Shown here: positions 1 to 64,000 of the stretch, in pieces | Layout: each line of letters begins with the position of its first letter | How positions within the stretch are numbered: the first letter of the stretch is position 1 | Origin: Patescibacteria group bacterium | GTDB lineage: Bacteria; Patescibacteriota; Minisyncoccia; 2-02-FULL-40-12; GWA2-44-9 | Assembly: GCA_038064515.1 (NCBI GenBank) | Contig: JBBTSY010000009.1 | Location: 2,155-66,154 of the forward strand | Reading direction: 5' to 3' | DNA: 64,000 nt | Program-made: the position numbers and the translations under genes | Notes under the pieces: model-generated | What the model saw: only the letters and a program-made list of their open reading frames with translations | Told to the model about the DNA's origin: nothing | The model's database searches: none

Positions 1-5
1 ATCTA

Positions 6-398
6 ATGCGCGTTGATAATAAGGTTTCAAGAGAAGATAAAATGTTCTATACTCGAACTATGTCTCCTAAAAGCTGGCATCAGCGCCACGTTGATCTCTA
101 CGAAGGCATTATCGTCATTCTCATCGGCGTAGTTATTTTTGGCGGATATTTTTCTTGGAAATATTGGCGTTTGGATGAATCATTGAGTTCAGCTGATAAG
201 ATTTATGCTCCCGCGGCGAGTGATGACCGAACTATTCAAGCTGAATTAGAGATCAGTGCAGAGCAGGCGATTGAAGCTCCCAGAACCAATCCGTTTACCA
301 ACATCAATCTGTCCGCATCAGTGGAAAATAAGGCTCGCCAGACTTCTTATCGGCATGCCTATCTCGGCTCTCTCTTGGGGTTTATTTTGAATCGCTAA
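6..398 (+). CDS. hypothetical small membrane protein with one TM helix (IIVILIGVVIFGGYFSW)
   Basis: Intact 130-aa ORF with a hydrophobic segment, followed by a hairpin terminator at ~433-460. Confidence 0.45.
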   Translation: MRVDNKVSREDKMFYTRTMSPKSWHQRHVDLYEGIIVILIGVVIFGGYFSWKYWRLDESLSSADKIYAPAASDDRTIQAELEISAEQAIEAPRTNPFTNINLSASVENKARQTSYRHAYLGSLLGFILNR

Positions 399-448
399 AC
401 AAATAAATTTTTCTTCATCTTGGTTAAACCCGACCGAAGTGTCGGGGC

Positions 449-477
449 TTGAAAGTTTTTAGAAAATAGGGTATGAT
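449..477 (+). promoter_or_regulatory. sigma70-like promoter TTGAAA-N17-TATGAT for the downstream GerMN-domain gene
   Basis: TTGAAA at 449-454 and TATGAT at 472-477 with a 17-nt spacer, about 38 nt upstream of the ATG at 515. Confidence 0.35.
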
Positions 478-514
478 ATGCAATAGAAGATAACTGCTTT
501 GGTGCGTTGATCCC

Positions 515-1393
515 ATGAAAAGATCACTTGTTTTTAGCGTAGCGATTGCCCTAATAGTGGCCATAAGCGCTTTCTTACTGCTTAAAAAGCCCGCTATCGC
601 TCCTGAAGAAACCCCGACTCCAACCGGGTTAATTTTTTCCTCGCCGCTTTCGGGAAAAGTGACCGCCACTCCGGTCCCGTCAGGCACGGCTATCATTCAG
701 AATATTATCGTCACATCGCCGTCTGTTAATGCAATTGTGGGAAATCCGATTACGGTAATCGGAAAAGCGCGAGTATTCGAAGGCGTTTTTCAATATGCGC
801 TTCGAGATATGACCGGCAAGGTTTGGTATCGGGCAAATGGTCAAACCGGCGCTCCAGAGGATAGTAATTACCAGCCGTTTACGGTAAAAATTCCGGTTCC
901 AGTTGGCACGCCTAAGGATCTTATTATCGAGGTATTCGAGTATTCCGCCAAAGACGGTTCAATTATTAATCTTGTTCGTGTGCCTGTTCGTTTTTCAACT
1001 CTGACAACTGCGACAGTTAAAGTTTACTTGAGTAGCCATCGTCTTAATAGCGGCGATGTTTGCAGTGTGGTTTTCCCGGTAGAAAGAACCATTATTAAGA
1101 CTCAAGAAACCGCGTACATCTCTCTTACGGAACTCCTTAAAGGTCCCACCGATAGTGACAAGGTTGAACAATATTACACCAGCATTCCTGAAGGTGTGAA
1201 AGTTAACTCTGTGCGCATTACTAATGGGATCGCGTATGCCGATTTTGATGGTACGCTTGAATATCAAGTGGGTGGGTCATGCCGCGTAGGAGTCATTCGA
1301 TTACAGATCACAAATACGCTAAAGCAATTTTCTTCCATCAAAGATGTCGTTATTTCTATCAATGGACGGATTGACGATATTCTCCAGCCGTAA
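515..1393 (+). CDS. secreted Gmad2 Ig-like plus GerMN domain protein
   Basis: N-terminal signal/TM (LVFSVAIALIVAISAFLLL). Central Gmad2-like region (VTSPSVNAIVGNPITVIGKARVFEGVFQYALRD). C-terminal GerMN-like region (LTELLKGPTDSDK...GIAYADFDG). Confidence 0.6.
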   Translation: MKRSLVFSVAIALIVAISAFLLLKKPAIAPEETPTPTGLIFSSPLSGKVTATPVPSGTAIIQNIIVTSPSVNAIVGNPITVIGKARVFEGVFQYALRDMTGKVWYRANGQTGAPEDSNYQPFTVKIPVPVGTPKDLIIEVFEYSAKDGSIINLVRVPVRFSTLTTATVKVYLSSHRLNSGDVCSVVFPVERTIIKTQETAYISLTELLKGPTDSDKVEQYYTSIPEGVKVNSVRITNGIAYADFDGTLEYQVGGSCRVGVIRLQITNTLKQFSSIKDVVISINGRIDDILQP

Positions 1394-1408
1394 TTTTCAT
1401 AAATAAAA

Positions 1409-1437
1409 CCTCCGCTTGAAGCGGAGGTTTTATTATT
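1409..1437. terminator. intrinsic terminator, bidirectional (CCTCCGC-TTGAA-GCGGAGG followed by a T-run)
   Basis: Perfect 7-bp GC stem with flanking A-run and T-run, placed between the GerMN gene end and the tRNA-His 3' end. Confidence 0.6.
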
Positions 1438-1511
1438 GGGGAGCTAGAGGGAATCGAACCCTCGACCGCGCTGCCACAGAGCGCTGTGATAACCGTTTCA
1501 CCATAGCTCCC
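1438..1511 (-). tRNA. tRNA-His (anticodon GTG) with genomically encoded G-1
   Basis: Cloverleaf read on the minus strand: acceptor GGAGCTA/TAGCTCC, anticodon stem GCGCT/AGCGC, loop CTGTGGC, T-arm GAGGG-TTCGATT-CCCTC. An extra 5' G pairs with discriminator C73. Own promoter TTGAAA-N17-TATTAT at 1528-1556 on the minus strand. Confidence 0.85.
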
Positions 1512-1581
1512 ATCTTTGCAATACTGCATAATACGGTATTTTAAAGCTTATTTCAATGCTTATTGAGTAGAAATAGATGCG

Positions 1582-1612
1582 AGCCGTACCATCTACAGGG
1601 TGGTACGGCTCG
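1582..1612 (-). terminator. hairpin terminator GAGCCGTACCA/TGGTACGGCTC for the DksA-like gene
   Basis: Perfect 11-bp stem immediately 3' of the minus-strand ORF that ends at 1632. Confidence 0.45.
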
Positions 1613-1631
1613 GACGGACACGGGTGTCACG

Positions 1632-2087
1632 TCATAGCTGGGTCGTCGGGCGAAGCTGTTTGCGATGTCGAGGAGCCCTAACAAGTAAGTCTTGTTCCCT
1701 CTCCGTTTCGATCCTTCGCTGACACTGACAGCACCGCCAGCTAAAAGGTGCCCCTTTCTCTATCGCATCACGAATTGCGACAAGGCGGGCTTCGACAAGA
1801 TCCTCCCGGCACTCCGGACAGGCGCCGAAGCTTCCCTCTTTGGCTAGACGATGTGCCGTCGTCAACTGATCTACCAGTTGACGAGATTGCGTCGCAAGCG
1901 CGATGTCAACACTAGGATCTTCCGCTAGTTCAGACTCCACACATCCCAGGTGGGGCAGTTCTGAATCTGCCCTTAACTTGCGAATTCGTTGTGCCGACAC
2001 GTCCACGACGTGGACGTATGTTCTCTGAACTAACTCGAGTATGAGCCTTAGGTGCTCATCTCGAGAGGCAGTTGTTCTGGTCGTCAA
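1632..2087 (-). CDS. DksA/TraR-family C4 zinc-finger protein; high-GC islet A
   Basis: CPEC...(x26)...CCQC zinc-finger spacing typical of DksA/TraR. TTG start with a strong SD (GAGGGAGGG) and a TTGACT-N17-TACTAT promoter on the minus strand. About 60% GC against ~40% in the flanks. Confidence 0.55.
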   Translation of the reverse strand: MTTRTTASRDEHLRLILELVQRTYVHVVDVSAQRIRKLRADSELPHLGCVESELAEDPSVDIALATQSRQLVDQLTTAHRLAKEGSFGACPECREDLVEARLVAIRDAIEKGAPFSWRCCQCQRRIETEREQDLLVRAPRHRKQLRPTTQL

Positions 2088-2187
2088 TGTTCACCCTCCC
2101 TCATAGCAGAAGTATCTATAGTACCCCAGAAGTCAGATTTAGTCAAAATCATTGAAAAAAAGCATATTTCTGCTAAAGTAATAAAAT

Positions 2188-3948
2188 ATGACGCACTCTG
2201 ACCTTCGTAAAAAATTTCTAGATTTCTTTCGGTCAAAACAGCACGTTGTTATCCCGTCTGCGCCTTTAGTACCCGTCAACGACTCGACGGTCTTATTCAC
2301 CACCGCTGGTATGCACCCACTAACCCCATATCTATTAGGTGAGCTACATCCGGCGGGCACACGCATTGCCAACGTTCAGAAATGCATTCGTACCGGTGAC
2401 ATTGATGAGGTCGGCGACGATACGCACCTCACTTTCTTTGAGATGCTCGGCAACTGGTCGCTGGGGGACTATTTCAAAAAAGACGCCATCGCTTGGAGTT
2501 ATGAGTTCCTGACTTCTCCGAAGTGGCTCAACATCGCGCCCGAACGGCTTGCCTTCTCGTGCTTCACGGGCGATGACGGCGCGCCGAAAGACGAAGAAGC
2601 TACTGCAATTTGGAAATCGTTAGGTATCCCTGATTCGCGCATTGTATTTTTGGGACGCGATGCGAACTGGTGGGGCCCCGCCGGTCAGACCGGCCCCTGC
2701 GGACCCGACACCGAAATGTTCTATTGGATAGACAACGATATTCCGGCACCGGAGCGATTTGATCCGTTCGATGTGCGCTGGGTTGAAATCTGGAACGATG
2801 TGTTCATGCAGTACCGCAAAACAGAATTAGGCATCTTTGAACTGCTCACAAAACCCAATGTTGATACCGGTATGGGCTTGGAGCGCACACTTGCAGTGCT
2901 CAATGGTAAATCTTCAGTGTACGACACTGAATTATTTGTGCCGTTGCTGAAAACGCTTCGCGAGCTATCAACGATTACTGAAGAGGAGAGCGAGCGCAAG
3001 CTCCGTATCATCGCGGATCACATGCGCGCCGCGGCGTTCATCATTACCGACGGCATCGAGCCTTCCAATAAAGATCGCGGATATGTCCTGCGGCGTCTTC
3101 TTCGTCGCGCGATAGTGTACGCGCAACAGTTGGGCATGCACACGGGCTGGCATAAACCGTTCATAGAAGCGCTTGTGGGTGTTTTGGGTGAAGCGTACCC
3201 CGAGCTGAAAACTAGTCAGGATATTATTGATCGCGCCATCATTATCGAAACGGACAAATTTGAAAAAACATTAGATAAGGGACTGCGAGAATTTAATAAA
3301 CTAAAAACAATCGCCGGTACCGATGCCTTCAACCTGTACCAGACCTACGGTTTCCCGTGGGAGCTTACGCACGAGCTTGCACTCGCACGAGGCATGCAAG
3401 TGGAGAAGTCGCAATTCGAAGCAGAATTTACAAAACATAAGGATCTCTCCCGCACGGCTTCTGTTGGCACATTCAAGGGAGGACTTGCCGACCATTCTGA
3501 TATAGTTGTGCGCTATCACACCGCCACCCACCTCATGCACAAAGCATTGCGCGATGTACTGGGCGCGCATGTGATACAGAAAGGGAGCAACATCAATGCC
3601 GAACGAACGCGGTTTGATTTCTCGCATCCCGTCAAAATGACGTACGAGCAGATTGCAAAAGTGGAAGCGCTAGTGAACGACTGGATTCGTCGCGACCTTC
3701 CGATGACACGCGAGATGATGCCCAAAGAAAAAGCGCTTGAACTCGGCGCGCTGGGCGCATTTGGCGAGAAATACGGCGACACTGTATCGGTGTATACTAT
3801 TACCGATCCGGCAACCGGGGAGGTTGTAAGCCGTGAATTTTGTGGCGGTCCGCATGTGGAGCGCACCGGCGCGATCGGAAAATTTAAAATTATTAAGGAG
3901 GAAGCGGTGAGCGCGGGTGTCCGCCGGATTCGCGCAACCCTAAATTAG
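2188..3948 (+). CDS. alaS: alanyl-tRNA synthetase, short form lacking the C-Ala domain
   Basis: Class II AlaRS catalytic core (FTTAGMHPL, FFEMLGNWSLGDYFK) and editing domain (HTATHLMHKAL, CGGPHV). 586 aa against ~875 for the full-length enzyme. Confidence 0.9.
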   Translation: MTHSDLRKKFLDFFRSKQHVVIPSAPLVPVNDSTVLFTTAGMHPLTPYLLGELHPAGTRIANVQKCIRTGDIDEVGDDTHLTFFEMLGNWSLGDYFKKDAIAWSYEFLTSPKWLNIAPERLAFSCFTGDDGAPKDEEATAIWKSLGIPDSRIVFLGRDANWWGPAGQTGPCGPDTEMFYWIDNDIPAPERFDPFDVRWVEIWNDVFMQYRKTELGIFELLTKPNVDTGMGLERTLAVLNGKSSVYDTELFVPLLKTLRELSTITEEESERKLRIIADHMRAAAFIITDGIEPSNKDRGYVLRRLLRRAIVYAQQLGMHTGWHKPFIEALVGVLGEAYPELKTSQDIIDRAIIIETDKFEKTLDKGLREFNKLKTIAGTDAFNLYQTYGFPWELTHELALARGMQVEKSQFEAEFTKHKDLSRTASVGTFKGGLADHSDIVVRYHTATHLMHKALRDVLGAHVIQKGSNINAERTRFDFSHPVKMTYEQIAKVEALVNDWIRRDLPMTREMMPKEKALELGALGAFGEKYGDTVSVYTITDPATGEVVSREFCGGPHVERTGAIGKFKIIKEEAVSAGVRRIRATLN

Positions 3949-3952
3949 TTTT

Positions 3953-4351
3953 ATGACTATCAAACCTAACTTCATTATTCTCTGTGATCAGGCGTTCCTG
4001 ACCGCGGGAACAAATAACCTCAATCTGATTGGGATCTTTACGACTATTCATGCGGAGCAATTTCCATTTACCTACCGCAGATTCGCGTTGGTTATCAATT
4101 TTGATTCCGATAGCCTGGGGATGCACGCGTTAGAAACCCGTATTGTTGATGAGAACGATAAAGAACTTATCAAGAGCGAGCTGAAAATCAATATCAGCTC
4201 CTCGCCATTCCAAGTAATCGCGAATTTTGAGAACTTTACATTCTCTATTCCCGGGAAATACGAGATAAAGATCTCTCTCGAAGGAAAAGGAATTGGATCT
4301 CGCGTACTAATCGTAAATCCAGTCGTTAAGCAGACAACACATATCGCCTAA
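3953..4351 (+). CDS. hypothetical protein, beta-rich, no recognisable motif
   Basis: 132-aa ORF tightly packed between alaS and dus. Confidence 0.45.
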   Translation: MTIKPNFIILCDQAFLTAGTNNLNLIGIFTTIHAEQFPFTYRRFALVINFDSDSLGMHALETRIVDENDKELIKSELKINISSSPFQVIANFENFTFSIPGKYEIKISLEGKGIGSRVLIVNPVVKQTTHIA

Positions 4352-4353
4352 TT

Positions 4354-5340
4354 ATGGTTTATGGCTTCTGGGAAAAACTTCAGCCAAAGGCTGATCCGCC
4401 TCTGGCGGGAAAACAGCCATTTTTCGTTTTGGCGCCGATGGCCGATGTCACCGATGCCGCATTTCGACAGATTATTTTACAATGCGGAAAACCCGATATC
4501 TTATATACGGAGTTTGTCTCGTGTGACGGATTGTGTTCTCGAGGCCGCGAACGGCTGATAAAGGACTTAATCTTTACAGAAAGTGAGCGCCCGATTGTTG
4601 CCCAGTTTTTCGGTTCAAAACCGGAGAATTTTTATAAGTGTGCCGAATTAGCAAAAAAACTTGGTTTTGACGGCATTGATATCAATATGGGTTGTCCTGA
4701 TCGCAAGATGATCAAGCAGGGCGCCGGTATCGGACTTTGTAAAACTCCTGAACTTGCGCGAGAGATCATTCGAGCTACCCAAGAAGGCGCGGCAGATATT
4801 CCCGTTTCCGTTAAAACACGCCTAGGTCTCTATGAAATAGATCTCGCCTGGATTCAAAATCTGCTCGACGCAAAGATTCCCGCGCTCATAGTGCATGGTC
4901 GCACTATGAAAGAAATGTCAAAGGTTCCCGCTCATTGGGATGTCATCGGCGAAGTTGCAAAAATGGCGAAAGATACCGGCACGCTAATCGTCGGCAACGG
5001 TGACATTATGAGTCGACAGGAGGGGATCGAGAGAGCGCAACAATACGGTATTGACGGCATTATGGTGGGGCGAGGCATTTTTTATAACCCTTGGTTTTTT
5101 TCAGTCAAAAACGAACCAGTCTCTGGCCGAAATACAAAAGATCGGCTGGCGCTTCTGCTTCAACACACTCTGCTTTTCAAGCAATTATGGGGCGATACAA
5201 AAAGCTTTGATCTGATGAAAAAATTCTATAAGGCGTATGTTTCGGGTTGGGATGGAGCAAAAGATTTACGGATTCAACTGATGAATGTAAAAAATGAACA
5301 GCAAGTAAGGGAAATTATAGAACCCTACGCAAATAGGTAG
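4354..5340 (+). CDS. dus: tRNA-dihydrouridine synthase
   Basis: VLAPMADVTD, DINMGCP and VKTRLG motifs of the Dus TIM-barrel family. Confidence 0.85.
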   Translation: MVYGFWEKLQPKADPPLAGKQPFFVLAPMADVTDAAFRQIILQCGKPDILYTEFVSCDGLCSRGRERLIKDLIFTESERPIVAQFFGSKPENFYKCAELAKKLGFDGIDINMGCPDRKMIKQGAGIGLCKTPELAREIIRATQEGAADIPVSVKTRLGLYEIDLAWIQNLLDAKIPALIVHGRTMKEMSKVPAHWDVIGEVAKMAKDTGTLIVGNGDIMSRQEGIERAQQYGIDGIMVGRGIFYNPWFFSVKNEPVSGRNTKDRLALLLQHTLLFKQLWGDTKSFDLMKKFYKAYVSGWDGAKDLRIQLMNVKNEQQVREIIEPYANR

Positions 5341-5404
5341 AGGTGTGACTGTAAAATAACACGCGGGAACCTTTTGGGGCTCCCGCGGGGGTGCGTGGAT
5401 AGAC

Positions 5405-5821
5405 CTAGTGGCGCCAGCGGGGTTTGTCGAAAAGGCCAGTCAGTGACTTGTAGCCCTTTCCAAAATCCGTTGGTTTGGTCATAAGGAACAACTTGTCCGG
5501 TGAGACATCTTCCTCCCGCTTGGCCAGACTTGGCCGATGTCCGCACGAACATGCTGGTTTGCGCGGTTCCTCGATGAACTCGTTGAGGAGTTCTTTGAAG
5601 ATGCCCGCGGCTGTTTCGGCCGCTTCGTCAAGAAACTCGGGCTGGGAGATGGTTACGATTCCGTCCTTGATGCTGACTATCGGCTCATCGTCGACAATCA
5701 GATCTTTGAGCTCCGCCATCTCCCTCTGGGCCAGTCTCACGAGCTCACGGTAGATCATGACTCGTCCTTCTCCCTTGAGGTGTGTTCGAATTCCTTTCGG
5801 AATGCCGCTGGTACGTGACAT
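5405..5821 (-). CDS. hypothetical protein; high-GC islet B
   Basis: ATG preceded by GGAGAAcc SD. TTGACT-N17-TATCAT promoter on the minus strand (~5880-5910) and a hairpin terminator at ~5363-5390. GC-rich codon usage. Confidence 0.5.
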   Translation of the reverse strand: MSRTSGIPKGIRTHLKGEGRVMIYRELVRLAQREMAELKDLIVDDEPIVSIKDGIVTISQPEFLDEAAETAAGIFKELLNEFIEEPRKPACSCGHRPSLAKREEDVSPDKLFLMTKPTDFGKGYKSLTGLFDKPRWRH

Positions 5822-5957
5822 TTTGGTTCTCCTGCTCCAACGCACTGTTGATTGTTTGCACATTCTCAAATGCGCGCGATACTGCTCGCGTAATGATACC
5901 ACTTTATAAACATCAAGTCAATTATACCAAATATGTAGGCGTGATATGATAATTTAA

Positions 5958-8900
5958 ATGAAATCAAAAAGAAAAACTCCTACGCCAAAACTATTTCAGG
6001 AATATTACAAACAGCTCAACCCAGAGCAGAAAAATGCCGTTGATGCAATTGAGGGTCCGATTATGGTGATCGCCGGTCCCGGGACTGGCAAGACCCAGAT
6101 ACTGACGCTTCGTATTGCCAACATTCTTCAGCAGACGGATACGCCTCCTGAAGCAGTTTTAGCTCTTACGTTTACTGAATCCGGCGTAGTCTCCATGCGA
6201 AAGCGTCTCGCTGAAATTATCGGGAGCGCCGCATATCGCGTTGTTATTACCACGTTCCATGGTTTTTGTAATGACATCATTCGGAGCTATCCGGAGGAAT
6301 TTCCCCATATTATCGGTTCCGAAAGTATTACCGAAATTGAGCAGATAGAAATCATGCAACAGGTCATCGATACAGCTTCCATCAAGGAGCTTCGGCCGTT
6401 CGGCGACCGGTTCTATTATCTCAAACCTGCTATTCAGGCTATCAATACGTTGAAGCAAGAAGGTATCTCGCCGGAACGCTTCCGAACCTTGATCGACGCG
6501 GAAGAAAAGGCGTTCTCCGCCATCGATGATCTGTATTATGAAAAAGGAGCCTACAAGGGCAAAATGAAAGGTACGTATCAGGATCAGCTCAAACATCTGA
6601 AGCGCAATGCCGAACTGGCAACACTCTATGCCGCCTACCAGAAATCTCTGCGCGATAATAAGTTATACGATTATAGCGATATGATAATGGAAGTTGTGGC
6701 CATGCTGGAGCGCGACCCAGAGCTTCTCCTCACGCTTCAGGAGAAATACCTTTACTTTTTAGTAGACGAGCACCAGGATACGAACAATTCGCAGAATCGC
6801 ATTCTTGAATTAATTGCTAGCTACCATGACAACCCCAATCTGTTCGTGGTGGGTGATGAGAAACAAGCTATTTTTCGATTTCAGGGCGCATCGCTGGAAA
6901 ACTTCCATTACTTCAAGAATCTGTACAAAGGTGCCCAGATCATCGATCTCCAACATAACTATCGTTCCACGCAGACTATTTTGGACGTAGCCGTCTCGCT
7001 AATGAATCCCGTTAGAAGTCTCGCTCGCGCCAGAGGCGCGAGTCTTAAGGACCTCGGCGAGGCTACTTCTAACGGGATGAAACGCGGAGAGCTTAAAGCC
7101 CACAGCACATATTCTGAACAAAAAATCGCCCTGTATGAATTCACGACACCCGATGTCGAACAATATTTCTTGGCGAAAAGCATTGCCGATAAAATCGCAT
7201 CAGGCACGAAGCCAGAAGAGATTGCTATTTTGTATCGGGACAACGCCGATGCGATGCCAATCGCCCTGATGCTGGAGAAGGTCGGTATTTCATTCGCGAT
7301 TGAATCCGATCAGAATCTTCTCCGCGATGAGGACGTCCAAAAATTACTCTATATTTTGCGGGCGGTGAAAACATTCGGCGAACCGGGAGCGCTCTTGAAA
7401 ATGCTTCACGTCGATTTTCTCAAGATTGAGCCACTCGATATTTATAAAGTCGCGGAGTATAGTCGGGCACAACGGATGAATCCGTATGACGTCATTAAGA
7501 GTGACAAAGAGCTCAAAGCCACAAAAGTAGGAGATGTCAAAAGCCTCATAGACTTGTATACTAAGCTTTCATCATGGAAAATCGCTTCTGCTAACAAGGG
7601 CGCCGCCGAAACATTTGAAACAATTGTCCGCGATTCGGGTTTCCTGAATTACATTTTAAGTTTGCCGGATGCGTTCGAAAAAATCGAAAAAGTCCGGACG
7701 CTGTTCGACCAGATCAAAGGATTAATACAGACTCATCGCGATTATACGCTTGATCAGTTCCTTTCGTATCTCGATATGTTGCAGGAACATGAAGTATTGG
7801 TAAAAAATAAATTAATCACCCGAAACAGCGGCAATGTACGGCTGATGACGGCGCATCGGTCGAAAGGATTAGAGTTTGAATACGTGTATCTGACGAATAT
7901 GTACGACGGACACTGGGGCAATCGCCGCCGGATAGGCCATTTCAAGATTCCTAAATCAGCCTTTGCCCTTTCAAGCGCGAGCCTGATCAATGAAACACTC
8001 GACAATGAAGACGAACGCAATCTGCTGTATGTAGCCCTGACGCGTGCCAAGAAAGAAGTCGCGCTATGCTACGCCCGGCAAGGATATAACGGCCGTGAAC
8101 AGATTCCTTCGCAATTTATGCAGGAGATTGATCAGGATTTAATCATCGAAGGCGACAGTCAAATGTATGAGAAGGCCTTCCTTAAGGAAAAAGAGATTCT
8201 CTTTGCGCAACCAGCGATTACTAAACCCGGAGTAAAGGATAAGGAGTTTCTTAATCAGCTTTTCCGAAAATATGGCTTATCGGTAACGGCGCTCAACAAC
8301 TACCTGGAGTGCCCTTGGCGGTATTTCTATATAAACCTGCTCCGTATCCCGGAAGCTCCCAATAAGCACCTGGCATACGGTAATGCCGTACATTCGGCTT
8401 TGCGTGAATTCTTCGATTGCTGGGTGCAAGGAGATGATAAAGGCTCGGAATTTCTCATTAAGCGTTTTAAAGAATCGCTTTCCCATCAGCCCATTACTCA
8501 AGGCGACTATAGCGAGGCTCTAGCCAAGGGCGAACAGGCGCTCGCGGGCTATTATACGAATTATCACAGTACCTGGAACAAGAATATCCGCAATGAATTT
8601 AAAATAGACGGCATCGAACTGACGCCTGATGTTCGCTTAAACGGTACCATTGACCGCCTAGAGATTTTGGATAGCGCAGGCCTGCCTGCGCAGGCAGGAA
8701 AGGTTAATGTCATAGATTACAAAACAGGAAAGCCGTTATCACGAAACCAGATCGAAGGCGCTACCGCAACATCAGACGGAAATTATAAGCGGCAACTTGT
8801 ATTTTATAATCTACTTCTAAATCGATTTGATGACGGCAAGTATCGATTTCAACAGGGGATCATCGATTTCATTGAACCGGACATTAGAGGGAGCTTTAGG

Positions 8901-9056
8901 CGAGAGGCATTTAGTATTGATCCTAAGGAAGTAAGTGATCTTGAAGAGCAGGTCATGGCAGTGGCAGGTGAGATTATGAATCTTGATTTCTGGGAAAAGG
9001 GCTGTAAAGAAAAAGATTGCGAGTACTGCAAGCTGCGTAAATTACTGAATTCATAA
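5958..9056 (+). CDS. UvrD/PcrA-type SF1 helicase fused to a C-terminal RecB/Cas4-like PD-(D/E)xK nuclease with a Cys cluster (AddA-like)
   Basis: Walker A GPGTGKT, DExQD (VDEHQDTN), LTRAK. Nuclease motifs SVTALNNYLECPWRY, GTIDRLE, VIDYKTGK, QLVFYNLL. Terminal CKEKDCEYC cluster. Confidence 0.85.
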   Translation: MKSKRKTPTPKLFQEYYKQLNPEQKNAVDAIEGPIMVIAGPGTGKTQILTLRIANILQQTDTPPEAVLALTFTESGVVSMRKRLAEIIGSAAYRVVITTFHGFCNDIIRSYPEEFPHIIGSESITEIEQIEIMQQVIDTASIKELRPFGDRFYYLKPAIQAINTLKQEGISPERFRTLIDAEEKAFSAIDDLYYEKGAYKGKMKGTYQDQLKHLKRNAELATLYAAYQKSLRDNKLYDYSDMIMEVVAMLERDPELLLTLQEKYLYFLVDEHQDTNNSQNRILELIASYHDNPNLFVVGDEKQAIFRFQGASLENFHYFKNLYKGAQIIDLQHNYRSTQTILDVAVSLMNPVRSLARARGASLKDLGEATSNGMKRGELKAHSTYSEQKIALYEFTTPDVEQYFLAKSIADKIASGTKPEEIAILYRDNADAMPIALMLEKVGISFAIESDQNLLRDEDVQKLLYILRAVKTFGEPGALLKMLHVDFLKIEPLDIYKVAEYSRAQRMNPYDVIKSDKELKATKVGDVKSLIDLYTKLSSWKIASANKGAAETFETIVRDSGFLNYILSLPDAFEKIEKVRTLFDQIKGLIQTHRDYTLDQFLSYLDMLQEHEVLVKNKLITRNSGNVRLMTAHRSKGLEFEYVYLTNMYDGHWGNRRRIGHFKIPKSAFALSSASLINETLDNEDERNLLYVALTRAKKEVALCYARQGYNGREQIPSQFMQEIDQDLIIEGDSQMYEKAFLKEKEILFAQPAITKPGVKDKEFLNQLFRKYGLSVTALNNYLECPWRYFYINLLRIPEAPNKHLAYGNAVHSALREFFDCWVQGDDKGSEFLIKRFKESLSHQPITQGDYSEALAKGEQALAGYYTNYHSTWNKNIRNEFKIDGIELTPDVRLNGTIDRLEILDSAGLPAQAGKVNVIDYKTGKPLSRNQIEGATATSDGNYKRQLVFYNLLLNRFDDGKYRFQQGIIDFIEPDIRGSFRREAFSIDPKEVSDLEEQVMAVAGEIMNLDFWEKGCKEKDCEYCKLRKLLNS

Positions 9057-9107
9057 AGAGGAGCCCCCGGCGTGCGTATGCCAGGGCTTCTGAACGAGAG
9101 GAGCGTT

Positions 9108-9221
9108 GCTACTTCGGCAGGCTCTCGTTGGTTACCACTTTGTCGATGTGGTAGATGAAAGAGATGATCAGGATGCTTCCTGCGATGAGCAGGAATGCCC
9201 CCAGACCGCGCAGAACTTCCA
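9108..9221 (-). CDS. putative 37-aa single-TM hydrophobic peptide (MEVLRGLGAFLLIAGSILIISFIYHIDKVVTNESLPK); islet C
   Basis: GGAGG SD 5 nt upstream of the ATG. TTGACT-N17-TATTAT promoter at ~9260-9290 on the minus strand. GC-rich. Below the ORF-track size cut-off. Confidence 0.35.
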
Positions 9222-9389
9222 TGGCTGCCTCCTTAAATGAGTTACTAACTCGCCAATAATAACATAGGTAAGCATAAAAGTCAATATATTACTCCTTTGC
9301 GATTTACATTATAAAACATTGATATGAATCTTATTGTTCTATCCACAGATTACATATTAATGTTATGGTTCCTGTGATACAGTGGTGAT

Positions 9390-11432
9390 ATGGCTTCAAC
9401 TAAAATTATTAATGTTGTAAGAGATGACCCTTTTGATGAGATTTTTGATTTATTTAAAAATGCCAGCGCCGAAGAAGTAATTTTTATTCTCCCCAAGAAA
9501 GCCAAAGCATTTATCAACGAAGAACAATTTAAACAAATTCAGACAACGGCTCGAGAGCAGGAAAAGAAGGTTTCTCTAATGTCCTCTAACGCCGATGTTA
9601 TAGCACTTGCCCGGCAATATAACTTTGAAGTATTACAGGATAAAGTTGATTCCTCGGTTAAACCTAAAAGGAAAGCAATAAAAGCAGGGCCGGTATCCGT
9701 ACTCGCCGTGGCAGATGAAGATGAAATCGTTCGAGAAGACAGTGATCTTCTCGACCCGCTCAATCCTTCCGACGGCATCATGGGTATCAATGATTCCGAC
9801 AAGGAGGAAGAAATTACACCGCCTATCAAAGAAGAGGACGAAAATCTCTTTGAGAACAAAGAAGACAGCGAAGATGAGCTTGAGGAAGAACTTAAGAAGG
9901 AAGATGAAAAGGAGGAAGACTCTGAACTTAAAGAAGACGCAGAAGATGATGCAGATCTCGTATCATATGAAAATACCACCGAGCCAGTGGCAAGTTTCGC
10001 GCGTGTACGCCGACTTGATGGCATGGTGCCATCGGATGGGGAGGGACAGAGTATCCATATTCATTCAGCCGGAGACGCAACGATTAAGCTTGGCGTGAAG
10101 AAGGAGAAAATAAGTCAAAAGAATGTCGAGGACATTGCCGAAGTATGGCAACACGAACCTTTTTCCAGAGGCGAAAGCATGTGGACGGGTATTTTAAACA
10201 AAAAAGAGAATATCCGGCCATCGTTATGGGCGCGTATTTTTTCCCGCTCGGCGGCGTTTCAATTGGAAAAACCTGGGCGGCGGCAGGAGATCAAACCAAA
10301 TCGTTCTCGAAAAATCATAGCCAGTATCACGATTGCTATCTTATTAATCGCGGGAGGAGTCGTTTATGCCACTACCGGAACTGCCATAGTGACCATCATC
10401 CCTTTCTCGAAGCATCTTGATTTTGAAATGAGCGCCAATGCCTCGGATCAATTTGCTTCCGTTGATGGCACGTTCAGTAAACTGCCGGGACAGCTTTTTA
10501 CCATTGAGAAAACTGTCATGCAGGAATTTTCAGCAACGGGCCAACGAGATGTCGCCCAAAAAGCCCGCGGAAAAATAACCGTCTACAACACATTCAGCAA
10601 CGCACCGCAGACTCTTATTGCAACTACGCGATTTGAATCATCAGACGCGCTGATTTTTCGGACTCTTCGCACGGTTACGGTGGCTGGCATGACAGGCAGC
10701 ACTCCCGGTTCAGTTGAGGTGGAGGTAATCGCCGATAAAGTCGGGGATACCTATAATATCGCCGCGGGACGATTTACAATTCCGGCATTTAAAGAAAAAG
10801 GCGATACAGCCCGCTACCAGAAGTTCTATGGCCAATCTATGGAAGCTATGAAGGATGGTATTAGCGGCGTGGCAAAGGTAGTTACCGAGCAAGATTTCAC
10901 GAAAGCTAAAGAAACAGTAACCCAGAAACTCAAAGATGAGATAAAAGAAGCACTAGACCAGGAGGCCTCCGGCCTCAAGATTGCTGATAGCGCTCCGATC
11001 ACTATTCTTAGCACTGATTCCAGCGTTCAAGCAGATCAACCAGCCGATATATTTACCGTAACGGTAAAGGGGCGGCTTAAAACAATAGGCTTTAAGGAAG
11101 AAGACGTATGGGCTTTGGTGCGCCAGTATGCCGAGAAAAACTTTGGCCTTACGGTCGTGCCGGACAAGATCGCCCTAGATTATAAAGAAGCAAATCTGAA
11201 TGAAGTCCGAAGCACGTTGGAGCTTACCCTGAAACTTTCCGGCAATGGTTACGGTCAAATCGACACCGATCAAATCACAAATGATCTTTTGGGCAAGGGA
11301 GAGCGCGATATTGTAGGGTACCTGAAGCAAGCTCAAGGCGTCGCCGAAGCCAAAGTGATCCTGTCACCATTCTGGGTTAAAAAAGTGCCAAAAAACAAGG
11401 AAAAGATTACGATTATAATAGATTATCAATAG
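9390..11432 (+). CDS. hypothetical membrane protein with an N-terminal cytoplasmic domain, a long Asp/Glu-rich low-complexity linker, one TM and a large extracytoplasmic domain
   Basis: 680-aa ORF. Acidic stretch EDEIVREDSDLL...EEDSELKEDAEDDADL. TM IIASITIAILLIAGGVVYA. Confidence 0.6.
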   Translation: MASTKIINVVRDDPFDEIFDLFKNASAEEVIFILPKKAKAFINEEQFKQIQTTAREQEKKVSLMSSNADVIALARQYNFEVLQDKVDSSVKPKRKAIKAGPVSVLAVADEDEIVREDSDLLDPLNPSDGIMGINDSDKEEEITPPIKEEDENLFENKEDSEDELEEELKKEDEKEEDSELKEDAEDDADLVSYENTTEPVASFARVRRLDGMVPSDGEGQSIHIHSAGDATIKLGVKKEKISQKNVEDIAEVWQHEPFSRGESMWTGILNKKENIRPSLWARIFSRSAAFQLEKPGRRQEIKPNRSRKIIASITIAILLIAGGVVYATTGTAIVTIIPFSKHLDFEMSANASDQFASVDGTFSKLPGQLFTIEKTVMQEFSATGQRDVAQKARGKITVYNTFSNAPQTLIATTRFESSDALIFRTLRTVTVAGMTGSTPGSVEVEVIADKVGDTYNIAAGRFTIPAFKEKGDTARYQKFYGQSMEAMKDGISGVAKVVTEQDFTKAKETVTQKLKDEIKEALDQEASGLKIADSAPITILSTDSSVQADQPADIFTVTVKGRLKTIGFKEEDVWALVRQYAEKNFGLTVVPDKIALDYKEANLNEVRSTLELTLKLSGNGYGQIDTDQITNDLLGKGERDIVGYLKQAQGVAEAKVILSPFWVKKVPKNKEKITIIIDYQ

Positions 11433-11492
11433 GCTGATATCGAATTGACATTCCAAATGATGTTTGTTAGTATACGGAGGCTCACGCTATGA

Positions 11493-11747
11493 GTGTATCG
11501 GGTCGTGAGAGTGTTTTTTATTTCAGGGTATATTTTGAGCAATCCGCAGAAAGAAAAAATCAACGGTTTAGTTATAGAGGCTTTGCCTGATACCACTTTT
11601 CGAGTGCAGTTGGAGAATGGCAATATCGTCCTGGCGTATCTTGCAGGTAAGATGCGCATGAACTACATCAAGGTTATGATTGGCGATAGAGTTGCCTTAG
11701 AATTAAGTCCCGATGGAGCTCGCGGCCGCATTACATACCGCTACTAA
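11493..11747 (+). CDS. infA: translation initiation factor IF-1; the real start is probably the internal TTG at ~11535, giving ~70 aa
   Basis: S1-like IF-1 sequence [58 protein letters not shown]. Confidence 0.85.
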
Positions 11748-11792
11748 GGGCTTTGCCCGCACGCAGCATAGCGAGTACGGTTGCAAAACCTT

Positions 11793-11856
11793 ACCCCGCC
11801 CTTTATGCTTGTGATCTTAAACACGAACTATGGGTGGCGGGCTTAAAGGGCGGGGT
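11793..11856 (+). promoter_or_regulatory. structured leader: perfect 13-bp stem (ACCCCGCCCTTTA/TAAAGGGCGGGGT) enclosing a 38-nt loop, just upstream of rpmJ-rpsM
   Basis: Seen directly in the sequence. The loop contains GGGTGGCGGG, which could alternatively pair with CCCCGCCC. Confidence 0.35.
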
Positions 11857-11908
11857 CATGAATTTTTGACTGCTCGCCTGGTGGCCCACTTCCTCGCAGA
11901 AAAATATC

Positions 11909-12022
11909 ATGAAAGTCAGAGCATCGGTAAAAAAAATGTGTAATAATTGCAAACTCGTCAGGCGCAAGCGTCGCCTATACTGTTTGTGTAAAAATCCCAA
12001 GCATAAGCAACGCCAGGGGTAA
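11909..12022 (+). CDS. rpmJ: 50S ribosomal protein L36
   Basis: [37 protein letters not shown], 37 aa. Absent from the ORF track because it is under 60 aa. Confidence 0.85.
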
Positions 12023-12049
12023 GTATGCTCGTTCGTAAGAATTTCTAAC

Positions 12050-12436
12050 ATGCCGCGTATTTTTGGAGTTTTAATTCCCGACAATAAAAAAATCCTTTAT
12101 TCCTTGCCATATCTGTATGGGATCGGTTTAAAGACGAGTGAGATCATTCTGAAATCTGCCGGTATTGATGGCGATAAGAGAGCTAAGGAGCTGACGGGCG
12201 AAGAACTTAGTAAGATTCAAAAGATTATTGAGCATAACTATAAAGTGGAAGGCGATCTCCGAAAAGAAATTAGCCAAAATATCAAACACTATAAAGAAAT
12301 CGGCACCTGGAAAGGTACGCGCCATGCTCGACGATTGCCAATTCATGGCCGTACGAAAACTAACTCGCGTACTACCAGAGGAAATGTGAGAAAGACGATG
12401 GGCTCTGGCAGAAAATCATCAAGCGAAAAGACTTAA
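12050..12436 (+). CDS. rpsM: 30S ribosomal protein S13
   Basis: MPRIFGVLIPDNKKILYSLPYLYGIGL... Confidence 0.9.
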   Translation: MPRIFGVLIPDNKKILYSLPYLYGIGLKTSEIILKSAGIDGDKRAKELTGEELSKIQKIIEHNYKVEGDLRKEISQNIKHYKEIGTWKGTRHARRLPIHGRTKTNSRTTRGNVRKTMGSGRKSSSEKT

Positions 12437-12441
12437 TTTGT

Positions 12442-12879
12442 ATGGGTAAAAAGCGAATTATCACAAAAACAGAAACTGACATTCAGGAGCAAGGCTCTGG
12501 TACTGTTGCTTCCAAAAAAGGAGTCAAAAAACAAGTCGTCAACGGCATTGCCCATATCCACGTTTCCTATAATAATACCCTAATTGCCATCAGCGATTTA
12601 AAAGGAGATATAATCTCCTGGTCATCCGCCGGCCTTCTTGGTTTTAGGGGAACAAAAAAGTCCACTCCGTATGCGGCAAATATGGTTGCCAAAGATGTGG
12701 TGGAGAAAGCTAAAAAGTATAATTTAAGCAATATTAAAATTGTTGTTCGCGGTATTGGACCAGCTCGTGAATCAGCCATCCGAGGTCTTGCCGGAACTGG
12801 CATGAATGTCACGTCTATCATGGACGAGACTCCAGTTGCGCACAACGGTGTTAAGGCTAAAAAGCCCCGCCGCGTATAA
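12442..12879 (+). CDS. rpsK: 30S ribosomal protein S11
   Basis: AHIHVSYNNTLIAISDLKGDIISWSSAG...VVRGIGPARESAIRGL. Confidence 0.9.
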   Translation: MGKKRIITKTETDIQEQGSGTVASKKGVKKQVVNGIAHIHVSYNNTLIAISDLKGDIISWSSAGLLGFRGTKKSTPYAANMVAKDVVEKAKKYNLSNIKIVVRGIGPARESAIRGLAGTGMNVTSIMDETPVAHNGVKAKKPRRV

Positions 12880-12909
12880 CATTATTTAGCGTATAAAACA
12901 TTTACAACC

Positions 12910-13545
12910 ATGGGACGTTATTTAGGGCCACGAGAAAAAATTGAACGACGAATCGGCGAAAAACTCTTCTTAAAAGGGGAGCGTTCATATTCTCAAAAGT
13001 CAGCCATGACTCGAAAACCGTATCCTCCGGGCATGCACGGCCAGGGACGGCTCAAGAAACTTTCTGAATTCGGCCAGCAACTCAAGTCTAAGCAAAAAGT
13101 ACGCAATATCTACCGACTCCTTGAGAAGCCGTTTAAAGCCTACGTAAAGAAAGTCCTTGAAAAGAAAGCCGAGCCGTATGAACCAATTATGCTTTCTCTC
13201 GAAAGCCGATTGGACAACGTTGTCTTCCGCATGGGTTTTGCTCAATCTCGCGATCAAGCTCGCCAGATCGTAAATCATGGCCATATCCTCGTAAACAACA
13301 AGAAGGCTTCAATCCCTTCTGTTGTTATAAAGCAGGGCGATGTTATCTCTATTCGTGAAGGCAGTAAGAAATCCCCATACTTCACGAGCTTGATGCCGCA
13401 ATGGTGGATGAAGTATGAAGCGCCGCAGTGGATTCTCCTTGATAAAGAAAAGGGAACGGCGACAATTAAGGCGAAACCAACGATGCTGGACAGCGGAATC
13501 AAAGTTGAAGATATCCAGGCTATTATTGAGTATTATTCACGTTGA
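12910..13545 (+). CDS. rpsD: 30S ribosomal protein S4
   Basis: MGRYLGPREKIERRIGEKLFLKGERS... Confidence 0.9.
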   Translation: MGRYLGPREKIERRIGEKLFLKGERSYSQKSAMTRKPYPPGMHGQGRLKKLSEFGQQLKSKQKVRNIYRLLEKPFKAYVKKVLEKKAEPYEPIMLSLESRLDNVVFRMGFAQSRDQARQIVNHGHILVNNKKASIPSVVIKQGDVISIREGSKKSPYFTSLMPQWWMKYEAPQWILLDKEKGTATIKAKPTMLDSGIKVEDIQAIIEYYSR

Positions 13546-13639
13546 CATTAATTAATTGCGTCAGCGATTCCCGAGCATCCGAGTTACCGACATATAACCT
13601 CCTACTCTCGTATGCCCCAGGAATCGAAGGCGTCAAAAT

Positions 13640-14404
13640 ATGATCCAGCTACCAGAAGATGTAAAAATAGTTTCCCGGGAAGGCAATAAGGCTGTTTTTG
13701 AAATTTCTCCTCTCCTGCCCGGCTACGGAGCAACGATCGCGAACCCATTGCGGCGTGTTTTATTTGCCTCGCTCGAAGGCGCTGCCGTAACGTCCGTTAA
13801 GATTCAGGGCATTGATCACGAATTCTCCAGCATACCCGGCGTGCTTGAAGATGTCATCGAAATCATCCTTAACATTAAAAAGTGTCGCTTTAAGCTTCAC
13901 ACAGAAGGTCCCATTACGGTTACATTGAATGTAAAAGGCGAAAGAGAGGTTACTGCCGGCGATATCAAGCTTAGCGCTGATGTTGAGATTATTAATCAGG
14001 ATCAGCACATTATTACGATCACTGATAAAAAGACCGAAATAAGCATGGAGCTCACAATCGAAAAGGGTATCGGTTATGTGCCGGTAGAACAAAAGCAGAA
14101 AGAAAAGCTTCCCATCGGTGTTATCGCTATCGATGCTATCTTTTCTCCTGTCCGCTTGGTTAACTTCAGAGTTGAAGATATCCGTGTCGGCCAGAGAATC
14201 GATTTTAATAAAGTAACGATGGAAATCGAAACCGACGGCTCAATTTCTCCAGAGCAGGCTTTTAAGAATGCCGCCGAGATTCTTGTAAATCACTTTAATG
14301 TGCTTTTACAGGTTGAGGTCAAGGAGCTGGAGAAGCCGACCAAACCTGCCCGCCTGCCCGGCCAAGGGCCAGGGAAAGTGAAAAAAGTGAAAAACGAAAA
14401 GTAA
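13640..14404 (+). CDS. rpoA: DNA-directed RNA polymerase alpha subunit, N-terminal domain only (no alpha-CTD)
   Basis: RpoA NTD homology. 254 aa, ending in a Lys/Pro-rich tail, against ~330 aa for canonical RpoA. Confidence 0.85.
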   Translation: MIQLPEDVKIVSREGNKAVFEISPLLPGYGATIANPLRRVLFASLEGAAVTSVKIQGIDHEFSSIPGVLEDVIEIILNIKKCRFKLHTEGPITVTLNVKGEREVTAGDIKLSADVEIINQDQHIITITDKKTEISMELTIEKGIGYVPVEQKQKEKLPIGVIAIDAIFSPVRLVNFRVEDIRVGQRIDFNKVTMEIETDGSISPEQAFKNAAEILVNHFNVLLQVEVKELEKPTKPARLPGQGPGKVKKVKNEK

Positions 14405-14408
14405 AAAT

Positions 14409-14756
14409 ATGAAACGCGGCAATAAACCAAAATTTGGACGCGAACGAAACCAGCGCAAGGCGTTGGAGAGATCGCTTGCCACGGCGTTGATTGATCATGG
14501 CAAGATTACGACCACCAAAGTAAAAGCGAAGATGCTTTCGACATACGTCGATAAGATGATCACTTTAGCTAAAAAGCAAAATCTTGCCAGTCGCCGCTTG
14601 CTTCAAACTAAAATCGGCGTTAAGACTGTCGACAAACTCATGAAGGACATTAGCCCGCGTTTTAGCGAGACGTATGGCGGTTACACGCGCGTGGTCCGTT
14701 TGGCTCGCCGCAAGAGCGACGGTTCCGAAATGGCAGTCATTGAATTTACTAAGTAA
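14409..14756 (+). CDS. rplQ: 50S ribosomal protein L17
   Basis: MKRGNKPKFGRERNQRKAL... Confidence 0.9.
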   Translation: MKRGNKPKFGRERNQRKALERSLATALIDHGKITTTKVKAKMLSTYVDKMITLAKKQNLASRRLLQTKIGVKTVDKLMKDISPRFSETYGGYTRVVRLARRKSDGSEMAVIEFTK

Positions 14757-14761
14757 GCGAT

Positions 14762-15103
14762 ATGATTACCCACGAAATTGACGCAACAAATCAATCATTA
14801 GGACGTCTTGCCTCGAAAGTGGCGATGCTATTGCGCGGCAAAGATTCGCCCGACTATCAGCCGCATATTATGCCGAAAGTGCAGGTAACCATCATCAATA
14901 GCGATAAAATTAAATTTGCCGGTTCTAAAATGGATACGAAGATCTACTATCACTATTCAGGTTTTCCGGGTGGAATGAAGGAGCGGTCATTAAAAGCAGA
15001 ATGGACTAAACAACCCAAGGAAGTTATTCGCAAAAGCGTCTATCGCATGTTGCCCAATAACCGATTGCGCGATAAAATCATCCGAAATCTTAAGTTTGCA
15101 TAA
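14762..15103 (+). CDS. rplM: 50S ribosomal protein L13, short form
   Basis: L13 family (LGRLASKVAMLLRGK). 113 aa. Confidence 0.85.
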   Translation: MITHEIDATNQSLGRLASKVAMLLRGKDSPDYQPHIMPKVQVTIINSDKIKFAGSKMDTKIYYHYSGFPGGMKERSLKAEWTKQPKEVIRKSVYRMLPNNRLRDKIIRNLKFA

Positions 15104-15707
15104 TATGCCAAAAATATCCAAAAAAACCAAAGTCAAGGAAAAGAAACAGATTAAACTGAAAATTCCTGAATCGCAAGCCGCCCCATCTAGAGTAGCCGAG
15201 ACTGATGTTATAGGAAACACACAAACTGTCGACGTCGACGCTATAGATGCAGATTCTATTATACCTGAAAGTGAAGAAGAAGCCGGCGATAAAGAACGCT
15301 ACTATGAATCAGTTGGTCGTCGCAAGCGATCCATCGCTCGCGTACGTTTATATACTAAGAAGTCAACCGATACCATGAAAGAAGATCGGGCTCTGATGAC
15401 GGCCAACGGCAAAGATTACTTCGACTATTTCAATGATGTAAATCTTATTGCTCGTATTGAAGCTCCGTTACGCAAACTCAAGTCGCTTAATCGATTCAAG
15501 GTGATGGCACTTTTGCAAGGTGGCGGCATTGCCGGTCAGGCTGATGCTCTCCGGCATGGCTTAGCCCGCGCATTGGAACAGTTCGATCTTAACTTCCGCA
15601 AGAAGCTCAAGAAGTCTGGTTACTTGACTCGCGACTCCCGCAAGAAAGAGCGTCGCAAGTACGGTCTCAAAAAAGCCAGAAAAGCGCCTCAATGGAGCAA
15701 GCGATAA
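15096..15707 (+). CDS. rpsI: 30S ribosomal protein S9 with a ~65-aa N-terminal extension
   Basis: S9 core from ERYYESVGRRKRSIARVRLY to ...ARKAPQWSKR, preceded by a Lys/Asp/Glu-rich extension with no internal ATG. Confidence 0.85.
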   Translation: MHNMPKISKKTKVKEKKQIKLKIPESQAAPSRVAETDVIGNTQTVDVDAIDADSIIPESEEEAGDKERYYESVGRRKRSIARVRLYTKKSTDTMKEDRALMTANGKDYFDYFNDVNLIARIEAPLRKLKSLNRFKVMALLQGGGIAGQADALRHGLARALEQFDLNFRKKLKKSGYLTRDSRKKERRKYGLKKARKAPQWSKR

Positions 15708-15750
15708 AACGCTTAGCGGCTATGCCGTTCCGATACACTGAAAATGGGGG

Positions 15751-15779
15751 TTGTACAAATAACTATTTCGTGGTATGAT
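15751..15779 (+). promoter_or_regulatory. promoter TTGTAC-N17-TATGAT for islet D, followed by a ~95-nt structured GC-rich leader
   Basis: Hexamers at 15751-15756 and 15774-15779. Confidence 0.35.
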
Positions 15780-15875
15780 ATCAAGTGCCTAGACGCTAAG
15801 GCGTTACTGGCTGTCCGAATCGGCGCCTAAGGGTGCAACGGTGGGACATTCTTTGAAAATGAAAGGAAGGTCGCC

Positions 15876-16862
15876 ATGACTACATGGCAAGTCGCATTGT
15901 TCGTACTGTTCGCCGTGTCTGTGCTGACGTACCTGGCCGCCAAGGTCATCCAGCGACTCCAGGAGCGCTGGACTGTGCTACCGGACTTCGTCTGGAATCG
16001 CGTCGGCGGGGTTGTCGCAGTCTGTGCGGTCAGCGACTTCCACAATCCCCGGAACCAGAGGATTGGTGGGTATGTATTGGTTCCGGATACGCTGACTTTC
16101 AGTGACCATCAGCATCCCATCCCAGGTCGGTGGTTCAGCACATCTGTGCCATACTTGTTCACTGGCGGGTTCGACAGCAGGCAATACGAACATTCGTTGT
16201 TTGTGCCGTTCGCATCCGAGCGATACTTGGCGAACGATACGCAGGCTAACCTCCTTACCTTTACCGGTCCGCATGACAATCTTGACATGTTCGTACAGTC
16301 CAAGACGGAAGCTAACCTGCGGTATGATGTCCGGCGCCGGTTCGCGGCCTTCGTAACCCGTAACGAGAGTACGTTCTTGGGTATCCGATTCGCATCGCTG
16401 GTGATGGTCGTCGCATTCTCTGCCGGACTGTTTGTGAATGCCCTCTCGCAGAACGAGCAGGACCAGCAAGCAGCGCCGGCGGTACTGTACACCACAACAG
16501 TCGGTTCCTCCGACCTCACCGAGTTCCGGGGCACCCGGATGGAGATCAAGAAGCTGCCGGTCGGTGACCTGCCTGTTATTGGGCCGGAGATCACGATGGG
16601 CCCAGTGGTCACGGTCATGCCCATTGGTGGGGACATGAACTACGTGTGCATTCTGCGGCAGTCCGACGACGGCCGAATCTGCGGGTTCGCTACCGCGGCG
16701 CTGGGTCTGAAGAAGGGTGAAACGGGATACCTGCGGACTGGTTTTGCAACCTTGTGGATCAACTCTACCGGCGGCTCACATGCCGAGCTTGCCCGCTGGG
16801 CCATCTCCGAGCAGGAAGCCCTGGCCCTGCGTGACAAGGCGGGATACCGCATCAAGAAGTAG
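15876..16862 (+). CDS. hypothetical membrane protein; high-GC islet D (two predicted TM segments)
   Basis: 328-aa ORF, about 60% GC, AAGGAAGG SD, intrinsic terminator immediately downstream. Many overlapping antisense ORFs are typical of GC-rich DNA. Confidence 0.55.
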   Translation: MTTWQVALFVLFAVSVLTYLAAKVIQRLQERWTVLPDFVWNRVGGVVAVCAVSDFHNPRNQRIGGYVLVPDTLTFSDHQHPIPGRWFSTSVPYLFTGGFDSRQYEHSLFVPFASERYLANDTQANLLTFTGPHDNLDMFVQSKTEANLRYDVRRRFAAFVTRNESTFLGIRFASLVMVVAFSAGLFVNALSQNEQDQQAAPAVLYTTTVGSSDLTEFRGTRMEIKKLPVGDLPVIGPEITMGPVVTVMPIGGDMNYVCILRQSDDGRICGFATAALGLKKGETGYLRTGFATLWINSTGGSHAELARWAISEQEALALRDKAGYRIKK

Positions 16863-16877
16863 CAACACGCCCCCGCG

Positions 16878-16918
16878 GAAGAGGCCCTCGGTCTCTCTGT
16901 CGGGGGCCTCTTTTTATA
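16878..16918. terminator. intrinsic terminator GAGGCCC...GGGCCTC followed by a T-run
   Basis: GC stem followed by TTTTTATAAAAG, between convergent genes. Confidence 0.55.
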
Positions 16919-16931
16919 AAAGAAACTGTCG

Positions 16932-17975
16932 CTACGGAACCCTCAAATAACGTTCAACAAGAATTCTGTAAAGTTTAGCTCGCACCATGTCGGTTCTTTT
17001 CCATTCTTTTCGAGCGCGTCTTGCAAGGATATCAGCATAGACTGAATATCGGATTGCAGCCCAGTACATCTTATAGAATTGGACAACGCTTGTTGTGCTA
17101 TCAGTAAGACCTCCAAGATATGAAGTCACGAATAAATTACCGAGTTCGTCTTGTCCGTATGCATCGAAATCTTTTGCAATGGCGCCAACATCGTTTAGAG
17201 GATCGCCATATTCCCACTCCTTAAGCAATTGATTTACATCTATAAAATGATATGTACCGCGGACATAAAAAATATTTTCCGTATTTAAGTCGCCGTGAAT
17301 GCGTTGAGTAAATGGTTGTCTTGCCGCAAGCAATAGGTGAAACAAGCGGGAATATTTTTTATGCCATGCGGTTAGGTGATGATAGAAATTTGCGGCAACA
17401 ATCTTTTTCATGTGTGGTTCTTGCATCCAGTCAAAAGTTTCTTGCCAGCGTTGTTGAAGAGATCGTAGAGAAGCATAGCGAGCAAATCTTCTTCTGCGAG
17501 GTAATTTTTGGTGAATCCTGCGGAGGGTATCTGCGAGTAAAATAACGTCTTTGTTTTTTACCTTGTGAAGTCGGATCAACTCCGATAACTCACAATTTTC
17601 CGGTAATCTCTTGATCTTCAGAGCATAATCCAAAGTTTTGCCTCCAATATTAATTCCGATATTACTGTTGGTACCAGCCCGTATCGGTACCACGCCTATA
17701 TGAATCGATGGAGAAAAAATCTTATTAACCTTGTATTCTTCAAGTGTTGCTCGTTTTCTATTAGCAAGTGTGGTGTAGTTAATCTTGCCCTCAAAGCGAA
17801 CTGTCGGCTGTTTGATTTTATAAACAAAATTATCAGTAAGAAAGACAAAATTAACCAAGCTTTTTATAAGCTTAACCCTCTTGGTTTTAGAGTCGTAAGC
17901 CCTTGGGTTTAATAGTGCCTTTTCTAAATCAATCATGAGAGTCCAGTGCTGTGAACTTCCTTGTCTCTTTGTCAA
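16932..17975 (-). CDS. phosphotransferase (APH/ChoK/CotS-like kinase fold) family protein
   Basis: Catalytic loop HGDLNTENIF and IDVN...EYGDPLNDVG, matching the HGDxxxxN and DxxxGDPxxD motifs of the aminoglycoside phosphotransferase family. Confidence 0.6.
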   Translation of the reverse strand: MTKRQGSSQHWTLMIDLEKALLNPRAYDSKTKRVKLIKSLVNFVFLTDNFVYKIKQPTVRFEGKINYTTLANRKRATLEEYKVNKIFSPSIHIGVVPIRAGTNSNIGINIGGKTLDYALKIKRLPENCELSELIRLHKVKNKDVILLADTLRRIHQKLPRRRRFARYASLRSLQQRWQETFDWMQEPHMKKIVAANFYHHLTAWHKKYSRLFHLLLAARQPFTQRIHGDLNTENIFYVRGTYHFIDVNQLLKEWEYGDPLNDVGAIAKDFDAYGQDELGNLFVTSYLGGLTDSTTSVVQFYKMYWAAIRYSVYADILARRARKEWKRTDMVRAKLYRILVERYLRVP

Positions 17976-18693
17976 AGTGATAACCCCGCTTTTCTTTGCC
18001 GCGAAAAGAAAATTCTACTTCAGTATCACCGGTATTTCTGTTATGTTTCATCCGAATTTCAAAATCTTCGCCGGTTTTCAGGAGTTCGCCGGTCTCTTTC
18101 CCAAAAATTTCCTGAATAAGTGGTTGCATCGTCTCGAAATGAGTGGTGCCAATGATTCTCAAGCGTTTGCCCTGCGTATTTATGTGTTCGGCGGCGTATC
18201 GTAGATAGTTCATTATTCGGTCGATCCTTTTTTGTATCTCCGTTCTGGTTTCTACTTTCTCACTTTTTTCTCCTGCCCATGTCTCATGTTCTAAAAATAC
18301 TTCTTCGGGGTTTTTGCCTTCTTCTATGATTTTATCAAATAAATTAAATATGAAATCAGGGTCTTTTACTTCCATTTGTCGCAAAGAAGAAATGGAGCTT
18401 TGTTTTGCTATTTCTATGCCGTGTTTTTCAAAGACTTGTTTCATTACTTCAGCAGAGCCTTTTGCGCGCATGGCTGAAGAAGACCAAAAAACCACGATCT
18501 CTTGTTGTGGGTCTATAGTAGCGGCAATCTGTTCTGCAGTAGCTCTGATTTCTTCTTTGCCTCTTTCTGTTATATCAGGAAATTCTTCTGTGTATTCTGT
18601 CCCTCCATGCCTTACGAAATCAACGATAAGCTCCTGCGTTTTTGGCTCTTCTTCTTTGAGTTCCGGGGTAAATTTTTCTCTCTCTGATTCCAT
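17929..18693 (-). CDS. histidine phosphatase (phosphoglycerate mutase-like) family protein
   Basis: RHGGTEY N-terminal RHG catalytic motif. Overlaps the kinase gene as an operon. Confidence 0.65.
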   Translation of the reverse strand: MESEREKFTPELKEEEPKTQELIVDFVRHGGTEYTEEFPDITERGKEEIRATAEQIAATIDPQQEIVVFWSSSAMRAKGSAEVMKQVFEKHGIEIAKQSSISSLRQMEVKDPDFIFNLFDKIIEEGKNPEEVFLEHETWAGEKSEKVETRTEIQKRIDRIMNYLRYAAEHINTQGKRLRIIGTTHFETMQPLIQEIFGKETGELLKTGEDFEIRMKHNRNTGDTEVEFSFRGKEKRGYHFDKETRKFTALDSHD

Positions 18694-18722
18694 AATTCAG
18701 AATAGCATATGGCCAAGTCCAT

Positions 18723-19574
18723 TTACAGCTTTATGATATTAATGCCGCCGCGTTTGTCGATTTCGACGATTTTATAGCCATTGGTGTCGGCGAGAATATG
18801 ATCCTCGCCGCGGAACCAAGCGGCTTTTTTGATTGTTGCCGCAAAACGAGTGATAAGTTCTCGGTCGCCAGTCTTGTGATAGGGCTGGTAATCGGTGTCG
18901 TGAAGCCAGCCGACCCATACATCACGATCATTCCACCAAAGAATCTTTCGGCCATTGTCAGATATTGAAAATCCCGCAACATTGGGAGCATATAATGTTA
19001 GTGTGCCGTCCTTGTTTGTATAAAGAGTTTTATTTTCAAGAATAAATATTTCATCCGAGATAGGGGAGGCGCTAACTGACGCGGTAATACCGGGAGAGGA
19101 AGATCTGGTCGTTCGGGACGTGGTTTTGGGGACAGGTGAAGATGGCGGAATGGCAATTACAACATTGACCGATAGTAAAAGTTTTTCAAATTCTTCCAGA
19201 AGCTTTGGCGCTTCCGCTTCACTCATCGGTAGAATGATAATACGAGGAAAATCGGTGATATAACCTTCCTGCACGGTGACGGTTTTTTGCCACGGCGTAA
19301 ATCCTTCGCGGTCTAAACGGACAATATAGTTAGCGGGAAGGAGGCCGCTTATGGTGTGAGAATTTCCGAAGAGGGACGTCGTGCCGTCAAGCTCATCGTT
19401 TATGAATACTTTGGCATCGTCATTGACTTTAAGCTGGATCGTGCCCGTATGCAAAAACCGCTGTTCCTTAAAGCTGTATTTATATCCTTGGGCATAGACA
19501 ATAGCGATATAGCTGGCGCTGATAAAAATAAGAAGACCTAGATAAAAGAAAATTCGTCGGGCGTTTTTAGTCAT
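18723..19574 (-). CDS. membrane-anchored protein with a PEGA-like domain and a Ser/Thr/Pro-rich linker
   Basis: N-terminal TM. LKVNDDAKVFINDELDGTT...NYIVRLDREGFTPWQKTVTVQEGY resembles PEGA. Confidence 0.5.
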   Translation of the reverse strand: MTKNARRIFFYLGLLIFISASYIAIVYAQGYKYSFKEQRFLHTGTIQLKVNDDAKVFINDELDGTTSLFGNSHTISGLLPANYIVRLDREGFTPWQKTVTVQEGYITDFPRIIILPMSEAEAPKLLEEFEKLLLSVNVVIAIPPSSPVPKTTSRTTRSSSPGITASVSASPISDEIFILENKTLYTNKDGTLTLYAPNVAGFSISDNGRKILWWNDRDVWVGWLHDTDYQPYHKTGDRELITRFAATIKKAAWFRGEDHILADTNGYKIVEIDKRGGINIIKL

Positions 19575-19804
19575 GGAAGGTGTTAAAAATGTTCCTAAAG
19601 GATAGCATTTTTAAAGCTTTTTGACTAGTCGACCGGGAGTATGCCTGGTCATTTGATTTCACCTACTAAACCAGCTATAGTTGGTGGGATGAATCCCGCA
19701 CAAAGCAGCCCCAACGGGTCTGATAGTCAAAACTGTAGTATGTCACATGTATTCTATAATCATCAGTACAAAGCTATGCCCAGTTTTGTACTGCTTCTAA
19801 CGGG

Positions 19805-20806
19805 ATGAAAAAGATAGGCATTGATCTTGGAACCACTAATACAGTTGTTTTCGTGCCTAAAAAAGGCATAGTTATCAACGAGCCGTCTGTTGTCGCGGTG
19901 TCAGTTCTCGATAATAAAATTATAGCCGTTGGCAATCTTGCGAAGGAAATGATCGGCCGCACTCCCGATAGCATCATCGTGTCCCAGCCACTAGTAGACG
20001 GCGCCATTGCGGATTATCGGATTACCGGCGCGATGCTTAAATATTTCATAAAGAAAGCAATTGGCGTTTTTAGCTTTATGAAACCGGAAGTTTTAATTTC
20101 GGTACCGGCCGGTATTACGTCAACGGAAAAACGCGCCGTCATCGAATCAACGCTCAACGCCGGAGCAAAAGCAGTCTATCTCGTTAAAGAGCCGGTGCTT
20201 GCCGCCATCGGATCAAAAATTTCCATCAACAGCCCGATTGGAAATATGATCCTGAATATCGGCGGAGGAACAACCGAGCTGGCTGTAATTTCGCTGGGCG
20301 GCATTGTAAGCTGGTCATCAGTCCGTATCGGCGGTAATAAGTTTGATTTCACTATCGTTGAATACGTTAAAAAGAAGCACGGTCTTGCTATTGGCGAACG
20401 AACCGCCGAACTTATTAAAATAAATATTGGCAGTGCGGTGAAGCAAGCGCAAGAAGATAAAATCAATATCCGTGGCCGCGACCTTGCGACCGGACTGCCT
20501 AAGACTATCGAAATTACTACGAATGAAATTACAGAGGCTCTAAATGAAAGTTTGCGTGAGATTGTCCAGATCGTGAAGAGCGTACTCGAGGTAACTCCGC
20601 CGGAACTCTGTTCAGACATCATGGATCGCGGAATTGTAATATCGGGTGGCGGCGCGCTACTTCGCAATATTGATCAACTGATCACCCGTATAACAGGTGT
20701 TCCCGCCCGCATAGCCGACGATCCGCTTTTCTGCGTCGCTCGTGGTACCGGCATCGTGCTTGAAAACCTGGATGTCTATAAGAAAAATGTCATCGCAAAG
20801 CGCTAA
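19805..20806 (+). CDS. mreB: rod-shape-determining actin homolog MreB
   Basis: [17 protein letters not shown]...GGGTTELAVISLGG... Confidence 0.9.
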   Translation: MKKIGIDLGTTNTVVFVPKKGIVINEPSVVAVSVLDNKIIAVGNLAKEMIGRTPDSIIVSQPLVDGAIADYRITGAMLKYFIKKAIGVFSFMKPEVLISVPAGITSTEKRAVIESTLNAGAKAVYLVKEPVLAAIGSKISINSPIGNMILNIGGGTTELAVISLGGIVSWSSVRIGGNKFDFTIVEYVKKKHGLAIGERTAELIKINIGSAVKQAQEDKINIRGRDLATGLPKTIEITTNEITEALNESLREIVQIVKSVLEVTPPELCSDIMDRGIVISGGGALLRNIDQLITRITGVPARIADDPLFCVARGTGIVLENLDVYKKNVIAKR

Positions 20807-20955
20807 TGAATCCTCACACTCACCTGACGAGCTGTTCCTGGTGGCGAGGATGGTCATGGATAATAGCATAATATGTCGTGTAATAGTTTGCTGCGCTGTA
20901 AGCACTTCGCTTAGCGGAACGCGAGCCATTACTCGTCAGCGAGTGTAAGGATGAA
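20806..20955 (+). repeat. TIR-140 intergenic element, copy 1 (ATGAA-[TCCTCACACTCACCTGACGAG ... CTCGTCAGCGAGTGTAAGG]-ATGAA)
   Basis: 19-21 bp terminal inverted repeats. Conserved internal blocks CTGTTCCTGGTG and GGAACGCGAGCCATTACT. Overlaps the mreB stop codon and directly abuts the GT4 start codon. Confidence 0.7.
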
Positions 20956-22024
20956 AATCGCACTTGTTCATGATTGGCTTGACATGCTCGGCGGTGCGGA
21001 GCGGGTTCTTATCGAATTGCATAAGATGTTTCCCGAAGCGCCAATCTATACGTTATTTGCCGAAGAGCAATTTTTAAAAAAGTATCTGCCCGAAGCACGT
21101 ATCATAACGAGTGGCATTCAAAATCTTCCATTTCGCCGCAGTGCTTTATGGGCGCCGGCAATGTGCGTGGCGATAGAGTTGTTTGATCTCTCCGCGTACG
21201 ATATTGTCATTTCTTCATCGGTATTTTTTTCAAAGGGATTAGTGTTGCGTCCTCGGACAAAACATATTTGCTATTGCTATAGTCCTACGCGGCAGTTGTG
21301 GGATCGAAATATTGAATCAAGACGAGGGATATTTGCCGCGATAGGCAAGAATATTTTGAGACTGTGGGACAGCCATTCGTCTGGACGGGTCGATTATTTT
21401 GTGGCGATTTCAAAGCACGTCCAGGATCGCATACGAAAATATTATCGTCGCGATTCAAAAATCATTTACCCGCCCGCAACATCGTTTGCACGGAAAGCCT
21501 CAACGGCTCCCGGAGAAGATTATTACCTTATCATTTCGCGACTGTACCCCCACAAAAACCTCGACATTGCTATCGAAGCTTTTAATAAACTGGGGTATAG
21601 TCTCTATATCATCGGTGACGGGCCGCTAAGAAACAGGCTTTCAAAACTGGCAGACGCTAATATCCGATTTTTAGGAGAGCTAAACGATGACGAAGTGGCT
21701 CGCTATTATCAATATGCCAAGGCATTTATTATGCCGCAGGAGGAAGATTTCGGATTGACCGCTGTCGAAGCAATGAGTTTTGGCAAGCCGATTCTTGCTT
21801 TGCGCAAAGGCGGCGCCCTTGAAATTGTCCAGGAAGGAATTAGCGGAGAATTTTTTGACGATCCGATCGCAGAAGGGCTTGCCGACGGCGTACGCAGATT
21901 AAACGAACAAACCTACGATTCGGAGATGATTAAAACGGCCGCTAAGAAATTTTCTACTGATACTTTCCGTACCGAAATACAAAACCTCATCCATGAAACT
22001 TTTTCTCATCACCATCAATTATAA
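20951..22024 (+). CDS. glycosyltransferase family 4 (GT1/GT4 fold)
   Basis: EEDFGLTAVEAMSFGKPILALRKGGALEIV motif typical of glycosyl transferases group 1. Confidence 0.8.
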   Translation: MKIALVHDWLDMLGGAERVLIELHKMFPEAPIYTLFAEEQFLKKYLPEARIITSGIQNLPFRRSALWAPAMCVAIELFDLSAYDIVISSSVFFSKGLVLRPRTKHICYCYSPTRQLWDRNIESRRGIFAAIGKNILRLWDSHSSGRVDYFVAISKHVQDRIRKYYRRDSKIIYPPATSFARKASTAPGEDYYLIISRLYPHKNLDIAIEAFNKLGYSLYIIGDGPLRNRLSKLADANIRFLGELNDDEVARYYQYAKAFIMPQEEDFGLTAVEAMSFGKPILALRKGGALEIVQEGISGEFFDDPIAEGLADGVRRLNEQTYDSEMIKTAAKKFSTDTFRTEIQNLIHETFSHHHQL

Positions 22025-22859
22025 CGGATCTAAAGATACGATTGCCTTCGCCCGTTCGCTTAATCAGCAGACCGATCCTGATTTTTCATTGATTATCATT
22101 GATAATGCTTCGACTCCCGAGGAGCTTATCGCCGTTGAACAACTGCGGAATCTACCGTTTGTGAATCTCGTTCCCAGTGAGACGAATCTCGGGTTTTCCG
22201 GTGGTAATAATGTCGGCATTCGAAAGGCGCTCCAACAGGACGCCGACTGGGTACTACTCATTAATAATGATACGCATGTTGAGTTAAGCTTCATATTATG
22301 CCTTAAACAAGGCTTGAAAGAGCGGCAGGGAATCGTGGGCGTACCGTTGCAGAAAAATGAACGTGTAGCGTATGCCGGCAATGTGGCGTGGCTAAAACCG
22401 ACTCTTTTGCATCAGTACGAGCCGTTAAAGAACGGAATAAACCATTATGCCATCGGGGCAGGCCTTGCCATCCATCAAGGCGTATTTGGAAAGATCGGTT
22501 TCCTGGATGAGCGGTATTTTCTTTACTTTGAAGATGCTGATTTCACGCTGACGGCGCGGAAGGCCGGGATTTCCATTTCCTTTCTCACCGAACCGAAGAT
22601 TCATCACCAGATTTCTCAATCAACGGACAAGCTTGGGTCGCCACTACTCTTACGGTACCACTATCGCAATATGTTTTTATTCAATCAAAAACACGCACCC
22701 GCGCATATTAAGATTTTATTGCCCCTGTGGGTATTTTTAGGTATAGTGAAACAAACGCTAAAACTGATTTTTCTTCCGTCCGAACGTCCTGAATCGAAAG
22801 CAATTATCACCGGCATCAAGGATTATGTGATGGGAAAATTCGGCAAGCTCCATGCTTAA
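21993..22859 (+). CDS. glycosyltransferase family 2
   Basis: FLITINYNGSKDT...IIIDNASTPEE...GFSGGNNVG. GT-A fold with DxD. Confidence 0.8.
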   Translation: MKLFLITINYNGSKDTIAFARSLNQQTDPDFSLIIIDNASTPEELIAVEQLRNLPFVNLVPSETNLGFSGGNNVGIRKALQQDADWVLLINNDTHVELSFILCLKQGLKERQGIVGVPLQKNERVAYAGNVAWLKPTLLHQYEPLKNGINHYAIGAGLAIHQGVFGKIGFLDERYFLYFEDADFTLTARKAGISISFLTEPKIHHQISQSTDKLGSPLLLRYHYRNMFLFNQKHAPAHIKILLPLWVFLGIVKQTLKLIFLPSERPESKAIITGIKDYVMGKFGKLHA

Positions 22860-23955
22860 AATTGGCATTGAATGCGAATCTATCGAGTACGATTCGTACG
22901 GCATTGCCCGTGCAATCAATAAACTCCTCGAAGAAATAGTCCGTCGCCCAGAACTCCAGCAAGAGTTCAAATTTTATTTATATTTCAAATCCAAGATTCC
23001 AAACTATCCATATCTGAATAACCCCATTTTCACCAAACGCATTATCGGTCCTGACTCATTCAGCCTATATTACTACATCATGCTACCGATTCGTCTTCTG
23101 TTTGACGGCTTGCACGTCATGTATTTTCCTAATTACATGCTACCGCTGATCTTTGTGGGGAAATCGCTTGTCCTATCTGTGCACGATGCTTATTACGAGG
23201 CTCGGTCCAGGAACATTCCGTTTCGATATCGACTGGCGTATCGAATTTTTGCCACTTGGGGCGCGGTACATGGCACAAAAGTCATGGCTATCTCGGAGTT
23301 TGGCAAGCGGGAGTTGGAGCAGGTCTATAGAATTAACCCAAACCGCATCGTCGTAAATTATCTAGCCGTCGATCCGCCGGCGGACGTACCTCCGTATTCG
23401 CTTCAACGATATTTCCTTTTTGTCGGTCAGGCATTTCCCCGGCGCTTTCTTAGGGAGACGCTGTTGGCGTTTGAAAAGATCGCTCGCGCGTATTCAGATG
23501 TTAATTTTATCGTAGTCGGAAAAGATAAATATTCTCCATCGATTATTCAAAATCTCATCGGAGAGATTAATGAACATTTAGGGTCCGAGCGGATAATAAT
23601 CAAAGATCAGGTAAGCGATGATAAGCTTGCTTCTTTATATGCCGCCGCTCAGGCAGTCACATATATTTCTACCAAAGAAGCCTTTGGCTTGCCGCCAATC
23701 GAAGGATTGGCGTATAAGGCCATGCCGATCGTGGCCGATACCGCGATGAGTCATGAATTGTTCGACAAAGCGGCATTTTTCGTGAAGCGTCCCGATTCAG
23801 TTGAGGAAATTGCGCAGGTTTTAGAAGAATCACTGATAAATACCGAAAAGCGAAATGCAATTCTCGCGGCGCGTGAGGCCATCCTCCAGAAATTTACATG
23901 GCAGGGACATGCGGACCGGTTTCTCGCTATCGTTCGCGATATTGCTCAACGCTAA
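22852..23955 (+). CDS. glycosyltransferase family 4
   Basis: C-terminal KEAFGLPPIEGLAYKAMPIVAD GT1-type motif. Confidence 0.75.
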   Translation: MLKIGIECESIEYDSYGIARAINKLLEEIVRRPELQQEFKFYLYFKSKIPNYPYLNNPIFTKRIIGPDSFSLYYYIMLPIRLLFDGLHVMYFPNYMLPLIFVGKSLVLSVHDAYYEARSRNIPFRYRLAYRIFATWGAVHGTKVMAISEFGKRELEQVYRINPNRIVVNYLAVDPPADVPPYSLQRYFLFVGQAFPRRFLRETLLAFEKIARAYSDVNFIVVGKDKYSPSIIQNLIGEINEHLGSERIIIKDQVSDDKLASLYAAAQAVTYISTKEAFGLPPIEGLAYKAMPIVADTAMSHELFDKAAFFVKRPDSVEEIAQVLEESLINTEKRNAILAAREAILQKFTWQGHADRFLAIVRDIAQR

Positions 23956-23956
23956 T

Positions 23957-25537
23957 ATGCTTAAACTTCGACCCGCTCACTATCTCTTCATAATTCAGCT
24001 TCTGTTTTTTATCCTTGTCATTCTAGGAATTTTGCCGCGGGCGGTAATGCTGTATGTTACTGCTTTTATTGCAATAGTTTTAATGCGCCAGCCGCTCAAG
24101 GAAGGAGTTTTATTTTTCGTTCAATCAATTCCGTTCTTCGTGGCGCTGCCCTTTACTGAAGGCTTTGATAGTTTCAACGCCTGGCGCATCATTTTGCTTC
24201 TTCTTTTTTTGAAATGGGCTTTTGAAGTGGAATTAAAACCACGGTTGGTATCGCTACTGGATGCAATTCGCAGGCCGGGCGATTTCATAAAGAAGCATCC
24301 GTACGGCGCAGGAGGAGTTTTACTTTTGCTCCTGGCATTTTTATCGCTTATCGACGCACCGCAAGTAGGCGCCGGAATAAAGCGGATTATTTATTTCACG
24401 AACATCGCATTTATCGGAATAATCATTCACGATCTTATCCGGCGTGATAAAAATTTCACACTGGAACTTATTCGAGCGATTAGAATCCCGACGATGCTCG
24501 TGATCTTGGCGGGGTTTATTCAAGTTGCCTCGACATATTTTATCGATATCTATCAATTCATGCGCCTGTGGGGAGAGGGGATTCAATGTAATCAATTCGG
24601 CAGTCAGTGGTGCGAGATCGCGGTGCGCCTTGGCAACACCTGGTTTGCATATTATGGGGAACAGCTGTCGTTGCGAGTTTTTTCTCTGTTTCCTGATTCT
24701 CATTCTTTTCCGCAATTCGTACTTTTGGGCATACCGGCATTATTGGCATATGGAGTCTCAAATATCACCTCGGCGCCGGAACGTTTAAATCGCTTTAAGG
24801 TCCTCATTATGACCAGGGGGAGGCTTGCCATTCTTTGGGTGCCTGCGGCGCTTCTAATCGCAATTTTAAGCGGTACGCGAGGTATTTGGGCCGCTAGCTT
24901 AGGAGTTGTTCTTATGATTATCGCGATAAACTACCTTTTAGTCCATTTTCGAGCTTCCCAAACGCATAAAACGTTTTTTCGCTATATTACGTCCTACTTA
25001 ACGCTTTTCTTTTTGCTTTTCAGCATTGCGTATCCTATTTTTACGTCGCCGCAATTTTTATTATCAAAAGGGGATTTCGGCCTATTTAGAAACAGGGTTA
25101 GATCGATTATCGATTTTGGCGAGACATCGAATCGCCAGCGTATTGAGATTTGGAAGAAATCGGTTGCTTCAATCGGCCGCCAGCCATTTCTGGGCGTGGG
25201 GATTGGAAATTTTCCCGTCGTGCTTGGTCAGGATATCTTCCTTGCCCGTGCTGGATCATCGGCCCATAATATTTATCTCCATATCGCGGCAGAAATGGGC
25301 ATACCGGCACTGCTTGCAGTTTTGGGTCTCTTAAGTCTTTTCTTTATCCGCATCTACAAAACATACGTTCTGGAACAAAACCCATTTGTCATGACGTATC
25401 TTGCCGGAGCAATGCTCTTCATCCCCTGGGTTTTAATTTATTCTTTGACCGATGTAGCTCTTTTTGATGAACGCGCCATGCTCTTTTTTACAACAACTTT
25501 AGCGCTCATCGCGGGAGTGGACCGCTATTATGAATAA
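23957..25537 (+). CDS. O-antigen ligase/polymerase (Wzy_C)-like polytopic membrane protein
   Basis: More than 10 TM segments. AHNIYLHIAAEMGIPALLAVLGL resembles the Wzy_C signature. ATG at 23957 immediately after the upstream stop. Confidence 0.65.
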   Translation: MLKLRPAHYLFIIQLLFFILVILGILPRAVMLYVTAFIAIVLMRQPLKEGVLFFVQSIPFFVALPFTEGFDSFNAWRIILLLLFLKWAFEVELKPRLVSLLDAIRRPGDFIKKHPYGAGGVLLLLLAFLSLIDAPQVGAGIKRIIYFTNIAFIGIIIHDLIRRDKNFTLELIRAIRIPTMLVILAGFIQVASTYFIDIYQFMRLWGEGIQCNQFGSQWCEIAVRLGNTWFAYYGEQLSLRVFSLFPDSHSFPQFVLLGIPALLAYGVSNITSAPERLNRFKVLIMTRGRLAILWVPAALLIAILSGTRGIWAASLGVVLMIIAINYLLVHFRASQTHKTFFRYITSYLTLFFLLFSIAYPIFTSPQFLLSKGDFGLFRNRVRSIIDFGETSNRQRIEIWKKSVASIGRQPFLGVGIGNFPVVLGQDIFLARAGSSAHNIYLHIAAEMGIPALLAVLGLLSLFFIRIYKTYVLEQNPFVMTYLAGAMLFIPWVLIYSLTDVALFDERAMLFFTTTLALIAGVDRYYE

Positions 25538-26555
25538 ACCTCTCGTCACAATTAATTTGGTCGTCAATAACGGAGAAAAATATCTTCGTTATTGTCTGGA
25601 TCACGTCAGAAGGCAAACGTACGAGAATTTGGAGGTCAATGTCTTTGATAACGCTTCAATTGATTCGACACGTGATATTGTTCAAAGAGAATATCCTGAA
25701 TTTAACCTGATCGCACACCCCCAAAACTTGGGCATGTGGCCGGGTCAGGAGGAGGCGCTCAAATCAAGTCATGGCTTTTATATTGTCGGGCTCTCTGTCG
25801 ACGTAATGATGCATCCGCAATTTGTGAAAAACGCTATCCGGGTGTGCGAAGCTGATCCTTTGATCGGCGCTCTGCAAGCTAAAATACTGCGCTATGATTT
25901 CCAACAACTGGCAGACGGATCATATGACGCTTCGAAAATCATTGATACATGCGGATTTCGCCTTGCTCGATCGCGTCGGGTGATGAATGTTGGTCACGGA
26001 GCCTTTGATTATGGCCAGCATGACCAAGCAACTGAAATATTTGCCGCAGAAGGAGCGGTGCCATTTTTCAAAAAAGAAGCCCTGGAAGCCATCCGCATCG
26101 ACGGCGCTATTGTCGATCACGACTATTTCTGGTACGGAGACGACCTAGACCTTACTTGGCGAATGCAGCTATTTGGATGGAAGCAGTGGTATGATCCCGA
26201 CGTCATTGCATATCATGACCGCTCGACGACAAAAGGACACAGCCGGAGCATGATGGATTATTTCCGCAGAGTTAAGACACGACAGCAAATACCGATCAGA
26301 AAACGCATTCTCGACTGGTCGAACGTGCGGTTTACAATTATTAAAAATGATTATATAATAAACATCTTGAAGGACGCGCCCTACATCGCGATTAGGGAGA
26401 TTCAGGTTTTAGGTTTCGCGCTGCTGTTTGAGCCCCAGATTTTTCTAGAAATTCCTCGCTTTCTCGGGCTTCTTCCGGCGATGCTCCGCAAGCGTCGGCT
26501 CGTGATGGCGAAAGCGAAAAAATCTCCTCAAGAAATGCACACATGGTTCATCTAA
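25530..26555 (+). CDS. glycosyltransferase family 2
   Basis: VTINLVVNNGEKYL...VFDNASIDST GT2 N-terminal motif. Confidence 0.75.
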   Translation: MNKPLVTINLVVNNGEKYLRYCLDHVRRQTYENLEVNVFDNASIDSTRDIVQREYPEFNLIAHPQNLGMWPGQEEALKSSHGFYIVGLSVDVMMHPQFVKNAIRVCEADPLIGALQAKILRYDFQQLADGSYDASKIIDTCGFRLARSRRVMNVGHGAFDYGQHDQATEIFAAEGAVPFFKKEALEAIRIDGAIVDHDYFWYGDDLDLTWRMQLFGWKQWYDPDVIAYHDRSTTKGHSRSMMDYFRRVKTRQQIPIRKRILDWSNVRFTIIKNDYIINILKDAPYIAIREIQVLGFALLFEPQIFLEIPRFLGLLPAMLRKRRLVMAKAKKSPQEMHTWFI

Positions 26556-26571
26556 TTATCTTATTATCGGC

Positions 26572-26723
26572 ATGAATCCTCACACTCACTGAAGAGCTGT
26601 TCCTGGTGATGGCGAGGGTTTATATGAATATATCCATAATACACTGATTGTATGACTTGCTTGTCCGCAATACCAAGTAAGGCGGAACGCGAGCCATTAC
26701 TCTTCAGTGAGTGTGAGGATGAA
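26572..26723 (+). repeat. TIR-140 intergenic element, copy 2 (ATGAA-[TCCTCACACTCACTGAAGAG ... CTCTTCAGTGAGTGTGAGG]-ATGAA)
   Basis: Perfect 19-20 bp TIR with compensatory A/T changes relative to copies 1 and 3. Abuts the LCP start codon. Confidence 0.7.
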
Positions 26724-27744
26724 TTTACAGCCAGACTTTAATGAAAAGCCTCGCCTCCGTTTTAACCGCAAAGGGGTAATTTTGAGTTCAATCTTCATTG
26801 TTATGTTTCTACTTGGTGCCGGCTATACTGCGTATAATTGGTCTGATAGCCTATTAGTGGATGCTGGTAAAGCCAACTGGAAGGAGAATCTTTTTCCGTT
26901 TGGCGGCGATAAGCCGGTGGAAACCGATTACGTGATGCCGAAAGCCGAAGCCAACCGATATGATATTCTTATTCTTGGCGTTCGAGGAAAAGATGACCCG
27001 GACGGCGGAAATTTAACTGATACCATCATGCTGTTTAGCCTCGATAAGACAACGGGCCGATCAACACTCGTTTCTATCCCGCGCGATCTCTATGTGCGGA
27101 TCAGTAAAGACAAGAAGGAAAAAATCAATGCCGTATATGCCTATCTTGGCTTAAGAAGCACCGAAAAACTCGTTTCTCAAATCACCGGCGTGTATGTCGA
27201 TAATAGTATCGTTTTTGATTTCTCTTCATTCAAGAAAATCATCGATGATCTCGGAGGGATCGATATCGTTCTCGATAAACCATTTGAAGAAACAACGCAG
27301 TGGGGATATGTATTTAAGCTTCCAACGGGCCTCAACCACTTAGACGGGGAAAACGCTTTATATTATGTCCGATCCCGCTACTCCTCAAATGACTTTGATC
27401 GCGCTCGCCGACAGCAGCAAGTTATGTTTGCCATCAAAAATAAGGTGATTCAGATGGACTTTCTTTCAAGCCCTGTTCGCAGTTTGAGCCTCCTAAACAC
27501 GCTCAAGAAAAATATCAATACCGACATTAATCTCCTTGATATTAAAGGTTTGATTGAACTTGCTCAACAGGTAAACGTCGATAAAGTAAATCGCCATATT
27601 CTTTCCACGGCTGATTATCTCTATGAAAGTGTTGGTGAGGCGGGTGCTTATGTGCTTTTACCGCAGGGAGATAATTTCAATCGTCTTAAGACTTTTTTCC
27701 AGGATTTTCTGAAACCCGTCTCTGCCGTCTCAAAGAAATCATGA
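26719..27744 (+). CDS. LytR-CpsA-Psr (LCP) family cell-wall polymer ligase
   Basis: TM anchor plus ILILGVRGKDDPDGGNLTDTIMLFSL...SIPRDLYV LCP signature. ATG at 26719 is preferred over the GTG at 26707, which lies inside the repeat. Confidence 0.8.
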   Translation: MNLQPDFNEKPRLRFNRKGVILSSIFIVMFLLGAGYTAYNWSDSLLVDAGKANWKENLFPFGGDKPVETDYVMPKAEANRYDILILGVRGKDDPDGGNLTDTIMLFSLDKTTGRSTLVSIPRDLYVRISKDKKEKINAVYAYLGLRSTEKLVSQITGVYVDNSIVFDFSSFKKIIDDLGGIDIVLDKPFEETTQWGYVFKLPTGLNHLDGENALYYVRSRYSSNDFDRARRQQQVMFAIKNKVIQMDFLSSPVRSLSLLNTLKKNINTDINLLDIKGLIELAQQVNVDKVNRHILSTADYLYESVGEAGAYVLLPQGDNFNRLKTFFQDFLKPVSAVSKKS

Positions 27745-28592
27745 TGCTCTCTGTCATCATCCTAAGCTACCGTAACCCCGCCCTTTTGCGTCTCTGCTTG
27801 AAATCGCTTGTCGCGGCACTTCCGAAAGACTTCAACTATGAAATAGTCGTCGTTGATAATGCCACTCGGTCCGAGACCCGGAATGTGGTCTGTGACGAAT
27901 TCAAAGAAGCCTTTCGTTCTATTAAGTTCGTACCGATCAAGAAAAATTCCGGCTATACGCGAGGAATTAATGAAGGTATTAGTGCCGCTCAAGGCGAATA
28001 TTTCCTAGCGCTAAATCAGGATATCGTGGTGTTAAAAGGCGCTGTTGAAAAGCTTCTCTTGTATTTTAAAGATCATCTTGAAATAGGATTAATCGGTCCG
28101 GAGCTCCTTAATTTTAACGGCACACACCAAGACTCTTATTTTCGCTTCTACACACCCGTAACAATCTTTTATCGACGCATCGGATATCTGCCATTTGCTC
28201 GAAGAATACTAGACCCGTTTCTTTTAAGGGAAACAGATCCCTCAAAAGTCCAAAAGCCCGACTGGGTTTCGGGAGCGGCATTTATGACTTCTCGGGAGGC
28301 AATCAAAAAAGTCGGCCTGCTCGACGAAAAACTTTTCCATTATTTCAGTGACGTTGACTGGGCACGAAGATTTTGGGAGAATGGATATCAAGTTGTTTAT
28401 TATCCAGAAGCAAAGTTTTACCATTACCTGGGACGAAGTTCGAAGGGCAAACTGTTGATCTTCGATATATTTTTCAATCAAACAACCCGTTGGCATATCA
28501 AGGATTTCTGGAGATATTTCAGAAAATACGGATTCCTAACGCGGCATTCTGCGAGGAACATCTCACAGCCATCACATGCAACCACTTACTAG
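27741..28592 (+). CDS. glycosyltransferase family 2
   Basis: LSVIILSYRNPALL...VVVDNATRSET GT2 motif. Confidence 0.8.
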   Translation: MMLSVIILSYRNPALLRLCLKSLVAALPKDFNYEIVVVDNATRSETRNVVCDEFKEAFRSIKFVPIKKNSGYTRGINEGISAAQGEYFLALNQDIVVLKGAVEKLLLYFKDHLEIGLIGPELLNFNGTHQDSYFRFYTPVTIFYRRIGYLPFARRILDPFLLRETDPSKVQKPDWVSGAAFMTSREAIKKVGLLDEKLFHYFSDVDWARRFWENGYQVVYYPEAKFYHYLGRSSKGKLLIFDIFFNQTTRWHIKDFWRYFRKYGFLTRHSARNISQPSHATTY

Positions 28593-29811
28593 AAAAATTT
28601 TCATTCTTACTGTGCTTTTATCGCTCGGCGCAGGATTTATTTCCGGTTATTCTTATACGCGCTACCAAGAAGGGAACACGCTTAAAACAAGTCTTCGAGA
28701 ACTCATCAATAAGGAATCGGGTCAGCCGGACAATGTTGATTTTTCTCTATTTTGGGATGTTTGGGACACACTCCAGGCAAAATATGTTAATAATGACACC
28801 ATTGAAACTCAAAAGCTCATCTACGGGGCGATCTCGGGTATGGTTAACAGTGTCGGCGATCCATATACCGTTTTCTTCGAACCATCCACAAGTAAAAAAT
28901 TCCAAGAAGAAATTTCCGGCGCTTTTAGCGGCGTGGGCATGGAAATCGGCAAACGAAATAATTTGCTCACGGTTATTTCTCCGATTAAAGACAGTCCCGC
29001 GTTTCGCGCAGGCATCAAGGCGGGAGATCGCATTCTAGAAATTAACACTAGGGTCACAACTGACATGACGGTAGAAGAAGCCGTAAATCTCATTCGCGGC
29101 AACAAGGGTACAAAAGTGAAAATGATGTTGTCACCAAGCAATAGCAATGAGACCCGGGAAGTTGAAATTATCCGAGATACCATTAAGATTCCCGCAGTCC
29201 AATGGACCCTCCGCGATGGTAATGTTGCTCACATCGAAATTTTTGTCTTTAATTCCAACGTTGATGGCGAATTCAAAAAAGCAGTTCAGGAAATTATTAA
29301 ATCAAAAGCTAATCGCATCGTACTCGATCTTCGCAACAATCCCGGAGGTCTCCTTGATTCAGCGGTAAATCTTGCCGGATACTTTCTGGATAAGGGCAGT
29401 GTCGTGACAATCGAGAATTTCGGCGACGGAACCAAGAACGAATTCAAGGCTTCCGGCAATGCCGAGTTGAAAAATTACCCGACTGTCGTCTTGATTAACG
29501 GCGGTTCGGCCTCGGCATCGGAAATCCTCGCCGGAGCGCTCCACGACAACCGCAGTATCAAACTTATTGGCGAAACGAGCTTCGGAAAAGGTTCAGTGCA
29601 GGAACTGGCGAAATATGTTGACGGATCTTCATTAAAGGTTACCATAGCCAAGTGGTTAACTCCTTCCGGTATCTCAATTTCGGAAAAGGGCATTAACGCA
29701 GATATAGAAATTAAATTTGATCCTAAAGAAGTCGAATCAGGCGCCATCATCCAAGGGGAGCAGGGAAAAGACCCGCAACTTGATAAAGCGCTTAAAGTCG
29801 TCAAACAGTAA
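28576..29811 (+). CDS. ctpA: carboxyl-terminal processing (S41, tail-specific) protease with PDZ domain
   Basis: PDZ region. S41 catalytic region VVLINGGSASASEILAGAL...GETSFGKGSVQ. Confidence 0.85.
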   Translation: MQPLTRKIFILTVLLSLGAGFISGYSYTRYQEGNTLKTSLRELINKESGQPDNVDFSLFWDVWDTLQAKYVNNDTIETQKLIYGAISGMVNSVGDPYTVFFEPSTSKKFQEEISGAFSGVGMEIGKRNNLLTVISPIKDSPAFRAGIKAGDRILEINTRVTTDMTVEEAVNLIRGNKGTKVKMMLSPSNSNETREVEIIRDTIKIPAVQWTLRDGNVAHIEIFVFNSNVDGEFKKAVQEIIKSKANRIVLDLRNNPGGLLDSAVNLAGYFLDKGSVVTIENFGDGTKNEFKASGNAELKNYPTVVLINGGSASASEILAGALHDNRSIKLIGETSFGKGSVQELAKYVDGSSLKVTIAKWLTPSGISISEKGINADIEIKFDPKEVESGAIIQGEQGKDPQLDKALKVVKQ

Positions 29812-29815
29812 TATT

Positions 29816-30262
29816 ATGCGCGTAATCTTATTACAAAATATCAAAGGAGTCGGACAAATTGGCGATGTAAAGGACGTAAATGACGGATATGGCCGCAATT
29901 TTCTTCTTGCCCGCAATCTCGCCAAGCCGGCCACTACTACGGCTTTGAAGCAGGCGGAGGAGCTTCGCTCAAAGCGCGAAGTAATCATGAAGGAGCAAAA
30001 AAACAAGGCTCGCGAAGTCGCTGATAGGATTAAGGATGTAACGCTTGAACTCAAGGAAAAAACCAACGAGAAGGGCAAACTATTTGCCGCCGTCGGTAAG
30101 AAAGAAATTTCTCACAAATTTAAGGAAAAGACCGGAGTTCATCTGGAAGATGATATGATTCAGCTCGATGAGCATATTAAGACTGTCGGCGAGCATACCG
30201 TTCAGCTTGAGCTGGCTCCGGAAGTTATTGTGCCGCTCAAAATAATCATTACCGAGGCATAG
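29816..30262 (+). CDS. rplI: 50S ribosomal protein L9
   Basis: MRVILLQNIKGVGQIGDVKDVNDGYGRNFL. The ATG at 29816 is preferred over the upstream in-frame ORF start. Confidence 0.85.
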   Translation: MRVILLQNIKGVGQIGDVKDVNDGYGRNFLLARNLAKPATTTALKQAEELRSKREVIMKEQKNKAREVADRIKDVTLELKEKTNEKGKLFAAVGKKEISHKFKEKTGVHLEDDMIQLDEHIKTVGEHTVQLELAPEVIVPLKIIITEA

Positions 30263-30277
30263 ATGAGCTCTATAAAA

Positions 30278-30306
30278 CCCCTCCGCCATGGCGGAGGGGT
30301 TTTATA
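30278..30306. terminator. bidirectional intrinsic terminator (CCCCTCCGCC/GGCGGAGGGG) between the convergent rplI and rpmA
   Basis: 10-bp GC stem flanked by an A-run and a T-run. Confidence 0.65.
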
Positions 30307-30317
30307 GTCGATAAACG

Positions 30318-30593
30318 CTAGACGATGATATTTACTACTTTTACGACTCTTCGAGAACCGTCGTAATTCTTTTTTTTGGTCGTGGTGAATTTCACTTTAC
30401 CATCCATAACTGCATAGATAGTATAATCAGAACCCTGTCGGACGCCTTCGCCAGCTAGAAATTTACTTCCGCGCTGTCGGATGATAATATTGCCGGTTTT
30501 GGCAACTTGACCATCGTGGAGTTTCACGCCGAGATATTTTGGTTGTGAATCTCGTCCTAACTGTGTTGTACCTACGGCTTTTGTATGTGCCAT
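30318..30593 (-). CDS. rpmA: 50S ribosomal protein L27
   Basis: MAHTKAVGTTQLGRDSQPKYLGVK... Confidence 0.9.
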   Translation of the reverse strand: MAHTKAVGTTQLGRDSQPKYLGVKLHDGQVAKTGNIIIRQRGSKFLAGEGVRQGSDYTIYAVMDGKVKFTTTKKKNYDGSRRVVKVVNIIV

Positions 30594-30662
30594 TCTACGT
30601 GGAAATCCTACAGGGCTAGTGTTACAATAACTACCGTAGAATCCAAATTAAAATACTCGGAT

Positions 30663-31052
30663 ATGATAGCAAGAATTACTGCTTTCGTCAAATCTTTCTG
30701 GCACGACATGTTTGTTCTTGGGTGCATCGTCCTCATCGCGATAATCAGTTACAATTTAGGCCGCATTAATGCGCTTGAGAAGTCCCCGCTAAAAGTAGGG
30801 GAGGGGGCTAATATTTATAACGCCGCCACCGCTCCTATCCAAGACTCTTCCGGAAATATCACGGCAAGAACTCCAGTACCCCAAATTCCGCGTGATTCTA
30901 GGGTGGTGGTCTCCAAGAGCTCGACATCGAAAAAATACCATTATAGCTGGTGCTCGGGAGTCAAGACGATCTTACCCGCCAATCAGATCTGGTTTGAAAA
31001 TGAGGCCACTGCCCAGAAAGCAGGCTACACTCTTGCCGGCAACTGCCAATAA
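30663..31052 (+). CDS. membrane-anchored protein with a C-terminal YHxxxC...EATAQKAGYTLAGNC putative metal-binding domain
   Basis: TM (FVLGCIVLIAIISY). C-terminal pattern resembling small metal-binding domains. Start chosen at MIARITAF. Confidence 0.4.
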   Translation: MIARITAFVKSFWHDMFVLGCIVLIAIISYNLGRINALEKSPLKVGEGANIYNAATAPIQDSSGNITARTPVPQIPRDSRVVVSKSSTSKKYHYSWCSGVKTILPANQIWFENEATAQKAGYTLAGNCQ

Positions 31053-31079
31053 AAATAAGACGCTTCTATTCTGACGTAG

Positions 31080-31817
31080 TTATAAGAATCTTTTCAACCA
31101 GAAATCGTGTTCCCATTCCCAGAGAGATTTAGCCGCAAAAAAAGCTTTGATATTTGAATCATATCCAGCAAGCTCTTTAAATTCATATTCTCCTTTAATT
31201 GGCGCCCAGTTATGCTCGCAAGGGTAGCGATCATTTTTGATTTTTACGTTGCCACCCTTTTGACGCATCGTAGCTTTGCAACGAATGCATTTTTGATTCT
31301 GATCCAGACGCAGAACCCAAGAGGTGAGGGGAGGCATATTCGAATCTTCGCTTAATGCTTGCATGTACGCCGCAGTCTGTATGCCGTAATCGCGATATAT
31401 TGCTTGGGATGTCTTGATATCTAATACGCCAACCACGCCGTTTACCTCGGCAAGAATATCAATCGTGCCCGCATAACGATGTTTTCGGCTGATAATCCGT
31501 TCTTCGATTTTCAGCGGTATAACAAGATTACTCCCGTAGAAATCTAAAAACGCATCAATGCTCGGCTGGATTGCCAATGGAATATCAATTGGTTCCTTCT
31601 TTAGTATCGCCTCTACGGCATTATGAACGGCCGAACCTTCTTCGGCGGAGCGGTTCAGGATGGCTTCGCCAGCCTTAAAATTAGGCATACCGGCATAATA
31701 TGCATAGAGCGCAGGCTTTGATTTTATAGAGAGGATCGAAGTGACGCGGGGAAACCATTCTCCTTCGATATCATAACCGTTTTCATTTCGAAATTCTTTA
31801 GCAGTGCGATAGAACAT
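31080..31817 (-). CDS. PD-(D/E)xK RecB-family nuclease with a C-terminal zinc ribbon
   Basis: Motifs WFPRVTSIL, GTIDILAE, LDIKTS, QTAAYMQAL (QxxxY), plus CxxC...C..H. Confidence 0.6.
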   Translation of the reverse strand: MFYRTAKEFRNENGYDIEGEWFPRVTSILSIKSKPALYAYYAGMPNFKAGEAILNRSAEEGSAVHNAVEAILKKEPIDIPLAIQPSIDAFLDFYGSNLVIPLKIEERIISRKHRYAGTIDILAEVNGVVGVLDIKTSQAIYRDYGIQTAAYMQALSEDSNMPPLTSWVLRLDQNQKCIRCKATMRQKGGNVKIKNDRYPCEHNWAPIKGEYEFKELAGYDSNIKAFFAAKSLWEWEHDFWLKRFL

Positions 31818-31826
31818 TAAAGGCGG

Positions 31827-32498
31827 TTATTTAATATTAATGTATTTATTCCAGGCTTCGTAGAGTTTTTTGGTGGCGACCAGATCGCCAAAACAATATG
31901 TGGCAATCTTGAGATATTCCTTGTCATTAAAGAGCTGGGCCACTTCGTTGCCACTGATACCGTCAGATTTAGGGCTTTTAATGCCGAAGGCTTGGCACCA
32001 CATATGAAGGCTCATAGTTCGCCGCACAGCGCCGAAAAAGCCCAACCGATCATAGAGGTCAATATGTTCGTCGCCATATCGATAAGGCATGAGATTTTTA
32101 GTTGGCTTCACTTTCAGAATAGCTGAACGAACCATAATATACGGACAATCAAACGAGCGGCCGTTGAAGGTAACGAACTGATCGTAGTGCTGGATGATTT
32201 CCCAAAATTTTTCCAAAATTTCCTTCTCGGTAACCGGAAAATACTGGACTCCTTCCTCTTCAGATTGTTCTAGGTTTGCTTCGGGCGCTTGAAAATAAAC
32301 CGCACCCTTATCAGTGTCAGGATTTAAAATGCCAATCGCCACAATTTGGCCCGTAAGAGGGGAGAAGCTTAAATTGTTTTTTACTTCTTCGGCTTCCTCC
32401 GGACTGCGCGCGTTCTTTACGAGATACTCCTGCGAGATTTCATCAAGAGCATTAAAATCAACGCCCACGGTTTCAATATCAAAAATGAGTCGAGGCAT
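31827..32498 (-). CDS. 3'-5' exonuclease related to the PolB exonuclease domain (COG3298 / RNase H-like)
   Basis: Exo I FDIETVG, Exo III YCFGDLVAT. Confidence 0.65.
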   Translation of the reverse strand: MPRLIFDIETVGVDFNALDEISQEYLVKNARSPEEAEEVKNNLSFSPLTGQIVAIGILNPDTDKGAVYFQAPEANLEQSEEEGVQYFPVTEKEILEKFWEIIQHYDQFVTFNGRSFDCPYIMVRSAILKVKPTKNLMPYRYGDEHIDLYDRLGFFGAVRRTMSLHMWCQAFGIKSPKSDGISGNEVAQLFNDKEYLKIATYCFGDLVATKKLYEAWNKYINIK

Positions 32499-32883
32499 GG
32501 GGATATTCTACATTTATAGAGACTGAATCACAAGTATCACCGATAGGGAGGTGTGCTTGGACTGATGACCAACTTAAGAGATAGAAAATAGAACCGCCGC
32601 CGCGCCTATCCGGTCTAAACCACAGGGAAGCGGACTTATTTTAAAAGAGTACTAGTCGCACAATGTAGATTATGCGACTATGTTACTTGCAAAAAGCTTT
32701 TAAAATTAGATTTTCAGACTTTCTATAAATAGCTGAAATAACTCTCTTCCCTCTTCATCACCATGACTGTAATTTTAGCTGTTACTAAATACTCACTTTA
32801 TTTAATGGGCCGTAATCACCTACGGGGTCACTTCTCCGAACCCCGCTCCCCTACAATTTTAAAAAAAATGATGTCGCAAAAAA

Positions 32884-34128
32884 TTAATCATTTTTTATGA
32901 AAATTTGAACCTCTTCTCGAAAGAGTCTCCATGCCTTTCTGAACGATAGGATAGAAATGAAGTATCGGAAATCGACAATTTCTCGAATAACCCACCCTAG
33001 AAGCCCCTTTACGCTAATTCCGGCCCATAGATGAGCTACAGCATACTTACCGCCTACTGGAGCGATCCAGAAGGCATAGAATGGTACATGCTCGCGCAAC
33101 TTTCTATTTTGCAGTGTTCGAAAAATATTGTTTGCCACGACTTGGCCATGCCGAACGGCTACATAAGCAAGCGCGGGCTCCGGTCGTTGAGTTTTATGAT
33201 CAATAAATTCAATACTGTCTCCGACGGCAAAAATATGATCATAGCGAGGCGTGTTAAGATGCTCGTCAACGATAATCTTGCCGTCAGCAGTCAGGTCGAG
33301 TCCCTGTATTGTTTTAATGAAATCAGTTGCCCGTATGCCGGCAGTCCACACTATAATATGACCCGTTAATGAGCGGCCGTCCTTTAATTTTACTAAATCC
33401 GATTTAATCTCTTCTATCGTCGCATTTATTTTAATTGCTACGCCAAGTTCCGTTAAGCGACGAGTAATGATAGCGCGTTCCCGATCACTGATTTGAGGTA
33501 AAATCTTTGGTCCTGCCTCTGCGAGTGTAATAATGCTGTGTCCCGAACCAATTTGATATTTCTTCTCGAGGTGCTTTACGGCACAGGCAAGTTCAGCGGC
33601 AAGTTCAACGCCGGCAAAGCCGCCGCCGCCAACAACAAACTTTAAGGGAAGATCATGATCACCGCGACTGGCTTTTTCAAAGAGCATCATTAACTGATGG
33701 TTTAGCATGAGCGCATCTTCGATTGTTTTAAATTGAAAAGCGTATTCCTTTACGCCGGGAATATTAAAATCGGCCGTCTGACTGCCTAAAGCAAGTATGA
33801 GATAATCAAATGAAAACGAGATGTCGCTCTTTGTCGTAAGTATCCTTTGCTCAAGCGAGATATGTACAACTTCCGCTTGTACAAACTGAATCCTCTTTCC
33901 TTCAAAAATATCTCCGTAAGGAATAGAGACTGTTTTGCGGAGATTCACCGAAAAACGATCCTTTGCAAGACCAAATGCCGAGGCGATTTCATAAAGAGCG
34001 GGTGCGAAAAAATGATAGCCATTACGATCGATAAGGGTAATCTCTGCCCTATCCCCTAGTTTTTTTTCCAAATCAAGAGCGGCTCGTACGCCGCCAAATC
34101 CCCCTCCGACGATGATGATCTTACTCAC
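32884..34128 (-). CDS. ndh: type II NADH:quinone oxidoreductase (NDH-2)
   Basis: Two Rossmann GxGxxG motifs (IIIVGGGFGG, FVVGGGGFAGVE). Pyridine-nucleotide-disulfide oxidoreductase family. Confidence 0.8.
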   Translation of the reverse strand: MSKIIIVGGGFGGVRAALDLEKKLGDRAEITLIDRNGYHFFAPALYEIASAFGLAKDRFSVNLRKTVSIPYGDIFEGKRIQFVQAEVVHISLEQRILTTKSDISFSFDYLILALGSQTADFNIPGVKEYAFQFKTIEDALMLNHQLMMLFEKASRGDHDLPLKFVVGGGGFAGVELAAELACAVKHLEKKYQIGSGHSIITLAEAGPKILPQISDRERAIITRRLTELGVAIKINATIEEIKSDLVKLKDGRSLTGHIIVWTAGIRATDFIKTIQGLDLTADGKIIVDEHLNTPRYDHIFAVGDSIEFIDHKTQRPEPALAYVAVRHGQVVANNIFRTLQNRKLREHVPFYAFWIAPVGGKYAVAHLWAGISVKGLLGWVIREIVDFRYFISILSFRKAWRLFREEVQIFIKND

Positions 34129-34150
34129 AGATAGTTTTTTAGAATCTATT

Positions 34151-35380
34151 TTAGAGATAGTCCGAAGGATTTAGCGAACCATCGAAATAATTAAAATAGA
34201 GCTGTCCCGCTTTAGTATAAGTAAAGAAGTCTTGATAGAGGCTAAGGTGAACATGTGAACCCGTAGAATTGCCTGTAGAGCCTTCATATCCAACGGCTTG
34301 TCCCTGGGTCACTTTTGTACCGACGCGAAGAGGCGCAAACGCGCTCATGTGGCCATAGACACTTACTAGTCCAAAACTGTCATGTTGAACGGCTACCCAG
34401 TTCCCGAACCCTGAATTGAAACCGTTAGCAATAATCTCTCCGGAGCCGATAACCTTAATCGGGGTTCCATAACCTCCGGCGATATCAATCCCATTATGCG
34501 GAGATCCCCCGTATGCTCCTCGTTTTGCATAGGTCGTCATACCGTAGCCCTGCGTCAAACGATAGGAGTCCTCCGGATATGTAAAGAGCTTTGTTCCTCG
34601 AGGAGGAACTCCCGTAGCTTTTACACGTATGATAAATAATCCGCCCGCAACAGCATCAGATTCCAGCTGTTGCATCTCGAGAAAAAGTTGACTGCGCTTT
34701 TTTTCTGCGGCAGTAAGCATTTTCTGATATTCTGCTTCTTGGCCCTTAGTCTGAGCTAGGATGGTGTCCTTTTGAGATTTTACCCCGGTTAAAGAGGAGC
34801 GCTTTGCGCTCTGTTCCTGATTCAGAGAAATAAGCTCCCCTTTCTTATCTTCTAGTCCAACTTTAGAAATCTCCAGCTGCTGCTTTTGATTGCGAAGATC
34901 GCCAATTAATTCCAGAAGTTTATCATTCACGTTTGCCAGTTGTTGAGCCTCGCTCAAAAACGTCGAAAGATTTTCATTCTTCATGAGTGTAGCCATTAAG
35001 TTCTCGTTATCGCGCTGATTCAAAAAAATAAGCAGTTCACCGACTGTCTCCCGCCGACGATCAATAGTCTGTTGAGTTTCAAAAATATTTCCCTCCATGT
35101 CGGTAATTTCTACTTTTGTTTTACTGATTTTTGTAGACGTCAAAATAATCTGCTGTTCCAGGCCCTGGATCTCTTTCTTGATAATCGCGATGTCTCGCTG
35201 AAGCGTTTGGGCTTTTGCGCGTTCTTCAGCGATACTTCCTTTGAATTGCTTAGCTTGCTCTTCAAGCACTTCAATTTGTTTAAGTAATTCAGCAATGCGT
35301 GCTTCGTTGGCGGCAAATGCTGGCACGACAAAATTAAAGGTAGCAATACTGATGAGCATGGTGCTAATAAATCGTTTCAT
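34151..35380 (-). CDS. M23/LytM-family peptidoglycan endopeptidase with signal peptide and coiled-coil
   Basis: C-terminal HNGIDIAGGYGTPI...GSTGNSTGSHVHLS M23 motifs. Start MKRFISTMLISIA at 35380, directly abutting repeat copy 3. Confidence 0.8.
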   Translation of the reverse strand: MKRFISTMLISIATFNFVVPAFAANEARIAELLKQIEVLEEQAKQFKGSIAEERAKAQTLQRDIAIIKKEIQGLEQQIILTSTKISKTKVEITDMEGNIFETQQTIDRRRETVGELLIFLNQRDNENLMATLMKNENLSTFLSEAQQLANVNDKLLELIGDLRNQKQQLEISKVGLEDKKGELISLNQEQSAKRSSLTGVKSQKDTILAQTKGQEAEYQKMLTAAEKKRSQLFLEMQQLESDAVAGGLFIIRVKATGVPPRGTKLFTYPEDSYRLTQGYGMTTYAKRGAYGGSPHNGIDIAGGYGTPIKVIGSGEIIANGFNSGFGNWVAVQHDSFGLVSVYGHMSAFAPLRVGTKVTQGQAVGYEGSTGNSTGSHVHLSLYQDFFTYTKAGQLYFNYFDGSLNPSDYL

Positions 35381-35524
35381 CCTCACACTCACTGACGAGA
35401 TATGGCTCGCTCCGCACAGCGTAGTGCTAGGGAGAAGCTTTTTCATATTCGACAGATAATTACTGCCATACTCAATATCATCGCCATTTCTAGGAACAAC
35501 TCGTCTGTGAGTGTGAGGATTCAT
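35376..35524 (-). repeat. TIR-140 intergenic element, copy 3, reverse orientation, abutting the M23 peptidase start and overlapping the gltX stop
   Basis: Read on the minus strand: ATGAA-[TCCTCACACTCACAGACGAG ... CTCGTCAGTGAGTGTGAGG]-ATGAA. Confidence 0.7.
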
Positions 35525-36876
35525 GAAAGTTTATTGATTGCTGACCGTACGCGCGAAAGCACTTCTTCTTTATCTAACGCTGATATAATATCGACTGGAT
35601 CGGGCGACATTTTCTCTCCCGTCAGCGCAACACGAAGCGGCCAATACACCAGTCCCCTATTTCCTGCCTGGCCGGCTGAAAGTTTGTCCAATTCTTTACG
35701 CAATTCATCTTTGTTGTTTAATTCCAATTTTTCCAAAAGCGCGTGCGATGCTTCTAAAGATTTTTTAACGTCCTCGCGGGAAGAACTTTTCCATATCAAT
35801 AATTCTGCCTCGTACGAAGGCGCTTCCCAGAAATAGTGAAATGCATCCATATCGGTCAGTTTCTCAAGCCGTTCGGTCATGAGCGGGATTGCGGCTTTCA
35901 AAACGTTGTGTCCGATGAGCTTTTCGAAATCCGAGGGCGCAAGCTGGCGCACATACTGCGCATTAATCCAGTTCAGCTTCTGTATATTAAATATCGCTCC
36001 GCTCTTATGCACTTTTGCTAATTCAAATTCTTTTGCCATCTCTTCTTTGCTTAAAATATCCTTGCTGTACGTGTGGCCTAAAAAACCCATGAAGTTCACC
36101 AGTGCTTCGGGCAGATAATCTTTAGCGTAGTCCATAATATCAAGCGCGCCGTGGCGCTTTGAGAGTTTTGATTTGTCCGAACCTAAAATTAATGGCAGAT
36201 GTGCAAAGATGGGAGGCGTTTTTCCGAGTGCTTGATAAATAAGCATCTGCTTTGGCGTATTAGAAATATGATCTTCGCCCCGAATGACATGCGTTATCGC
36301 CATATCGATATCATCAATGACAACGGCAAAATTATATAGTGGAGTTTGTAAATCCTTAGCGAGACTCACATCGCTTATTACGCGCTGATTAAATTCAATC
36401 GTTCCTCGAATCGCATCATCAAAAGAAAGCTTCTTCTCCTCGGTCTGATCAACGACCAGCCGGATAATCTCGCCTGTTTCTTTCCCCTTCTCGCTGTTCT
36501 TGTGGTCGCACAGGTGGCGAGGCGCTTCTTTGCGCTCCATTTGGCCTTTCTTCTCCGCATCAAGCTCCTTGACCGTATGGTGGCACCAAAACGCCTTCCC
36601 GGATGCGAGAAGCTCTTTCAAATACTGCGTATACACAGTAAGACGCTGTGATTGACGAACAATTTCACCATCCCACTGAATGCCCAGCCATCGCAGGCTA
36701 TTAATAATGCTCTCTTCGTATTTTTTGTCAGAGCGTTCCAGGTCAGTGTCTTCAATCCGCAGGATGAGCTGACCGCCGTGCTTCTTGGCAAAAAGCCAAT
36801 TAAAAAGCGCCGTTCGTGCGTTACCAAAGTGTAAATTACCCGTAGGCGACGGTGCTATGCGAACTTTTACTGGCAT
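35521..36876 (-). CDS. gltX: glutamyl-tRNA synthetase
   Basis: HIGH (PSPTGNLHFGNARTAL) and KMSKS (KLSKRHG) motifs. Confidence 0.9.
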   Translation of the reverse strand: MPVKVRIAPSPTGNLHFGNARTALFNWLFAKKHGGQLILRIEDTDLERSDKKYEESIINSLRWLGIQWDGEIVRQSQRLTVYTQYLKELLASGKAFWCHHTVKELDAEKKGQMERKEAPRHLCDHKNSEKGKETGEIIRLVVDQTEEKKLSFDDAIRGTIEFNQRVISDVSLAKDLQTPLYNFAVVIDDIDMAITHVIRGEDHISNTPKQMLIYQALGKTPPIFAHLPLILGSDKSKLSKRHGALDIMDYAKDYLPEALVNFMGFLGHTYSKDILSKEEMAKEFELAKVHKSGAIFNIQKLNWINAQYVRQLAPSDFEKLIGHNVLKAAIPLMTERLEKLTDMDAFHYFWEAPSYEAELLIWKSSSREDVKKSLEASHALLEKLELNNKDELRKELDKLSAGQAGNRGLVYWPLRVALTGEKMSPDPVDIISALDKEEVLSRVRSAINKLS

Positions 36877-36925
36877 AATATGATTTTACCTTTTTTCCTG
36901 TCATTTTTCCAGCACTTCTGTGGAT

Positions 36926-36954
36926 ATTGACATTCCTAGTAGTATATGCTACTA
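36926..36954 (+). promoter_or_regulatory. promoter TTGACA-N17-TACTAT for islet E, followed by a hairpin leader (GTCGCagCTCTTgttgagAAGAGggCGAC)
   Basis: Hexamers at 36926-36931 and 36949-36954. Confidence 0.4.
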
Positions 36955-37012
36955 TTAATCCGATAGTCGCAGCTCTTGTTGAGAAGAGGGCGACAGAAAT
37001 GAGGGTGAAGAG

Positions 37013-37351
37013 ATGAGTGAGATGACGAAGTTGCAGCAGGCGGCGAAGGCGGCGTTCATTAAGGAGATCGGTAAGCGGATCAAGTGGCTCGCGGAGGACT
37101 GCTGGCCGGAAAACCTTGAGTACAGTATCTCAAGGCTCAACCAGATCGTGGAAGCAGCGCGATCCTTCGAGGTCACCGCGCTTGAGTCGCTGACCGACGC
37201 CGAAACGACAGAGTTGATGGGGATCATCAGGCCCATGCGAGCACTGGAGATGAAGGTGGAGACCCGCGAGACCATCATCTCCCTGCTCGAGCGGAAGGGG
37301 CTGGAGAAGGAGGTCTTCCACCCGGTCATCGTCGACGAAACCCCCGCCTAG
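37013..37351 (+). CDS. hypothetical protein; high-GC islet E
   Basis: 112-aa ORF, about 60% GC, GAGGGTGAAGAG SD, terminator at ~37377-37428. Confidence 0.5.
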   Translation: MSEMTKLQQAAKAAFIKEIGKRIKWLAEDCWPENLEYSISRLNQIVEAARSFEVTALESLTDAETTELMGIIRPMRALEMKVETRETIISLLERKGLEKEVFHPVIVDETPA

Positions 37352-37376
37352 AGCCGACCAACATCGGCGCCCGCTG

Positions 37377-37428
37377 ACCCCGCAGAGAACACCTGGTTTT
37401 ACACCATGTCCTCTGCGGGGTTTTCAAA
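37377..37428 (+). terminator. intrinsic terminator CCCCGCAGAG...CTCTGCGGGG followed by TTTTC
   Basis: 10-bp stem with a long loop and a T-run. Confidence 0.5.
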
Positions 37429-37467
37429 TACCTATAATTCTGTAAGACTAGGAATTATCAATAACTA

Positions 37468-37592
37468 AGTGAGGGTATATCCTTGAAGGAGCCTCTCGGA
37501 GGCGCATGCGCATGGTTAAGAGCATGCGACGAGAGCGAGCGCGAATTCCTCGCTGGGGAATTCGACGCGTGCTCCTGAAAGGATATATCCGA
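37468..37592. repeat. GC-rich nested palindromic element E (outer IR GGTATATCCTTGAAGGAGC/GCTCCTGAAAGGATATATCC; core CTCTCGGAGGCGC ... GACGCGT)
   Basis: Inverted repeats read directly. Shares core motifs with the elements at 48043-48141 and 54873-54972. Confidence 0.55.
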
Positions 37593-37599
37593 ACATTAT

Positions 37600-39528
37600 A
37601 TGTTTATAATCGAAGTCATTCCCCTCATCACCTTTCCGCCCCAGGTATCTCAAATCTTGAGCTATTTTTATGATCAGGCGCTCCCGAAAGGGGCCGTAGT
37701 TAAAGTTCAAATTCAAAAGAAAGAAGTCCAAGCAATAGTAGTCTTATCAACACCGCTCGAGCGCCAAAAAATAACGCTTAAAAAGTCTGCTTTTCAACTT
37801 AAGAAAATTTCTAAGGTTCTCGCTGATGAATCACAGGTAGGCTCTCATCAGTTTCAAACCGCCTTATGGCTTGCTAAACATTATTACGCTCCGCTGGGTC
37901 TATCTCTCAAGTCAGTGCTTCCACCATTTTTTAATAAGCGCGGCTATCAAACAACGCATGAATTAGTCCATGAAGAAATTCCTCCGTCTCGCCTCGCCTC
38001 TCCCCTACCTCTTTTTATCGAAGCTCGCGCCCACCAAACTGCAAGAAAACTCGAACCATTCATTAAAAAAGCCCTTAAAAAAGCAGGCCAAGTTCTTATT
38101 CTCTCACCCGACACCACAATGCTTAATTATCTTTTTGAATCATTTAAGAATCTCGGGGATTCCGCTCGTTTGTCATCCAAAATCTCCAACGCTGATTATT
38201 ATGACATCTGGCGACGAGTCGCGTCGGGTTCTTGCAAGATTATTTGCGCGACCCGTATCGGACTTTTTCTCCCCTTTCATGATTTGCGGATAATCATGGT
38301 GGAAGACCCCTTCCATGAATCTTATAAATCAGAGATGTCGCCGCGCTACAATACTTCCGATGTCGCGCTGAAAATCGCCGACTTCCACGGCGCGCGAACA
38401 ATCTTTATTGCTCCGATTCCCGATCTCAATATCGCATATGCTATTGATCAGCGGACCTTTACTTTACATCAAGAACGCCAAGTCTCACTCCCTGATACGG
38501 ACGTTGTTGATATCGAATATGAACGAAAAACCGGAAACTATTCGGTGTTCAGCCGCCTACTCCAGAAGCGCCTTATTGACGCCATTCGAGTTAAAGAACG
38601 TATTCTTCTCGTCTCGTCTCGGCGAGCTTATTCAGGAATTTTGATCTGTCATAATTGCGGGACCTTCGTAAAGTGCCCCAATTGCGAGATACCGATGCGC
38701 GTCCATAAAACCGCGGAATCAATGCTAGTATGCTACCACTGTTCAGCATACCAAAACTTTCCCAAAAACTGTGTTAATTGTCACAGCACTAAGCTTTCCC
38801 CTGCTGGTGTTGCTGGCAGTCAAAAAATCCAAGAACAATTGACTAAATTTTTAAGCGAACAAAAAATTGAAGACGTAGAATCGTTTATTTTGGATTCCGA
38901 CCTCACTCAAGATGATTCCCAAGAGCAAGAACTATTTGACGCAATAAAAAAATCAACCCAGCCGATCATTATCGCCACGCAGATGATCTTTAGCCATCGC
39001 TATCAGGAGCAATTTGATTTTATCGGCATCATTAATGCCGATGCGCTCATGAGTAATGCTGACTTTCGCGCTGAAGAGAGATTTTTTTACCAGTATGAGA
39101 AGCTTCTCGACTTTCAACCAGCGCGAATCACAATTCAGACATATAATCCGGAAAATTCCGCGATTATGATGGCCGCGCAGGAAAATTACAAGGCATTCTA
39201 CGAACGAGAACTGTCGAACCGAAAACTGCTTGGTTACCCCCCATTCTCCCGTCTTATAAAACTTACCTATGCGCATACTAGCGCAACTAAGGCATCTTTT
39301 GAGGCACGCGCTTTAAATGAAAAATTACGAATGGCTATTGCCCAGTTTAATTTCGGAGAAAGAATAAAAATCTTCGGCCCAAATCCCGCTTCGATAGCTC
39401 GAGAAAAGAACCAATACCACTATTCCATCATTTTAAAAATTGACCCTGAATTTCAGCCGCTTGCCAGCCTCCTTCGCTTTGTTCCTGCGCAATGGCATAT
39501 TGATGTTGATCCTCACCAAATACTGTGA
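37600..39528 (+). CDS. priA: primosomal protein N' (PriA) homolog with a degenerate ATPase (Walker A and DExH lost)
   Basis: PriA N-terminal 3'BD-like region, Cys4-Cys4 zinc region (CHNCG...CPNCE...CYHCS...CVNCHS) and C-terminal domain. Positions aligning to GVTGSGKT and DEEH read EARAHQTA and VEDPFHE. Confidence 0.75.
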   Translation: MFIIEVIPLITFPPQVSQILSYFYDQALPKGAVVKVQIQKKEVQAIVVLSTPLERQKITLKKSAFQLKKISKVLADESQVGSHQFQTALWLAKHYYAPLGLSLKSVLPPFFNKRGYQTTHELVHEEIPPSRLASPLPLFIEARAHQTARKLEPFIKKALKKAGQVLILSPDTTMLNYLFESFKNLGDSARLSSKISNADYYDIWRRVASGSCKIICATRIGLFLPFHDLRIIMVEDPFHESYKSEMSPRYNTSDVALKIADFHGARTIFIAPIPDLNIAYAIDQRTFTLHQERQVSLPDTDVVDIEYERKTGNYSVFSRLLQKRLIDAIRVKERILLVSSRRAYSGILICHNCGTFVKCPNCEIPMRVHKTAESMLVCYHCSAYQNFPKNCVNCHSTKLSPAGVAGSQKIQEQLTKFLSEQKIEDVESFILDSDLTQDDSQEQELFDAIKKSTQPIIIATQMIFSHRYQEQFDFIGIINADALMSNADFRAEERFFYQYEKLLDFQPARITIQTYNPENSAIMMAAQENYKAFYERELSNRKLLGYPPFSRLIKLTYAHTSATKASFEARALNEKLRMAIAQFNFGERIKIFGPNPASIAREKNQYHYSIILKIDPEFQPLASLLRFVPAQWHIDVDPHQIL

Positions 39529-39672
39529 GTCTCATAATAACATTCCCACTAGAGAATAATGTTTAGCAAAGGAGTGGGCTCTAGCTCACTCCTGAAAATG
39601 ATAATCGTCGAGACTTATCTATAATGAGTAGGTATAGAAAAATAAGAAGAATTATGGTAATTTGACCGAAAT

Positions 39673-40134
39673 ATGCCTATTCTGCCTCTTATCACGGTCC
39701 CGGCAGCCATTCTGCGGAAAAAACAAAAACCTCTTAGTCCAGTAGAGCTTTTAAGCGAACGCGTCCAGCAGCTTATCGAGGACATGCACAAAATCATGAT
39801 CGAAGCTAACGGTGTCGGCCTTGCCGCCAATCAGATCAATCAAGACCTTCAGCTATTTGTGATTAACAAAAAACTTGCTGAAGAAAATAAAGTCCCTGAT
39901 GCGTTTATTAATCCGGAGATCACCGAATATTCTCATGAAACTGATGAGATGGAAGAAGGCTGCCTTTCCATTCCCGCCTTCTACGTACCTATTCGTCGGG
40001 CAAAAAAAATAAAAATCAAGGCGCTAGATCAGCAAGGCAATAAGATTAAATTTAAGGTTCGCGGTTTTCTTGCCCGCGTTCTCCAACACGAGACTGATCA
40101 TATCAATGGTTTAGTCATTAAAGATCGAGTATAA
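39673..40134 (+). CDS. def: peptide deformylase
   Basis: GVGLAANQI, EGCLSIP, QHETDH motifs. Confidence 0.9.
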   Translation: MPILPLITVPAAILRKKQKPLSPVELLSERVQQLIEDMHKIMIEANGVGLAANQINQDLQLFVINKKLAEENKVPDAFINPEITEYSHETDEMEEGCLSIPAFYVPIRRAKKIKIKALDQQGNKIKFKVRGFLARVLQHETDHINGLVIKDRV

Positions 40135-40135
40135 T

Positions 40136-41074
40136 ATGCATAAGGATGTAGAATGTATTTTCTTCGGTACTCCTGCTTTTGCCGTACCATCCCTCAAAGC
40201 TCTCCATGAAGCTGGCTACGCGATCTCGGCCGTGGTTACTACTCCCGATCAGCCGGTAGGTCGAAAAGGGATTCTCGTTCCTTCTCCCGTAAAACAGGCG
40301 GCGCTAGAGTTGAATTTTCCCATACTTGAGCCGGATAAGCTTGATGATTCTTTTTTTGAAACATTCACTAATCTCCAATTTGATATTTGCATCATCGTTG
40401 CTTATGGGAAAATTATTCCAGCAAAATATCTTGTGATTCCCCGTTACGGCTTCGTCAATATTCATGCGTCACTTTTGCCAAAATATCGAGGTCCCTCCCC
40501 TATTCAAACCGCCATTTTCAACGGCGAAAAACAAACTGGCATCAGCCTCCAATTAATAGATGATCAAATTGATCACGGACCAATTATTGCTCAACAGATA
40601 TGTGAACTGCCCGGTCAGCAATACTACCCGGAGATCGCAAGAGTATTATCAAAAGAAAGCGCGCAGTTTCTTATAAGCGCGCTTCCTGATTATTTCAACG
40701 GTAAGTCCAAGCCGCGAGAACAAGATCATTCCCAAGCCACTTTTTGCCACCGACTTTCTCGGGAAGATGGGAAGATCGTTTGGTCGCGTTCGGCTGAAGA
40801 AATTTTCAATCAAATCCGCGCACTTAGTCATGAACCGGGAACGTGGACGACTTGGCAGAATAAAATACTGCGAATCAGTAAAGCAAAAGTTGCGTCAACC
40901 ATGTCATTTCCCGGAGCTCCAGGAACAATAATAAAATCTGGACCACTTATAGCCGTTCAGACCGCGACGCATCCCCTTATTTTACTTCGTATTCAGCTGG
41001 AGGGAGGAAAGGAAATGGATATTACTCAATTTATTTTCGGAAAACATAATTTTATTGGCTCTACGTTCGAATAG
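40136..41074 (+). CDS. fmt: methionyl-tRNA formyltransferase
   Basis: NIHASLLPKYRGPSPIQ and N-terminal formyltransferase fold. Adjacent to def. Confidence 0.9.
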   Translation: MHKDVECIFFGTPAFAVPSLKALHEAGYAISAVVTTPDQPVGRKGILVPSPVKQAALELNFPILEPDKLDDSFFETFTNLQFDICIIVAYGKIIPAKYLVIPRYGFVNIHASLLPKYRGPSPIQTAIFNGEKQTGISLQLIDDQIDHGPIIAQQICELPGQQYYPEIARVLSKESAQFLISALPDYFNGKSKPREQDHSQATFCHRLSREDGKIVWSRSAEEIFNQIRALSHEPGTWTTWQNKILRISKAKVASTMSFPGAPGTIIKSGPLIAVQTATHPLILLRIQLEGGKEMDITQFIFGKHNFIGSTFE

Positions 41075-41086
41075 CTGGTATAATTT

Positions 41087-41803
41087 ATGTACATGGAAAA
41101 AGTGCTCTCTGTCGACAACCTTGCCGTCAGTTTCGATAATCAAAATGTTCTTAAGGGTATTTCTTTTAGCGTTGAGAAAGGAGAAGTCCTCGCTATCGTA
41201 GGACCAAATGGTTCCGGAAAATCAGTTCTATTCCGAGCACTCCTCGGACTAATCCCCTATTCCGGCACTATCGCGTGGAATAAGAATCTGAAAACCAGTT
41301 ATGTTCCGCAAAAACTTTCTATCGAGCGTGATCTCCCACTAAATGTTGAAGAGTTTTTGGCGCTGAAAGAATCAAATCGAGAAAAAATCATTCAAGCCCT
41401 CCAAACTGTTGGTCTTGAAGACGAACATCACATTGAAAAGCATTTGCTTCGTCAGCGTCTTGGCTGGCTTTCTGGTGGCCAGCTTCAGCGCATTATGATC
41501 GCGTGGTCGCTCCTCGATGATCCCGATGTTCTTCTTTTCGATGAACCGACTTCCGGCATTGACTTAGGCGGCGAAGGAACAATCTATAATCTCCTCAAAA
41601 AATTAGGAGACCAACGCAATTTGACCATCCTACTCATCTCTCATGACCTCAACATTGTTTATAAATATGCCAACAACGTCATGTGTATAAATAAAGAAAT
41701 GGTCTGTCACGGTATCCCTAGTGAGGTATTGGATCCAAAAGCGCTAGCTCGGCTATACGGCGGAGAGACAAGCTTCTACAAACATGAACATTTTGAACAT
41801 TAA
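41087..41803 (+). CDS. metal (Zn/Mn) ABC transporter ATP-binding protein
   Basis: Walker A GPNGSGKS, signature LSGGQLQR, Walker B LLFDEPTSGID. Confidence 0.85.
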   Translation: MYMEKVLSVDNLAVSFDNQNVLKGISFSVEKGEVLAIVGPNGSGKSVLFRALLGLIPYSGTIAWNKNLKTSYVPQKLSIERDLPLNVEEFLALKESNREKIIQALQTVGLEDEHHIEKHLLRQRLGWLSGGQLQRIMIAWSLLDDPDVLLFDEPTSGIDLGGEGTIYNLLKKLGDQRNLTILLISHDLNIVYKYANNVMCINKEMVCHGIPSEVLDPKALARLYGGETSFYKHEHFEH

Positions 41804-42566
41804 TCCCCTCGGCCTTCAGCTTATCGTAGGCGTACTTATCGGTATTGGCGCTGGATTCTTAGGCTCCTTCATGGTGCTGAAGCGCATGTCACTTGTTGGC
41901 GATGCCCTTTCTCATGTCGCCTTACCCGGTATTGCCATTGCCATGATGTTGAGCTTTAACCCGTTCTTCGGCGCATTCGGTACCCTCTTCATCGGTATTA
42001 TTGGCATCTGGTTCTTAGAACGAAAAACAGCACTGCCATCCGAAACACTCGTCGGAATCCTATTCACGCTGTCGCTGGCAATCGGCATTCTTATCACTCC
42101 TGAACCAGAACTCCTTGAAGCGCTCTTCGGCGATATTAATAAAATAGGTTCCACTGATCTATTTCTCACCGCAGGCGCCGTACTTATTACGATAATCCTG
42201 ATGCAGAAAATATATAAGGGCGTTATTTTAGATATCATCTCTCGTGATCTGACTCGTTCGATGGGTATTTCGGTAAATACAACTAACCTCATCTTTTTAA
42301 TACTTGTCGCCGTCGTGGTTGCTCTCGGTTTGAAGGTAGCCGGCACTCTGCTCATGGGCTCGTTGGTGATTATCCCCGCCGCCGCCGCTAAAAACATCTC
42401 AATAAACCTCAAAGATTATACGCTTTATGCTGGTATCTTTGGCGCCTTGTGCGCCGCGTCGGGGATTTTGATTGCGTATTATTTTTCTCTGCCCCCCGGT
42501 CCTATGGTAGTACTCGCTAGCGGCGCGCTCTTCCTCGTTACCCTCTTGCTAAAGGAGAAAAAGTAG
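41784..42566 (+). CDS. metal ABC transporter permease (ABC-3 / ZnuB-like)
   Basis: 8 TM segments. Family resemblance to ZnuB/MntB. Confidence 0.75.
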   Translation: MNILNINPLGLQLIVGVLIGIGAGFLGSFMVLKRMSLVGDALSHVALPGIAIAMMLSFNPFFGAFGTLFIGIIGIWFLERKTALPSETLVGILFTLSLAIGILITPEPELLEALFGDINKIGSTDLFLTAGAVLITIILMQKIYKGVILDIISRDLTRSMGISVNTTNLIFLILVAVVVALGLKVAGTLLMGSLVIIPAAAAKNISINLKDYTLYAGIFGALCAASGILIAYYFSLPPGPMVVLASGALFLVTLLLKEKK

Positions 42567-42576
42567 GTTAGAATCT

Positions 42577-43158
42577 TTGAACATGTCCATTCCCGTTAAC
42601 GACCTAAAACCGAAGGTATTCTTTATTTTTGAAGGCCAGCCGTATCTGGTGCTTGAAACGCACCATCTTAAAATGCAGCAACGGCGGCCGGTCGTACAGA
42701 CCAAAATGCGTAATTTGCTGAACGGCAAGATGTTGGAGCGCAATTTTGCCCAATCGGATGTGTTTGAGGAAGCTGATATAACCCGCGGCAACGTGAAGTT
42801 TCTCTATAATCACCGTGGCGAGTTCTGGTTTGTTGATCCCAAAGATTCTTCCAAGCGCTTCCAACTTAAAGAAGAACTGATCGGTAATCAAGCGAAGTTC
42901 CTTAAGCCCAACACGATCTTGGAAGCGTTAAGCTGGGACGATAACGTCATCACTATTACTCTGCCCATTAAGATGACATTTCGAGTTATCGAAGCGCCTC
43001 CGGGCATCCGGGGCGATACGGCCCAAGGCGGCGTAAAGCAAGTAAAAATAGATACAGGAGCGACACTCAATGTTCCCCTCTTTATTGACGAGGGCAATGA
43101 GATCGTTATTAACACGGAAACTGGTCAGTACGTGGAGCGAGCGGATAAAGAAAAATAA
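42577..43158 (+). CDS. efp: elongation factor P with a divergent modification loop
   Basis: EF-P three-domain homology. The loop reads HHLKMQQRRPVVQTK where canonical EF-P has HVKPGKGxAFVRTK. Confidence 0.8.
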   Translation: MNMSIPVNDLKPKVFFIFEGQPYLVLETHHLKMQQRRPVVQTKMRNLLNGKMLERNFAQSDVFEEADITRGNVKFLYNHRGEFWFVDPKDSSKRFQLKEELIGNQAKFLKPNTILEALSWDDNVITITLPIKMTFRVIEAPPGIRGDTAQGGVKQVKIDTGATLNVPLFIDEGNEIVINTETGQYVERADKEK

Positions 43159-43179
43159 CTGTCCGCGCTTCAAAAAATA

Positions 43180-43725
43180 TCAGCGCGAGCGTTTTTCTTT
43201 CATAAGAGGCAGGATGGCTAGGGAAATCAACGACCATACAAAAAGAGCCAGTGGCGTACCGATAAAAGGGTAAATTACGCCCAGGCTTTTCTCGGAGGTT
43301 GCCTCGGGAATAAATGAAGCCATAACCGCTCCGATAAACCCAATCTGGAAAAGACTAATAAGCAGTACTTTTGTCAAAGCCATATCACCCATTGAAAGAC
43401 GCCTAAGCGAAGATCGGTAGAGAATGAAAAACGCACTGATGTAAAGAGCAAAGAATAATCCGACTTTAATAAAGTATGGTTCGAAACTTTCCGGAACTGC
43501 TTTTGTAAGCGTTTCTAAAAATGGGAAAAGATTCGTCAACGTGAGCGCAACATAGATAGCCAGGAGCGACATGAGAGCTCGCGTTTTGCCGATACTCATG
43601 CCGTATAGAAATACGGCAACAATGATAAGCATTACAAATAATTCTCTGGGTCCGGTGAGTCCGCTAAGATTAGCGGTAATGCTTGAAAGATTAGAAAATT
43701 TTAAAATGTCTCTAACGGGATCCAT
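43180..43725 (-). CDS. polytopic membrane protein (CvpA-like)
   Basis: Four or five TM helices. No catalytic motif. Confidence 0.45.
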   Translation of the reverse strand: MDPVRDILKFSNLSSITANLSGLTGPRELFVMLIIVAVFLYGMSIGKTRALMSLLAIYVALTLTNLFPFLETLTKAVPESFEPYFIKVGLFFALYISAFFILYRSSLRRLSMGDMALTKVLLISLFQIGFIGAVMASFIPEATSEKSLGVIYPFIGTPLALFVWSLISLAILPLMKEKRSR

Positions 43726-43794
43726 ATCACCATTATACTTGATTGCGATTTTTTATAAACCCGCTTAAACTTTATTTCATAAAATTTTGACTGA

Positions 43795-43831
43795 CAAAAG
43801 AAAAACGGCGGCACCTTTCAGTTAACCGCCG
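43795..43831 (-). terminator. intrinsic terminator (CGGCGG...CCGCCG followed by a T-run on the minus strand) for islet F
   Basis: Hairpin plus GTTTTTCTTTT on the minus strand. Confidence 0.5.
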
Positions 43832-43861
43832 TCTGCCAAGGTGAGACCTCAAAACTTCATA

Positions 43862-44197
43862 TCAGTGAAATTTCGCGATCTCGCCAATGAGCTCCTCAAG
43901 CTCCGCGAGTATGATACTGCTCCGCTCGTAGAACGCGTGGCGCCTGAATGGCTTTTCCTCGGTGATGCCAATGAGCTCGTGAATCTCCGCTCCTAGAGGA
44001 CCAAGTCCCCGCAGAGCGTTATCGATCTCGTGAGCTACTTTCATGAGATCGAGGCCGAGATCCTCGGCACGATCCACGACTGTTAGCTCCAACAAGCTTG
44101 CCTTGAGACGGTGAGCTGGCTCAAGGAGATCAACCGAATCAGCGTACGAAGATCCGAGGATCACGCCCAGCCGATCCTGCGGCTCAAAAGTCGTCAT
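43862..44197 (-). CDS. hypothetical acidic protein; high-GC islet F
   Basis: 111-aa ORF, about 56% GC, SD AGAGGGAGGGG, TTGACA-N17-TATGAT promoter at ~44226-44254 on the minus strand. Confidence 0.5.
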   Translation of the reverse strand: MTTFEPQDRLGVILGSSYADSVDLLEPAHRLKASLLELTVVDRAEDLGLDLMKVAHEIDNALRGLGPLGAEIHELIGITEEKPFRRHAFYERSSIILAELEELIGEIAKFH

Positions 44198-44450
44198 TGA
44201 TTCACCCCTCCCTCTAATCCGTCAAAGTATCATACACCTTTTATATCGATATGTCAAAAGCTAGGAATTTTGAAATTTCCAACCAGCCCAGATGCCCAAC
44301 CCTCCGCAAATTGCAGAGATAAAGATTGAGGTAAACGAAAGAGAGTTTAATCCCAGAAGTGCAGATAAAAAACTACCGAGCATAGATCCTACGAAAAATC
44401 CAATCCAGATAGACGATTTCATAACGACATAATACCATAAAAATGACCGA

Positions 44451-45275
44451 CTATTTAAGTCGAAGTGTGATGATTAAATCGCCAGCGGGCTTGCCTTCGC
44501 GGCCAGCGTTACCGCCTTTAGGAATGGCGATGGTATAGCCGTCCGCTAAATCTTTTGGCAGATGGAGTTCAAGCTTGCGTTTGCCCGGAATGCGTGTTTC
44601 ACCATTGCATTTATCGCAGATTTTTTCCGGAAGTTTTCGCTTGCCGGCACAAGTCGCGCAAATACCGACTCGAGTAAACGAACCAAATGGTGTTCGTGTT
44701 TGCTGACGGACCTGACCGGTACCGCCGCATGTTTTACAATCAATCATCTTGGCACCTTTTGCCAATCCGGTTGCCTTACACTCGTCACAAGTTTTCTGCG
44801 CTTCAAATTCAAAGATACGGCGCTGATCGAGATCTTTTTTATTGATCGTTACTTCTAGATAAATATCCTCGCCTTTTACGGAATCCGGCTGGGTATGGCG
44901 AGCGCCGCCAAAGGCATCAGAAAATACATCAAAAAAATCTTCGATGCCGCCCGATTGTTGATAACCGCCGCGGCTACCGCCAAAGATATCCCAAAAATTA
45001 CTAAAATCATAACCGCCTTGTTTGCCATGAGTTTCGCCGTAAGGCTCCCCTTGAAAGCCGCCGTCATTGTATGCAAAGCCGAAATTATCAAAATTTGATC
45101 GTTTCTTGGGATCGGAAAGCACTTGATATGCTTCGTTCAATTCTTTGAATTTAGCTTCATCGCCGCCAGACTTATCTGGATGGAATCGGTGCGCCAGCTT
45201 GCGATAAGCTTTTTTGATGTCGTCAGCGGAGGCGCTACGCCCCACGCCAAGAATTATATATGGATCCTTGTTCAT
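44451..45275 (-). CDS. dnaJ: DnaJ-like co-chaperone lacking the C-terminal domains (J domain, G/F region, four CxxCxGxG repeats)
   Basis: J-domain HPD motif (HRFHPDK). Zinc-finger repeats [30 protein letters not shown]. 274 aa. Confidence 0.8.
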
Positions 45276-46063
45276 AGCACTAATTCTTCTGCCTTGACGT
45301 CTTTTTCGACAATGGTTACGAATCCGGTGATTTTCAATACTTCAAATAATCCTCCAGCGATATATCCTGCCACCGGAATAAAAATAAATCCCAGCCCCTG
45401 CAAGACTAAAAATAAACCAAATGCCAAAAGAGGCGGAAAGTATTGCCGATAAGGTTCTGCCGAGCGATTTAATAATTCAGTAGTTTCTTTTATGATCTGA
45501 CTTTCCGCTTGTTCGCGTTGTCGGACTGGAAGCTGGTTTAGCTCGTTTCTTGCGATAAGCCGCGAAGCGCCCTCCACGGCTTTCGTAATTGAAACAGGAA
45601 GCTGGTTCTGGCGCGCGCTCGCCTGCACATCAGGATTGGCGAAATATACGAATGACAGCATAATTAACAGCGGCATAATTACTTTCCGAATGCCGGAGCC
45701 TACGGCAGCTCTAAAATCAATTTTTAAGTGATTGCGAACCGCGTTTGACATACCTTTCATTGCCCAGAAATGGAACAAAAACAGAATCACAAGTGCTAAT
45801 AAATTAAGCTTAGTAATTCCAAACACAAGTAAAAATGTAACACCTACAATCGCGCTTGTTCCAAAACGCCACGCATGAGAACTGAAAAATATCAAGGCTA
45901 TCGCAATAATCGCACTCGTAAACATAAGCACCACCAGCGGAACGAGCCAGGTGCCGTAATCAATCGTAGACCATGTCGGATCAGAAATCCACGGCTTCGC
46001 GACATACCAAAGAAGAAACGACGCGAGCAAGACAACAATGAGAATTGCTATGTGTTTTATCAT
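45272..46063 (-). CDS. hypothetical polytopic membrane protein inside the heat-shock operon
   Basis: Six or more TM helices. Start MIKHIAIL chosen to avoid overlap with the dnaK 3' end. Confidence 0.5.
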
Positions 46064-46079
46064 TAGGTTCAGTATACTC

Positions 46080-48023
46080 TTACTTCTGTTCGTGTGGATT
46101 CTGCTCAATTGTTTCTTCGGTTGGTTTGGCCTCCGACTGTTGGGCATCGGACTGCGCACCAGCGCCGGGTTGCTGGCCGGTTGGCGTTGAATTCGTCGAG
46201 CCATACATGGCTTGGCCTATTTTTTGAATAGCCGTTGAAAGTTCTTCTGAAGCCTTTTTAATATTCTCCGTATTATCACTGTCTTTTACACTTTTGAGCG
46301 CCACGATCTTTTCCTCAATCTGCTTTTTATCATCGGCTAATACCTTTTCACCGGCATCTTTCAGCGACTTTTCCGCCATGTACACAAGAGACTCGGCCAT
46401 ATTTTTGGTATCAATGAGTTCTCTTTTCTTTGCATCCTCTGCGGCAAACTTTTCAGCGTCTGCCATCATGCGCTTCTTTTCATCTTCGGAAAGGCCGGAA
46501 GAACCTTCGATGTGAATGGATTGTTCTTTACCGGTTGCCTTGTCTTTGGCTTTTACATTGAGAATGCCGTTAGCGTCAATGTCGAATGAAACTTCAACCT
46601 GCGGAACGCCGCGAGGCGCGGGCGGAATACCATCAAGAATGAATCGCCCAAGCGTCTTGTTATCCGCGGACATAGGCCGCTCGCCCTGCAAAACATGAAT
46701 TTCCACCGAGGGCTGATTATCAGCGGCGGTAGAAAACGTCTGCGTTTTAGAAACAGGAACGGTCGTATTCTTTTCGATCATTTTGGTCATGACGTTACCA
46801 AGCGTTTCAATACCAAGCGAAAGCGGCGTTACATCCAAGAGCAGGACATCGCGAATATCGCCTTGCATGATACCGCCCTGAATAGCGGCACCGATGGCCA
46901 CAACCTCATCCGGATTGATATCCTTGTGTGGTTCCTTACCGAAGAGATTTTTAACCGCTTCGCTGATGGCTGGCATACGGGTTTGACCGCCAACCAGAAT
47001 CACCTCATTAATATCGTTAATTTTTAATCCAGCTTCCTCGACGGTTTTCTTCGTTAACTCGATGGATTTAGCAATGAAATCACGAACGAGATCTTCCAGC
47101 TTAGCTCGCGTAAATGACATCGAAAAGTGCTTTGGTCCGGAAGCATCCGCAGTTAAAAATGGGATATTAACTTCAGTCTGGGCCGTACTGGATAGTTCAT
47201 GCTTCGCTTTTTCGGCCGCATCTTTTAAACGCTGGATTGCAAGTTGATCCTTTGAAATATCAATTCCCTGCTCCTTTTTAAATTCCTCTAATAAGAAATT
47301 AATAATTCGTTGATCCAGGTCATCGCCGCCAAGATGCGTGTCGCCGCCGGTAGCCTTTACTTCGATTGTATCTTCTGAAACTTCCAGCACTGACACATCA
47401 AATGTGCCGCCGCCGAAATCATAAACGACAATTTTTTCATCTTTTCTGCCAGAGGCAGATCCGCTTTTGGCGGACTTTCCAAAGCCGTACGCTAATGCGG
47501 CGGCGGTAGGCTCGTTAATGACGCGCTTTACTGTAAGTCCGGCAATTTCTCCGGCATCTTTAGTTGCCTTGCGTTGGGCATCATCAAAATAGGCAGGTAC
47601 GGTGATGATTGCTTCGGTAATTTTTTCGCCAAGCTTATCCTCTGCGTCGGTTTTGAGCTTTTGCAAAATCATAGCTGAAACTTCAGCCGGCTTGTACCAT
47701 TTATCGCCGATCTTTGCCTCAACATCGTGCTGTGACCCTTCTTTAATTTCATATGGCAGCAGTTTCTTGTCGCGCTGAACTTCGGCATCTGAAAATCGTC
47801 GGCCGATTAGGCGCTTTATAGAAAAGATCGTATTTTGCGGATTTGTAACGGCCTGCCGCTTGGCCGTGATACCAACGTATCGTTCTCCATTTTTGCCGGC
47901 CGCAACCATCGATGGCGTCGTGCGCATACCCTCTTTATTTTCAAGCATCCGTGGTTGACCGCCCTCAACAATAGCCATCGCTGAATTAGTTGTCCCTAAA
48001 TCGATTCCTAAAATCTTTGACAT
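46080..48023 (-). CDS. dnaK: molecular chaperone DnaK (Hsp70)
   Basis: [16 protein letters not shown] and other Hsp70 signatures over 647 aa. Confidence 0.95.
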
Positions 48024-48042
48024 TTGTATAAGTGGTTCTGAA

Positions 48043-48141
48043 GCAATGTGATATTTAGAGGGGCTCTCGGAGCGCGACGGCGCGAGAGTGAGCGCAAAAT
48101 CCAGCAGGATTTTGACGCGTACCCGATAATATCACATTGCT
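48043..48141. repeat. GC-rich palindromic element X in the grpE-dnaK spacer (perfect 13-bp outer IR GCAATGTGATATT/AATATCACATTGC; core CTCTCGGAGCGCGACGGCGCGAG; AT hairpin GCGCAAAATCC/GGATTTTGACGC)
   Basis: Read directly. Shares its core with the elements at 37468 and 54873. Confidence 0.6.
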
Positions 48142-48152
48142 GAAGAACCGAT

Positions 48153-48677
48153 TTATTTTATTATTTTTACTCGCGCCGGCCGGATCACTTTTTCATTTAA
48201 CATATATCCGGCTCGAAATTCCTCTGTTACCTTCTGCTCATCTCCTTGTCCTTCTTCCATCTGTACCGCTTCGTGAAGCAATGGATCAAATTTCTTGCCT
48301 ATTGATTCTATTTTTTTGATATGGTGCTTTCGCAACGCTCCGTACATTTTCGCCATACTATGCTCGATTCCTCTCAGCCATTCTCGATCGGTGTTCGGAG
48401 GCGCATGCTGGAGAGCGATCTCGAATGTATCAAGCACGTCAATCATATCAAGAAGAATCCATTCATTGCCATATTTGACTGCATCCTCGACTCGCCGCGC
48501 CTCATCTTTTTTGAAATTCACCAGGTCAGCTTGCGCTCGTTTCCATCCGTTCAGGTATTCCTCAACTTTATCATTAGCTTGCTGAAAAGCTTTATCCTGA
48601 ATTTGTTGAAGGGCTTGAGCTTCACTGGATTCCATCTCCTCTTCCAATGGAATGTTGATTTTATTGTGCTCTTTCAT
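48153..48677 (-). CDS. grpE: nucleotide exchange factor GrpE
   Basis: GrpE coiled-coil plus beta-domain homology. Operon position. Confidence 0.85.
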   Translation of the reverse strand: MKEHNKINIPLEEEMESSEAQALQQIQDKAFQQANDKVEEYLNGWKRAQADLVNFKKDEARRVEDAVKYGNEWILLDMIDVLDTFEIALQHAPPNTDREWLRGIEHSMAKMYGALRKHHIKKIESIGKKFDPLLHEAVQMEEGQGDEQKVTEEFRAGYMLNEKVIRPARVKIIK

Positions 48678-49452
48678 AATTTTCGACTGTTTCAGTTAAT
48701 GTATTTACTTTTTCGGCTGTATAGTTTATCAGCCCTAAATTATATTCATAATCCATGCGTATCGGTCCAATAATGGTTACTGACCCCATGCGATGCTGTG
48801 GCAAATGATATTTGGCATGAATCATCGTTTCCTCTTCAATCGCTCCGAACGGGTTTTCTCTGCCAATAAATATCTTAAAATGCTGAAGCTCATTTATGCC
48901 TCCGAAAAATTGACGCTCAAGCTGAATAAATCGTTCATCGAACTGGTCAAAAAAACTCATCAGTTCGAAAGTGCGACCAAATTCTCGGAACTCTGGAAAT
49001 TCCAGAAGACTAGCCAAGCCTTTCTGATAAAATTCGTCGCTAGCCGAATCATTTACGATTACTAAATTATCCGTAAGTTCATTAAGCAGATGCGCCACCA
49101 TCCGGTTTATTTCCCGCGGATCATGAGCAACTTCTGCAAAAGCATTATCAATGCGCCGCTTTGAGCGAGATTCTACACCGATATTTTCCTGCTGTAATAA
49201 TCCGTTTACAAAAAGCCGGTATGCCTTGTCGGTAGGAACTCTTCCAGCCGAGGTATGGGGCTGAACCAGGTAGCCGTCATTCTCTAGGGTCTGCATCTCA
49301 TTTCGGATAGTCGCAGGACTAACATCGAGATTACTTCGCTCGACAACCAGCGCCGAACCCACTGGTTCTGCGTGCTTAACATATTCTCGGACAATGAAAT
49401 CCAAGAGCTTTTTTTGTCGTTCGGTTACCATCACACCTTCTATTTTACTCAT
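48661..49452 (-). CDS. hrcA: heat-inducible transcription repressor HrcA
   Basis: Winged-helix N-terminus (LLDFIVREYVKHAEPVGSALV). Start MSKIEGV immediately after CIRCE. Confidence 0.85.
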   Translation of the reverse strand: MSKIEGVMVTERQKKLLDFIVREYVKHAEPVGSALVVERSNLDVSPATIRNEMQTLENDGYLVQPHTSAGRVPTDKAYRLFVNGLLQQENIGVESRSKRRIDNAFAEVAHDPREINRMVAHLLNELTDNLVIVNDSASDEFYQKGLASLLEFPEFREFGRTFELMSFFDQFDERFIQLERQFFGGINELQHFKIFIGRENPFGAIEEETMIHAKYHLPQHRMGSVTIIGPIRMDYEYNLGLINYTAEKVNTLTETVENYERAQ

Positions 49453-49478
49453 TAGCACTCTCGTGTCAAGAGTGCTAA
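49452..49478. promoter_or_regulatory. CIRCE operator TTAGCACTC-N9-GAGTGCTAA
   Basis: Perfect consensus inverted repeat with 9-nt spacer, overlapping the hrcA start codon. Confidence 0.85.
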
Positions 49479-49593
49479 TCCATTTTCTACGTTCAGGCCA
49501 CATGTTCAGCTTACTTGCTTCAGTACTTCCTCACCTTCGTTCCTCAACACATTTTACTTAGGGTTCGGGGCATATTTGTGATAAACTGCAAGC

Positions 49594-50844
49594 ATGTTTT
49601 CTAAGGTAAAGCGCTTATGGCGCGCTCTCGGTCCGGGATTTATTACCGGCGCTTCCGATAATGATATCGCCGGGATTGGCACCTATACAATCGCGGGAGC
49701 AAAAACCGGCAATGGACTGCTGTGGGTACTTCTATTTATTCTACCATTCATGATCGCTATCCAAGAAATGAGTGCCCGTATTGGGGCACTTTCCGGATGC
49801 GGCCTAGCTGGTAATATTAAAACCCATTATCCCAGGTGGCTTCTTATAATAGCGGCCACCATGATTGTCGTCGCTAATGTTTTCAATGTAGGCAGTAACC
49901 TATATGGTATGGCAGGAGCTCTTAACCTGGTCTTGCCCGTCCCCATCACGATGCTGGCAATTGGGACTTCCGTTGTCGTTCTAATTCTCATCATCAAGCT
50001 TCGCTATCAGCAGATTGTTTCCATCTTTAAATGGGTAGCTCTCACTCTCTTTGCGTATGTGTTCGCATTTTTATTTGTGGAAGCGGATTGGATGTCCATG
50101 CTTAAACATACGATAATTCCTTCATTTCACGTCAATCGGCAATCGCTCCTTATACTTTTCGCATTAATCGGCACTACCATCTCTCCCTATCTCTATTTCT
50201 GGCAGGCCAGTGAAGAAGCGGAAAATGTCCGAGAACGCCGTCCTCGAATTCGCGTGTGTAAATTTCGGACCGTAGCACCCGGCACGCTTCAAAAATTGGC
50301 ATTAGATACAAAATTAGGAATGGTGTTTTCGAATTTTATTTCTTTCTTCATTGTAGCACTTGCTTCCGCTACGTTATTCAAAGGAGGCGGAAATATTGAA
50401 ACACTTCGCGACGCTGCATCCGCGTTACACCCGATCGCCGGAGAATATGCGTATCTTCTTTTCACGGTTGGTCTTATTGGTTCCGGATTGTTGTCCATTC
50501 CCGTACTGGCCGGATCAGCCGCTTATGTTCTGTCTGAACTCTTTAATTGGAAGGGTAGTTTTGATAAATCATTTTTGGAAGCTAAAGAGTTTTATATCGC
50601 AATTATGCTTTCCATCGTCGTAGGCTTGCTCATGCCTCTTGTCGGCATCACCCCGTTACAGGCGCTCTTTTATACCGGCATTATCAATGGCTTAATCGCC
50701 CCTATTCTGATATTTATGATTATTCACATGTCGAATAATCCCAACATCGTCGGCGAGCATCGCTCAAAAGTTCACACCAACTATTTGGGATATGCAAGTT
50801 TTGCTATAATGTTGGCGGGTAGCATTTTTGTATTTGTGCATTAA
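49594..50844 (+). CDS. mntH: NRAMP-family divalent metal transporter
   Basis: N-terminal GPGFITGASDND motif. 11-12 TM helices. Confidence 0.75.
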   Translation: MFSKVKRLWRALGPGFITGASDNDIAGIGTYTIAGAKTGNGLLWVLLFILPFMIAIQEMSARIGALSGCGLAGNIKTHYPRWLLIIAATMIVVANVFNVGSNLYGMAGALNLVLPVPITMLAIGTSVVVLILIIKLRYQQIVSIFKWVALTLFAYVFAFLFVEADWMSMLKHTIIPSFHVNRQSLLILFALIGTTISPYLYFWQASEEAENVRERRPRIRVCKFRTVAPGTLQKLALDTKLGMVFSNFISFFIVALASATLFKGGGNIETLRDAASALHPIAGEYAYLLFTVGLIGSGLLSIPVLAGSAAYVLSELFNWKGSFDKSFLEAKEFYIAIMLSIVVGLLMPLVGITPLQALFYTGIINGLIAPILIFMIIHMSNNPNIVGEHRSKVHTNYLGYASFAIMLAGSIFVFVH

Positions 50845-50849
50845 AAAAA

Positions 50850-52247
50850 ATGAAAATTTACAACACTCTCACTCGAAAAGTCGAAGAATTAGTGCCGCTT
50901 CAAAGCAAGACGGTACATATGTTTGTTTGCGGACCGACGGTATACGATTTTATCCATATCGGCAATGCCCGTACATTTGTTATTTTTGACATGGTAGCGA
51001 AATATCTAAGATTTCGAGAATTTGAAGTTCGCTACATTCAAAACATCACTGATATCGACGATAAGATCATTAGCTGTGCCAGAGAAAATAATGAAGACGC
51101 GGAAATCTACGCCCAGCGCTTTGAAACGGAGTATTTTAAGGATATTAAAAGCCTCGGTATTGATGCCGTCAGCATCTATGTTCGCGCTACTGATCATATT
51201 GAGGCCATCATCAAGCAGGTACAAACACTGATCGATAAGGGGTTTGCCTATGAAATCAGCGATGGCATCTATTTTGATATCTCAAAATTTAAAGGCTACG
51301 GGAAACTATCCGGCCGCACTACCGTTAATGACGATGACGCCGTATCGCGAATTGACGAAAATCCAGGAAAGCGAAACTCGGGCGATTTTGCGCTCTGGAA
51401 ACGCTCCGAAGGTGACGAACCGTCATGGCAAGCTCCTTGGTTTCCGGGACGTCCCGGTTGGCACATCGAAGATACGGCCATCACCGAAGCGTATTTCGGT
51501 CCTCAATACGATCTCCATGGTGGCGGCCGGGACCTTATTTTTCCGCACCATGAAGCGGAGATTACCCAACAGGAAGCGGCATCAGGGAAATCCCCCTTTG
51601 TTAAATACTGGATGCATGCCGGCTTTCTTGAGAACAAATCAGCAAAAATGTCCAAGTCGCTTGACAATTTTGCCACTGTTCGCGATATGCTTGAAAGATA
51701 TCCGCGGGAAGTGCTTCGCCTTTACTTTTTAAGCGCGCATTACCGATCCCCGCTTGATTTTAGCGAAGAATCCTTCCGGCAAGCCCAGGCAAGCATTGAT
51801 CGAATCACGGAATTTATCAATCGCTTAAAATTCTTCGAGAATAAGAACCCGAATGCCCATCGTTTTGATGAAGAGGTCGGCAATGCCGCTAATAAAACAT
51901 ATGCAGGTATTATTGATGCGCTCGATGATGACTTTAATACGCCAAAAGCATTGGGCATATTTTTCGAATTTATCCGCCTTAGCAATCAGTATATCCATGA
52001 AGAGAAGATAGATTTTCATTTCGCTAAGCGAATAATGCATGTTTTGGACATATTCTCCAATGTCTTCGGCATCATCCCTCTGGCCACCAGTGTAATTCCT
52101 CTGGAAATCACTCAATTGGTTCAGGAGCGCCAATCAGCCAAAGAACACAAGGATTTTGAAAAAGCCGATCAATTGCGCCGAAAAGTAGAAACTCAAGGCT
52201 ATCTCATTGACGATACGCCCTACGGACCTCTCATAAAGAAAAGGTAA
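50850..52247 (+). CDS. cysS: cysteinyl-tRNA synthetase
   Basis: HIGNAR (HIGH) and KMSKS motifs. Zn-binding Cys (VCGPTVYD). Confidence 0.9.
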   Translation: MKIYNTLTRKVEELVPLQSKTVHMFVCGPTVYDFIHIGNARTFVIFDMVAKYLRFREFEVRYIQNITDIDDKIISCARENNEDAEIYAQRFETEYFKDIKSLGIDAVSIYVRATDHIEAIIKQVQTLIDKGFAYEISDGIYFDISKFKGYGKLSGRTTVNDDDAVSRIDENPGKRNSGDFALWKRSEGDEPSWQAPWFPGRPGWHIEDTAITEAYFGPQYDLHGGGRDLIFPHHEAEITQQEAASGKSPFVKYWMHAGFLENKSAKMSKSLDNFATVRDMLERYPREVLRLYFLSAHYRSPLDFSEESFRQAQASIDRITEFINRLKFFENKNPNAHRFDEEVGNAANKTYAGIIDALDDDFNTPKALGIFFEFIRLSNQYIHEEKIDFHFAKRIMHVLDIFSNVFGIIPLATSVIPLEITQLVQERQSAKEHKDFEKADQLRRKVETQGYLIDDTPYGPLIKKR

Positions 52248-52329
52248 TGTTTGGAAATCTTTTGATTTCAACAGGATATCCCCCTACTTATGCCTTGCTT
52301 CGTTTTCCTTGATCTAGAATAATACCCTT

Positions 52330-53709
52330 ATGCAGAACGGGACCACCACTATCATGACGCAATTGCCGCCTCAAAATTTAGACGCGGAAAAATCACTATT
52401 AGGCGCTCTCCTCATCGATAAAGAAGCCATCAATAAAGTGATAGATATCCTGGGTGCGGACGACTTCTATAATCGCAATAACCAGGTTATTTTTGATGCC
52501 GTGATGACGCTCTTTGAGAAGCGAGAAAACATCGATATTTTGAGCCTGTCGAATAAACTGCGCGAAATGGGCGCTTTAGAGCAGATCGGCGGCATGAGTT
52601 ATCTCACATCACTCGCCAATTCCGTGCCCACTTCCGCGCACGTTGCTACCTATGCCCGCATCGTTCAGCGCAAGAAAACTCTCCGCAATCTGATTGATAC
52701 TGCGCATCACATCATCAGTCTCGGTTATCGAGAAGAAGATGATATTGAAAACCTTCTCGATGAGGCTGAACAAAGGCTTTTTCAAGTTTCCCAAAAAACT
52801 TACGGCCAGAGCTTCAATCCCCTTGCCACCGGGCTGGAAGCGGCCATGGAACGCATCAGCAATCAAGATAGCGGCGTAATGCGCGGTCACCCCACAAAGC
52901 ACAGGCGTTTAGACGAATTGCTCGGCGGATTCCAAAAATCAGACCTGATCATTCTGGCCGCTCGCCCTTCGGTCGGAAAAACGGCATTCGCCATTGATCT
53001 GGCGTTACGCGCCGCGGAACAGAATATTCCGGTCGGCATGTTCAGTTTAGAAATGTCTATCGATCAAGTCATCGATCGATTCATTTCAACAAAATCAAGT
53101 ACGAGTTTATGGAAACTCCGTACCGGAAAACTTTCACACGACGGAACCGATGATTTTCTTAAGATCACTAATGCCATCAGTGACTTAAAAGAACTCCCCA
53201 TCTTTATTGACGACGCCGCTTCCCTTAATGTACTCCAAATGCGCGCTATGGCTCGTCGTCTGCAAGCTGAACATGGTTTAGGACTCTTAATCGTTGATTA
53301 TCTCCAATTAATGGCCGCTCGTAGAAACTATGATAGTCCCGTGCAACAGGTTACTGAAATCTCCCGCGGATTAAAGGGACTGGCGAAGGAACTGAATATT
53401 CCCGTAATCGCCATTTCCCAACTTTCCCGCGCCGTGGAGCACCGAGGCGACAATGCTAAGCCGAAGTTATCCGATCTTCGGGATTCCGGCTCTATTGAAC
53501 AAGACGCCGATGTGGTTATGTTTATCCATCGCGAGGATAAGGTAAATTTTCAAGCCGCCCAAGATAGCGGAAAACTAAATATGGCTCAACTTCTCATTGC
53601 TAAACATCGTAATGGCCCTACTGGCCAAGTAGATTTCCATATCGATCCTGATTCGCTTAAATTCCTTGAGATTGATAAAACTCACCAGGATATCGACTTT
53701 GCATTCTAA
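52330..53709 (+). CDS. dnaB: replicative DNA helicase DnaB (no intein)
   Basis: Walker A ARPSVGKTAF and the RecA-like C-terminal domain. Confidence 0.9.
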   Translation: MQNGTTTIMTQLPPQNLDAEKSLLGALLIDKEAINKVIDILGADDFYNRNNQVIFDAVMTLFEKRENIDILSLSNKLREMGALEQIGGMSYLTSLANSVPTSAHVATYARIVQRKKTLRNLIDTAHHIISLGYREEDDIENLLDEAEQRLFQVSQKTYGQSFNPLATGLEAAMERISNQDSGVMRGHPTKHRRLDELLGGFQKSDLIILAARPSVGKTAFAIDLALRAAEQNIPVGMFSLEMSIDQVIDRFISTKSSTSLWKLRTGKLSHDGTDDFLKITNAISDLKELPIFIDDAASLNVLQMRAMARRLQAEHGLGLLIVDYLQLMAARRNYDSPVQQVTEISRGLKGLAKELNIPVIAISQLSRAVEHRGDNAKPKLSDLRDSGSIEQDADVVMFIHREDKVNFQAAQDSGKLNMAQLLIAKHRNGPTGQVDFHIDPDSLKFLEIDKTHQDIDFAF

Positions 53710-54305
53710 TGAATCCTCGTTTTAAATATCTCGTCCGTTTATTCCAAAAACTCCCCGGCGTCGGCCAACGGCAGGGTGCGCGTTTTGTTTTATCATTATT
53801 AAATCGTGACGAACAGGAATTGCAAGAGCTTGGAGATGCTATCGCTACGCTCAAACAATCAGTCCGCTTCTGCAAAGAGTGCTTTAACGTAGCCGAGGAC
53901 GAGATCTGTCTTATTTGCGCTAATCCGCGGCGCGATACTTCCAAAATGCTTGTTGTCGAAAAGATAACCGATTTGGACTCTATTGAAAGAACTGGTCTTT
54001 ACCGAGGCCTATATCATGTGTTGGGAGGCAGTATTAACCCCGTGGAGGGTATGACGCCGGAACACCTTAAAATTCGAGAATTAAAAAGTCGCGTCCAGAA
54101 GCTTTCCAAAAATAAGGAAGAGTTCGAGCTTATTCTGGCTACTGGTACCGCCACCTCGGGGGAAACAACCGCACTTTATATTCGGGAACTTTTTCATGAT
54201 CAGCCGATTATACTTACCCGCTTGGGCCGAGGACTCTCGGCCGGTTCAAATCTCGAATATGCTGACGAAATCACATTAAAGCACGCGTTAGAACAAAGAA
54301 AATGA
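53709..54305 (+). CDS. recR: recombination protein RecR
   Basis: HhH, C4 zinc finger (CKECFNVAEDEICLIC) and Toprim. Confidence 0.9.
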   Translation: MNPRFKYLVRLFQKLPGVGQRQGARFVLSLLNRDEQELQELGDAIATLKQSVRFCKECFNVAEDEICLICANPRRDTSKMLVVEKITDLDSIERTGLYRGLYHVLGGSINPVEGMTPEHLKIRELKSRVQKLSKNKEEFELILATGTATSGETTALYIRELFHDQPIILTRLGRGLSAGSNLEYADEITLKHALEQRK

Positions 54306-54413
54306 AAAGGTAGAACCGATGTGTAACTAATGCTCGTCCCGAACGAAGTGCGGGACTGACGAAATCACATTAAAGCACGCGTTAGAACAAAGAAAATAAA
54401 AAGGTAGAATTAC
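54257..54413 (+). repeat. ~52-nt direct duplication of the recR 3' end (GACGAAATCACATTAAAGCACGCGTTAGAACAAAGAAAAT(G/A)AAAAGGTAGAA), separated by a 40-nt spacer containing the hairpin GTCCCGaacgaagtgCGGGAC
   Basis: Copies at 54257-54317 and 54358-54410 with one mismatch. Confidence 0.7.
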
Positions 54414-54423
54414 TACTCAAACA

Positions 54424-54456
54424 AAAATCTCCCTCGTTTAGAGGGAGATTTTTGTA
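54424..54456. terminator. bidirectional intrinsic terminator (ATCTCCCTC-GTTTA-GAGGGAGAT) overlapping the last codons of rplU
   Basis: 9-bp stem with an A-run on one side and a T-run on the other. Confidence 0.6.
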
Positions 54457-54746
54457 ATTTGGACTTTCGTAAATAGCTGACGATGGCCCTTCTTCTTTCG
54501 CTGGCGAGTTTTAGATTTAAATCTGAAAACCATTTTTTTCTTGCCTTTTCCCTCCGCGAGCACTTTTGCCGTAACCGTAGCGCCGGAAACCATAGGATTG
54601 CCTATTTTGATTGAGTCTCCGTCTGCGATAAGAAGCACTTCTTCAAAAGTTACTTTGCCGTCTTCCGAAGCGTGTTTTTCAATAGAAACAACGTCGCCTT
54701 CCTCAACTTTGTATTGTTTTCCTCCAGTTTTAATAATTGCGAACAT
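54438..54746 (-). CDS. rplU: 50S ribosomal protein L21
   Basis: [20 protein letters not shown]... The N-terminal extension in the ORF track is judged spurious. Confidence 0.85.
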
Positions 54747-54872
54747 TTCCTTAACAACAGCCTGCCCGTCCGAAGGAGGGCAAACATAATATAAAAATAA
54801 CCTACGCATGATACCAGATAGACCCAAAATGGTCAATCCGATAATAACAGGAAGGGTGGGGTTTTAGAGTAA

Positions 54873-54972
54873 CGCGGCATGCCTTCTCGGGAGGCTTACG
54901 GAGCGCGACGGCGCGAGTACGAGACGAATTTTCAGTAGAAAATTACGTCGTACTCTCCGAAAGACATGCTGC
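54873..54972. repeat. GC-rich palindromic element Y upstream of rplU (outer IR GCGGCATGCCTTCTCGG/CCGAAAGACATGCTGC; core CGGAGCGCGACGGCGCGAG; AT hairpin GAGTACGAGACGAATTTTC/GAAAATTACGTCGTACTC)
   Basis: Same architecture and core as element X. Confidence 0.55.
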
Positions 54973-55030
54973 TTTATTCTATTCAAATAATCAAATAAGA
55001 GTAATCAAATAAGAGCTTACTTTGTTACTC

Positions 55031-55058
55031 TTGACTTTTCCTGTAATAATGATATCAT
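55031..55058 (+). promoter_or_regulatory. promoter TTGACT-N16-TATCAT for islet G
   Basis: Hexamers at 55031-55036 and 55053-55058, followed by a hairpin-containing leader. Confidence 0.35.
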
Positions 55059-55124
55059 TATTACATCCAGTTCGCTGGCTAAGAATAACCAGCTTTTACA
55101 AAGAAGAAAGGCAAGGGTAAAAGA

Positions 55125-55733
55125 ATGAGTACGCTACAAGTTGCTCTTAGTGGGATCGCTCCCCAATTGAAGCTTGTGGAGCCTGGGCTGAAGCACACCG
55201 AGCGCGTGCTTCAGCTGATCATCGACGGGGCGGCCAAGATGGATCGCGCCGTCATGGGTATCGACAAGATCACCCGCCTCGTGGGCGCCATCGAGCTCCC
55301 CGACGCCGAGTCCACGGCCATCGCTTGGTTCCGCGAAAACGGCATCAAGCGACTCGCCGCCGCGGTTCTGGCGATCCGACTCTCGGACCATTCACTGGTC
55401 TACGAGATCCGGGTTGGCGATACCAAGATTCGAGACATCCATGTGGTGGGACGTCTGCGCAAGGCGGAAGCCTATGCGCAGGCCGTGGTCATTCCCAAAC
55501 AGAAGTGGCCCCTGCTCACCGTCAAAGGTCAGCCGGATTTCAAGGCCCTCCGTCAGTGGTCCTGGGACCCCGAAGGAGCGGTGGTGATCCGGTCGATGGG
55601 GACCACCCGCTTGGCCGTCGCGGAAGTATTCGCGACGGTGGCCAACAGCCTCGCCGAGAACCTCGGCATCGTGGGTTGCTCCCCGCCCCGCGCTGATCGC
55701 CGCCTTCAGGCGATCCGCCGTGGTAACCAGTAG
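55125..55733 (+). CDS. hypothetical protein; high-GC islet G
   Basis: 202-aa ORF, about 62% GC, AAGGCAAGGG SD, terminator at ~55757-55795. Confidence 0.5.
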   Translation: MSTLQVALSGIAPQLKLVEPGLKHTERVLQLIIDGAAKMDRAVMGIDKITRLVGAIELPDAESTAIAWFRENGIKRLAAAVLAIRLSDHSLVYEIRVGDTKIRDIHVVGRLRKAEAYAQAVVIPKQKWPLLTVKGQPDFKALRQWSWDPEGAVVIRSMGTTRLAVAEVFATVANSLAENLGIVGCSPPRADRRLQAIRRGNQ

Positions 55734-55756
55734 ACCCCGCCGCATCTGTAGAAAAA

Positions 55757-55795
55757 GTCGCACTCACACTTTTCTCTCGGGTGCGGCTTTTTCTT
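55757..55795 (+). terminator. intrinsic terminator after islet G
   Basis: GTCGCACTC...GGGTGCGGC stem followed by TTTTTCTTG. Confidence 0.45.
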
Positions 55796-55821
55796 GAAAA
55801 AACTGGAAATCAATGTACAAT
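55794..55821 (+). promoter_or_regulatory. promoter TTGAAA-N16-TACAAT for tRNA-Glu
   Basis: -10 element lies 12 nt upstream of the tRNA 5' end. Confidence 0.4.
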
Positions 55822-55833
55822 AAATACGCCTAT

Positions 55834-55907
55834 GGCGCCATCGTCTAGTCTGGTCAGGACACTTGGTTCTCATCCAAGAAACTGGGGTTCGAATCCCCAT
55901 GGCGCTG
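55834..55907 (+). tRNA. tRNA-Glu (anticodon CTC)
   Basis: Acceptor GGCGCCA/TGGCGCT, D-arm TCGTCTAGTCTGGTCAGGACAC (Glu-like), anticodon stem CTTGG/CCAAG with loop TTCTCAT, T-arm TGGGG-TTCGAAT-CCCCA. Confidence 0.8.
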
Positions 55908-55933
55908 CGAACGAAGTGAGTAGTGCCAATAAA

Positions 55934-57226
55934 CTATTTCGAGAGCCATTTTTTGCTTTGCCTAACAAGAAGCTCTTCTTTTCTTTCCGGCTCCGCCATA
56001 ATTTCTTCCACAATCTTTTCCATGCGCATCCCTTGCGAGCCCTTTACCAGCACAAGATCCCCTTCTTTAATAAGTTCCTGAACTTTTGATTTAGCCTCTT
56101 CCGAAGTGTGAAATGTATAAATCTGTTCCCGCGCCATCTGGTTGGCGGCTGAATCGGCGATAAATTTTGCCTTCTCCCCAACGCATACGAGCGCATGGAC
56201 AAGGTTGCCTACCTTATTTCCCGCCGTACGATGAACTTCAAGGCTATATCTTCCCAATTCAAGCATATCGCCTAGTACCGCTACCTTCCGAGGCGCCGAG
56301 CAATTCCGGAGCGTGTCTAGCGCAAGATGCATGGCGGCTGGCGCCGCGTTGTACGTATCATCAATAATGACACTACCTCTGATGCCCGGAATGATCCTAA
56401 GGCGTCCCGGCGTACCTCGATAACTCAAGAGACCCTTGTTTATTTCTACCAGATTCATGCCGAAATGAAGACCCACAATTGCCGCAGCCGCGCTAGCATA
56501 CGTCTGTGATCTTCCCAACGATCCTTCGATTTTCATGGGCATCAGGCTTCCATCCAAATGTAGCTTAAAATTAATGCCCTGGGGACGGCCGCGATCATCA
56601 GTGCTTAAATCGAGATTTGAAATACGGACTGAAGCACCATCGCCAAAACCGAATGTCCTCACTTGCGCCTTGGTCACTGTTTGCATATCCAGAACTACTT
56701 GGTCATCGAAATTAAGAATAGCAAGGCTGTGAGGGTCTAATGCTCGCACCAGTTCGGATTTCTCTTTTGCTAATGCCTCGGGGCCGGAAAAATATTCGAC
56801 ATGAACCGGAATCTCTCCGACCGCGGTCACGACGCCCACAGTAGGCTTATATAATTTGACAAGGCGCGCGATATCACCGGGATGATCGGCTCCATATTCA
56901 AGTACGAGGACTTTAGGATATTCTAGAGGAAAAATAAGACCGATAATTCCACGGGTTATGACTTTTGCCCACAGAAAAAAACTGCTCCCTTTCTGATAAT
57001 ATTCTTCGCTCCAATCGCCTATGATCGATAATGGAACGCCAAGTTCGTTATTTAAGTTACCGCCGCTCATCCGCACGCGCATGATAGTTCCCAAAACGGC
57101 GCCAATGGCTTCCTTGGTGGAAGTTTTACCAACATTACCCGTTACGGCAACAATGGCGGGTTTATATCGCGCCAAATATGCTTGCGCGAGTGTAGTAAGA
57201 ATTCTTTGAAGCAATGATTGCATCAT
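55934..57226 (-). CDS. murF: UDP-MurNAc-tripeptide D-Ala-D-Ala ligase (MurF) lacking the N-terminal domain
   Basis: P-loop VTGNVGKTSTKE at residue ~28. IIDDTYNAAP matches the MurF DDSYNANP signature. Confidence 0.7.
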   Translation of the reverse strand: MMQSLLQRILTTLAQAYLARYKPAIVAVTGNVGKTSTKEAIGAVLGTIMRVRMSGGNLNNELGVPLSIIGDWSEEYYQKGSSFFLWAKVITRGIIGLIFPLEYPKVLVLEYGADHPGDIARLVKLYKPTVGVVTAVGEIPVHVEYFSGPEALAKEKSELVRALDPHSLAILNFDDQVVLDMQTVTKAQVRTFGFGDGASVRISNLDLSTDDRGRPQGINFKLHLDGSLMPMKIEGSLGRSQTYASAAAAIVGLHFGMNLVEINKGLLSYRGTPGRLRIIPGIRGSVIIDDTYNAAPAAMHLALDTLRNCSAPRKVAVLGDMLELGRYSLEVHRTAGNKVGNLVHALVCVGEKAKFIADSAANQMAREQIYTFHTSEEAKSKVQELIKEGDLVLVKGSQGMRMEKIVEEIMAEPERKEELLVRQSKKWLSK

Positions 57227-58938
57227 TGTAGTGTCGGGGGGATATTATAATATTGGAGCATGAATTGAGCTATTTCTTTAAATGTCGGCGAAAGGCTATC
57301 TGCCGCGAAGGTGATGCCCTGTGGTTTATCAATTTTAATCATGATCGTAAAGCGCGCATCGTGAGCGGGAGCGAAGCCGACGAAATTATGGATATATTGA
57401 TTCTCTAGATATCCGCCTTTACCGTCTGCGATCTGCGCCGTACCTGTTTTACCGGCTATATCATACCCGGTAATGCGGGCTTTATCAAAGCCGTTCTTTA
57501 CAACACTCGTGAGCATGCCTTGCAGTTTTGCGGCTGTTTTTTCAGAAAGAGGAATACCGATGATCTCCGGTTGGGTTATATCCTCTCGTCCACCCTCATG
57601 AATCACCTTATCGACGATATAGGGCCGCATGAGCTTGCCGCCATTGGCAATCATCGAATAGGCATTAGTAAGCTGGAGCGGCGTAACGGCAATACCCTGG
57701 CCGAATGAAGCGGTCAGATGGTTGATCTTGCGCCCGGAATATAGATTCGCAATATTGCCGTTAACTTCTCCGGGAAGACTGATGCCGGTTTTCTGTCCGA
57801 AGCCCATATTAATGACGTAGTTAGTGAAATTATCATCGCCTACGAGATTCTCGACATACATGGCGCCGGTGTTAATCGACTTCTCTAATACTTGAGACAT
57901 GGTTGAAGTACCGAATACATTATTACTGAAATTCTTAATTGTGTAGCCGCCAACTGTCACCGAACCGGTATCTTCATAGGTAGTTTGAGGAGTGATCTTT
58001 CCGAGATCTAATCCGGTAGCAATAGTAAATGGTTTAAATGACGAACCTGGTTCAAAGATTTCCTGAACGTTTGAATTAAGAAATGATCGAGTCTCCGCCG
58101 ATGAGTAGACGTTTGGATCAAAGGAAGGCCGGTCTGCCATCGCCAAAATCTTGCCGGTTTTCGGTTCTTGGATAATAACGCTTCCGGCTATGGCACTCCA
58201 TTTTTTCATCAGCGCATCAAGCTGCTTTTCCGCAAAACTCTGAATGGAATTATCAATCGTCAGAATCACGTCATTAGGGCGCGTAACGATTTCGGTTTTA
58301 TTTTTGCCTCCGGCAAACCATTTGGTGAATAATGAAATTTTCTCTTCTGTGGCTGGCTCATCTTTGCCGAAGAGCTCGCGGTCATAGGAGGCTTCGATGC
58401 CGTATTGCCCGGCGCGGGAATTTCCGTCATAACCTAGAAATCCCAAAACATCGGCGGCAAGACCGTTATTTGGATAGAATCGATCCATCTCGTATGAAAT
58501 GGAGATGTCTTTATTATTTAAGTTCTTTATTCGCGCTACTTGATCCGCATTGATCCGACGAGCAATCACCTTGAGATTTACACTATCGGAACGAACCGCT
58601 TTCTCAACTGTTTTTTCATCGACTTCGGTTATGGCAACAAGCGAGCGAATAATTTCATCTTTTTGCTCGGCGGGAATCTTGGAAGGCACTACTCCGATTA
58701 CGGGAAATTTTTTGTTCGTAGCGGCAAGCATTGGGACATCAATACCATTCGCGATATAGATATTGCCGCGCGCAAGAATGTTATTGATATGATCAATATT
58801 TGCTTCGGCAATGCGAGCATAAAACGAATGATTCACATACGCCAAAATAAAAAGCCGATAGAAAACAACTCCGAAAAGAAGAAGCGTGATAGCGAAAAAA
58901 AAGTGGATTCGAGAATGTCCGTCCGAGCGTGCTCGCAT
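57223..58938 (-). CDS. ftsI: penicillin-binding protein, class B transpeptidase (FtsI/PBP2)
   Basis: SxxK (GSSFKP), SxN, KTGT (AGKTGTAQ). N-terminal TM. Confidence 0.85.
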   Translation of the reverse strand: MRARSDGHSRIHFFFAITLLLFGVVFYRLFILAYVNHSFYARIAEANIDHINNILARGNIYIANGIDVPMLAATNKKFPVIGVVPSKIPAEQKDEIIRSLVAITEVDEKTVEKAVRSDSVNLKVIARRINADQVARIKNLNNKDISISYEMDRFYPNNGLAADVLGFLGYDGNSRAGQYGIEASYDRELFGKDEPATEEKISLFTKWFAGGKNKTEIVTRPNDVILTIDNSIQSFAEKQLDALMKKWSAIAGSVIIQEPKTGKILAMADRPSFDPNVYSSAETRSFLNSNVQEIFEPGSSFKPFTIATGLDLGKITPQTTYEDTGSVTVGGYTIKNFSNNVFGTSTMSQVLEKSINTGAMYVENLVGDDNFTNYVINMGFGQKTGISLPGEVNGNIANLYSGRKINHLTASFGQGIAVTPLQLTNAYSMIANGGKLMRPYIVDKVIHEGGREDITQPEIIGIPLSEKTAAKLQGMLTSVVKNGFDKARITGYDIAGKTGTAQIADGKGGYLENQYIHNFVGFAPAHDARFTIMIKIDKPQGITFAADSLSPTFKEIAQFMLQYYNIPPTLQ

Positions 58939-58940
58939 AT

Positions 58941-59045
58941 GTGTAAGTTAACCTGCCTGCCCTCGGCCCCGCTTTGGCGGAGCCTCGCCTTCGGCGGGGC
59001 GTGGCCGGCAGGCAGGCCCGCCTACCTACTTACCGGACAGGCAGG
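58941..59045. repeat. GC-rich palindrome built from CCTGCCTG/CAGGCAGG units between ftsL and ftsI
   Basis: CCTGCCTGCCctcGGCCCCGC ... GCGGGGCgtgGCCGGCAGGCAGG with an inner hairpin GGCGgagcctCGCC. About 75% GC. Confidence 0.55.
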
Positions 59046-59425
59046 TCCTGACCCGACAGATGATATGCGACATTGCCGCTTTCAAACAAATAACTGACCT
59101 CCTTCGCTTCTATCATATTATGCTCGAGCGCAAAGGAGGTTAAGACAGAAGTATTTTCGAACTGTGCTTGTTGCTGGGCGAGTTCCATGCGTGTTTCTGA
59201 AAGCGTCTGAACTTCTCTATTCAACGCTTGCGTAGTGTACTGATCTGCCGCAATTGCATTAGCTTCAATGATATAAAAGAGAAGGAGTCCTCCAGCGAGC
59301 GCAACAAGAAGCATATTCAAAATAGTTGCGGGAGCGATAGGGGTAACTGCATAGGTCTCGTGTTGTACTTGCCGATGAACGGTTTGGTTTCCACTAGCGT
59401 ACGAAAATTGATAATAAGGGCTCAC
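59030..59425 (-). CDS. ftsL: FtsL-like bitopic cell-division protein (TM plus coiled-coil)
   Basis: Position between rsmH and ftsI. TM LLVALAGGLLLFYII followed by a coiled-coil. The C-terminus runs into the GC-rich palindrome. Confidence 0.5.
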   Translation of the reverse strand: MSPYYQFSYASGNQTVHRQVQHETYAVTPIAPATILNMLLVALAGGLLLFYIIEANAIAADQYTTQALNREVQTLSETRMELAQQQAQFENTSVLTSFALEHNMIEAKEVSYLFESGNVAYHLSGQDLPVR

Positions 59426-59504
59426 GTGCGCTGGTCAAGGCATTCCTACCCAACCAGATTAAACTTTTTATTTATATTTTCTGGGCGATTTTCATTCCTG
59501 CTTC

Positions 59505-60410
59505 TTACAATTTTTCAATAATCTTCATTTTTGCGCTTCGTGCTCTTTTATTTTTTTCTACTTCGGCCCATGTGGGCTTAATAGTATCTTTTGTTACCCA
59601 TTTGATAGTTCCGGCGACAACCTGTTCCTTAAACACCGTTCGAACAGTTTTGTCTTCTAGTCCATGGAAGGAAATCACCACTAGTCGCCCGCCGGGATTT
59701 AAAATTTTGATTGCCACTTCTATCCCCTTGCGAATTGTCTCGATCTCATCGTTTACCGCCACTCGTAATGCCTGAAATGTTTTCGTGGCGCAATGAATTT
59801 TGCGATGAGTGTACCACCCGGGTACCGCGCTCTTTACAACGCTGACCAAATCAGTTGTCGTCAGAATCGGTTGTTCCTTTCTGGCCTTGATCATGGCATT
59901 GGCGATGCTCTCGGCAAATTGCTCTTCGCCATACTTCGCTAGAATTCGCACCAATTGGCCCTCATCCCACGTGTTCACGATATCGGCGGCGGTAGTCTGC
60001 TCTTTCTTGGGATTGAACCGCATATCGAGTGGCTCTTCATTTTGAAATGAGAAGCCTCTCCCGCTTGAACCGTAGTGCCATGATGACACTCCAAGATCAA
60101 AGATCACGCCATCGGGATAAAAATCGTTCTCCTTCGCAATTTGCTCCATGTTGATATAGCTATCGTTCACCAAAATCATCTTCTCGAGCAAAGCGGAATT
60201 ATCCATCCTAAATTCCTCTACCTCAACCGGATCAAATTCAATGCCGAGAACCTTTACATTAGGAAAGCGACTGATGATTTCCCGAGTATGGCCTCCACCA
60301 TCAAGTGTGGCATCTATAATCTTTTTACCCGGAGTACTATCGACGGATTTGATAGGTTCAAGCTTGAGATATTCGATCACTTCATGTAAAAGGACTGGCG
60401 TATGGGGCAT
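59505..60410 (-). CDS. rsmH: 16S rRNA m4C1402 methyltransferase RsmH (MraW)
   Basis: SAM-binding DATLDGGGH and GVSSWHYGSSGRGFSF motifs. Confidence 0.9.
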   Translation of the reverse strand: MPHTPVLLHEVIEYLKLEPIKSVDSTPGKKIIDATLDGGGHTREIISRFPNVKVLGIEFDPVEVEEFRMDNSALLEKMILVNDSYINMEQIAKENDFYPDGVIFDLGVSSWHYGSSGRGFSFQNEEPLDMRFNPKKEQTTAADIVNTWDEGQLVRILAKYGEEQFAESIANAMIKARKEQPILTTTDLVSVVKSAVPGWYTHRKIHCATKTFQALRVAVNDEIETIRKGIEVAIKILNPGGRLVVISFHGLEDKTVRTVFKEQVVAGTIKWVTKDTIKPTWAEVEKNKRARSAKMKIIEKL

Positions 60411-60415
60411 ATGTT

Positions 60416-60850
60416 CTAAATCATGCCGAGCTCCCCCAACTTTTCGGCAATACTATCTGAATCTTTTTCTAATTTTTCTTTGTAGCTGGCCCACTTTTCC
60501 GAATCCCAGACTTCTAGGCGATTATACACTCCGGTGATAACGGCATTTTTCTTTAAGCCGGCATAATTTTTTAAATATTCAGGAATAAGGATTCGCCCCA
60601 ACACATCAAATTCGACTTCTACCGCTCCGGAGAGCAATAAGCGGGCAAATGCTCGCGTTCCCTGCTGGCTCATAGGCAAATTGCCGAGCTTCTGGGCCAG
60701 CTCCTCCCACTGTTTGATTGGAAACACAAACAGACAATTATCTAACCCTCTCGTTAACACCGCTCCTTCCCCAAGCTCCTTGCGGAATTTAGAAGGAATT
60801 GCAAGACGTTTTTTGGCATCCAGGCTATGTTGATATTCGCCAATTAGCAT
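60416..60850 (-). CDS. mraZ: transcriptional regulator MraZ
   Basis: Two DxxxR repeats (LDAKKRLAIP ... VDVLGRILIP). Confidence 0.9.
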   Translation of the reverse strand: MLIGEYQHSLDAKKRLAIPSKFRKELGEGAVLTRGLDNCLFVFPIKQWEELAQKLGNLPMSQQGTRAFARLLLSGAVEVEFDVLGRILIPEYLKNYAGLKKNAVITGVYNRLEVWDSEKWASYKEKLEKDSDSIAEKLGELGMI

Positions 60851-61074
60851 ATTTCCTTCTCATTTCCGCACAAAACGTGAGGATTGTATTAACACTTCTA
60901 TCCACTTCTTAACACTCTTAGGTTTATAATATACCCCTCTCTCCCACTCTGCAACAGGCAAAAAAACCTCCAACTGTTGATAACTTTTAAGGGACCCCGT
61001 TTAAAAATTGGTCTCCTAAAGACCAGCGTCCGGTGGGGGTGGTTTTTTGAAACTCAAATGCTAGAATCGAAGCA

Positions 61075-61620
61075 ATGACAGAAATTAACTTTTTCCAACG
61101 CCCGATAGCCATTACCGACCTTGAGATGACGGGACTCGATCCTCACAGTCATGAAATTATTGAGATAGGATTGGTTGTTGTTCGGCAACCGGACCTGAAA
61201 ATTATCGATACGCTCGATATCAAAGTACGACCGGAACACATCGAAACGGCAACGCCAGAAGCGCTCAAGGTAAACGGTTACCGTGCCGAGGATTGGACCG
61301 AAGCAATTCCTCTTTCAGGGGCACTAGAGCTCTACGCTCAAAAAACAGCAGGCGCAATATTCTGTGCTCAAACAATCAATAACGATTGGCCGTTTCTAGC
61401 CGAAGGATTTTACAAAACAGGCGTGCGCCACTCCATGGACTACCATATGATTGATATCCCATCCATTGCTTGGATAAAACTAAGATTCGCAGACATCGGG
61501 AAAGTTCGCCTAAGCGCACTTTGTAAGTATTTCGATATAGTACCCGAACCGGAAATACACCGCGCAATGAACGGGGCCAAACTCGGGCACGAAGTGCTTA
61601 AGAAACTTATTGAACCCTAA
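61075..61620 (+). CDS. DEDDh 3'-5' exonuclease (DnaQ / oligoribonuclease-like)
   Basis: Exo I ITDLEMTGLD, Exo II FCAQTINNDWPFL, Exo III H-containing motif EIHRAMNGAK. Confidence 0.7.
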   Translation: MTEINFFQRPIAITDLEMTGLDPHSHEIIEIGLVVVRQPDLKIIDTLDIKVRPEHIETATPEALKVNGYRAEDWTEAIPLSGALELYAQKTAGAIFCAQTINNDWPFLAEGFYKTGVRHSMDYHMIDIPSIAWIKLRFADIGKVRLSALCKYFDIVPEPEIHRAMNGAKLGHEVLKKLIEP

Positions 61621-61635
61621 ATTGCCAATGTGAAG

Positions 61636-61707
61636 TGGACGGTACAGGATTTGAACCTGTGACCCCTGCAATGTGAATGCAGTGCTCTACCGCTGAGCTA
61701 ACCGTCC
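61636..61707 (-). tRNA. tRNA-Val (anticodon CAC)
   Basis: Minus strand: GGACGGT acceptor, D-arm TAGCTCAGCGGTAGAGCA, anticodon stem CTGCA/TGCAG with loop TTCACAT, T-arm ACAGG-TTCAAAT-CCTGT. Confidence 0.8.
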
Positions 61708-61735
61708 AAACTACTTCATTACTATACTCTACCAG

Positions 61736-62221
61736 CTAGATCTCCAGCTTATTAATGATCTTTTCGTGAGGACCTTCTAATAGTACGCGAACGAAGCGAT
61801 CAAACATGCTAAAGCGATATTCGAACTCCTCCCGCTCCATAAGACCAAATTTTATCTCCTTTCCCACTTCAGCTTCGAGCGACTGCAGAAAATTCGTGAG
61901 CTTCCTTTTATTAATATCGTCGCCCACAATAAAGAGATCTGCGACTGGTTGAGTATCGAGCGCCGAATCTTCCATAGTATTTAAAAAGATTCCCGAGACA
62001 ATGGCAAGCTTAACGCGGCCCAAGACTGAAATCTTTTTCGCCAATCTATTCCGTTCATCCGGAGAAGATTTTAAAACGAGCGAACGAAGTTCTTGAAAAA
62101 ATTCAAAATTGGGATTTAGGAGAAAAAATTCGCTGCCGCTCTTTTTAAGCGATGATGATTTTCGAGAAGTCAACCGCTTGGAGCGTACGAATTTTTTTGA
62201 TTTGGATCTTCGGGATTTCAT
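61736..62221 (-). CDS. hypothetical protein with a basic N-terminus (KSRRSKSKKF...)
   Basis: 161-aa ORF downstream of and co-oriented with a wHTH regulator gene. Confidence 0.45.
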   Translation of the reverse strand: MKSRRSKSKKFVRSKRLTSRKSSSLKKSGSEFFLLNPNFEFFQELRSLVLKSSPDERNRLAKKISVLGRVKLAIVSGIFLNTMEDSALDTQPVADLFIVGDDINKRKLTNFLQSLEAEVGKEIKFGLMEREEFEYRFSMFDRFVRVLLEGPHEKIINKLEI

Positions 62222-62223
62222 TG

Positions 62224-62424
62224 CTATGGTCTTTTTCGCGTTTTATTCACTAATCGTATCTGGCGAAGGATACTAAGTTCCTGCCGAATCGTCGTAGGTG
62301 ACTCTTGCGTGCGGTGAGCGATTTCGCCCACCGAGAAACCTCTGGGATAGTTTCGATAAAGAAATTTAATGAGCTTCACTCGAGGTTTAGATCCAAACAG
62401 GTTATCAAGTATATTTTTTGACAT
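62224..62424 (-). CDS. small winged-helix (ArsR/TrmB-like) transcriptional regulator
   Basis: FSVGEIAHRTQESPTTIRQELSILRQIRLV HTH region. Start MSKNILD with AGAGGAA SD. Confidence 0.5.
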   Translation of the reverse strand: MSKNILDNLFGSKPRVKLIKFLYRNYPRGFSVGEIAHRTQESPTTIRQELSILRQIRLVNKTRKRP

Positions 62425-62546
62425 GGATGCTGGTATTCCTCTAGAATAGGGGTAACGATTAGATACTGCCATTCGAGCTCAAACAGAGTGTAGCCAAATG
62501 GTCTAAAAAATGCAACTGCGAAGCCGCTATTTCGCCACTTTCCTTT

Positions 62547-64000
62547 ATGGAGAAAATATACATTAAACCCACGTCTCAAGAAATCATCATTAAGGGAGCT
62601 TCGACCGAGGGCCACATGGACATTTTTTCGTATGATCCTTCGGGCGAACAAACCAAAAAATTAGGACACCTTTTTCTTATTGGACATGTTCAGCACGAGA
62701 CGAACGATATGACGTACTCCATCAACCTGATCTCTGCGCTCGCCAAGCGAGAATATTACTCAACTTTCAATATCACACCAAAAGAAGCGTTCGCCGCCAC
62801 ACTCAAAAAAATAAACGAAGTTGTTGAAGAATTTTTTGAACACAAAGGGCTCAAAATTAATATCGGCATCTTCGCCATCGCTGGTGAACAGATGTACATT
62901 TCCAAACTTGGGAAATTCAAAGTACTCCTCGCGAGAGATAATAAAACCATTGATGTGCTCAATAATGCTATGTTCGATCGTCAGCATGTCCAGGAGAAAC
63001 AATTCTCCAGCATTATCTCCGGCCAAGTGAACGAAAAAGATCGTATTCTCGCGTTTTATCCATGCCGCGCAACCACTGCTCGTGAGCGCTATCTGAAGAT
63101 GTATCTCCATAAGTATGATTCGGCAGGATTTACCCAACAACTCCAAGCAATCAAAAAAGAAAAAGACGGATTCAATTGCGCCATGGTTTATGTCCAACTT
63201 GATAAAGTTAAAGAAACTACAACCACGCCACGTACTCAACCACAAGAGCTTACTATTCCCCAGCTGGCCACCACTACAGCGGGGCCCCGCCTCACGGCGG
63301 TGGTCAGCGTCACAGAAGCTAAAACAAATGCTCAAAAAACACGTAACTCTGTTAAAAAACCCGTTGACACGACAGAATCACCTGAAATAAAAGAAGTCTC
63401 TCCGGCCGTATCTCTTATCCCCGAAAAAGAACCCGTCAAGGACATTATCACAACGCCAAATCATTACCTGGAAACAAACATTGAAGTCCCCCAAATAATC
63501 CCCAGCGAGTTTTTACGGGGCAAAAAAGATAATTTCATCAGTTCTGTCGTGCATCGCTTCCAGTTTGGTCATCTTACACCGAAGAAAAAAGCAGTACTCT
63601 CCCTTATCGCTGTCGCGCTCATAGTCGGCACATCATTTGCGGTTCGAGCCGTTATCAATATTAATCCTGAAGTGAACACGTTTAATGACACCATTAAGAC
63701 CGCCCAGGAACGACTTGAACTTGCCAAGATCAGATTAAGCCAGAATGACAAAACGGGTGCTCGAGGCATAATCAACAGCTCAATTGCTTCGCTCACCGCA
63801 TTAGCATCGGATGGAACGGAGTCAGTCGAGATTGAACTGCGGCAGTTGCTCGATGAGATTGATCAAGCTCAAGATGCTTCCACCTCCCTGGTAATCCAGC
63901 TCCCGCAGGATCAAGGCCGCGCTATACTTCTTTCTAGCGGCAAAAATATGTTTGCTTACCTTAGGGGAACCGAAGACGGCGTTGGCCACCTGCTAACTAT
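62547..64000 (+). CDS. hypothetical membrane protein, 3'-partial (runs off the window end). N-terminal cytoplasmic domain, Thr/Pro-rich linker, one TM (VLSLIAVALIVGTSFAV), extracytoplasmic domain
   Basis: My own translation gave an uninterrupted ORF of at least 484 codons from the ATG at 62547 to position 64000. It is absent from the ORF track, apparently because it has no stop within the window. Confidence 0.55.
   Translation, partial: MEKIYIKPTSQEIIIKGASTEGHMDIFSYDPSGEQTKKLGHLFLIGHVQHETNDMTYSINLISALAKREYYSTFNITPKEAFAATLKKINEVVEEFFEHKGLKINIGIFAIAGEQMYISKLGKFKVLLARDNKTIDVLNNAMFDRQHVQEKQFSSIISGQVNEKDRILAFYPCRATTARERYLKMYLHKYDSAGFTQQLQAIKKEKDGFNCAMVYVQLDKVKETTTTPRTQPQELTIPQLATTTAGPRLTAVVSVTEAKTNAQKTRNSVKKPVDTTESPEIKEVSPAVSLIPEKEPVKDIITTPNHYLETNIEVPQIIPSEFLRGKKDNFISSVVHRFQFGHLTPKKKAVLSLIAVALIVGTSFAVRAVININPEVNTFNDTIKTAQERLELAKIRLSQNDKTGARGIINSSIASLTALASDGTESVEIELRQLLDEIDQAQDASTSLVIQLPQDQGRAILLSSGKNMFAYLRGTEDGVGHLLT

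Follow-up and report, generated by a model that had tools for sequence, protein, structure and literature searches.

Putative MITEs that rebuild start codons in a groundwater Patescibacteria genome

Described systems and the three repeat loci

Bacterial MITEs such as Nezha in cyanobacteria and MITEAba12 in Acinetobacter are shorter than 200 bp, have terminal inverted repeats and a target-site duplication (TSD), lack a transposase, occur in multiple copies and are predicted to form a stable hairpin. The mobility of Nezha was argued from filled versus empty orthologous sites (PMC3184786; PMC6382973). The CREE/NEMIS elements of Neisseria are about 100-150 bp long and have ~26-bp inverted repeats; they are co-transcribed with their neighbours, and their helix is a substrate of RNase III and alters expression (PMC2649163; PMC10969869). 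RNase III cuts Correia elements at the inverted repeats (PMC10969869). Rickettsia palindromic elements (RPE) are about 100-150 bp long, lie in frame within protein genes and are translated (PMC10969869). The REP2 repeats of Neisseria and the upstream repeats of Borrelia are located just 5' of genes, and a promoter, an RBS and an ATG have been described for them (PMC3184786). We found no report of a MITE in Patescibacteria in the literature searched.

In this study, we analyzed a stretch of 64,000 nucleotides (the window) from the genome of a Paceibacteria-type member of the Patescibacteria from Hainich groundwater. A preliminary description had listed three loci in it that carry a ~140-nt element with terminal inverted repeats, each copy abutting the start codon of a cell-envelope gene, and had offered two readings, a MITE-like mobile element that delivers a promoter and RBS, or a shared regulatory RNA leader. 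All three loci are present where it had placed them, and the copies measure 140-143 nt (Table 1). Judged by their sequences and by the corresponding sites in relatives, they are copies of a non-autonomous MITE, here called family 1, with TCC...GGA ends and a TGRA TSD. Family 1 is a new MITE family and hence of a kind of element already known; what stands out is the pile-up of its copies at start codons.

Family 1 shares with Nezha and MITEAba12 the size below 200 bp, the terminal inverted repeats, the TSD, the lack of a transposase, the multiple copies and the stable predicted hairpin. In contrast to other MITEs, it has no identified cognate IS, its TSD is a specific asymmetric tetranucleotide (TGRA), its terminal A completes an ATG, its copies lie almost only on start codons, and its host is a streamlined member of the Patescibacteria. 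Membership in Correia/CREE was ruled out by the TGRA duplication, the different inverted-repeat sequence and the lack of a recurring promoter. CREE have a TA duplication, an IHF site and promoters at their ends and share no sequence similarity with family 1, for which RNase III cleavage is only putative. REP2, which is not shown to be a transposon with inverted repeats and TSD, provides an entire expression cassette, whereas family 1 contributes just the A of the ATG, with the remainder coming from the duplicated target, and has no recurring promoter-like site. RAYT-mobilised REP/REPIN elements consist of short REP palindromes in inverted pairs, go with a RAYT gene and lack a target duplication. 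We rejected this class too, as a 4-bp duplication is present, the arms are not palindromes and the window encodes no RAYT/Y1 domain.

The terminal inverted repeats are complementary at 21/21 positions in copy 2 and at 20/21 in copy 3, and have decayed in copy 1, the arms of which contain 2 mismatches and a 1-nt bulge. The 13-mer TCCTCACACTCAC, with up to two mismatches allowed, occurs 7 times in the window versus 0.51 expected, and 0/100 shuffles reach 7; six of these seven matches are the six arms. The internal blocks are conserved; copy 3 deviates by TTGTTCCTAGAA in the first block and by the loss of 2 nt from the second. The paired change reported for the arms of copy 2 (C to A in one arm and G to T in the other) is real. 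Such paired changes, in copy 2 and in the inner arms of the second family described below, are not obviously needed by a transposase that reads double-stranded ends. As reported, the genes for GT4 (20951), LCP (26719) and M23 (35380, minus strand) start at the downstream ATGAA, and the upstream ATGAA overlaps the preceding stop codon at mreB (TAATG) and gltX (ATGA). At copy 2, for which no overlap had been claimed, it is located 16 nt past the GT2 stop.

Table 1. Positions of the putative elements, their junctions and associated uORFs in the window
Feature	Position	Strand	Description
Family-2 element in helicase ORF	7003..7081	+	71 nt at 7007-7077, perfect 13-bp arms, TGAA duplication; in frame at an internal ATGAA of a 1032-aa UvrD/PD-(D/E)XK ORF, adds 25 aa
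Family-2 element at mreB	19690..19809	+	TCCCG...CGGGA, 112 nt at 19694-19805, TGAA on both sides; flush with mreB start codon (19805)
uORF of mreB copy			39 codons; terminal TGA overlaps mreB ATG
Copy 1, left junction	20806..20810	+	A + left TSD TGAA (20807-20810); original GT4 start codon; overlaps mreB stop TAA
Copy 1, uORF	20806-20871	+	21 codons, junk
Copy 1, family-1 MITE	20811..20951	+	141 nt, TCC...GGA; ends at 20951 with the A of GT4 ATG
Copy 1, arms	5' 20811-20831, 3' 20932-20951	+	
Copy 1, right TSD TGAA	20952..20955	+	Bases 2-5 of GT4 coding sequence
Copy 2, left junction	26572..26576	+	A + TSD TGAA; original LCP start codon
Copy 2, uORF	26572-26592	+	MNPHTH, then stop
Copy 2, family-1 MITE	26577..26719	+	143 nt, perfect 21-bp inverted repeats
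Copy 2, right TSD TGAA	26720..26723	+	Within LCP start ATGAA
Copy 3, right TSD TGAA	35376..35379	-	Within M23 start ATGAA
Copy 3, family-1 MITE	35380..35519	-	140 nt, arms 20/21
Copy 3, left junction	35520..35524	-	A + TSD TGAA; original M23 start codon; overlaps gltX stop (ATGA)
Family-2 5'-arm remnant	43709..43720	-	12 nt (TCCCGTTAGAGA); directly 3' of the ATGGA start of the gene for a 181-aa membrane protein

Insertion sites and mobility

The mobile-element reading with a TSD is borne out by empty syntenic sites, flanks that depend on the site, an identical copy elsewhere and polymorphism of a sister family. The flanks read ATGAA/ATGAA at five full family-1 copies, with ATGAA also at the 3' junction of a chimeric contig (L002), and ATGGA/ATGGA at the family-1 copies in L018 and L015. 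Paired flanking tetranucleotides always agree and vary by site (TGAA/TGAA, TGGA/TGGA and TTTA/TTTA), the TTTA duplication belonging to a mini-element in L015. The length of the duplication can be read from the contigs L010 and L017, which are 99% identical and therefore represent one population. The empty site in L010 reads AATCC-TTCA-CTTTTT and the filled site in L017 reads AATCC-TTCA-[TCC..GGA]-TTCA-CTTTTT, an unambiguous 4-bp duplication. This pair, and a copy flanked by GTGAA...ATGAA, ruled out the 5-bp duplication of ATGAA considered in the preliminary description; the true TSD has 4 bp (TGRA), and the fifth base on the right side, an A, belongs to the element.

When we searched relatives for empty sites, a single ATGAA was present at the sites of copy 2, copy 3 and a further copy upstream of rpmE. 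The empty site at the GT2-LCP junction (copy 2) was found in L028 (contig ERZ27267809 k141_1928212), that at the gltX-M23 junction (copy 3) in L029 (contig JAXOUH010020296.1), and that at rpmE in L021/L022, L023/L024, L030 and L031. No empty site of copy 1 was recovered among the relatives' loci. The intact mreB-GT4 junction, which is the predicted empty site of copy 1, would read TAATGAAAATC. The rpmE copy (L010/L017) is 100% identical to copy 2 (152/152 positions), and the remaining family-1 pairs have 74-87% identity.

A second family (family 2, TCCCGT...ACGGGA), the inverted repeats of which begin with TCCCGTTAGA, has the same termini and TSD as family 1, behaves identically and shows presence/absence polymorphism within one population. 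Its inner arms differ from copy to copy, yet they are complementary within each copy. Besides the family-2 elements in the window (Table 1), one copy with the flank GTGAA is intergenic and does not lie at a start codon. The gltX/M23 start codon is occupied by family 1 in the window and by family 2 in the sister genome L028, and the tsf start carries family 2 in L017 and L025 and a 14-nt remnant of a family-1 3' end in L010. The 12-nt family-2 remnant in the window, which is missing from the L028 and L029 orthologues, was probably left by a deletion between GACATT microhomologies, as we infer from the sequence. Insertions, polymorphism and remnants show active MITE turnover in a streamlined Patescibacteria genome, in which the density is roughly one element per 10 kb, judged from the sequence in hand. 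The elements also break metagenome assemblies or make them chimeric, and the breaks and chimeric joints fall within the element.

Family-1 copies contain junk uORFs of 6-21 codons or are read through, and have no transposase gene. Pfam detected no transposase domains in the window. An autonomous partner with matching inverted repeats turned up neither in the window and the fetched loci nor in scans of sequence collections, which returned MITE copies or chance matches only. An nhmmer profile search gave no additional family-1 copies in the window or the relatives' loci; L012, a candidate partial copy (E = 7e-4), is actually a GC-rich coding region. When the 19-base arm pattern was run against the representative genomes of GTDB, 5 single matches in unrelated taxa appeared, which is chance level. 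There was no match to the element in viral contigs, plasmids and phages, and a protein search with copy 3 translated in frame returned no candidates and no further copies. We propose that a trans-acting, DDE-type transposase with a preference for A-TGRA would move the element.

Alternatively, an HUH enzyme (IS200/IS605-PATE-like) or a site-specific recombinase could be responsible, in which case ATGRA/TGRA would be an element-borne core and not a duplication. The target is indeed asymmetric, with the orientation of the element fixed against it at 7/7 sites, the hairpin potential is strong, and the family-2 arms are complementary within copies and different between them. However, the flanking tetranucleotides match pairwise and change with the site, the elements have long terminal inverted repeats instead of separate subterminal hairpins, and no HUH or recombinase gene is present in the window, so that we consider such a mechanism very improbable. 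PATEs derived from IS200/IS605 have subterminal hairpins but neither terminal inverted repeats nor a TSD, and they insert 3' of a fixed tetra- or pentanucleotide in one orientation. A PATE was rejected because of the long terminal inverted repeats and the matched 4-mers that vary by site; only the fixed orientation is similar.

Association with start codons

The preliminary description had raised the question whether every copy precedes an ATG. This is the case at 7/7 family-1 sites and, with both families pooled, 11/13 sites are at start codons. The expected share of start codons among non-disrupting sites is 12% for TGRA and 37% for ATGRA. The probability of 7/7 is 3e-7 (TGRA) or 9e-4 (ATGRA background) and that of 11/13 is 3e-9 or 6e-4, respectively, values that come from crude gene calls for the background and a small sample of 13 sites.

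An A precedes TGRA in 11/12 known left flanks. Because the element itself ends in A, the right junction always consists of this A and TGRA and thus reads ATGRA. Hence, a hit between A and TGRA at a start codon rebuilds the codon flush with the 3' end of the element and leaves the coding sequence intact, while the old start remains upstream as the beginning of a junk uORF (MNPHTH...) that runs into the 5' arm. We suggest that the pile-up at start codons would mainly reflect this target preference combined with purifying selection acting on a compact genome. Insertions would persist where nothing breaks, that is at start codons, at a few neutral intergenic sites and in frame where they introduce no stops. 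Taken jointly, a MITE with ATG-rebuilding ends, the proposed transposase, selection and the model of downstream expression given below make up an account that we consider likely. An element that rebuilds the start codon with its own last base would have a neat route to persistence where a genome has hardly any DNA to spare.

It is also conceivable that the elements home actively. Their machinery would then recognise features of start codons or of initiation beyond A-TGRA, in a fixed orientation, and the association would be mechanistic and not due to survivorship. The share of 11/13 is high even against the ATGRA-only background (P about 6e-4), and of the 4 insertions that are demonstrably recent, 3 lie at start codons. 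In sister lineages the same start codons have been hit independently by different elements, which hints at targeting beyond the 5-nt motif. Moreover, 7/7 family-1 sites agree in the internal orientation of the element with respect to the gene that follows (two-sided P about 0.016), and the regeneration of the ATG leaves this bias unexplained because both ends are TCC...GGA. On the other hand, the intergenic family-2 copy (GTGAA) and the family-2 copy within the helicase ORF are off start codons, the mini-element in L015 duplicated TTTA, and there is no flank consensus outside A-TGRA. The targets also mix promoter-proximal starts of the leaderless type with operon-internal overlapping starts, and the sample is small and the background gene calls are crude. 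Weighing these points, we regard active homing as unlikely.

Transcript structure and downstream expression

Delivery of a promoter and RBS by the element, as suggested in the preliminary description, did not hold up. Scans of the copies with the sigma-70 consensus found no recurring promoter, the sole internal match being antisense (9/12) in copy 2. A promoter directly before the rebuilt ATG was rejected, as the preceding 12 nt (GTGAGTGTGAGG) are not -10-like. The GAGG noted in the 3' arm is present (AAGG in copy 1), but its spacing to the ATG is 0 nt. Orthologues without the element are also without an SD, and many genes of this lineage look leaderless from their sequences.

For the sense strand, folding predictions gave a helix of -55 to -63 kcal/mol, and for the antisense strand one of about equal stability. 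The predicted helix takes in the first two bases of the AUG, and its foot places both ATGRA copies together. These features bear on the other reading in the preliminary description, in which a shared cis-regulatory RNA leader with a long-range helix would sequester the starts of envelope genes and define an envelope regulon. In favour of this reading are the great stability of the helix and its reach into the AUG, the position of the copies in the window before genes for GT4, LCP and M23, and a few paired changes that preserve helices. However, the sequence evidence counts strongly against an RNA leader. Orthologous junctions in L028, L029, L021-L024, L030 and L031 are without the element, although genes and flanks are conserved, and a 100% identical copy precedes an unrelated gene. 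The term "cell-envelope gene" is true for the local gene content of the window only; the genes downstream of family 1 encode GT4, LCP, M23, rpmE, a DUF5671 protein, a TPR protein and a protein of unknown function, and the sister family occurs at tsf, at mreB and in the helicase ORF, an incoherent set of targets. Sense and antisense strands fold equally well. A scan of the whole window at the Rfam gathering threshold found 3 tRNAs only, and permissive Rfam searches with copies 1 and 2 yielded nothing but noise (E of at least 0.19). Covariation was uninformative with 5 distinct sequences, as the 4 pairs with double changes yielded a score that was reached by 12/500 shuffles and is within the stated false-positive range of the tool. 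We therefore consider an RNA leader extremely unlikely, and the tempting false lead of an "envelope regulon" RNA gives way to a documented mobile element.

A hammerhead ribozyme was considered as well, as the arm sequence CTGACGAG resembles CUGANGA. It was rejected because copy 3, L018 and L015 have CAGACGAG instead; in addition, the motif pairs with the opposite arm, and there was no Rfam ribozyme match at E <= 10.

According to the MITE account that we prefer, the element would be co-transcribed, with the AUG locked by the arms at the base of a 20-bp helix. The downstream gene would most likely stay expressed because ribosomes that start from the retained original AUG translate into the 5' arm and thereby melt the helix. 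Cleavage of the helix by RNase III may be an alternative to melting; the gene for this enzyme, rnc, is kept in at least 90% of CPR genomes (PMC12641178). In-frame read-through (copy 3) and the ATGA stop/start overlap (mreB copy) would be special cases. The uORF enters the 5' arm in every start-codon copy, and its length is not conserved (6 to 39 codons, or open). In most copies it stops 80-125 nt upstream of the real AUG, hence simple termination-reinitiation coupling is not general. Since they occur in a lineage with a largely leaderless look, the copies offer a natural test of how translation begins beside a 20-bp helix.

A role in expression could have been acquired after insertion. The retained start codon, uORF, helix and rebuilt AUG would then form a translational coupling or shunt module, or an RNase III site, that tunes expression of the downstream gene. 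The architecture is uniform by construction, with a uORF into the 5' arm at every start-codon copy and two ATGRA copies joined at the helix foot, and the elements precede important genes (tsf, mreB and rpmE) that must stay expressed. The orientation bias could reflect selection at the transcript level, and the processing of Correia elements by RNase III is a precedent. Yet the insertions are polymorphic and not conserved across sister species, the length of the uORF and the position of its stop vary between copies (6 to 39 codons or open), the arms of copy 1 have decayed, and remnants indicate that elements get lost again. Co-option thus appears quite improbable.

The MITE account can be extended to a Paceibacteria-type CPR superfamily of MITEs that is adapted, and possibly targeted, to start codons, with uORF translation, RNase III or a shunt keeping up expression. 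We think this rather unlikely. If true, the superfamily could settle at start codons, those of essential genes included, in a tiny genome that is largely leaderless, and the same start codons would be taken over repeatedly by different families.

Some copies have parallels to RPE, namely the family-2 copy that adds 25 aa to the UvrD-like helicase ORF and copy 3, which is open in frame. Unlike RPE, most copies here are at start codons and have stops in the uORF frame, and they occur in an unrelated lineage, with no homology found. Read in frame from the upstream ATG, copy 3 possibly gives M23 an N-terminal extension of 48 aa. A public gene call includes copy 3 in M23 (457 aa), and the elements thus distort gene calls, mechanical ORF lists also putting GTG starts in the arm.

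Family-1 copies and their empty sites

The three loci of the preliminary description are present in the window as it reported them, and gene calls agree with its assignment of the neighbouring genes. The copies at the starts of the GT4 (copy 1), LCP (copy 2) and M23 (copy 3, minus strand) genes align over ∼145 nt with pairwise identities of 74-78%. The arm core TCCTCACACTCAC occurs seven times in the window with up to 2 mismatches, compared with 0.51 occurrences expected, and seven were reached in 0 of 100 shuffles. The arms are perfect over 21 bp in copy 2, match at 20 of 21 positions in copy 3 and are decayed in copy 1 (2 mismatches and a 1-nt bulge). An Rfam scan of the window returned three tRNAs only, and copies 1 and 2 gave no meaningful match in permissive scans either.

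A 19-base arm pattern gave chance-level matches only among GTDB representatives and recovered genuine family-1 copies from a metagenome collection; no plasmid or phage record matched the element. A copy on the public contigs L010 and L017, identical to copy 2 (152/152), lies in the spacer between the divergent genes rpmE and rpsB, upstream of rpmE, which encodes ribosomal protein L31. Copies preceding genes for a DUF5671 membrane protein (L018) and a TPR protein (L015) are flanked by ATGGA on both sides, not by ATGAA, and the flanking repeat is therefore part of the target and not of the element.

Syntenic contigs of relatives were reached through S2 and GltX homologues. A single ATGAA is present at the rpmE start in L021/L022 (S2 84% identical), L023/L024 (77%), L030 (82%) and L031 (69%), and the rpmE spacer measures 87-89 nt in L021-L024 and L030 compared with 240 nt in L010. 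The copy 2 site is empty in L028 (GltX 90%), where the sequence ...TTATCAGC-ATGAA-TTTACAGCC... is exactly that of the window minus the element and one repeat. The copy 3 site is empty in L029 (GltX 73%; ...GTCGTA-ATGAA-AAAG), and the gltX stop overlaps the M23 start there. Copy 1 is probably an insertion as well, judging by its homology to the other copies. An RNA leader shared by an envelope regulon had been proposed as one reading of these loci. We reject it because the orthologous sites of copy 2, copy 3 and the rpmE copy are empty and the targets, which include rpmE and the genes for the DUF5671 membrane and TPR proteins, extend beyond the envelope.

MreB and GltX proteins identical to those of the window are encoded on contigs from Hainich groundwater collected on 0.1-µm filters (ENA ERZ12926xx). 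Among named relatives, Candidatus Yanofskybacteria are nearest (S2 and GltX identity ∼59-67%). L010 and L017 stem from one Hainich population (coverage 35-36, identity 99%), and we infer that the window comes from the same genome. The public contigs L001 and L003 terminate within copy 1, and L002 links mreB via the element to an unrelated gene; assembly breaks of this kind are a typical effect of repeats.

Genes and family-2 sequences in the window
Feature	Coordinates	Strand	Remarks
Family-2 palindromic element	7003-7081 (element 7007-7077)		in frame within 1032-aa UvrD/PD-(D/E)XK helicase ORF (5958-9056)
Family-2 element	19690-19809 (element 19694-19805)		flush with mreB start codon
mreB	19805-20806		
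GT4	start 20951		
GT2 gene	end 26555		
LCP	start 26719		
M23	start 35380	minus	
gltX	35521-36876	minus	
Family-2 arm remnant, 12 nt	43709-43720	minus	after ATGGA start of 181-aa membrane protein

A second family and the geometry of insertion

In L028, another element, with an identical duplication, occupies the gltX/M23 junction (TCCCGTAAGAAAGCAG...CTGCTTCGTACGGGA). Scanning for the target-site duplication (TSD) plus TCC...GGA revealed members of this second family (TCCCGT...ACGGGA) at several sites. mreB is bracketed by two different MITEs, family 2 at its start and family 1 at its stop. The copy within the helicase ORF contributes 25 aa (MNPVRSLARARGASLKDLGEATSNG) where the UvrD_C domain begins, a situation like that of RPE. 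L017 and L025 also have a family-2 copy each at the tsf start, and L017 has one more in a non-coding spacer. Both L017 copies are absent from L010 despite the near identity of these contigs. The spacer reads AATCC-TTCA-CTTTTT when empty (L010) and AATCC-TTCA-[TCC...GGA]-TTCA-CTTTTT when filled (L017). Hence, the duplication measures exactly 4 bp and the element runs from TCC to GGA, its last base providing the "A" of the right-hand ATGRA. The MITE reading of the preliminary description thus holds for the duplication itself but not for its five-base form, ATGAA. Since both element ends are the same, insertion into TGRA (TGAA or TGGA) in either orientation creates ATGRA on the right.

Remnants occur in both families. 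The 12-nt arm remnant in the window is in frame, adds PVRD and is absent in L028 and L029; the remainder of the element was probably lost by deletion between GACATT microhomologies. In L010, 14 nt of a family-1 3' end are left at the tsf start. L015 contains a 26-nt mini-element (1868-1897) consisting of two 13-nt arms only (TCCCACACTCATG-CATGAGTGTGGGA) with the TSD TTTA/TTTA, and it sits directly after an intrinsic-terminator-like hairpin. The family-2 copies (two in the window, L017 5220-5342 and L028 11349-11462) have only ∼10 terminal nt in common. Their inner arms differ among copies and are complementary within each, which simple end recognition by a transposase does not explain.

Start-codon association and classification

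Crude gene calls in the window provided the background for start codons: 1160 TGRA sites (136 intergenic), 326 ATGRA sites (31 intergenic) and an ATGRA start in 18 of 66 genes. Start codons make up 12% (TGRA) or 37% (ATGRA) of the sites where insertion spares genes. Family 1 is at start codons in all 7 of its sites (P = 3e-7 for TGRA or 9e-4 for ATGRA), and the two families together in 11 of 13 (P = 3e-9 or 6e-4); this concentration is unusual and statistically supported. An A precedes TGRA in 11 of 12 known left flanks, so the preferred target is A-TGRA. Most of the concentration is probably explained by target preference together with purifying selection, the genome being 87% coding. The internal orientation of family 1 relative to the gene is identical at 7 of 7 sites (two-sided P ∼0.016), and in sister lineages different elements struck the M23 and tsf start codons in independent events; orientation bias and repeated strikes leave room for real targeting.

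Family 1 is a new MITE family, with every testable defining feature found except an autonomous partner, and Pfam domain searches detected no transposase in the window. It differs from Correia elements in TSD and inverted repeats, and its own TSD and long terminal repeats set it apart from REPIN/PATE. The likeness to RPE lies in occasional in-frame insertions, that to Neisseria REP2 in the ATG-adjacent position only (PMC3184786). A limited literature search found no report of a MITE duplicating start codons or of any MITE in CPR bacteria.

Proposed effects on expression, and other repeats

The idea that the element delivers a promoter and RBS fares poorly. The copies have no recurring sigma-70-like promoter, the only match being a single antisense one (9/12) in copy 2. 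E. coli SD sequences work at 5-9 nt from the start; the GAGG of the element (AAGG in copy 1) contacts the ATG and lies outside this spacing. At gene starts of L028, L029, L023 and L025 (and window 43726-43760), a TAnAAT box 6-8 nt 5' of the ATG is common and few have an SD. Leaderless initiation therefore seems common in this Paceibacteria-type lineage; rpmE and the L015 target (7 nt between TACAAT and ATG) are examples of the TAnAAT type.

If transcribed through, the element would form a helix of -55 to -63 kcal/mol that has the first two AUG bases at its foot. The antisense strand folds equally stably, as expected for a palindrome at the DNA level. From the original start codon, which is retained, a uORF runs into the 5' arm. 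This uORF encodes MNPHTH* in copy 2 and the rpmE copy, and in L015, L018 and copy 1 its length is 20-21 codons. The copy 3 frame stays open and would yield a 48-aa fusion to M23, and the 39-codon uORF of the mreB family-2 copy ends in a TGA overlapping the ATG. In the model we prefer, ribosomes initiating at the old AUG would open the helix and so make the rebuilt AUG accessible. The main alternative is processing of the helix by RNase III, consistent with retention of rnc by 90% or more of CPR genomes (PMC12641178) and RNase III cleavage of Correia elements (PMC10969869). A public gene call starts M23 at the upstream ATG, for a length of 457 aa (L032 11353-12726), and mechanical ORF lists place GTG starts within the 3' arm, with "MSVRM..." N-termini (L010 10862-11125, L018 258-1208); these element-derived extensions are probably spurious.

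Other palindromes and repeats were observed. A 104-nt palindromic element 12 nt upstream of priA (window 37476-37587; TATA-TCCTTGAAGGAGC...GCTCCTGAAAGGA-TATA), also present in L028 in slightly decayed form, may represent a third and older type that shares the TCC...GGA ends. Adjoining grpE, a 22-nt inverted repeat (48034-48149; GGTTCTGAAGCAATGTGATATT and its reverse complement, 91% complementary, arms 72 nt apart) could be either a regulatory hairpin or a further palindromic element. Two 54-nt direct repeats (54262-54409; 98% identical, starts 94 nt apart) lie between recR and rplU. The perfect 19+19 nt palindrome CTATAAAACCCCTCCGCCA-TGGCGGAGGGGTTTTATAG between convergent ORFs (30270-30307) looks like a bidirectional terminator. 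Cumulative GC skew peaks at ∼20000-30000, where gene orientation changes from mostly plus to mostly minus, and this looks like a fork-convergence (terminus-like) region. In L025 (∼2800-2990; also L026), from a relative with 76% S2 identity, the promoter-like boxes of rpmE are separated from its ATG by a different palindromic insert of ∼113 nt (AGGACTTT...AAAGTCCT), the third kind of element seen at this gene start.

Follow-up and report, generated by a model that had tools for sequence, protein, structure and literature searches.

The window, a 64,000-nucleotide stretch of DNA from a Patescibacteria population of Hainich groundwater, carries a short inverted-repeat element between a GT2 glycosyltransferase gene and an LCP gene (copy 2), and two further copies of the element at other gene junctions. 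Arm-like matches numbered five in the window, against 0.00 expected by chance (100 shuffles). An nhmmer profile search of the window returned exactly three full copies and no fragment or partial copy besides them, placing copy 2 at 26573–26723 on the forward strand. The roughly 2 kb examined beyond the window start held no further copy. The features, including terminal inverted repeats (TIRs), are as follows.

20807–20955, + strand: copy 1 with both TGAA repeats; TIRs at 20811–20831 and 20932–20951
26573–26576, + strand: 5' target-site duplication TGAA of copy 2, within ATGAA 26572–26576, the displaced copy of the original start codon
26577–26596, + strand: 5' TIR of copy 2, TCCTCACACTCACTGAAGAG; variant base A at 26593
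26597–26699, + strand: core of copy 2, with end blocks GCTGTTCCTGGTGATGGCGA and GCGGAACGCGAGCCATTA, a variable AT-rich middle and no transposase ORF
26700–26719, + strand: 3' TIR of copy 2, CTCTTCAGTGAGTGTGAGGA; variant base T at 26703; holds a spurious GTG at 26707
26720–26723, + strand: 3' target-site duplication TGAA of copy 2; the true LCP start is ATG 26719–26721
26719–27744, + strand: LCP (LytR-CpsA-Psr) gene, 341 aa, its ATG rebuilt through the duplication
35376–35523, − strand: copy 3 with both TGAA repeats; on the element strand, 5' TIR at 35519–35500 and 3' TIR at 35399–35380

Copy 1 lies between the mreB stop (TAA 20804–20806) and the start of a GT4 glycosyltransferase gene (ATG 20951), and copy 3 between the gltX stop (TGA 35523–35521) and the start of an M23 peptidase gene (ATG 35380–35378). 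All three copies sit between co-directional genes, whose orientation they share, and each is flanked on both sides by the same four bases, TGAA. The element, about 143 bp long, consists of 20-bp TIRs, conserved subterminal blocks that are not inverted copies of one another, and an AT-rich middle of low conservation. Pairwise identity averages 0.94 and 0.86 in the arms, 0.73 and 0.82 in the subterminal blocks and 0.54 in the middle, and the only ORFs within the element are read-throughs of the flanking gene frame. The arms of copy 2 form an exact 20-bp inverted repeat, as an earlier note on this sequence had stated, and the pairing reaches 21 bp once A26576/T26720 is added; the final A of the 3' arm is the A of the LCP ATG. 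The other copies carry one to three arm defects each: a bulged extra C in the 5' arm, one A.C and one C.A opposition in copy 1, and an A.A opposition in copy 3.

Two other features of the window may be recorded here. A sigma-70-like, near-consensus promoter (TTTACA, 17 nt, TATAAT; 11/12) lies at 26331–26359 (+), inside the 3' part of the GT2 gene and about 240 nt upstream of copy 2. Elsewhere, a 54-nt direct repeat (98% identical, reported with 94-nt spacing) occupies 54262–54315 and 54356–54409; the 3' end of the ORF at 53709–54305 reaches into its first copy, and a terminator-like hairpin is found at approximately 54420–54445.

The position of copy 2 bears directly on where the LCP gene begins. 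The GTG at 26707, which the earlier note had located inside the 3' arm, is indeed the first possible start of the mechanically called ORF, and the four extra codons that follow from it (VSVR) are encoded by the inverted repeat. The proposal that the gene starts instead at ATG 26719 was borne out: the identical database protein (NCBI 'MAG: LCP family protein [Patescibacteria group bacterium]') has the 341 aa of a start at ATG 26719, the LCP gene of the related locus L018 begins ATGAACTTACAACCTGATTTTAAT (MNLQPDFN) with no element before it, and none of the LCP homologues has residues aligned to the arm-encoded VSVR. The GTG looks like a start, while the real one is the ATG, because the duplication rebuilds that codon. 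The same arm codons precede unrelated genes in the mechanical ORF lists, as MSVRMK at an L31 gene and MSVRME at a DUF5671 gene, and the N-termini after the rebuilt ATG match homologues (MKIALVHDW for GT4, MKRF for M23, MNLQPDFN for LCP).

The element thus causes start-codon and N-terminal extension errors, of which the GTG at 26707 is one. Copy 3 is open in frame with the M23 gene, yielding a spurious ORF of 457 aa (34151–35524, −) instead of 409 aa. An exact look-up of the 409-aa protein found it not on record, probably as a result of gene calls that run on into the element. Likewise, the TPR protein beside the copy at locus L012 (P0121 / L029:10001-10744) is recorded with 247 aa instead of 220 aa.

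Copies elsewhere and filled and empty sites

A metagenome scan with the arm pattern revealed four further loci with real copies (L006, L014, L012 and L015); eight other matches were rejected as chance occurrences within coding regions. Scanning GTDB species representatives with the two-arm pattern returned only an unrelated, near-perfect 145-nt palindrome in an uncultured bacterium (L001:4845-4989, CAJMQU010000067.1), which shares the 13-nt TCCTCACACTCAC with the arms by chance, and the scan of viral contigs with the arm pattern was empty. L006 and L014, from two independent Hainich assemblies, carry a copy that is 100% identical to window positions 26572–26723 over 152 nt. Located between rpsB and rpmE, in their divergent region, this twin of copy 2 falls right on the start of rpmE (L31), at a locus unrelated to the LCP locus. 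The homology breaks off exactly at ATGAA on one flank and at TGAA on the other, so that identity spans precisely 26572–26723, which together with the single ATGAA at the empty site of L018 is the basis for the 5' duplication assigned to copy 2. Given this identical twin at another locus, the copy-2 sub-lineage has moved recently.

The remaining copies extend the range of flanks and sites. In L012 (a JGI contig of 151 kb) the copy coincides with the beginning of a TPR protein gene, and in L015 (Hainich) with that of a DUF5671 membrane protein gene. Both belong to the sequence sub-family of copy 3, yet they are flanked by TGGA...TGGA whereas copy 3 has TGAA; because both tetranucleotides occur within one sub-family, the flanks track the site and not the element. 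A copy-1-like element with one base difference in its 3' arm follows mreB at L003:1062-1214, where the next gene is not GT4 but starts ATGAATGAA and encodes a 130-aa protein beginning MNETLEQE. This is either a seventh insertion site, a chimeric low-coverage assembly through the repeat, or a real rearrangement, so the known insertion sites number six, or seven counting L003. Several contigs stop within the element, and those of independent Hainich assemblies (L002 and L004) break off some 50 nt after copy 1 begins, so that metagenome assembly of the source genome is fragmented by the repeat.

We compared these sites with five syntenic relatives (L018, L019, L024, L026 and L028), in which gene order is kept and the LCP protein is 69–80% identical. 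The element is absent from every window site that they share and from all of approximately 105 kb, and the GT2/LCP, gltX/M23 and mreB/GT4 junctions are element-free in every syntenic relative having that junction. The relatives' junctions equal the window minus the element minus one TGAA, with the exception of the LCP start, where only L018 keeps the ATGAA start (CAGCCCCATGAACTTACAACCTGATTTTAAT) and the other relatives begin further upstream. A single ATGAA is present at M23 in the relatives, and at GT4 in L024 (ATTCATAAATGAAAATTGCT) and L028. At gltX/M23, L026 reads ...AAACTATGAAACGAATA where the window reads ...TTTCATGAA, element, TGAAACGATTT; stop and start codons overlap as ATGA at this junction in L024, L026 and L028, which fits the reconstructed pre-insertion sequence of the window.

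The cleanest pair of filled and empty sites is that of L015 against L030/L031, for which identity is 94% in the DUF5671 protein and approximately 92% in the DNA. In short form, the filled site of L015 reads ...ctttttctATGGA, element, TGGAAAATCTC and the empty site of L030/L031 ...ctttttctATGGAAAATCTC; in longer form, they read ...ctttttctATGGA, element, TGGAAAATCTCAAT and ...ctttttctATGGAAAATCTCAAT. TGGA occurs twice in L015 and once in L030/L031. These comparisons establish a target duplication of 4 bp, TGAA or TGGA, which could be 5 bp (ATGRA) if the terminal A is assigned to the target, and they show that the element comes and goes as one unit. Comparison of filled with empty sites alone does not separate insertion from precise excision, and both imply mobility.

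Other inserts were encountered at some of these junctions. At L019:4345-4428, the spacer from mreB to GT4 holds an inverted-repeat unit of another kind, approximately 85 nt long (GGAGTATTTATTTCCGATCC ... GGATCGGAAATAAGCACTCC), which may represent a second MITE-like family at the junction where the window has copy 1. In L032 (GCA_034680565.1), the closest sequenced relative, an additional insert of about 430 nt that contains a 98-aa ORF (L032:9657-10087) takes the place of the 34-nt AhpC–DUF5671 spacer found in L030, and the DUF5671 gene of L032 is over-called by 29 codons, through the promoter-like box TGCTACAAT. The N-terminal extension of P0128 looked element-like at first; it derives from a different insert without an inverted repeat.

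[quoted passage not shown] The published definition of MITEs (PMC3184786) fits its anatomy: it is small, MITEs generally staying below 200–400 bp, has no transposase gene, possesses TIRs and a duplication verified by empty sites, occurs at unrelated sites and has moved recently. What was not recovered is an autonomous partner, for which we scanned with the arm pattern one genome, one metagenome and one viral collection; these collections do not include the full source genome, and the scans gave only MITE copies or chance matches. Such a partner would be expected to be bracketed by the element end sequences, the 13-nt TCCTCACACTCAC and GTGAGTGTGAGGA. A transposase acting in trans, which we infer from the anatomy, would bind the element ends, and insertion at TGAA or TGGA through a 4-bp staggered cut would duplicate the four bases and rebuild an ATG on the gene side. 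It is because the duplication restores this ATG that the reading frame survives. The copy-2 sub-lineage, with its perfect arms, is the one that moved recently, and the copies with decaying arms are older.

Position on start codons

All six independent insertions (seven of seven with L003) coincide with a start codon of the form ATG(A/G)A and run in the same direction as the gene, and at every copy the downstream ATG is made up of the last A of the 3' repeat and the TG of the flanking duplicate. Coding sequence of the window contains 1028 TG(A/G)A sites, the intergenic spaces 121 and start codons 16; the corresponding numbers of ATG(A/G)A sites are 279, 36 and 16. Under a null that admits non-coding sites only, six of six insertions at starts would have a probability of approximately 2.5e-6 with a 4-bp target, or 8.5e-4 with a 5-bp one, and six of six in one orientation a probability of about 0.02–0.03. 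All these are rough values that rest on crude gene calls and on window counts applied across genomes. Tolerance alone does not account for this pattern, and the preference for start codons is unusual and statistically supported. The element shows an insertion preference for the first codon of genes. Neither the strict association with start codons nor the single orientation is expected of a DDE transposon with symmetric TIRs.

The translation signals of the host are relevant to such sites. Shine-Dalgarno-like motifs are almost absent before start codons across the window, many genes have a TATAAT/TAGAAT/TACAAT-like box 5–8 nt before the ATG, and leaderless mRNAs accordingly appear common in the source genome, to judge by these motifs. 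The pre-insertion sites at rpmE, the TPR gene and DUF5671 look leaderless (e.g., TGATACACT-TTTTCT-ATG and TGCTACAAT-GCTAGCC-ATG), and those at GT4 and M23 are stop/start overlaps. Insertion would turn a gene of either kind into one lying behind a 147-nt hairpin, which may affect its expression. The insertion loci could thus serve as natural experiments on translation initiation in such hosts.

Once the element is in place, the upstream ATG heads a short ORF, whose stop falls within the element in four of the five distinct copies; in copy 3, its frame continues into M23. The true ATG is at the helix foot. A leader peptide following the upstream ATG (MNPHTH*) was considered and rejected for want of conservation: there is a frameshift in copy 1 and read-through in copy 3. 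On the sense strand of the element we found no consistent sigma-70-like promoter, the −10 position before the rebuilt ATG lacking the key A, and no ribosome-binding signal was detected inside the element. An internal outward promoter was likewise rejected as the cause of the fixed orientation, there being no consistent site for it within the element.

A speculative reading is that start codons tolerate, or even favour, the element by virtue of its hairpin. The RNA hairpin would put either the displaced upstream AUG(A/G)A or the stop codon of the gene upstream beside the rebuilt AUG, at the base of a 20-bp helix; ribosomes that initiate or terminate 5' of the helix would melt it and be passed on to the true AUG. 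This would be of consequence in a host whose translation is leaderless and coupled, with no Shine-Dalgarno pairing. We consider this decidedly doubtful. If it were true, the element would offer a prokaryotic analogue of ribosome shunting or of long-range translational coupling carried by a mobile element, and matched changes in the arms would be selected at the host level.

The matched change in the arms

At arm position 17, copies 1 and 3 have C/G where copy 2 has A/T, in both arms, as the earlier note had reported. The C/G pair, present in copy 1 and in the group of copy 3, L012 and L015, would be ancestral by this distribution, and A/T derived on the copy-2 lineage. Because the rpmE twin has the A/T pair too, the pair predates the last transposition. 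The two substitutions are the only ones specific to the copy-2 arms and they are exactly complementary; the chance of a complementary second change given the first is about 1/60, a rough and post hoc estimate. Such a matched change is not predicted by independent protein recognition of each end, and would be predicted by a pairing-dependent step or by arm-to-arm repair in a hairpin.

The earlier note had offered a selected helix as one explanation of this pattern, and the arms of the five distinct copies give it little support, with one compensated pair against at least six uncompensated defects. Uncompensated arm mutations, which that note had itself set against a selected helix, were already present in copies 1 and 3. 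Pairing in the 21-pair outer helix reaches 93% over the five copies; one pair has changed on both sides, four pairs depart only via unpaired cells, and there are in addition a bulge and a 1-nt deletion. Column shuffles were as good as the observed pairing in 109 of 500 cases, and the RNAalifold covariation term of +0.96 gives no added covariation support. One A.A opposition recurs in three copies that come from different genomes, and three copies show C.A or A.C oppositions. The three transition-type mismatches would all be G.U on the antisense strand, which with three events is not significant (1 in 8). The evidence for a selected helix is therefore weak, and the A/T pair is a marker of one recently mobile sub-lineage rather than proof of a selected RNA helix. 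The note's other suggestion, ends inherited from a variant master copy, holds as far as inheritance goes, given the 152-nt twin with its A/T pair, but it does not explain how the double change arose.

These observations can be set against other readings of the element. Were it a structured cis-acting RNA, a long helix would sequester the downstream start codon and the double change in copy 2 would reflect selection for that helix. Every copy is co-oriented with its flanking genes and would be co-transcribed with them, the sense-strand folds are predicted to be far more stable than shuffles (z −3.5 to −7.4), and the only perfect helix is found in the only lineage shown to have been recently active, all of which this reading would accommodate along with the complementary substitutions. 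However, the antisense strand folds about equally well, as for any inverted repeat, the double change is a single event that shuffling readily equals, and the shared oppositions persist. Orthologous conservation with covariation, which would mark a structured cis-regulatory RNA, was not found, the element being absent from the orthologous sites of all syntenic relatives, and an identical copy serves genes as unrelated as LCP and L31. Rfam gave no match at the locus (E<=10), and none in the whole window at the gathering threshold save three tRNAs elsewhere. We therefore regard a cis-acting RNA as very unlikely. Two particular structures were also rejected: a subterminal pseudoknot (GTTCC/GGAAC, ATGGC/GCCAT) shows no covariation and its first pairing is broken in L012, L015 and copy 3, and a hammerhead ribozyme, which has CUGANGA and GAAA cores at a three-way junction, was considered for the arm motif CUGAnGAG, but CUGAMGAG pairs with its complement inside the outer helix, and there is neither a GAAA core nor an Rfam match. 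The conserved ends could alternatively serve a host-level function.

Two further readings concern how the element moves and how its arms are maintained. Mobilisation by a single-stranded DNA hairpin or a site-specific recombinase, comparable to IS200/IS605 PATEs, with directional insertion 3' of ATG(A/G)A, would explain the asymmetric, sequence-specific target and the one orientation seen in six to seven of six to seven insertions; the right-hand TGRA would then be element-borne or copied rather than a staggered-cut duplication. The element folds over its full length into a hairpin, with smaller ones in the subterminal parts, and a pairing-dependent intermediate would favour matched arm changes. 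Yet IS200/IS605 ends are not known to consist of perfect 20-bp TIRs at the extreme termini, the flanking tetranucleotides change together within a sub-family, for which a true target duplication is the simplest account, and no HUH or TnpA gene was noticed beside any copy in a non-systematic look; we find this reading improbable. Gene conversion from one palindrome arm to the other is well established, and the double change may have arisen in this way: one arm mutated, mismatch repair in a hairpin or cruciform matched the other, and daughters inherited the pair without selection. The twin proves that the A/T pair is older than the last move, and copy 2 is the only copy with flawless arms. Nevertheless, such conversion is clearly inefficient in the element family, in which mismatches persist in copies 1, 3, L012 and L015, one of them shared across genomes. 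We hold it as a tentative possibility that is rather unlikely.

Comparison with known repeats

As a MITE, the element constitutes a new family, without sequence similarity to described ones (Rfam negative). In the literature searched, no MITE was described in the candidate phyla radiation or Patescibacteria, and no MITE that targets start codons. Mobile elements are thought to be scarce in reduced Patescibacteria genomes, and the element shows active DNA transposition in one such genome.

Reviewed bacterial MITEs include Correia of Neisseria, RUP of Streptococcus pneumoniae, ERIC/IRU of enterobacteria and Nezha of cyanobacteria (PMC3184786). Like these, the element is in the range of about 100–170 bp, has TIRs and flanking target duplications, lacks a transposase and lies between genes; its transcript could form a long stem-loop, and its presence or absence differs among relatives. 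It differs from them in its target, TGAA/TGGA rather than TA, in that all known copies lie on a start codon in one orientation, and in its Patescibacteria host. The REP2 repeats of Neisseria and the IR repeats of Borrelia immediately precede genes and contain promoter, RBS and ATG (PMC3184786). As in those repeats, the 3' end of the element coincides with the ATG of unrelated genes, but here it is the duplicated target, rather than the repeat, that provides the ATG, the element has no detectable promoter or RBS, and mobility is shown by empty sites.

Integron attC sites were rejected as a match, as the arms have no R''/R' cores (RYYYAAC ... GTTRRRY) and mreB, gltX and the LCP operon are syntenic housekeeping genes rather than mobile gene cassettes, whose 3' ends bear such cores. 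The Rickettsia palindromic elements (RPEs) are small palindromic mobile repeats of a reduced genome that lie inside genes and are translated. Like them, the element persists in or at coding sequence with the frame preserved, as copy 3 does by remaining open in frame with M23; unlike them, it sits at the first codon, and in-frame stops follow the upstream ATG in four of the five distinct copies. IS200/IS605-derived PATEs and REP/RAYT systems are not known to have long terminal inverted repeats or to make target duplications; PATEs have subterminal hairpins and insert 3' of a fixed tetra- or pentanucleotide. The element shares with these systems its capacity to form a hairpin, its sequence-specific target and its fixed orientation to that target, and it departs from them in its long TIRs and in its target duplications, the flanking tetranucleotides of which co-vary.

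What the first reader, a model, noticed from the sequence alone, without database searches (positions are those of the whole stretch)
35376..35524. TIR-140 copy 3 is inverted but keeps the same polarity relative to its downstream gene
On the minus strand the element reads exactly like copies 1 and 2 and ends ...GAGTGTGAGG-ATG AAA CGA (MKRFISTMLI, the M23 peptidase signal peptide). Orientation therefore tracks the downstream gene, not the chromosome. This favours a function in expression (promoter/leader) over a random repeat. It also redefines the M23 peptidase start at 35380, against the much longer ORF-track call that begins at 35524.
Basis: seen in the sequence. Interest (0 to 1): 0.55.

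Follow-up and report, generated by a model that had tools for sequence, protein, structure and literature searches.

The report
Mobile mini-repeat parked on start codons
The 140-base inverted-repeat element in front of the M23 peptidase gene is a small mobile DNA element (a MITE) of a groundwater Patescibacteria lineage. It lands almost always exactly on gene start codons, in one orientation, and rebuilds the ATG as it inserts.

Summary
**Observation: confirmed.** Window 35380-35519 (minus strand) is a third copy of a roughly 140-nt element. It has 20-nt terminal inverted repeats (TCCTCACACTCACWGAMGAG) and reads in the same sense towards its downstream gene as copies 1 and 2.

**What it is.** It is a non-autonomous transposon (MITE), not a conserved promoter or leader.
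- Every copy is flanked by a 4-bp target-site duplication of the form T-N-N-A.
- Seven related contigs have the uninterrupted gltX/M23 junction (ATGA or TAATG).
- A copy 100% identical to copy 2 sits at an unrelated gene, rpmE.

**How copy 3 sits.** It split the gltX stop/M23 start overlap. The left TGAA keeps the gltX stop. The element's terminal A plus the right TGAA rebuilds the M23 ATG at 35380.

**Which start is right.** Homologues of 403-420 aa all begin with MK(K/R) plus a signal peptide, so 35380 is the ancestral start. The ATG at 35524 is the duplicated one.

**What is unusual.**
- Six of nine independent insertions lie exactly on A|TGRA of start codons, all in the same polarity.
- The host lacks Shine-Dalgarno sites and seems to use leaderless or coupled starts, so the left ATG keeps the native initiation context.

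**Unresolved.** The cause of the polarity, and how the downstream genes are translated. No transposase partner was found.

The parts
35380..35519 (-). MITE copy 3, 140 nt, from terminal T (35519) to terminal A (35380). The terminal A is also the A of the M23 ATG.
   Evidence: The site is empty in relatives.
35500..35519 (-). Left (5') terminal inverted repeat TCCTCACACTCACAGACGAG. It has one A opposite A against the right arm, which removes the in-frame TGA present in the consensus arm.
35380..35399 (-). Right (3') terminal inverted repeat CTCGTCAGTGAGTGTGAGGA. It pairs with the left arm in a roughly 20-bp stem.
   Evidence: RNA fold -57.4 kcal/mol, z = -5.2.
35520..35523 (-). Left copy of the 4-bp target-site duplication TGAA. 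It contains the gltX stop codon TGA (35523-35521). With A35524 it forms the duplicated ATG that heads the 'long ORF'.
   Evidence: Single-copy ATGAA/ATGAG in L016, L017, L148, L151.
35376..35379 (-). Right copy of the target-site duplication TGAA. With the element's last base A35380 it rebuilds ATG AAA CGA, the start of the M23 peptidase.
34151..35380 (-). M23 peptidase gene, 409 aa, starting MKRFISTMLISIATFNFVVPAFA|ANE (signal-peptide-like).
35381..35524 (-). 48 element-derived codons (MNPHTHRRVVPRNGDD...SVSVR), open and in frame with M23. This is the N-terminal extension of the 457-aa 'long ORF'; in the other copies it is only a short upstream ORF.
35521..36876 (-). gltX (glutamyl-tRNA synthetase), the upstream gene. 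Its stop lies in the left duplication.
20811..20951 (+). MITE copy 1 (141 nt) between the mreB-like gene (stop TAA 20804-20806) and a glycosyltransferase gene (ATG 20951). TGAA duplications at 20807-20810 and 20952-20955.
26577..26719 (+). MITE copy 2 (143 nt) in front of the LytR-CpsA-Psr gene (ATG 26719). TGAA duplications at 26573-26576 and 26720-26723. 100% identical to a copy at rpmE on another contig.
   Evidence: Empty site in L016.

Best explanation
**What it is.** Window 35380-35519 is one insertion of a roughly 140-bp non-autonomous transposon (MITE) family found in a Yanofskybacteria-like Patescibacteria lineage from groundwater.

**Shown.**
- The element has 20-nt terminal inverted repeats.
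- It is flanked by a 4-bp direct duplication of the target (T-N-N-A).
- It is absent from the same site in related genomes.
- It has moved recently: identical copies lie at two unrelated genes.
- Copy 3 landed in the ATGA stop/start overlap of gltX and the M23 peptidase gene. The staggered cut duplicated TGAA. The left copy preserves the gltX stop. The element's last base A plus the right copy rebuilds the peptidase ATG at 35380. Neither reading frame is damaged.
- The 'long ORF' from 35524 begins at the duplicated ATG and reads through the element.
- The family is strongly concentrated on exactly this register of start codons (A|TGRA), and always in one polarity.

**Inferred.**
- Mobilisation is in trans by a DDE-type transposase that binds the inverted repeats and makes a 4-bp staggered cut. 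That transposase was not found.
- The element is transcribed with its host gene and folds into a roughly 20-bp stem that abuts the rebuilt ATG.
- The host lacks Shine-Dalgarno sites and appears to start translation at leaderless 5' ends or by stop-start coupling. Ribosomes should therefore load at the left, duplicated ATG.
- From there they translate a short upstream ORF into the 5' arm (in copy 3, straight into M23). This would melt the stem and give access to the rebuilt ATG.
For: **Terminal repeats and copies.**

**Target-site duplications.** The flanking 4-mers are identical in 9 of 9 events and they differ between sites.
- TGAA x4: copies 1, 2, 3 and rpmE in L043.
- TGGA x2: L104 and L093.
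- TCAA: L024.
- TTTA: a 26-nt derivative in L093.
- TTCA: a 65-nt variant in L146.
- Sources.

**Empty sites.**
- gltX/M23 junction: L016 reads TCGTAATGAAAAAG, L017 CTTTCATGAGAAAA, L148 ACTACATGAAGCGC, L151 AAACTATGAAACGA.
- The gene tables show the same overlap in L018, L019, L149, L150 and L152.
- GT2/LCP junction in L016: CCCCATGAACTTACAACC.
- L147 is the empty site for the L093 gene.

**Recent movement.** Copy 2 and the rpmE copy are identical over 152 of 152 nt.

**Start-codon concentration.**
- 6 of 9 events lie exactly on start codons.
- The window holds 23 ATGNA starts against 577 intergenic TNNA sites, giving P(>=6/9) = 2e-7.
- If the target is taken as ATGRA, there are 18 starts, 27 intergenic sites and 2 sites that straddle a gene end, giving P(6/6) = 0.003.

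**Polarity.** 6 of 6 in the same sense, two-sided p about 0.03.

**True M23 start.**

**Host translation signals.**
- A Shine-Dalgarno-like 4-mer is present in only 11 of 61 genes.
- TANNNT hexamers pile up 6-9 nt upstream of the ATG in 11 of 31 promoter-proximal genes.

**Stable fold.** -55 to -63 kcal/mol, z from -3.2 to -6.5.

**Upstream ORFs.**
Against: - No autonomous element or transposase with these ends was found. There is none among the Pfam calls for about 75 kb around the window, nor in L043 and L024.
- The genome-collection scan gave only chance hits.
- Only nine insertion events were available, from two or three organisms.
- The translation model (upstream ORF melts the stem) is untested.
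- That model does not explain the polarity. The inverted repeats are nearly symmetric, so the 20 nt before the ATG would be the same in either orientation.
- In copy 2 and the rpmE copy the upstream ORF stops after 6 codons (MNPHTH*).
Confidence: 0.85

Rival explanations
1. It is a conserved cis-regulatory leader or promoter module shared by a regulon. The repeat would be maintained because it controls expression of cell-envelope genes such as the glycosyltransferase, LCP and M23 peptidase.
For: - Same polarity towards the downstream gene in 6 of 6 start-codon copies.
- Three window targets are envelope-related.
- Strong, significant fold.
- An SD-like GAGG lies just before the ATG.
Against: - The element is absent from the same junctions in all relatives examined.
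- It is flanked by variable 4-bp duplications.
- An identical copy sits at ribosomal protein L31, and others at a DUF5671 membrane protein, at a TPR protein, and at the stop codon of a convergent M15 peptidase gene.
- No sense-strand sigma-70-like promoter was found, and no Rfam match.
- Only the ends are conserved. The centre is 61-83% identical between copies, which is the MITE pattern rather than the riboswitch pattern.
- GAGG is 1 nt from the ATG, and the host does not use Shine-Dalgarno sites.
Confidence: 0.07
2. The fixed polarity reflects the direction of DNA replication rather than the gene. It could arise by strand-biased insertion, as seen for single-strand transposons of the IS200/IS605 type or Tn7-TnsE. 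It only appears to track genes because genes and replication flip together.
For: - Cumulative GC skew peaks at about 28-30 kb.
- Copies 1 and 2 (+) and copy 3 (-) therefore all have their sense strand on the G-rich, presumed leading, strand.
- The skew stays negative over + strand genes at 37.6-43.2 kb, so it is not just a gene-strand effect.
Against: - The element has long terminal inverted repeats and true, site-matched 4-bp duplications. Both are absent from IS200/IS605-type elements.
- In L043 the rpmE copy is on the minus strand although the contig's plus strand has positive skew (+0.03 overall, +0.027 locally). This evidence is weak because the contig is short.
- Replication bias would not explain the exact start-codon register.
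Confidence: 0.12
3. The transposase has no start-codon targeting and no intrinsic polarity. It inserts at any TNNA site. In a compact genome only insertions that duplicate a start or stop codon survive, and the 6 of 6 polarity is sampling luck.
For: - Coding density is 87% and many genes overlap.
- The T-N-N-A skeleton is palindromic, as expected for a symmetric transpososome.
- Non-start insertions exist: L024 at a stop codon, and the L093 and L146 derivatives in spacers.
- The polarity p-value is only about 0.03.
Against: - 577 intergenic TNNA sites compete with 23 suitable start codons in the window, yet 6 of 9 events are on start codons.
- For purifying selection alone to give this, nearly all intergenic sites would have to be lethal.
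- The two most recent events (identical copies at LCP and rpmE) are both on start codons in the same polarity.
Confidence: 0.2
4. In this genome the 457-aa long ORF (start 35524) is the form actually translated. Ribosomes coupled to the gltX stop would start at the left ATG and read through 48 element codons into M23. The signal peptide would then act as an internal signal-anchor that is cleaved after AFA.
For: - The left ATG keeps the ancestral ATGA overlap with the gltX stop.
- The host has no Shine-Dalgarno usage.
- The spacing is 144 nt = 48 codons with no stop.
- The rebuilt ATG is buried next to a 20-bp stem.
- The extension is hydrophilic and net positive, compatible with staying cytoplasmic.
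Against: - Being open and in frame has about a 3-5% chance per copy, and only 1 of 6 start-codon copies is open, so it may be luck.
- No homologue carries an extension.
- The other five host genes must be expressed without read-through, so a route to the rebuilt ATG must exist.
Confidence: 0.25

Closest known systems
Bacterial MITEs in general (for example Nezha of cyanobacteria, MITEAba12, RUP of pneumococcus)
   Same: - Size of about 100-200 bp.
- Terminal inverted repeats and flanking target-site duplication.
- No transposase gene.
- Very stable predicted hairpin.
- Filled versus empty sites in related genomes.
- These are the criteria listed in PMC3184786, and all are met here.
   Different: - No cognate insertion sequence is known or was found.
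- The host is a Patescibacteria (CPR) lineage, for which the paper search found no MITE description.
- The element inserts on the start codon itself, in one polarity.
Correia elements (CREE/NEMIS) of Neisseria and ERIC/IRU elements of enterobacteria
   Same: - Elements of about 100-150 bp with long inverted ends.
- They sit between co-transcribed genes and close to starts.
- They are transcribed into long hairpins that can change mRNA processing and expression, sometimes depending on orientation (own knowledge).
   Different: - Those duplicate TA; this one duplicates T-N-N-A (4 bp).
- The end sequences are unrelated.
- Correia elements carry promoter boxes and an IHF site. No promoter was detected here.
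- They are not locked onto the ATG.
Neisseria REP2 and Borrelia upstream inverted-repeat sequences
   Same: Repeats located immediately upstream of genes that end at, or include, the ATG start codon (PMC3184786, section 12).
   Different: - REP2 brings its own promoter, ribosome binding site and ATG, and is not flanked by duplications.
- Here the ATG is host sequence duplicated by insertion, plus one base from the element.
- No promoter or usable ribosome binding site is evident.
Rickettsia palindromic elements (RPE) and other repeats fused in frame to genes
   Same: In copy 3 the element is open and in frame, so it could add 48 residues to a protein without destroying it.
   Different: - RPEs lie inside coding regions as a rule.
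- Here only 1 of 6 copies is open.
- The insertion point is the start codon, not the gene interior.
IS1380 / piggyBac-like cut-and-paste elements (4-5-bp duplication, ends beginning CC; piggyBac TTAA)
   Same: - A 4-bp duplication with T...A at its outer positions.
- Ends that read (T/C)CC...GG(A/G).
- Resemblance recalled from memory only.
   Different: - No transposase was found.
- End sequences were not compared with any IS database.
- Membership is untested.
IS200/IS605-derived palindromic elements (PATEs) and REP/RAYT systems
   Same: - Small, hairpin-forming and orientation-biased.
- They insert next to a specific 4-5-nt target.
   Different: - Those have no terminal inverted repeats and make no duplication.
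- Here both are present, and the right-hand 4-mer co-varies with the left-hand target at every site.

Membership tests
MITE (miniature inverted-repeat transposable element) | Terminal inverted repeats | tested here: met
   - 20-nt arms TCCTCACACTCACWGAMGAG / CTCKTCWGTGAGTGTGAGGA in every full copy.
- Symmetric changes occur in both arms: copy 2 has A:T at position 17, and L024 has a terminal C:G.
MITE (miniature inverted-repeat transposable element) | Flanking target-site duplication that differs between sites | tested here: met
   9 of 9 events have identical flanking 4-mers: TGAA x4, TGGA x2, TCAA, TTTA, TTCA.
MITE (miniature inverted-repeat transposable element) | Small size and no transposase gene | tested here: met
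   - 140-161 nt, with derivatives of 26 and 65 nt.
- Only short, non-conserved ORFs.
MITE (miniature inverted-repeat transposable element) | Filled versus empty sites in related genomes (evidence of mobility) | tested here: met
   - Empty gltX/M23 and GT2/LCP junctions in L016, L017, L148 and L151.
- L147 is empty for the L093 site.
- Identical copies lie at two loci.
MITE (miniature inverted-repeat transposable element) | A cognate autonomous insertion sequence with the same ends | tested here: inconclusive
   - No transposase domain among called genes of L011, L142 and L138 or the ORFs of L043 and L024.
- Collection scans gave only chance single-end hits.
IS200/IS605-type palindromic element (PATE) or REP | No terminal inverted repeats and no target duplication; fixed right-end cleavage motif independent of the target | tested here: not met
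   Long inverted repeats are present, and the right-hand 4-mer always equals the left-hand target across five different 4-mers.
Correia element / ERIC | TA duplication and the family's own end sequences | tested here: not met
   - The duplication is 4 bp T-N-N-A.
- No Rfam or plasmid-collection similarity.
- The ends differ from the Correia and ERIC consensus as recalled from own knowledge.
Known structured RNA families (riboswitches, leaders, hammerhead ribozymes; the arm contains CUGANGAG) | Match to a curated covariance model | tested here: not met
   No Rfam hit on any of the six copies at gathering score, or at E<=1 (copy 3) or E<=5 (the other five copies); gathering-score scans were.
IS1380/piggyBac-like superfamily derivative | Transposase of that family recognising these ends; 4-5-bp duplication; CC ends | not testable with these tools
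   Only the duplication length and the CC/GG ends agree, and that is from memory. No transposase and no IS database are available.

The most novel reading that the evidence does not exclude
The family may be a start-codon-specific mobile element. Its transposition machinery, or selection acting on what the element does to the mRNA, would place it precisely between the A and the TG of start codons of leaderless or translationally coupled genes, in a gene-defined polarity. There it would work as a portable leader. The duplicated ATG would capture the native initiation signal, and a short upstream ORF would unzip the 20-bp stem to hand ribosomes on to the rebuilt ATG. That would be a transposon adapted to a Shine-Dalgarno-free, leaderless translation system in CPR bacteria.
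Probability: 0.3. Interest if true: 0.75.

Novelty: new variant of a known kind. Interest (0 to 1): 0.5.

Why it matters
**Annotation.**
- Three different starts have been called for this one gene: 457 aa in ENA and Logan, 431 aa by NCBI, and 409 aa by homology.
- The same error will recur at every copy.

**Biology.**
- Mobile elements are thought to be rare in the tiny, densely packed genomes of CPR/Patescibacteria.
- This family survives there by using the one kind of site where a 4-bp duplication repairs both neighbouring genes.
- If the start-codon preference and fixed polarity hold genome-wide, the family would be a natural experiment on how translation starts in bacteria without Shine-Dalgarno sites: leaderless starts, stop-start coupling and re-initiation.
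- It would also be an example of a transposon with a functional-site target rather than a plain sequence target.

Tried and rejected
- **Genome-collection scan.** The scan for the end sequence gave 10 single hits in unrelated taxa, about what chance predicts. The host genome is not among the species representatives.
- **Metagenome scan.** Only L024, L043, L102, L104 and L093 were real; the rest were single-end chance hits, confirmed by BLAST and nhmmer.
- **Viral-contig scan.** Two chance hits.
- **Element-encoded peptides.** The alignment search found no candidates. The 49-aa peptide against 1.8 billion representatives returned only repeat-protein noise. No further copies could be found through mis-called N-termini.
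- **Internal promoter idea.** No sense-strand sigma-70-like site in any window copy, and there is no TANNNT hexamer at the right distance from the rebuilt ATG.
- **Shine-Dalgarno idea.** GAGG lies 1 nt from the ATG, and the host shows a Shine-Dalgarno-like 4-mer in only 11 of 61 genes.
- **Hammerhead idea.** The arm contains CUGANGAG, but Rfam gives nothing.
- **Conserved small peptide idea.** MxPHTHRRVxPxDGxD recurs, but the differences between copies are not mainly synonymous, the similarity ends with the conserved DNA, and copy 1 is frameshifted.
- **Possible remnants.** ATGAATCCT at recR (53709) and ATGGATCCC at 43725 are ordinary gene starts.
- **Window extension.** Extending the window by about 10 kb found no further copies.
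- **Covariation.** Only two compensated pairs, both inside the inverted repeats, so there is no independent support for a functional RNA fold.
Full report
**1. The observation**

- Read on the minus strand, 35524-35376 is ATGAA | TCCTCACACTCACAGACGAG ... CTCGTCAGTGAGTGTGAGGA | TGAA, followed by ACG ATT.
- The 19-nt end sequence has five matches in the window at up to 3 mismatches. No match occurred in any of 100 shuffles. The sixth end, on the left of copy 1, has a 1-nt insertion.
- The repeat finder pairs the ends of the 35.4-kb copy with those of the 26.6-kb copy as inverted matches, and pairs the 20.9-kb and 26.6-kb copies as direct matches.
- The three copies are 20811-20951 (+), 26577-26719 (+) and 35380-35519 (-). 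They align over their whole length with sharp borders, well conserved ends and a diverged centre.
- A profile of the copies scores each at 112-134 bits in one orientation and 14-28 bits in the other, so 'polarity' is well defined.
- Each copy ends directly at the ATG of a gene on the same strand: a GT4-type glycosyltransferase, a LytR-CpsA-Psr protein and the M23 peptidase.

**2. What it is**

*Host organism.*
- The organism is a Patescibacteria, with Yanofskybacteria-like relatives. The contigs come from Hainich groundwater wells.

*Empty sites in relatives.*
- The closest syntenic relative, L016 (M23 81% identical), and more distant ones (L017, L148, L151 and their duplicates, 62-64% identical) have the same gene order but no element.
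- Their gltX/M23 junctions read TCGTAATGAAAAAG, CTTTCATGAGAAAA, ACTACATGAAGCGC and AAACTATGAAACGA. Stop and start overlap or abut, and ATGAA/ATGAG occurs once.
- The GT2/LCP junction of L016 reads CCCCATGAACTTACAACC where the window has ATGAA-element-TGAA-TTTACAGCC.
- The element is therefore an insertion, and the sequence TGAA on both sides is a duplication of the target.

*More copies from the metagenome scan.*
- L104 has a copy flanked by TGGA/TGGA on the ATG of a DUF5671-type membrane protein.
- L093/L146, from another species, has a copy flanked by TGGA/TGGA on the ATG of a TPR protein. Its homologue in L147 has the uninterrupted start.
- L024 has a copy flanked by TCAA/TCAA, where the duplication contains the stop codon of a convergent M15 peptidase gene.
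- L043/L102 have a copy flanked by TGAA/TGAA on the ATG of ribosomal protein L31. It is 152/152 identical to window copy 2.

*Two derivatives.*
- A 26-nt unit consisting of the inverted repeats only (L093:1868-1893), flanked by TTTA/TTTA and followed by a T-run.
- A 65-nt variant (L146:3453-3517), flanked by TTCA/TTCA.

*Conclusion on identity.*
- That makes nine events and nine matched 4-mers of the form T-N-N-A.
- With the terminal inverted repeats, the small size, the absence of a transposase gene, the stable fold and the filled/empty sites, every sequence-level criterion of a MITE is met.
- Those criteria are as listed, for example, in PMC3184786.
- The outermost base pair of the repeat is T:A in most copies and C:G in L024. 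Copy 2 has a symmetric C:G to A:T change. The two ends therefore co-evolve.
- Nothing in Rfam matches any copy.

**3. Anatomy of copy 3 and the start of the M23 gene**

- Before insertion the site was ...CTTTC ATGAA ACGATT..., with the gltX stop (TGA) overlapping the M23 ATG, as in L017, L148 and L151.
- After insertion the left TGAA (35523-35520) still provides the gltX stop.
- A35524 plus TG gives a duplicated ATG that now reads into the element.
- The element's last base, A35380, plus the right TGAA rebuilds ATG AAA CGA.
- The best 120 M23 homologues listed are about 403-470 aa (mostly 405-431). The nine whose sequences were examined start MK(K/R)/MS followed by a hydrophobic stretch and an A-x-A site.
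- The window protein starts MKRFISTMLISIATFNFVVPAFA|ANE. Mean hydropathy is about 1.7-1.8 over the h-region, while the 48 element-derived residues are hydrophilic.
- So 35380 is the ancestral, homology-supported start. The 457-aa call (ENA, Logan) and the 431-aa NCBI call (P0001, starting inside the element) are by-products of the insertion.

**4. What is unusual**

*Start-codon concentration.*
- Six of the nine events, and six of the seven full-length copies, lie in exactly the same register on a start codon (A|TGRA).
- In the window there are 23 genes starting ATGNA against 577 fully intergenic TNNA sites, so P(>=6 of 9) is 2e-7.
- Even if the target is assumed to be ATGRA, there are 18 start sites, 27 intergenic sites and 2 sites that straddle a gene end, so P(6 of 6) is 0.003.

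*Polarity.*
- All six are in the same polarity (two-sided p about 0.03).
- The two youngest insertions, the identical copies at LCP and rpmE, both obey both rules.

*Host translation signals.*
- Only 11 of 61 genes have any Shine-Dalgarno-like 4-mer.
- TANNNT hexamers pile up 6-9 nt upstream of the ATG in 11 of 31 genes that have an upstream spacer. This is the signature of leaderless mRNAs (established knowledge: the -10 box ends about 7 nt before the transcription start).
- Many other genes overlap their predecessor's stop.
- The targets fit this pattern. L093 has TACAAT-7 nt-ATG, its homologue L147 has TAAAAT-7 nt-ATG, and L043 has TACAGT-5 nt-ATG. Copies 1 and 3 sit at stop/start junctions.
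- The left, duplicated ATG therefore inherits the native initiation signal.

**5. How it most likely works**

*Shown.*
- Insertion with a 4-bp duplication, preservation of both flanking reading frames, recent mobility, and start-codon concentration with one polarity.

*Inferred.*
- A trans-acting cut-and-paste (DDE-type) transposase binds the 20-nt ends and makes a 4-bp stagger at T-N-N-A.
- The element is co-transcribed and forms a roughly 20-bp stem whose 3' arm ends at the rebuilt ATG.
- Ribosomes start at the left ATG and translate a short ORF into the 5' arm:
  - MNPHTH* in copy 2 and the rpmE copy.
  - 21-22 codons in copy 1, L104 and L093.
  - 48 codons fused to M23 in copy 3.
- This opens the stem and exposes the rebuilt ATG.
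- In four of the six start-codon copies the in-frame TGA of the consensus arm has been removed, by a T-to-A change (copy 3, L104, L093) or a 1-nt insertion (copy 1). The stop-codon copy L024 keeps it. This is suggestive but rests on two independent events at most.

*Limits of this model.*
- I give this translation model about 25%.
- It does not explain the polarity, because the arms are nearly symmetric.

**6. Rivals**

- **Conserved leader or promoter.** This is contradicted by the empty sites, the duplications, the unrelated target genes, and the absence of promoter or Rfam matches.
- **Replication-directed polarity.** It cannot be excluded within the window, because cumulative GC skew peaks at about 28-30 kb, between copies 2 and 3. 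However, the rpmE copy lies on the strand opposite to the weak skew of its contig, and the element has none of the hallmarks of single-strand transposons.
- **Pure purifying selection plus luck.** This would require almost all 577 intergenic sites to be forbidden.
- **The long ORF as the expressed form in copy 3.** This remains possible, at about 25%.

**7. Comparison with known systems, and novelty**

- It works like, and qualifies as, a bacterial MITE.
- Functionally the nearest cases are Correia and ERIC elements (co-transcribed hairpins near gene starts) and Neisseria REP2 (a repeat ending in an ATG). The end sequences, the 4-bp T-N-N-A duplication and the lock onto the start codon all differ.
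- The duplication length and the CC...GG ends recall IS1380/piggyBac-type elements, but that is memory, not a test.
- No transposase was found.
- The paper search found no description of MITEs in Patescibacteria.
- I rate it a new variant of a known kind.

**8. Verdict**

- The finding is real.
- Interest is 0.5. It is limited by the small number of copies and by the unknown transposase and unknown expression consequences.

Noticed in passing
window 26000-32000: Cumulative GC skew rises over 1-28 kb and falls over 30-64 kb, with its maximum at about 28-30 kb. The skew stays negative across + strand genes at 37.6-43.2 kb. This looks like a replication terminus (or another strand switch) inside the window.
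   Followed up: partly
window, all gene starts: The genome has almost no Shine-Dalgarno motifs (11 of 61 genes have any 4-mer). A TANNNT hexamer lies 6-9 nt before the ATG in 11 of 31 genes with an upstream spacer. This suggests that leaderless mRNAs and stop-start coupling are the normal ways to initiate translation.
   Followed up: partly
L093:1864-1897 (same as L146:9868-9900): A 26-nt derivative made only of the two repeat ends (TCCCACACTCA-TGCA-TGAGTGTGGGA) is flanked by TTTA/TTTA and followed by a T-run. It sits where the homologous locus L147 has an ordinary intrinsic terminator, so a collapsed MITE may serve as a terminator.
   Followed up: partly
L146:3449-3521: A 65-nt short relative of the family (ends CCCCACACTCAGTT/AACTGAGTGTGGGG) is flanked by TTCA/TTCA, inside an 800-nt spacer.
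   Followed up: no
L043:11109-11260 and L102:4279-4430: A copy 100% identical to window copy 2 lies on the start codon of ribosomal protein L31 (rpmE), in contigs from two wells (H41, H51). This is evidence of very recent transposition.
   Followed up: yes
L024:4405-4430 and L024:3976-4347: The L024 copy carries an extra 21-nt GC-rich palindrome (CCTGCCTGCCGGCAGGCAGG) inside the element. Upstream lies a 370-nt GC-rich stretch with overlapping spurious ORFs and no Rfam match, possibly an unrecognised RNA gene.
   Followed up: no
window 54262-54409: Two 54-nt direct repeats, 98% identical and 94 nt apart, span the 3' end of recR and the spacer after it.
   Followed up: no
window 35446 (P0001): The NCBI annotation of this gene (431 aa, MKKLLPSTT...) starts at an ATG inside the element. 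That is a third, different start call for the same gene.
   Followed up: yes
L093:870-1040: Sub-threshold Rfam hits to terminator-rich leader models occur on both strands (Thr_leader 33.6 bits against a gathering score of 55). They suggest a long palindromic or terminator-like structure unrelated to the element.
   Followed up: no
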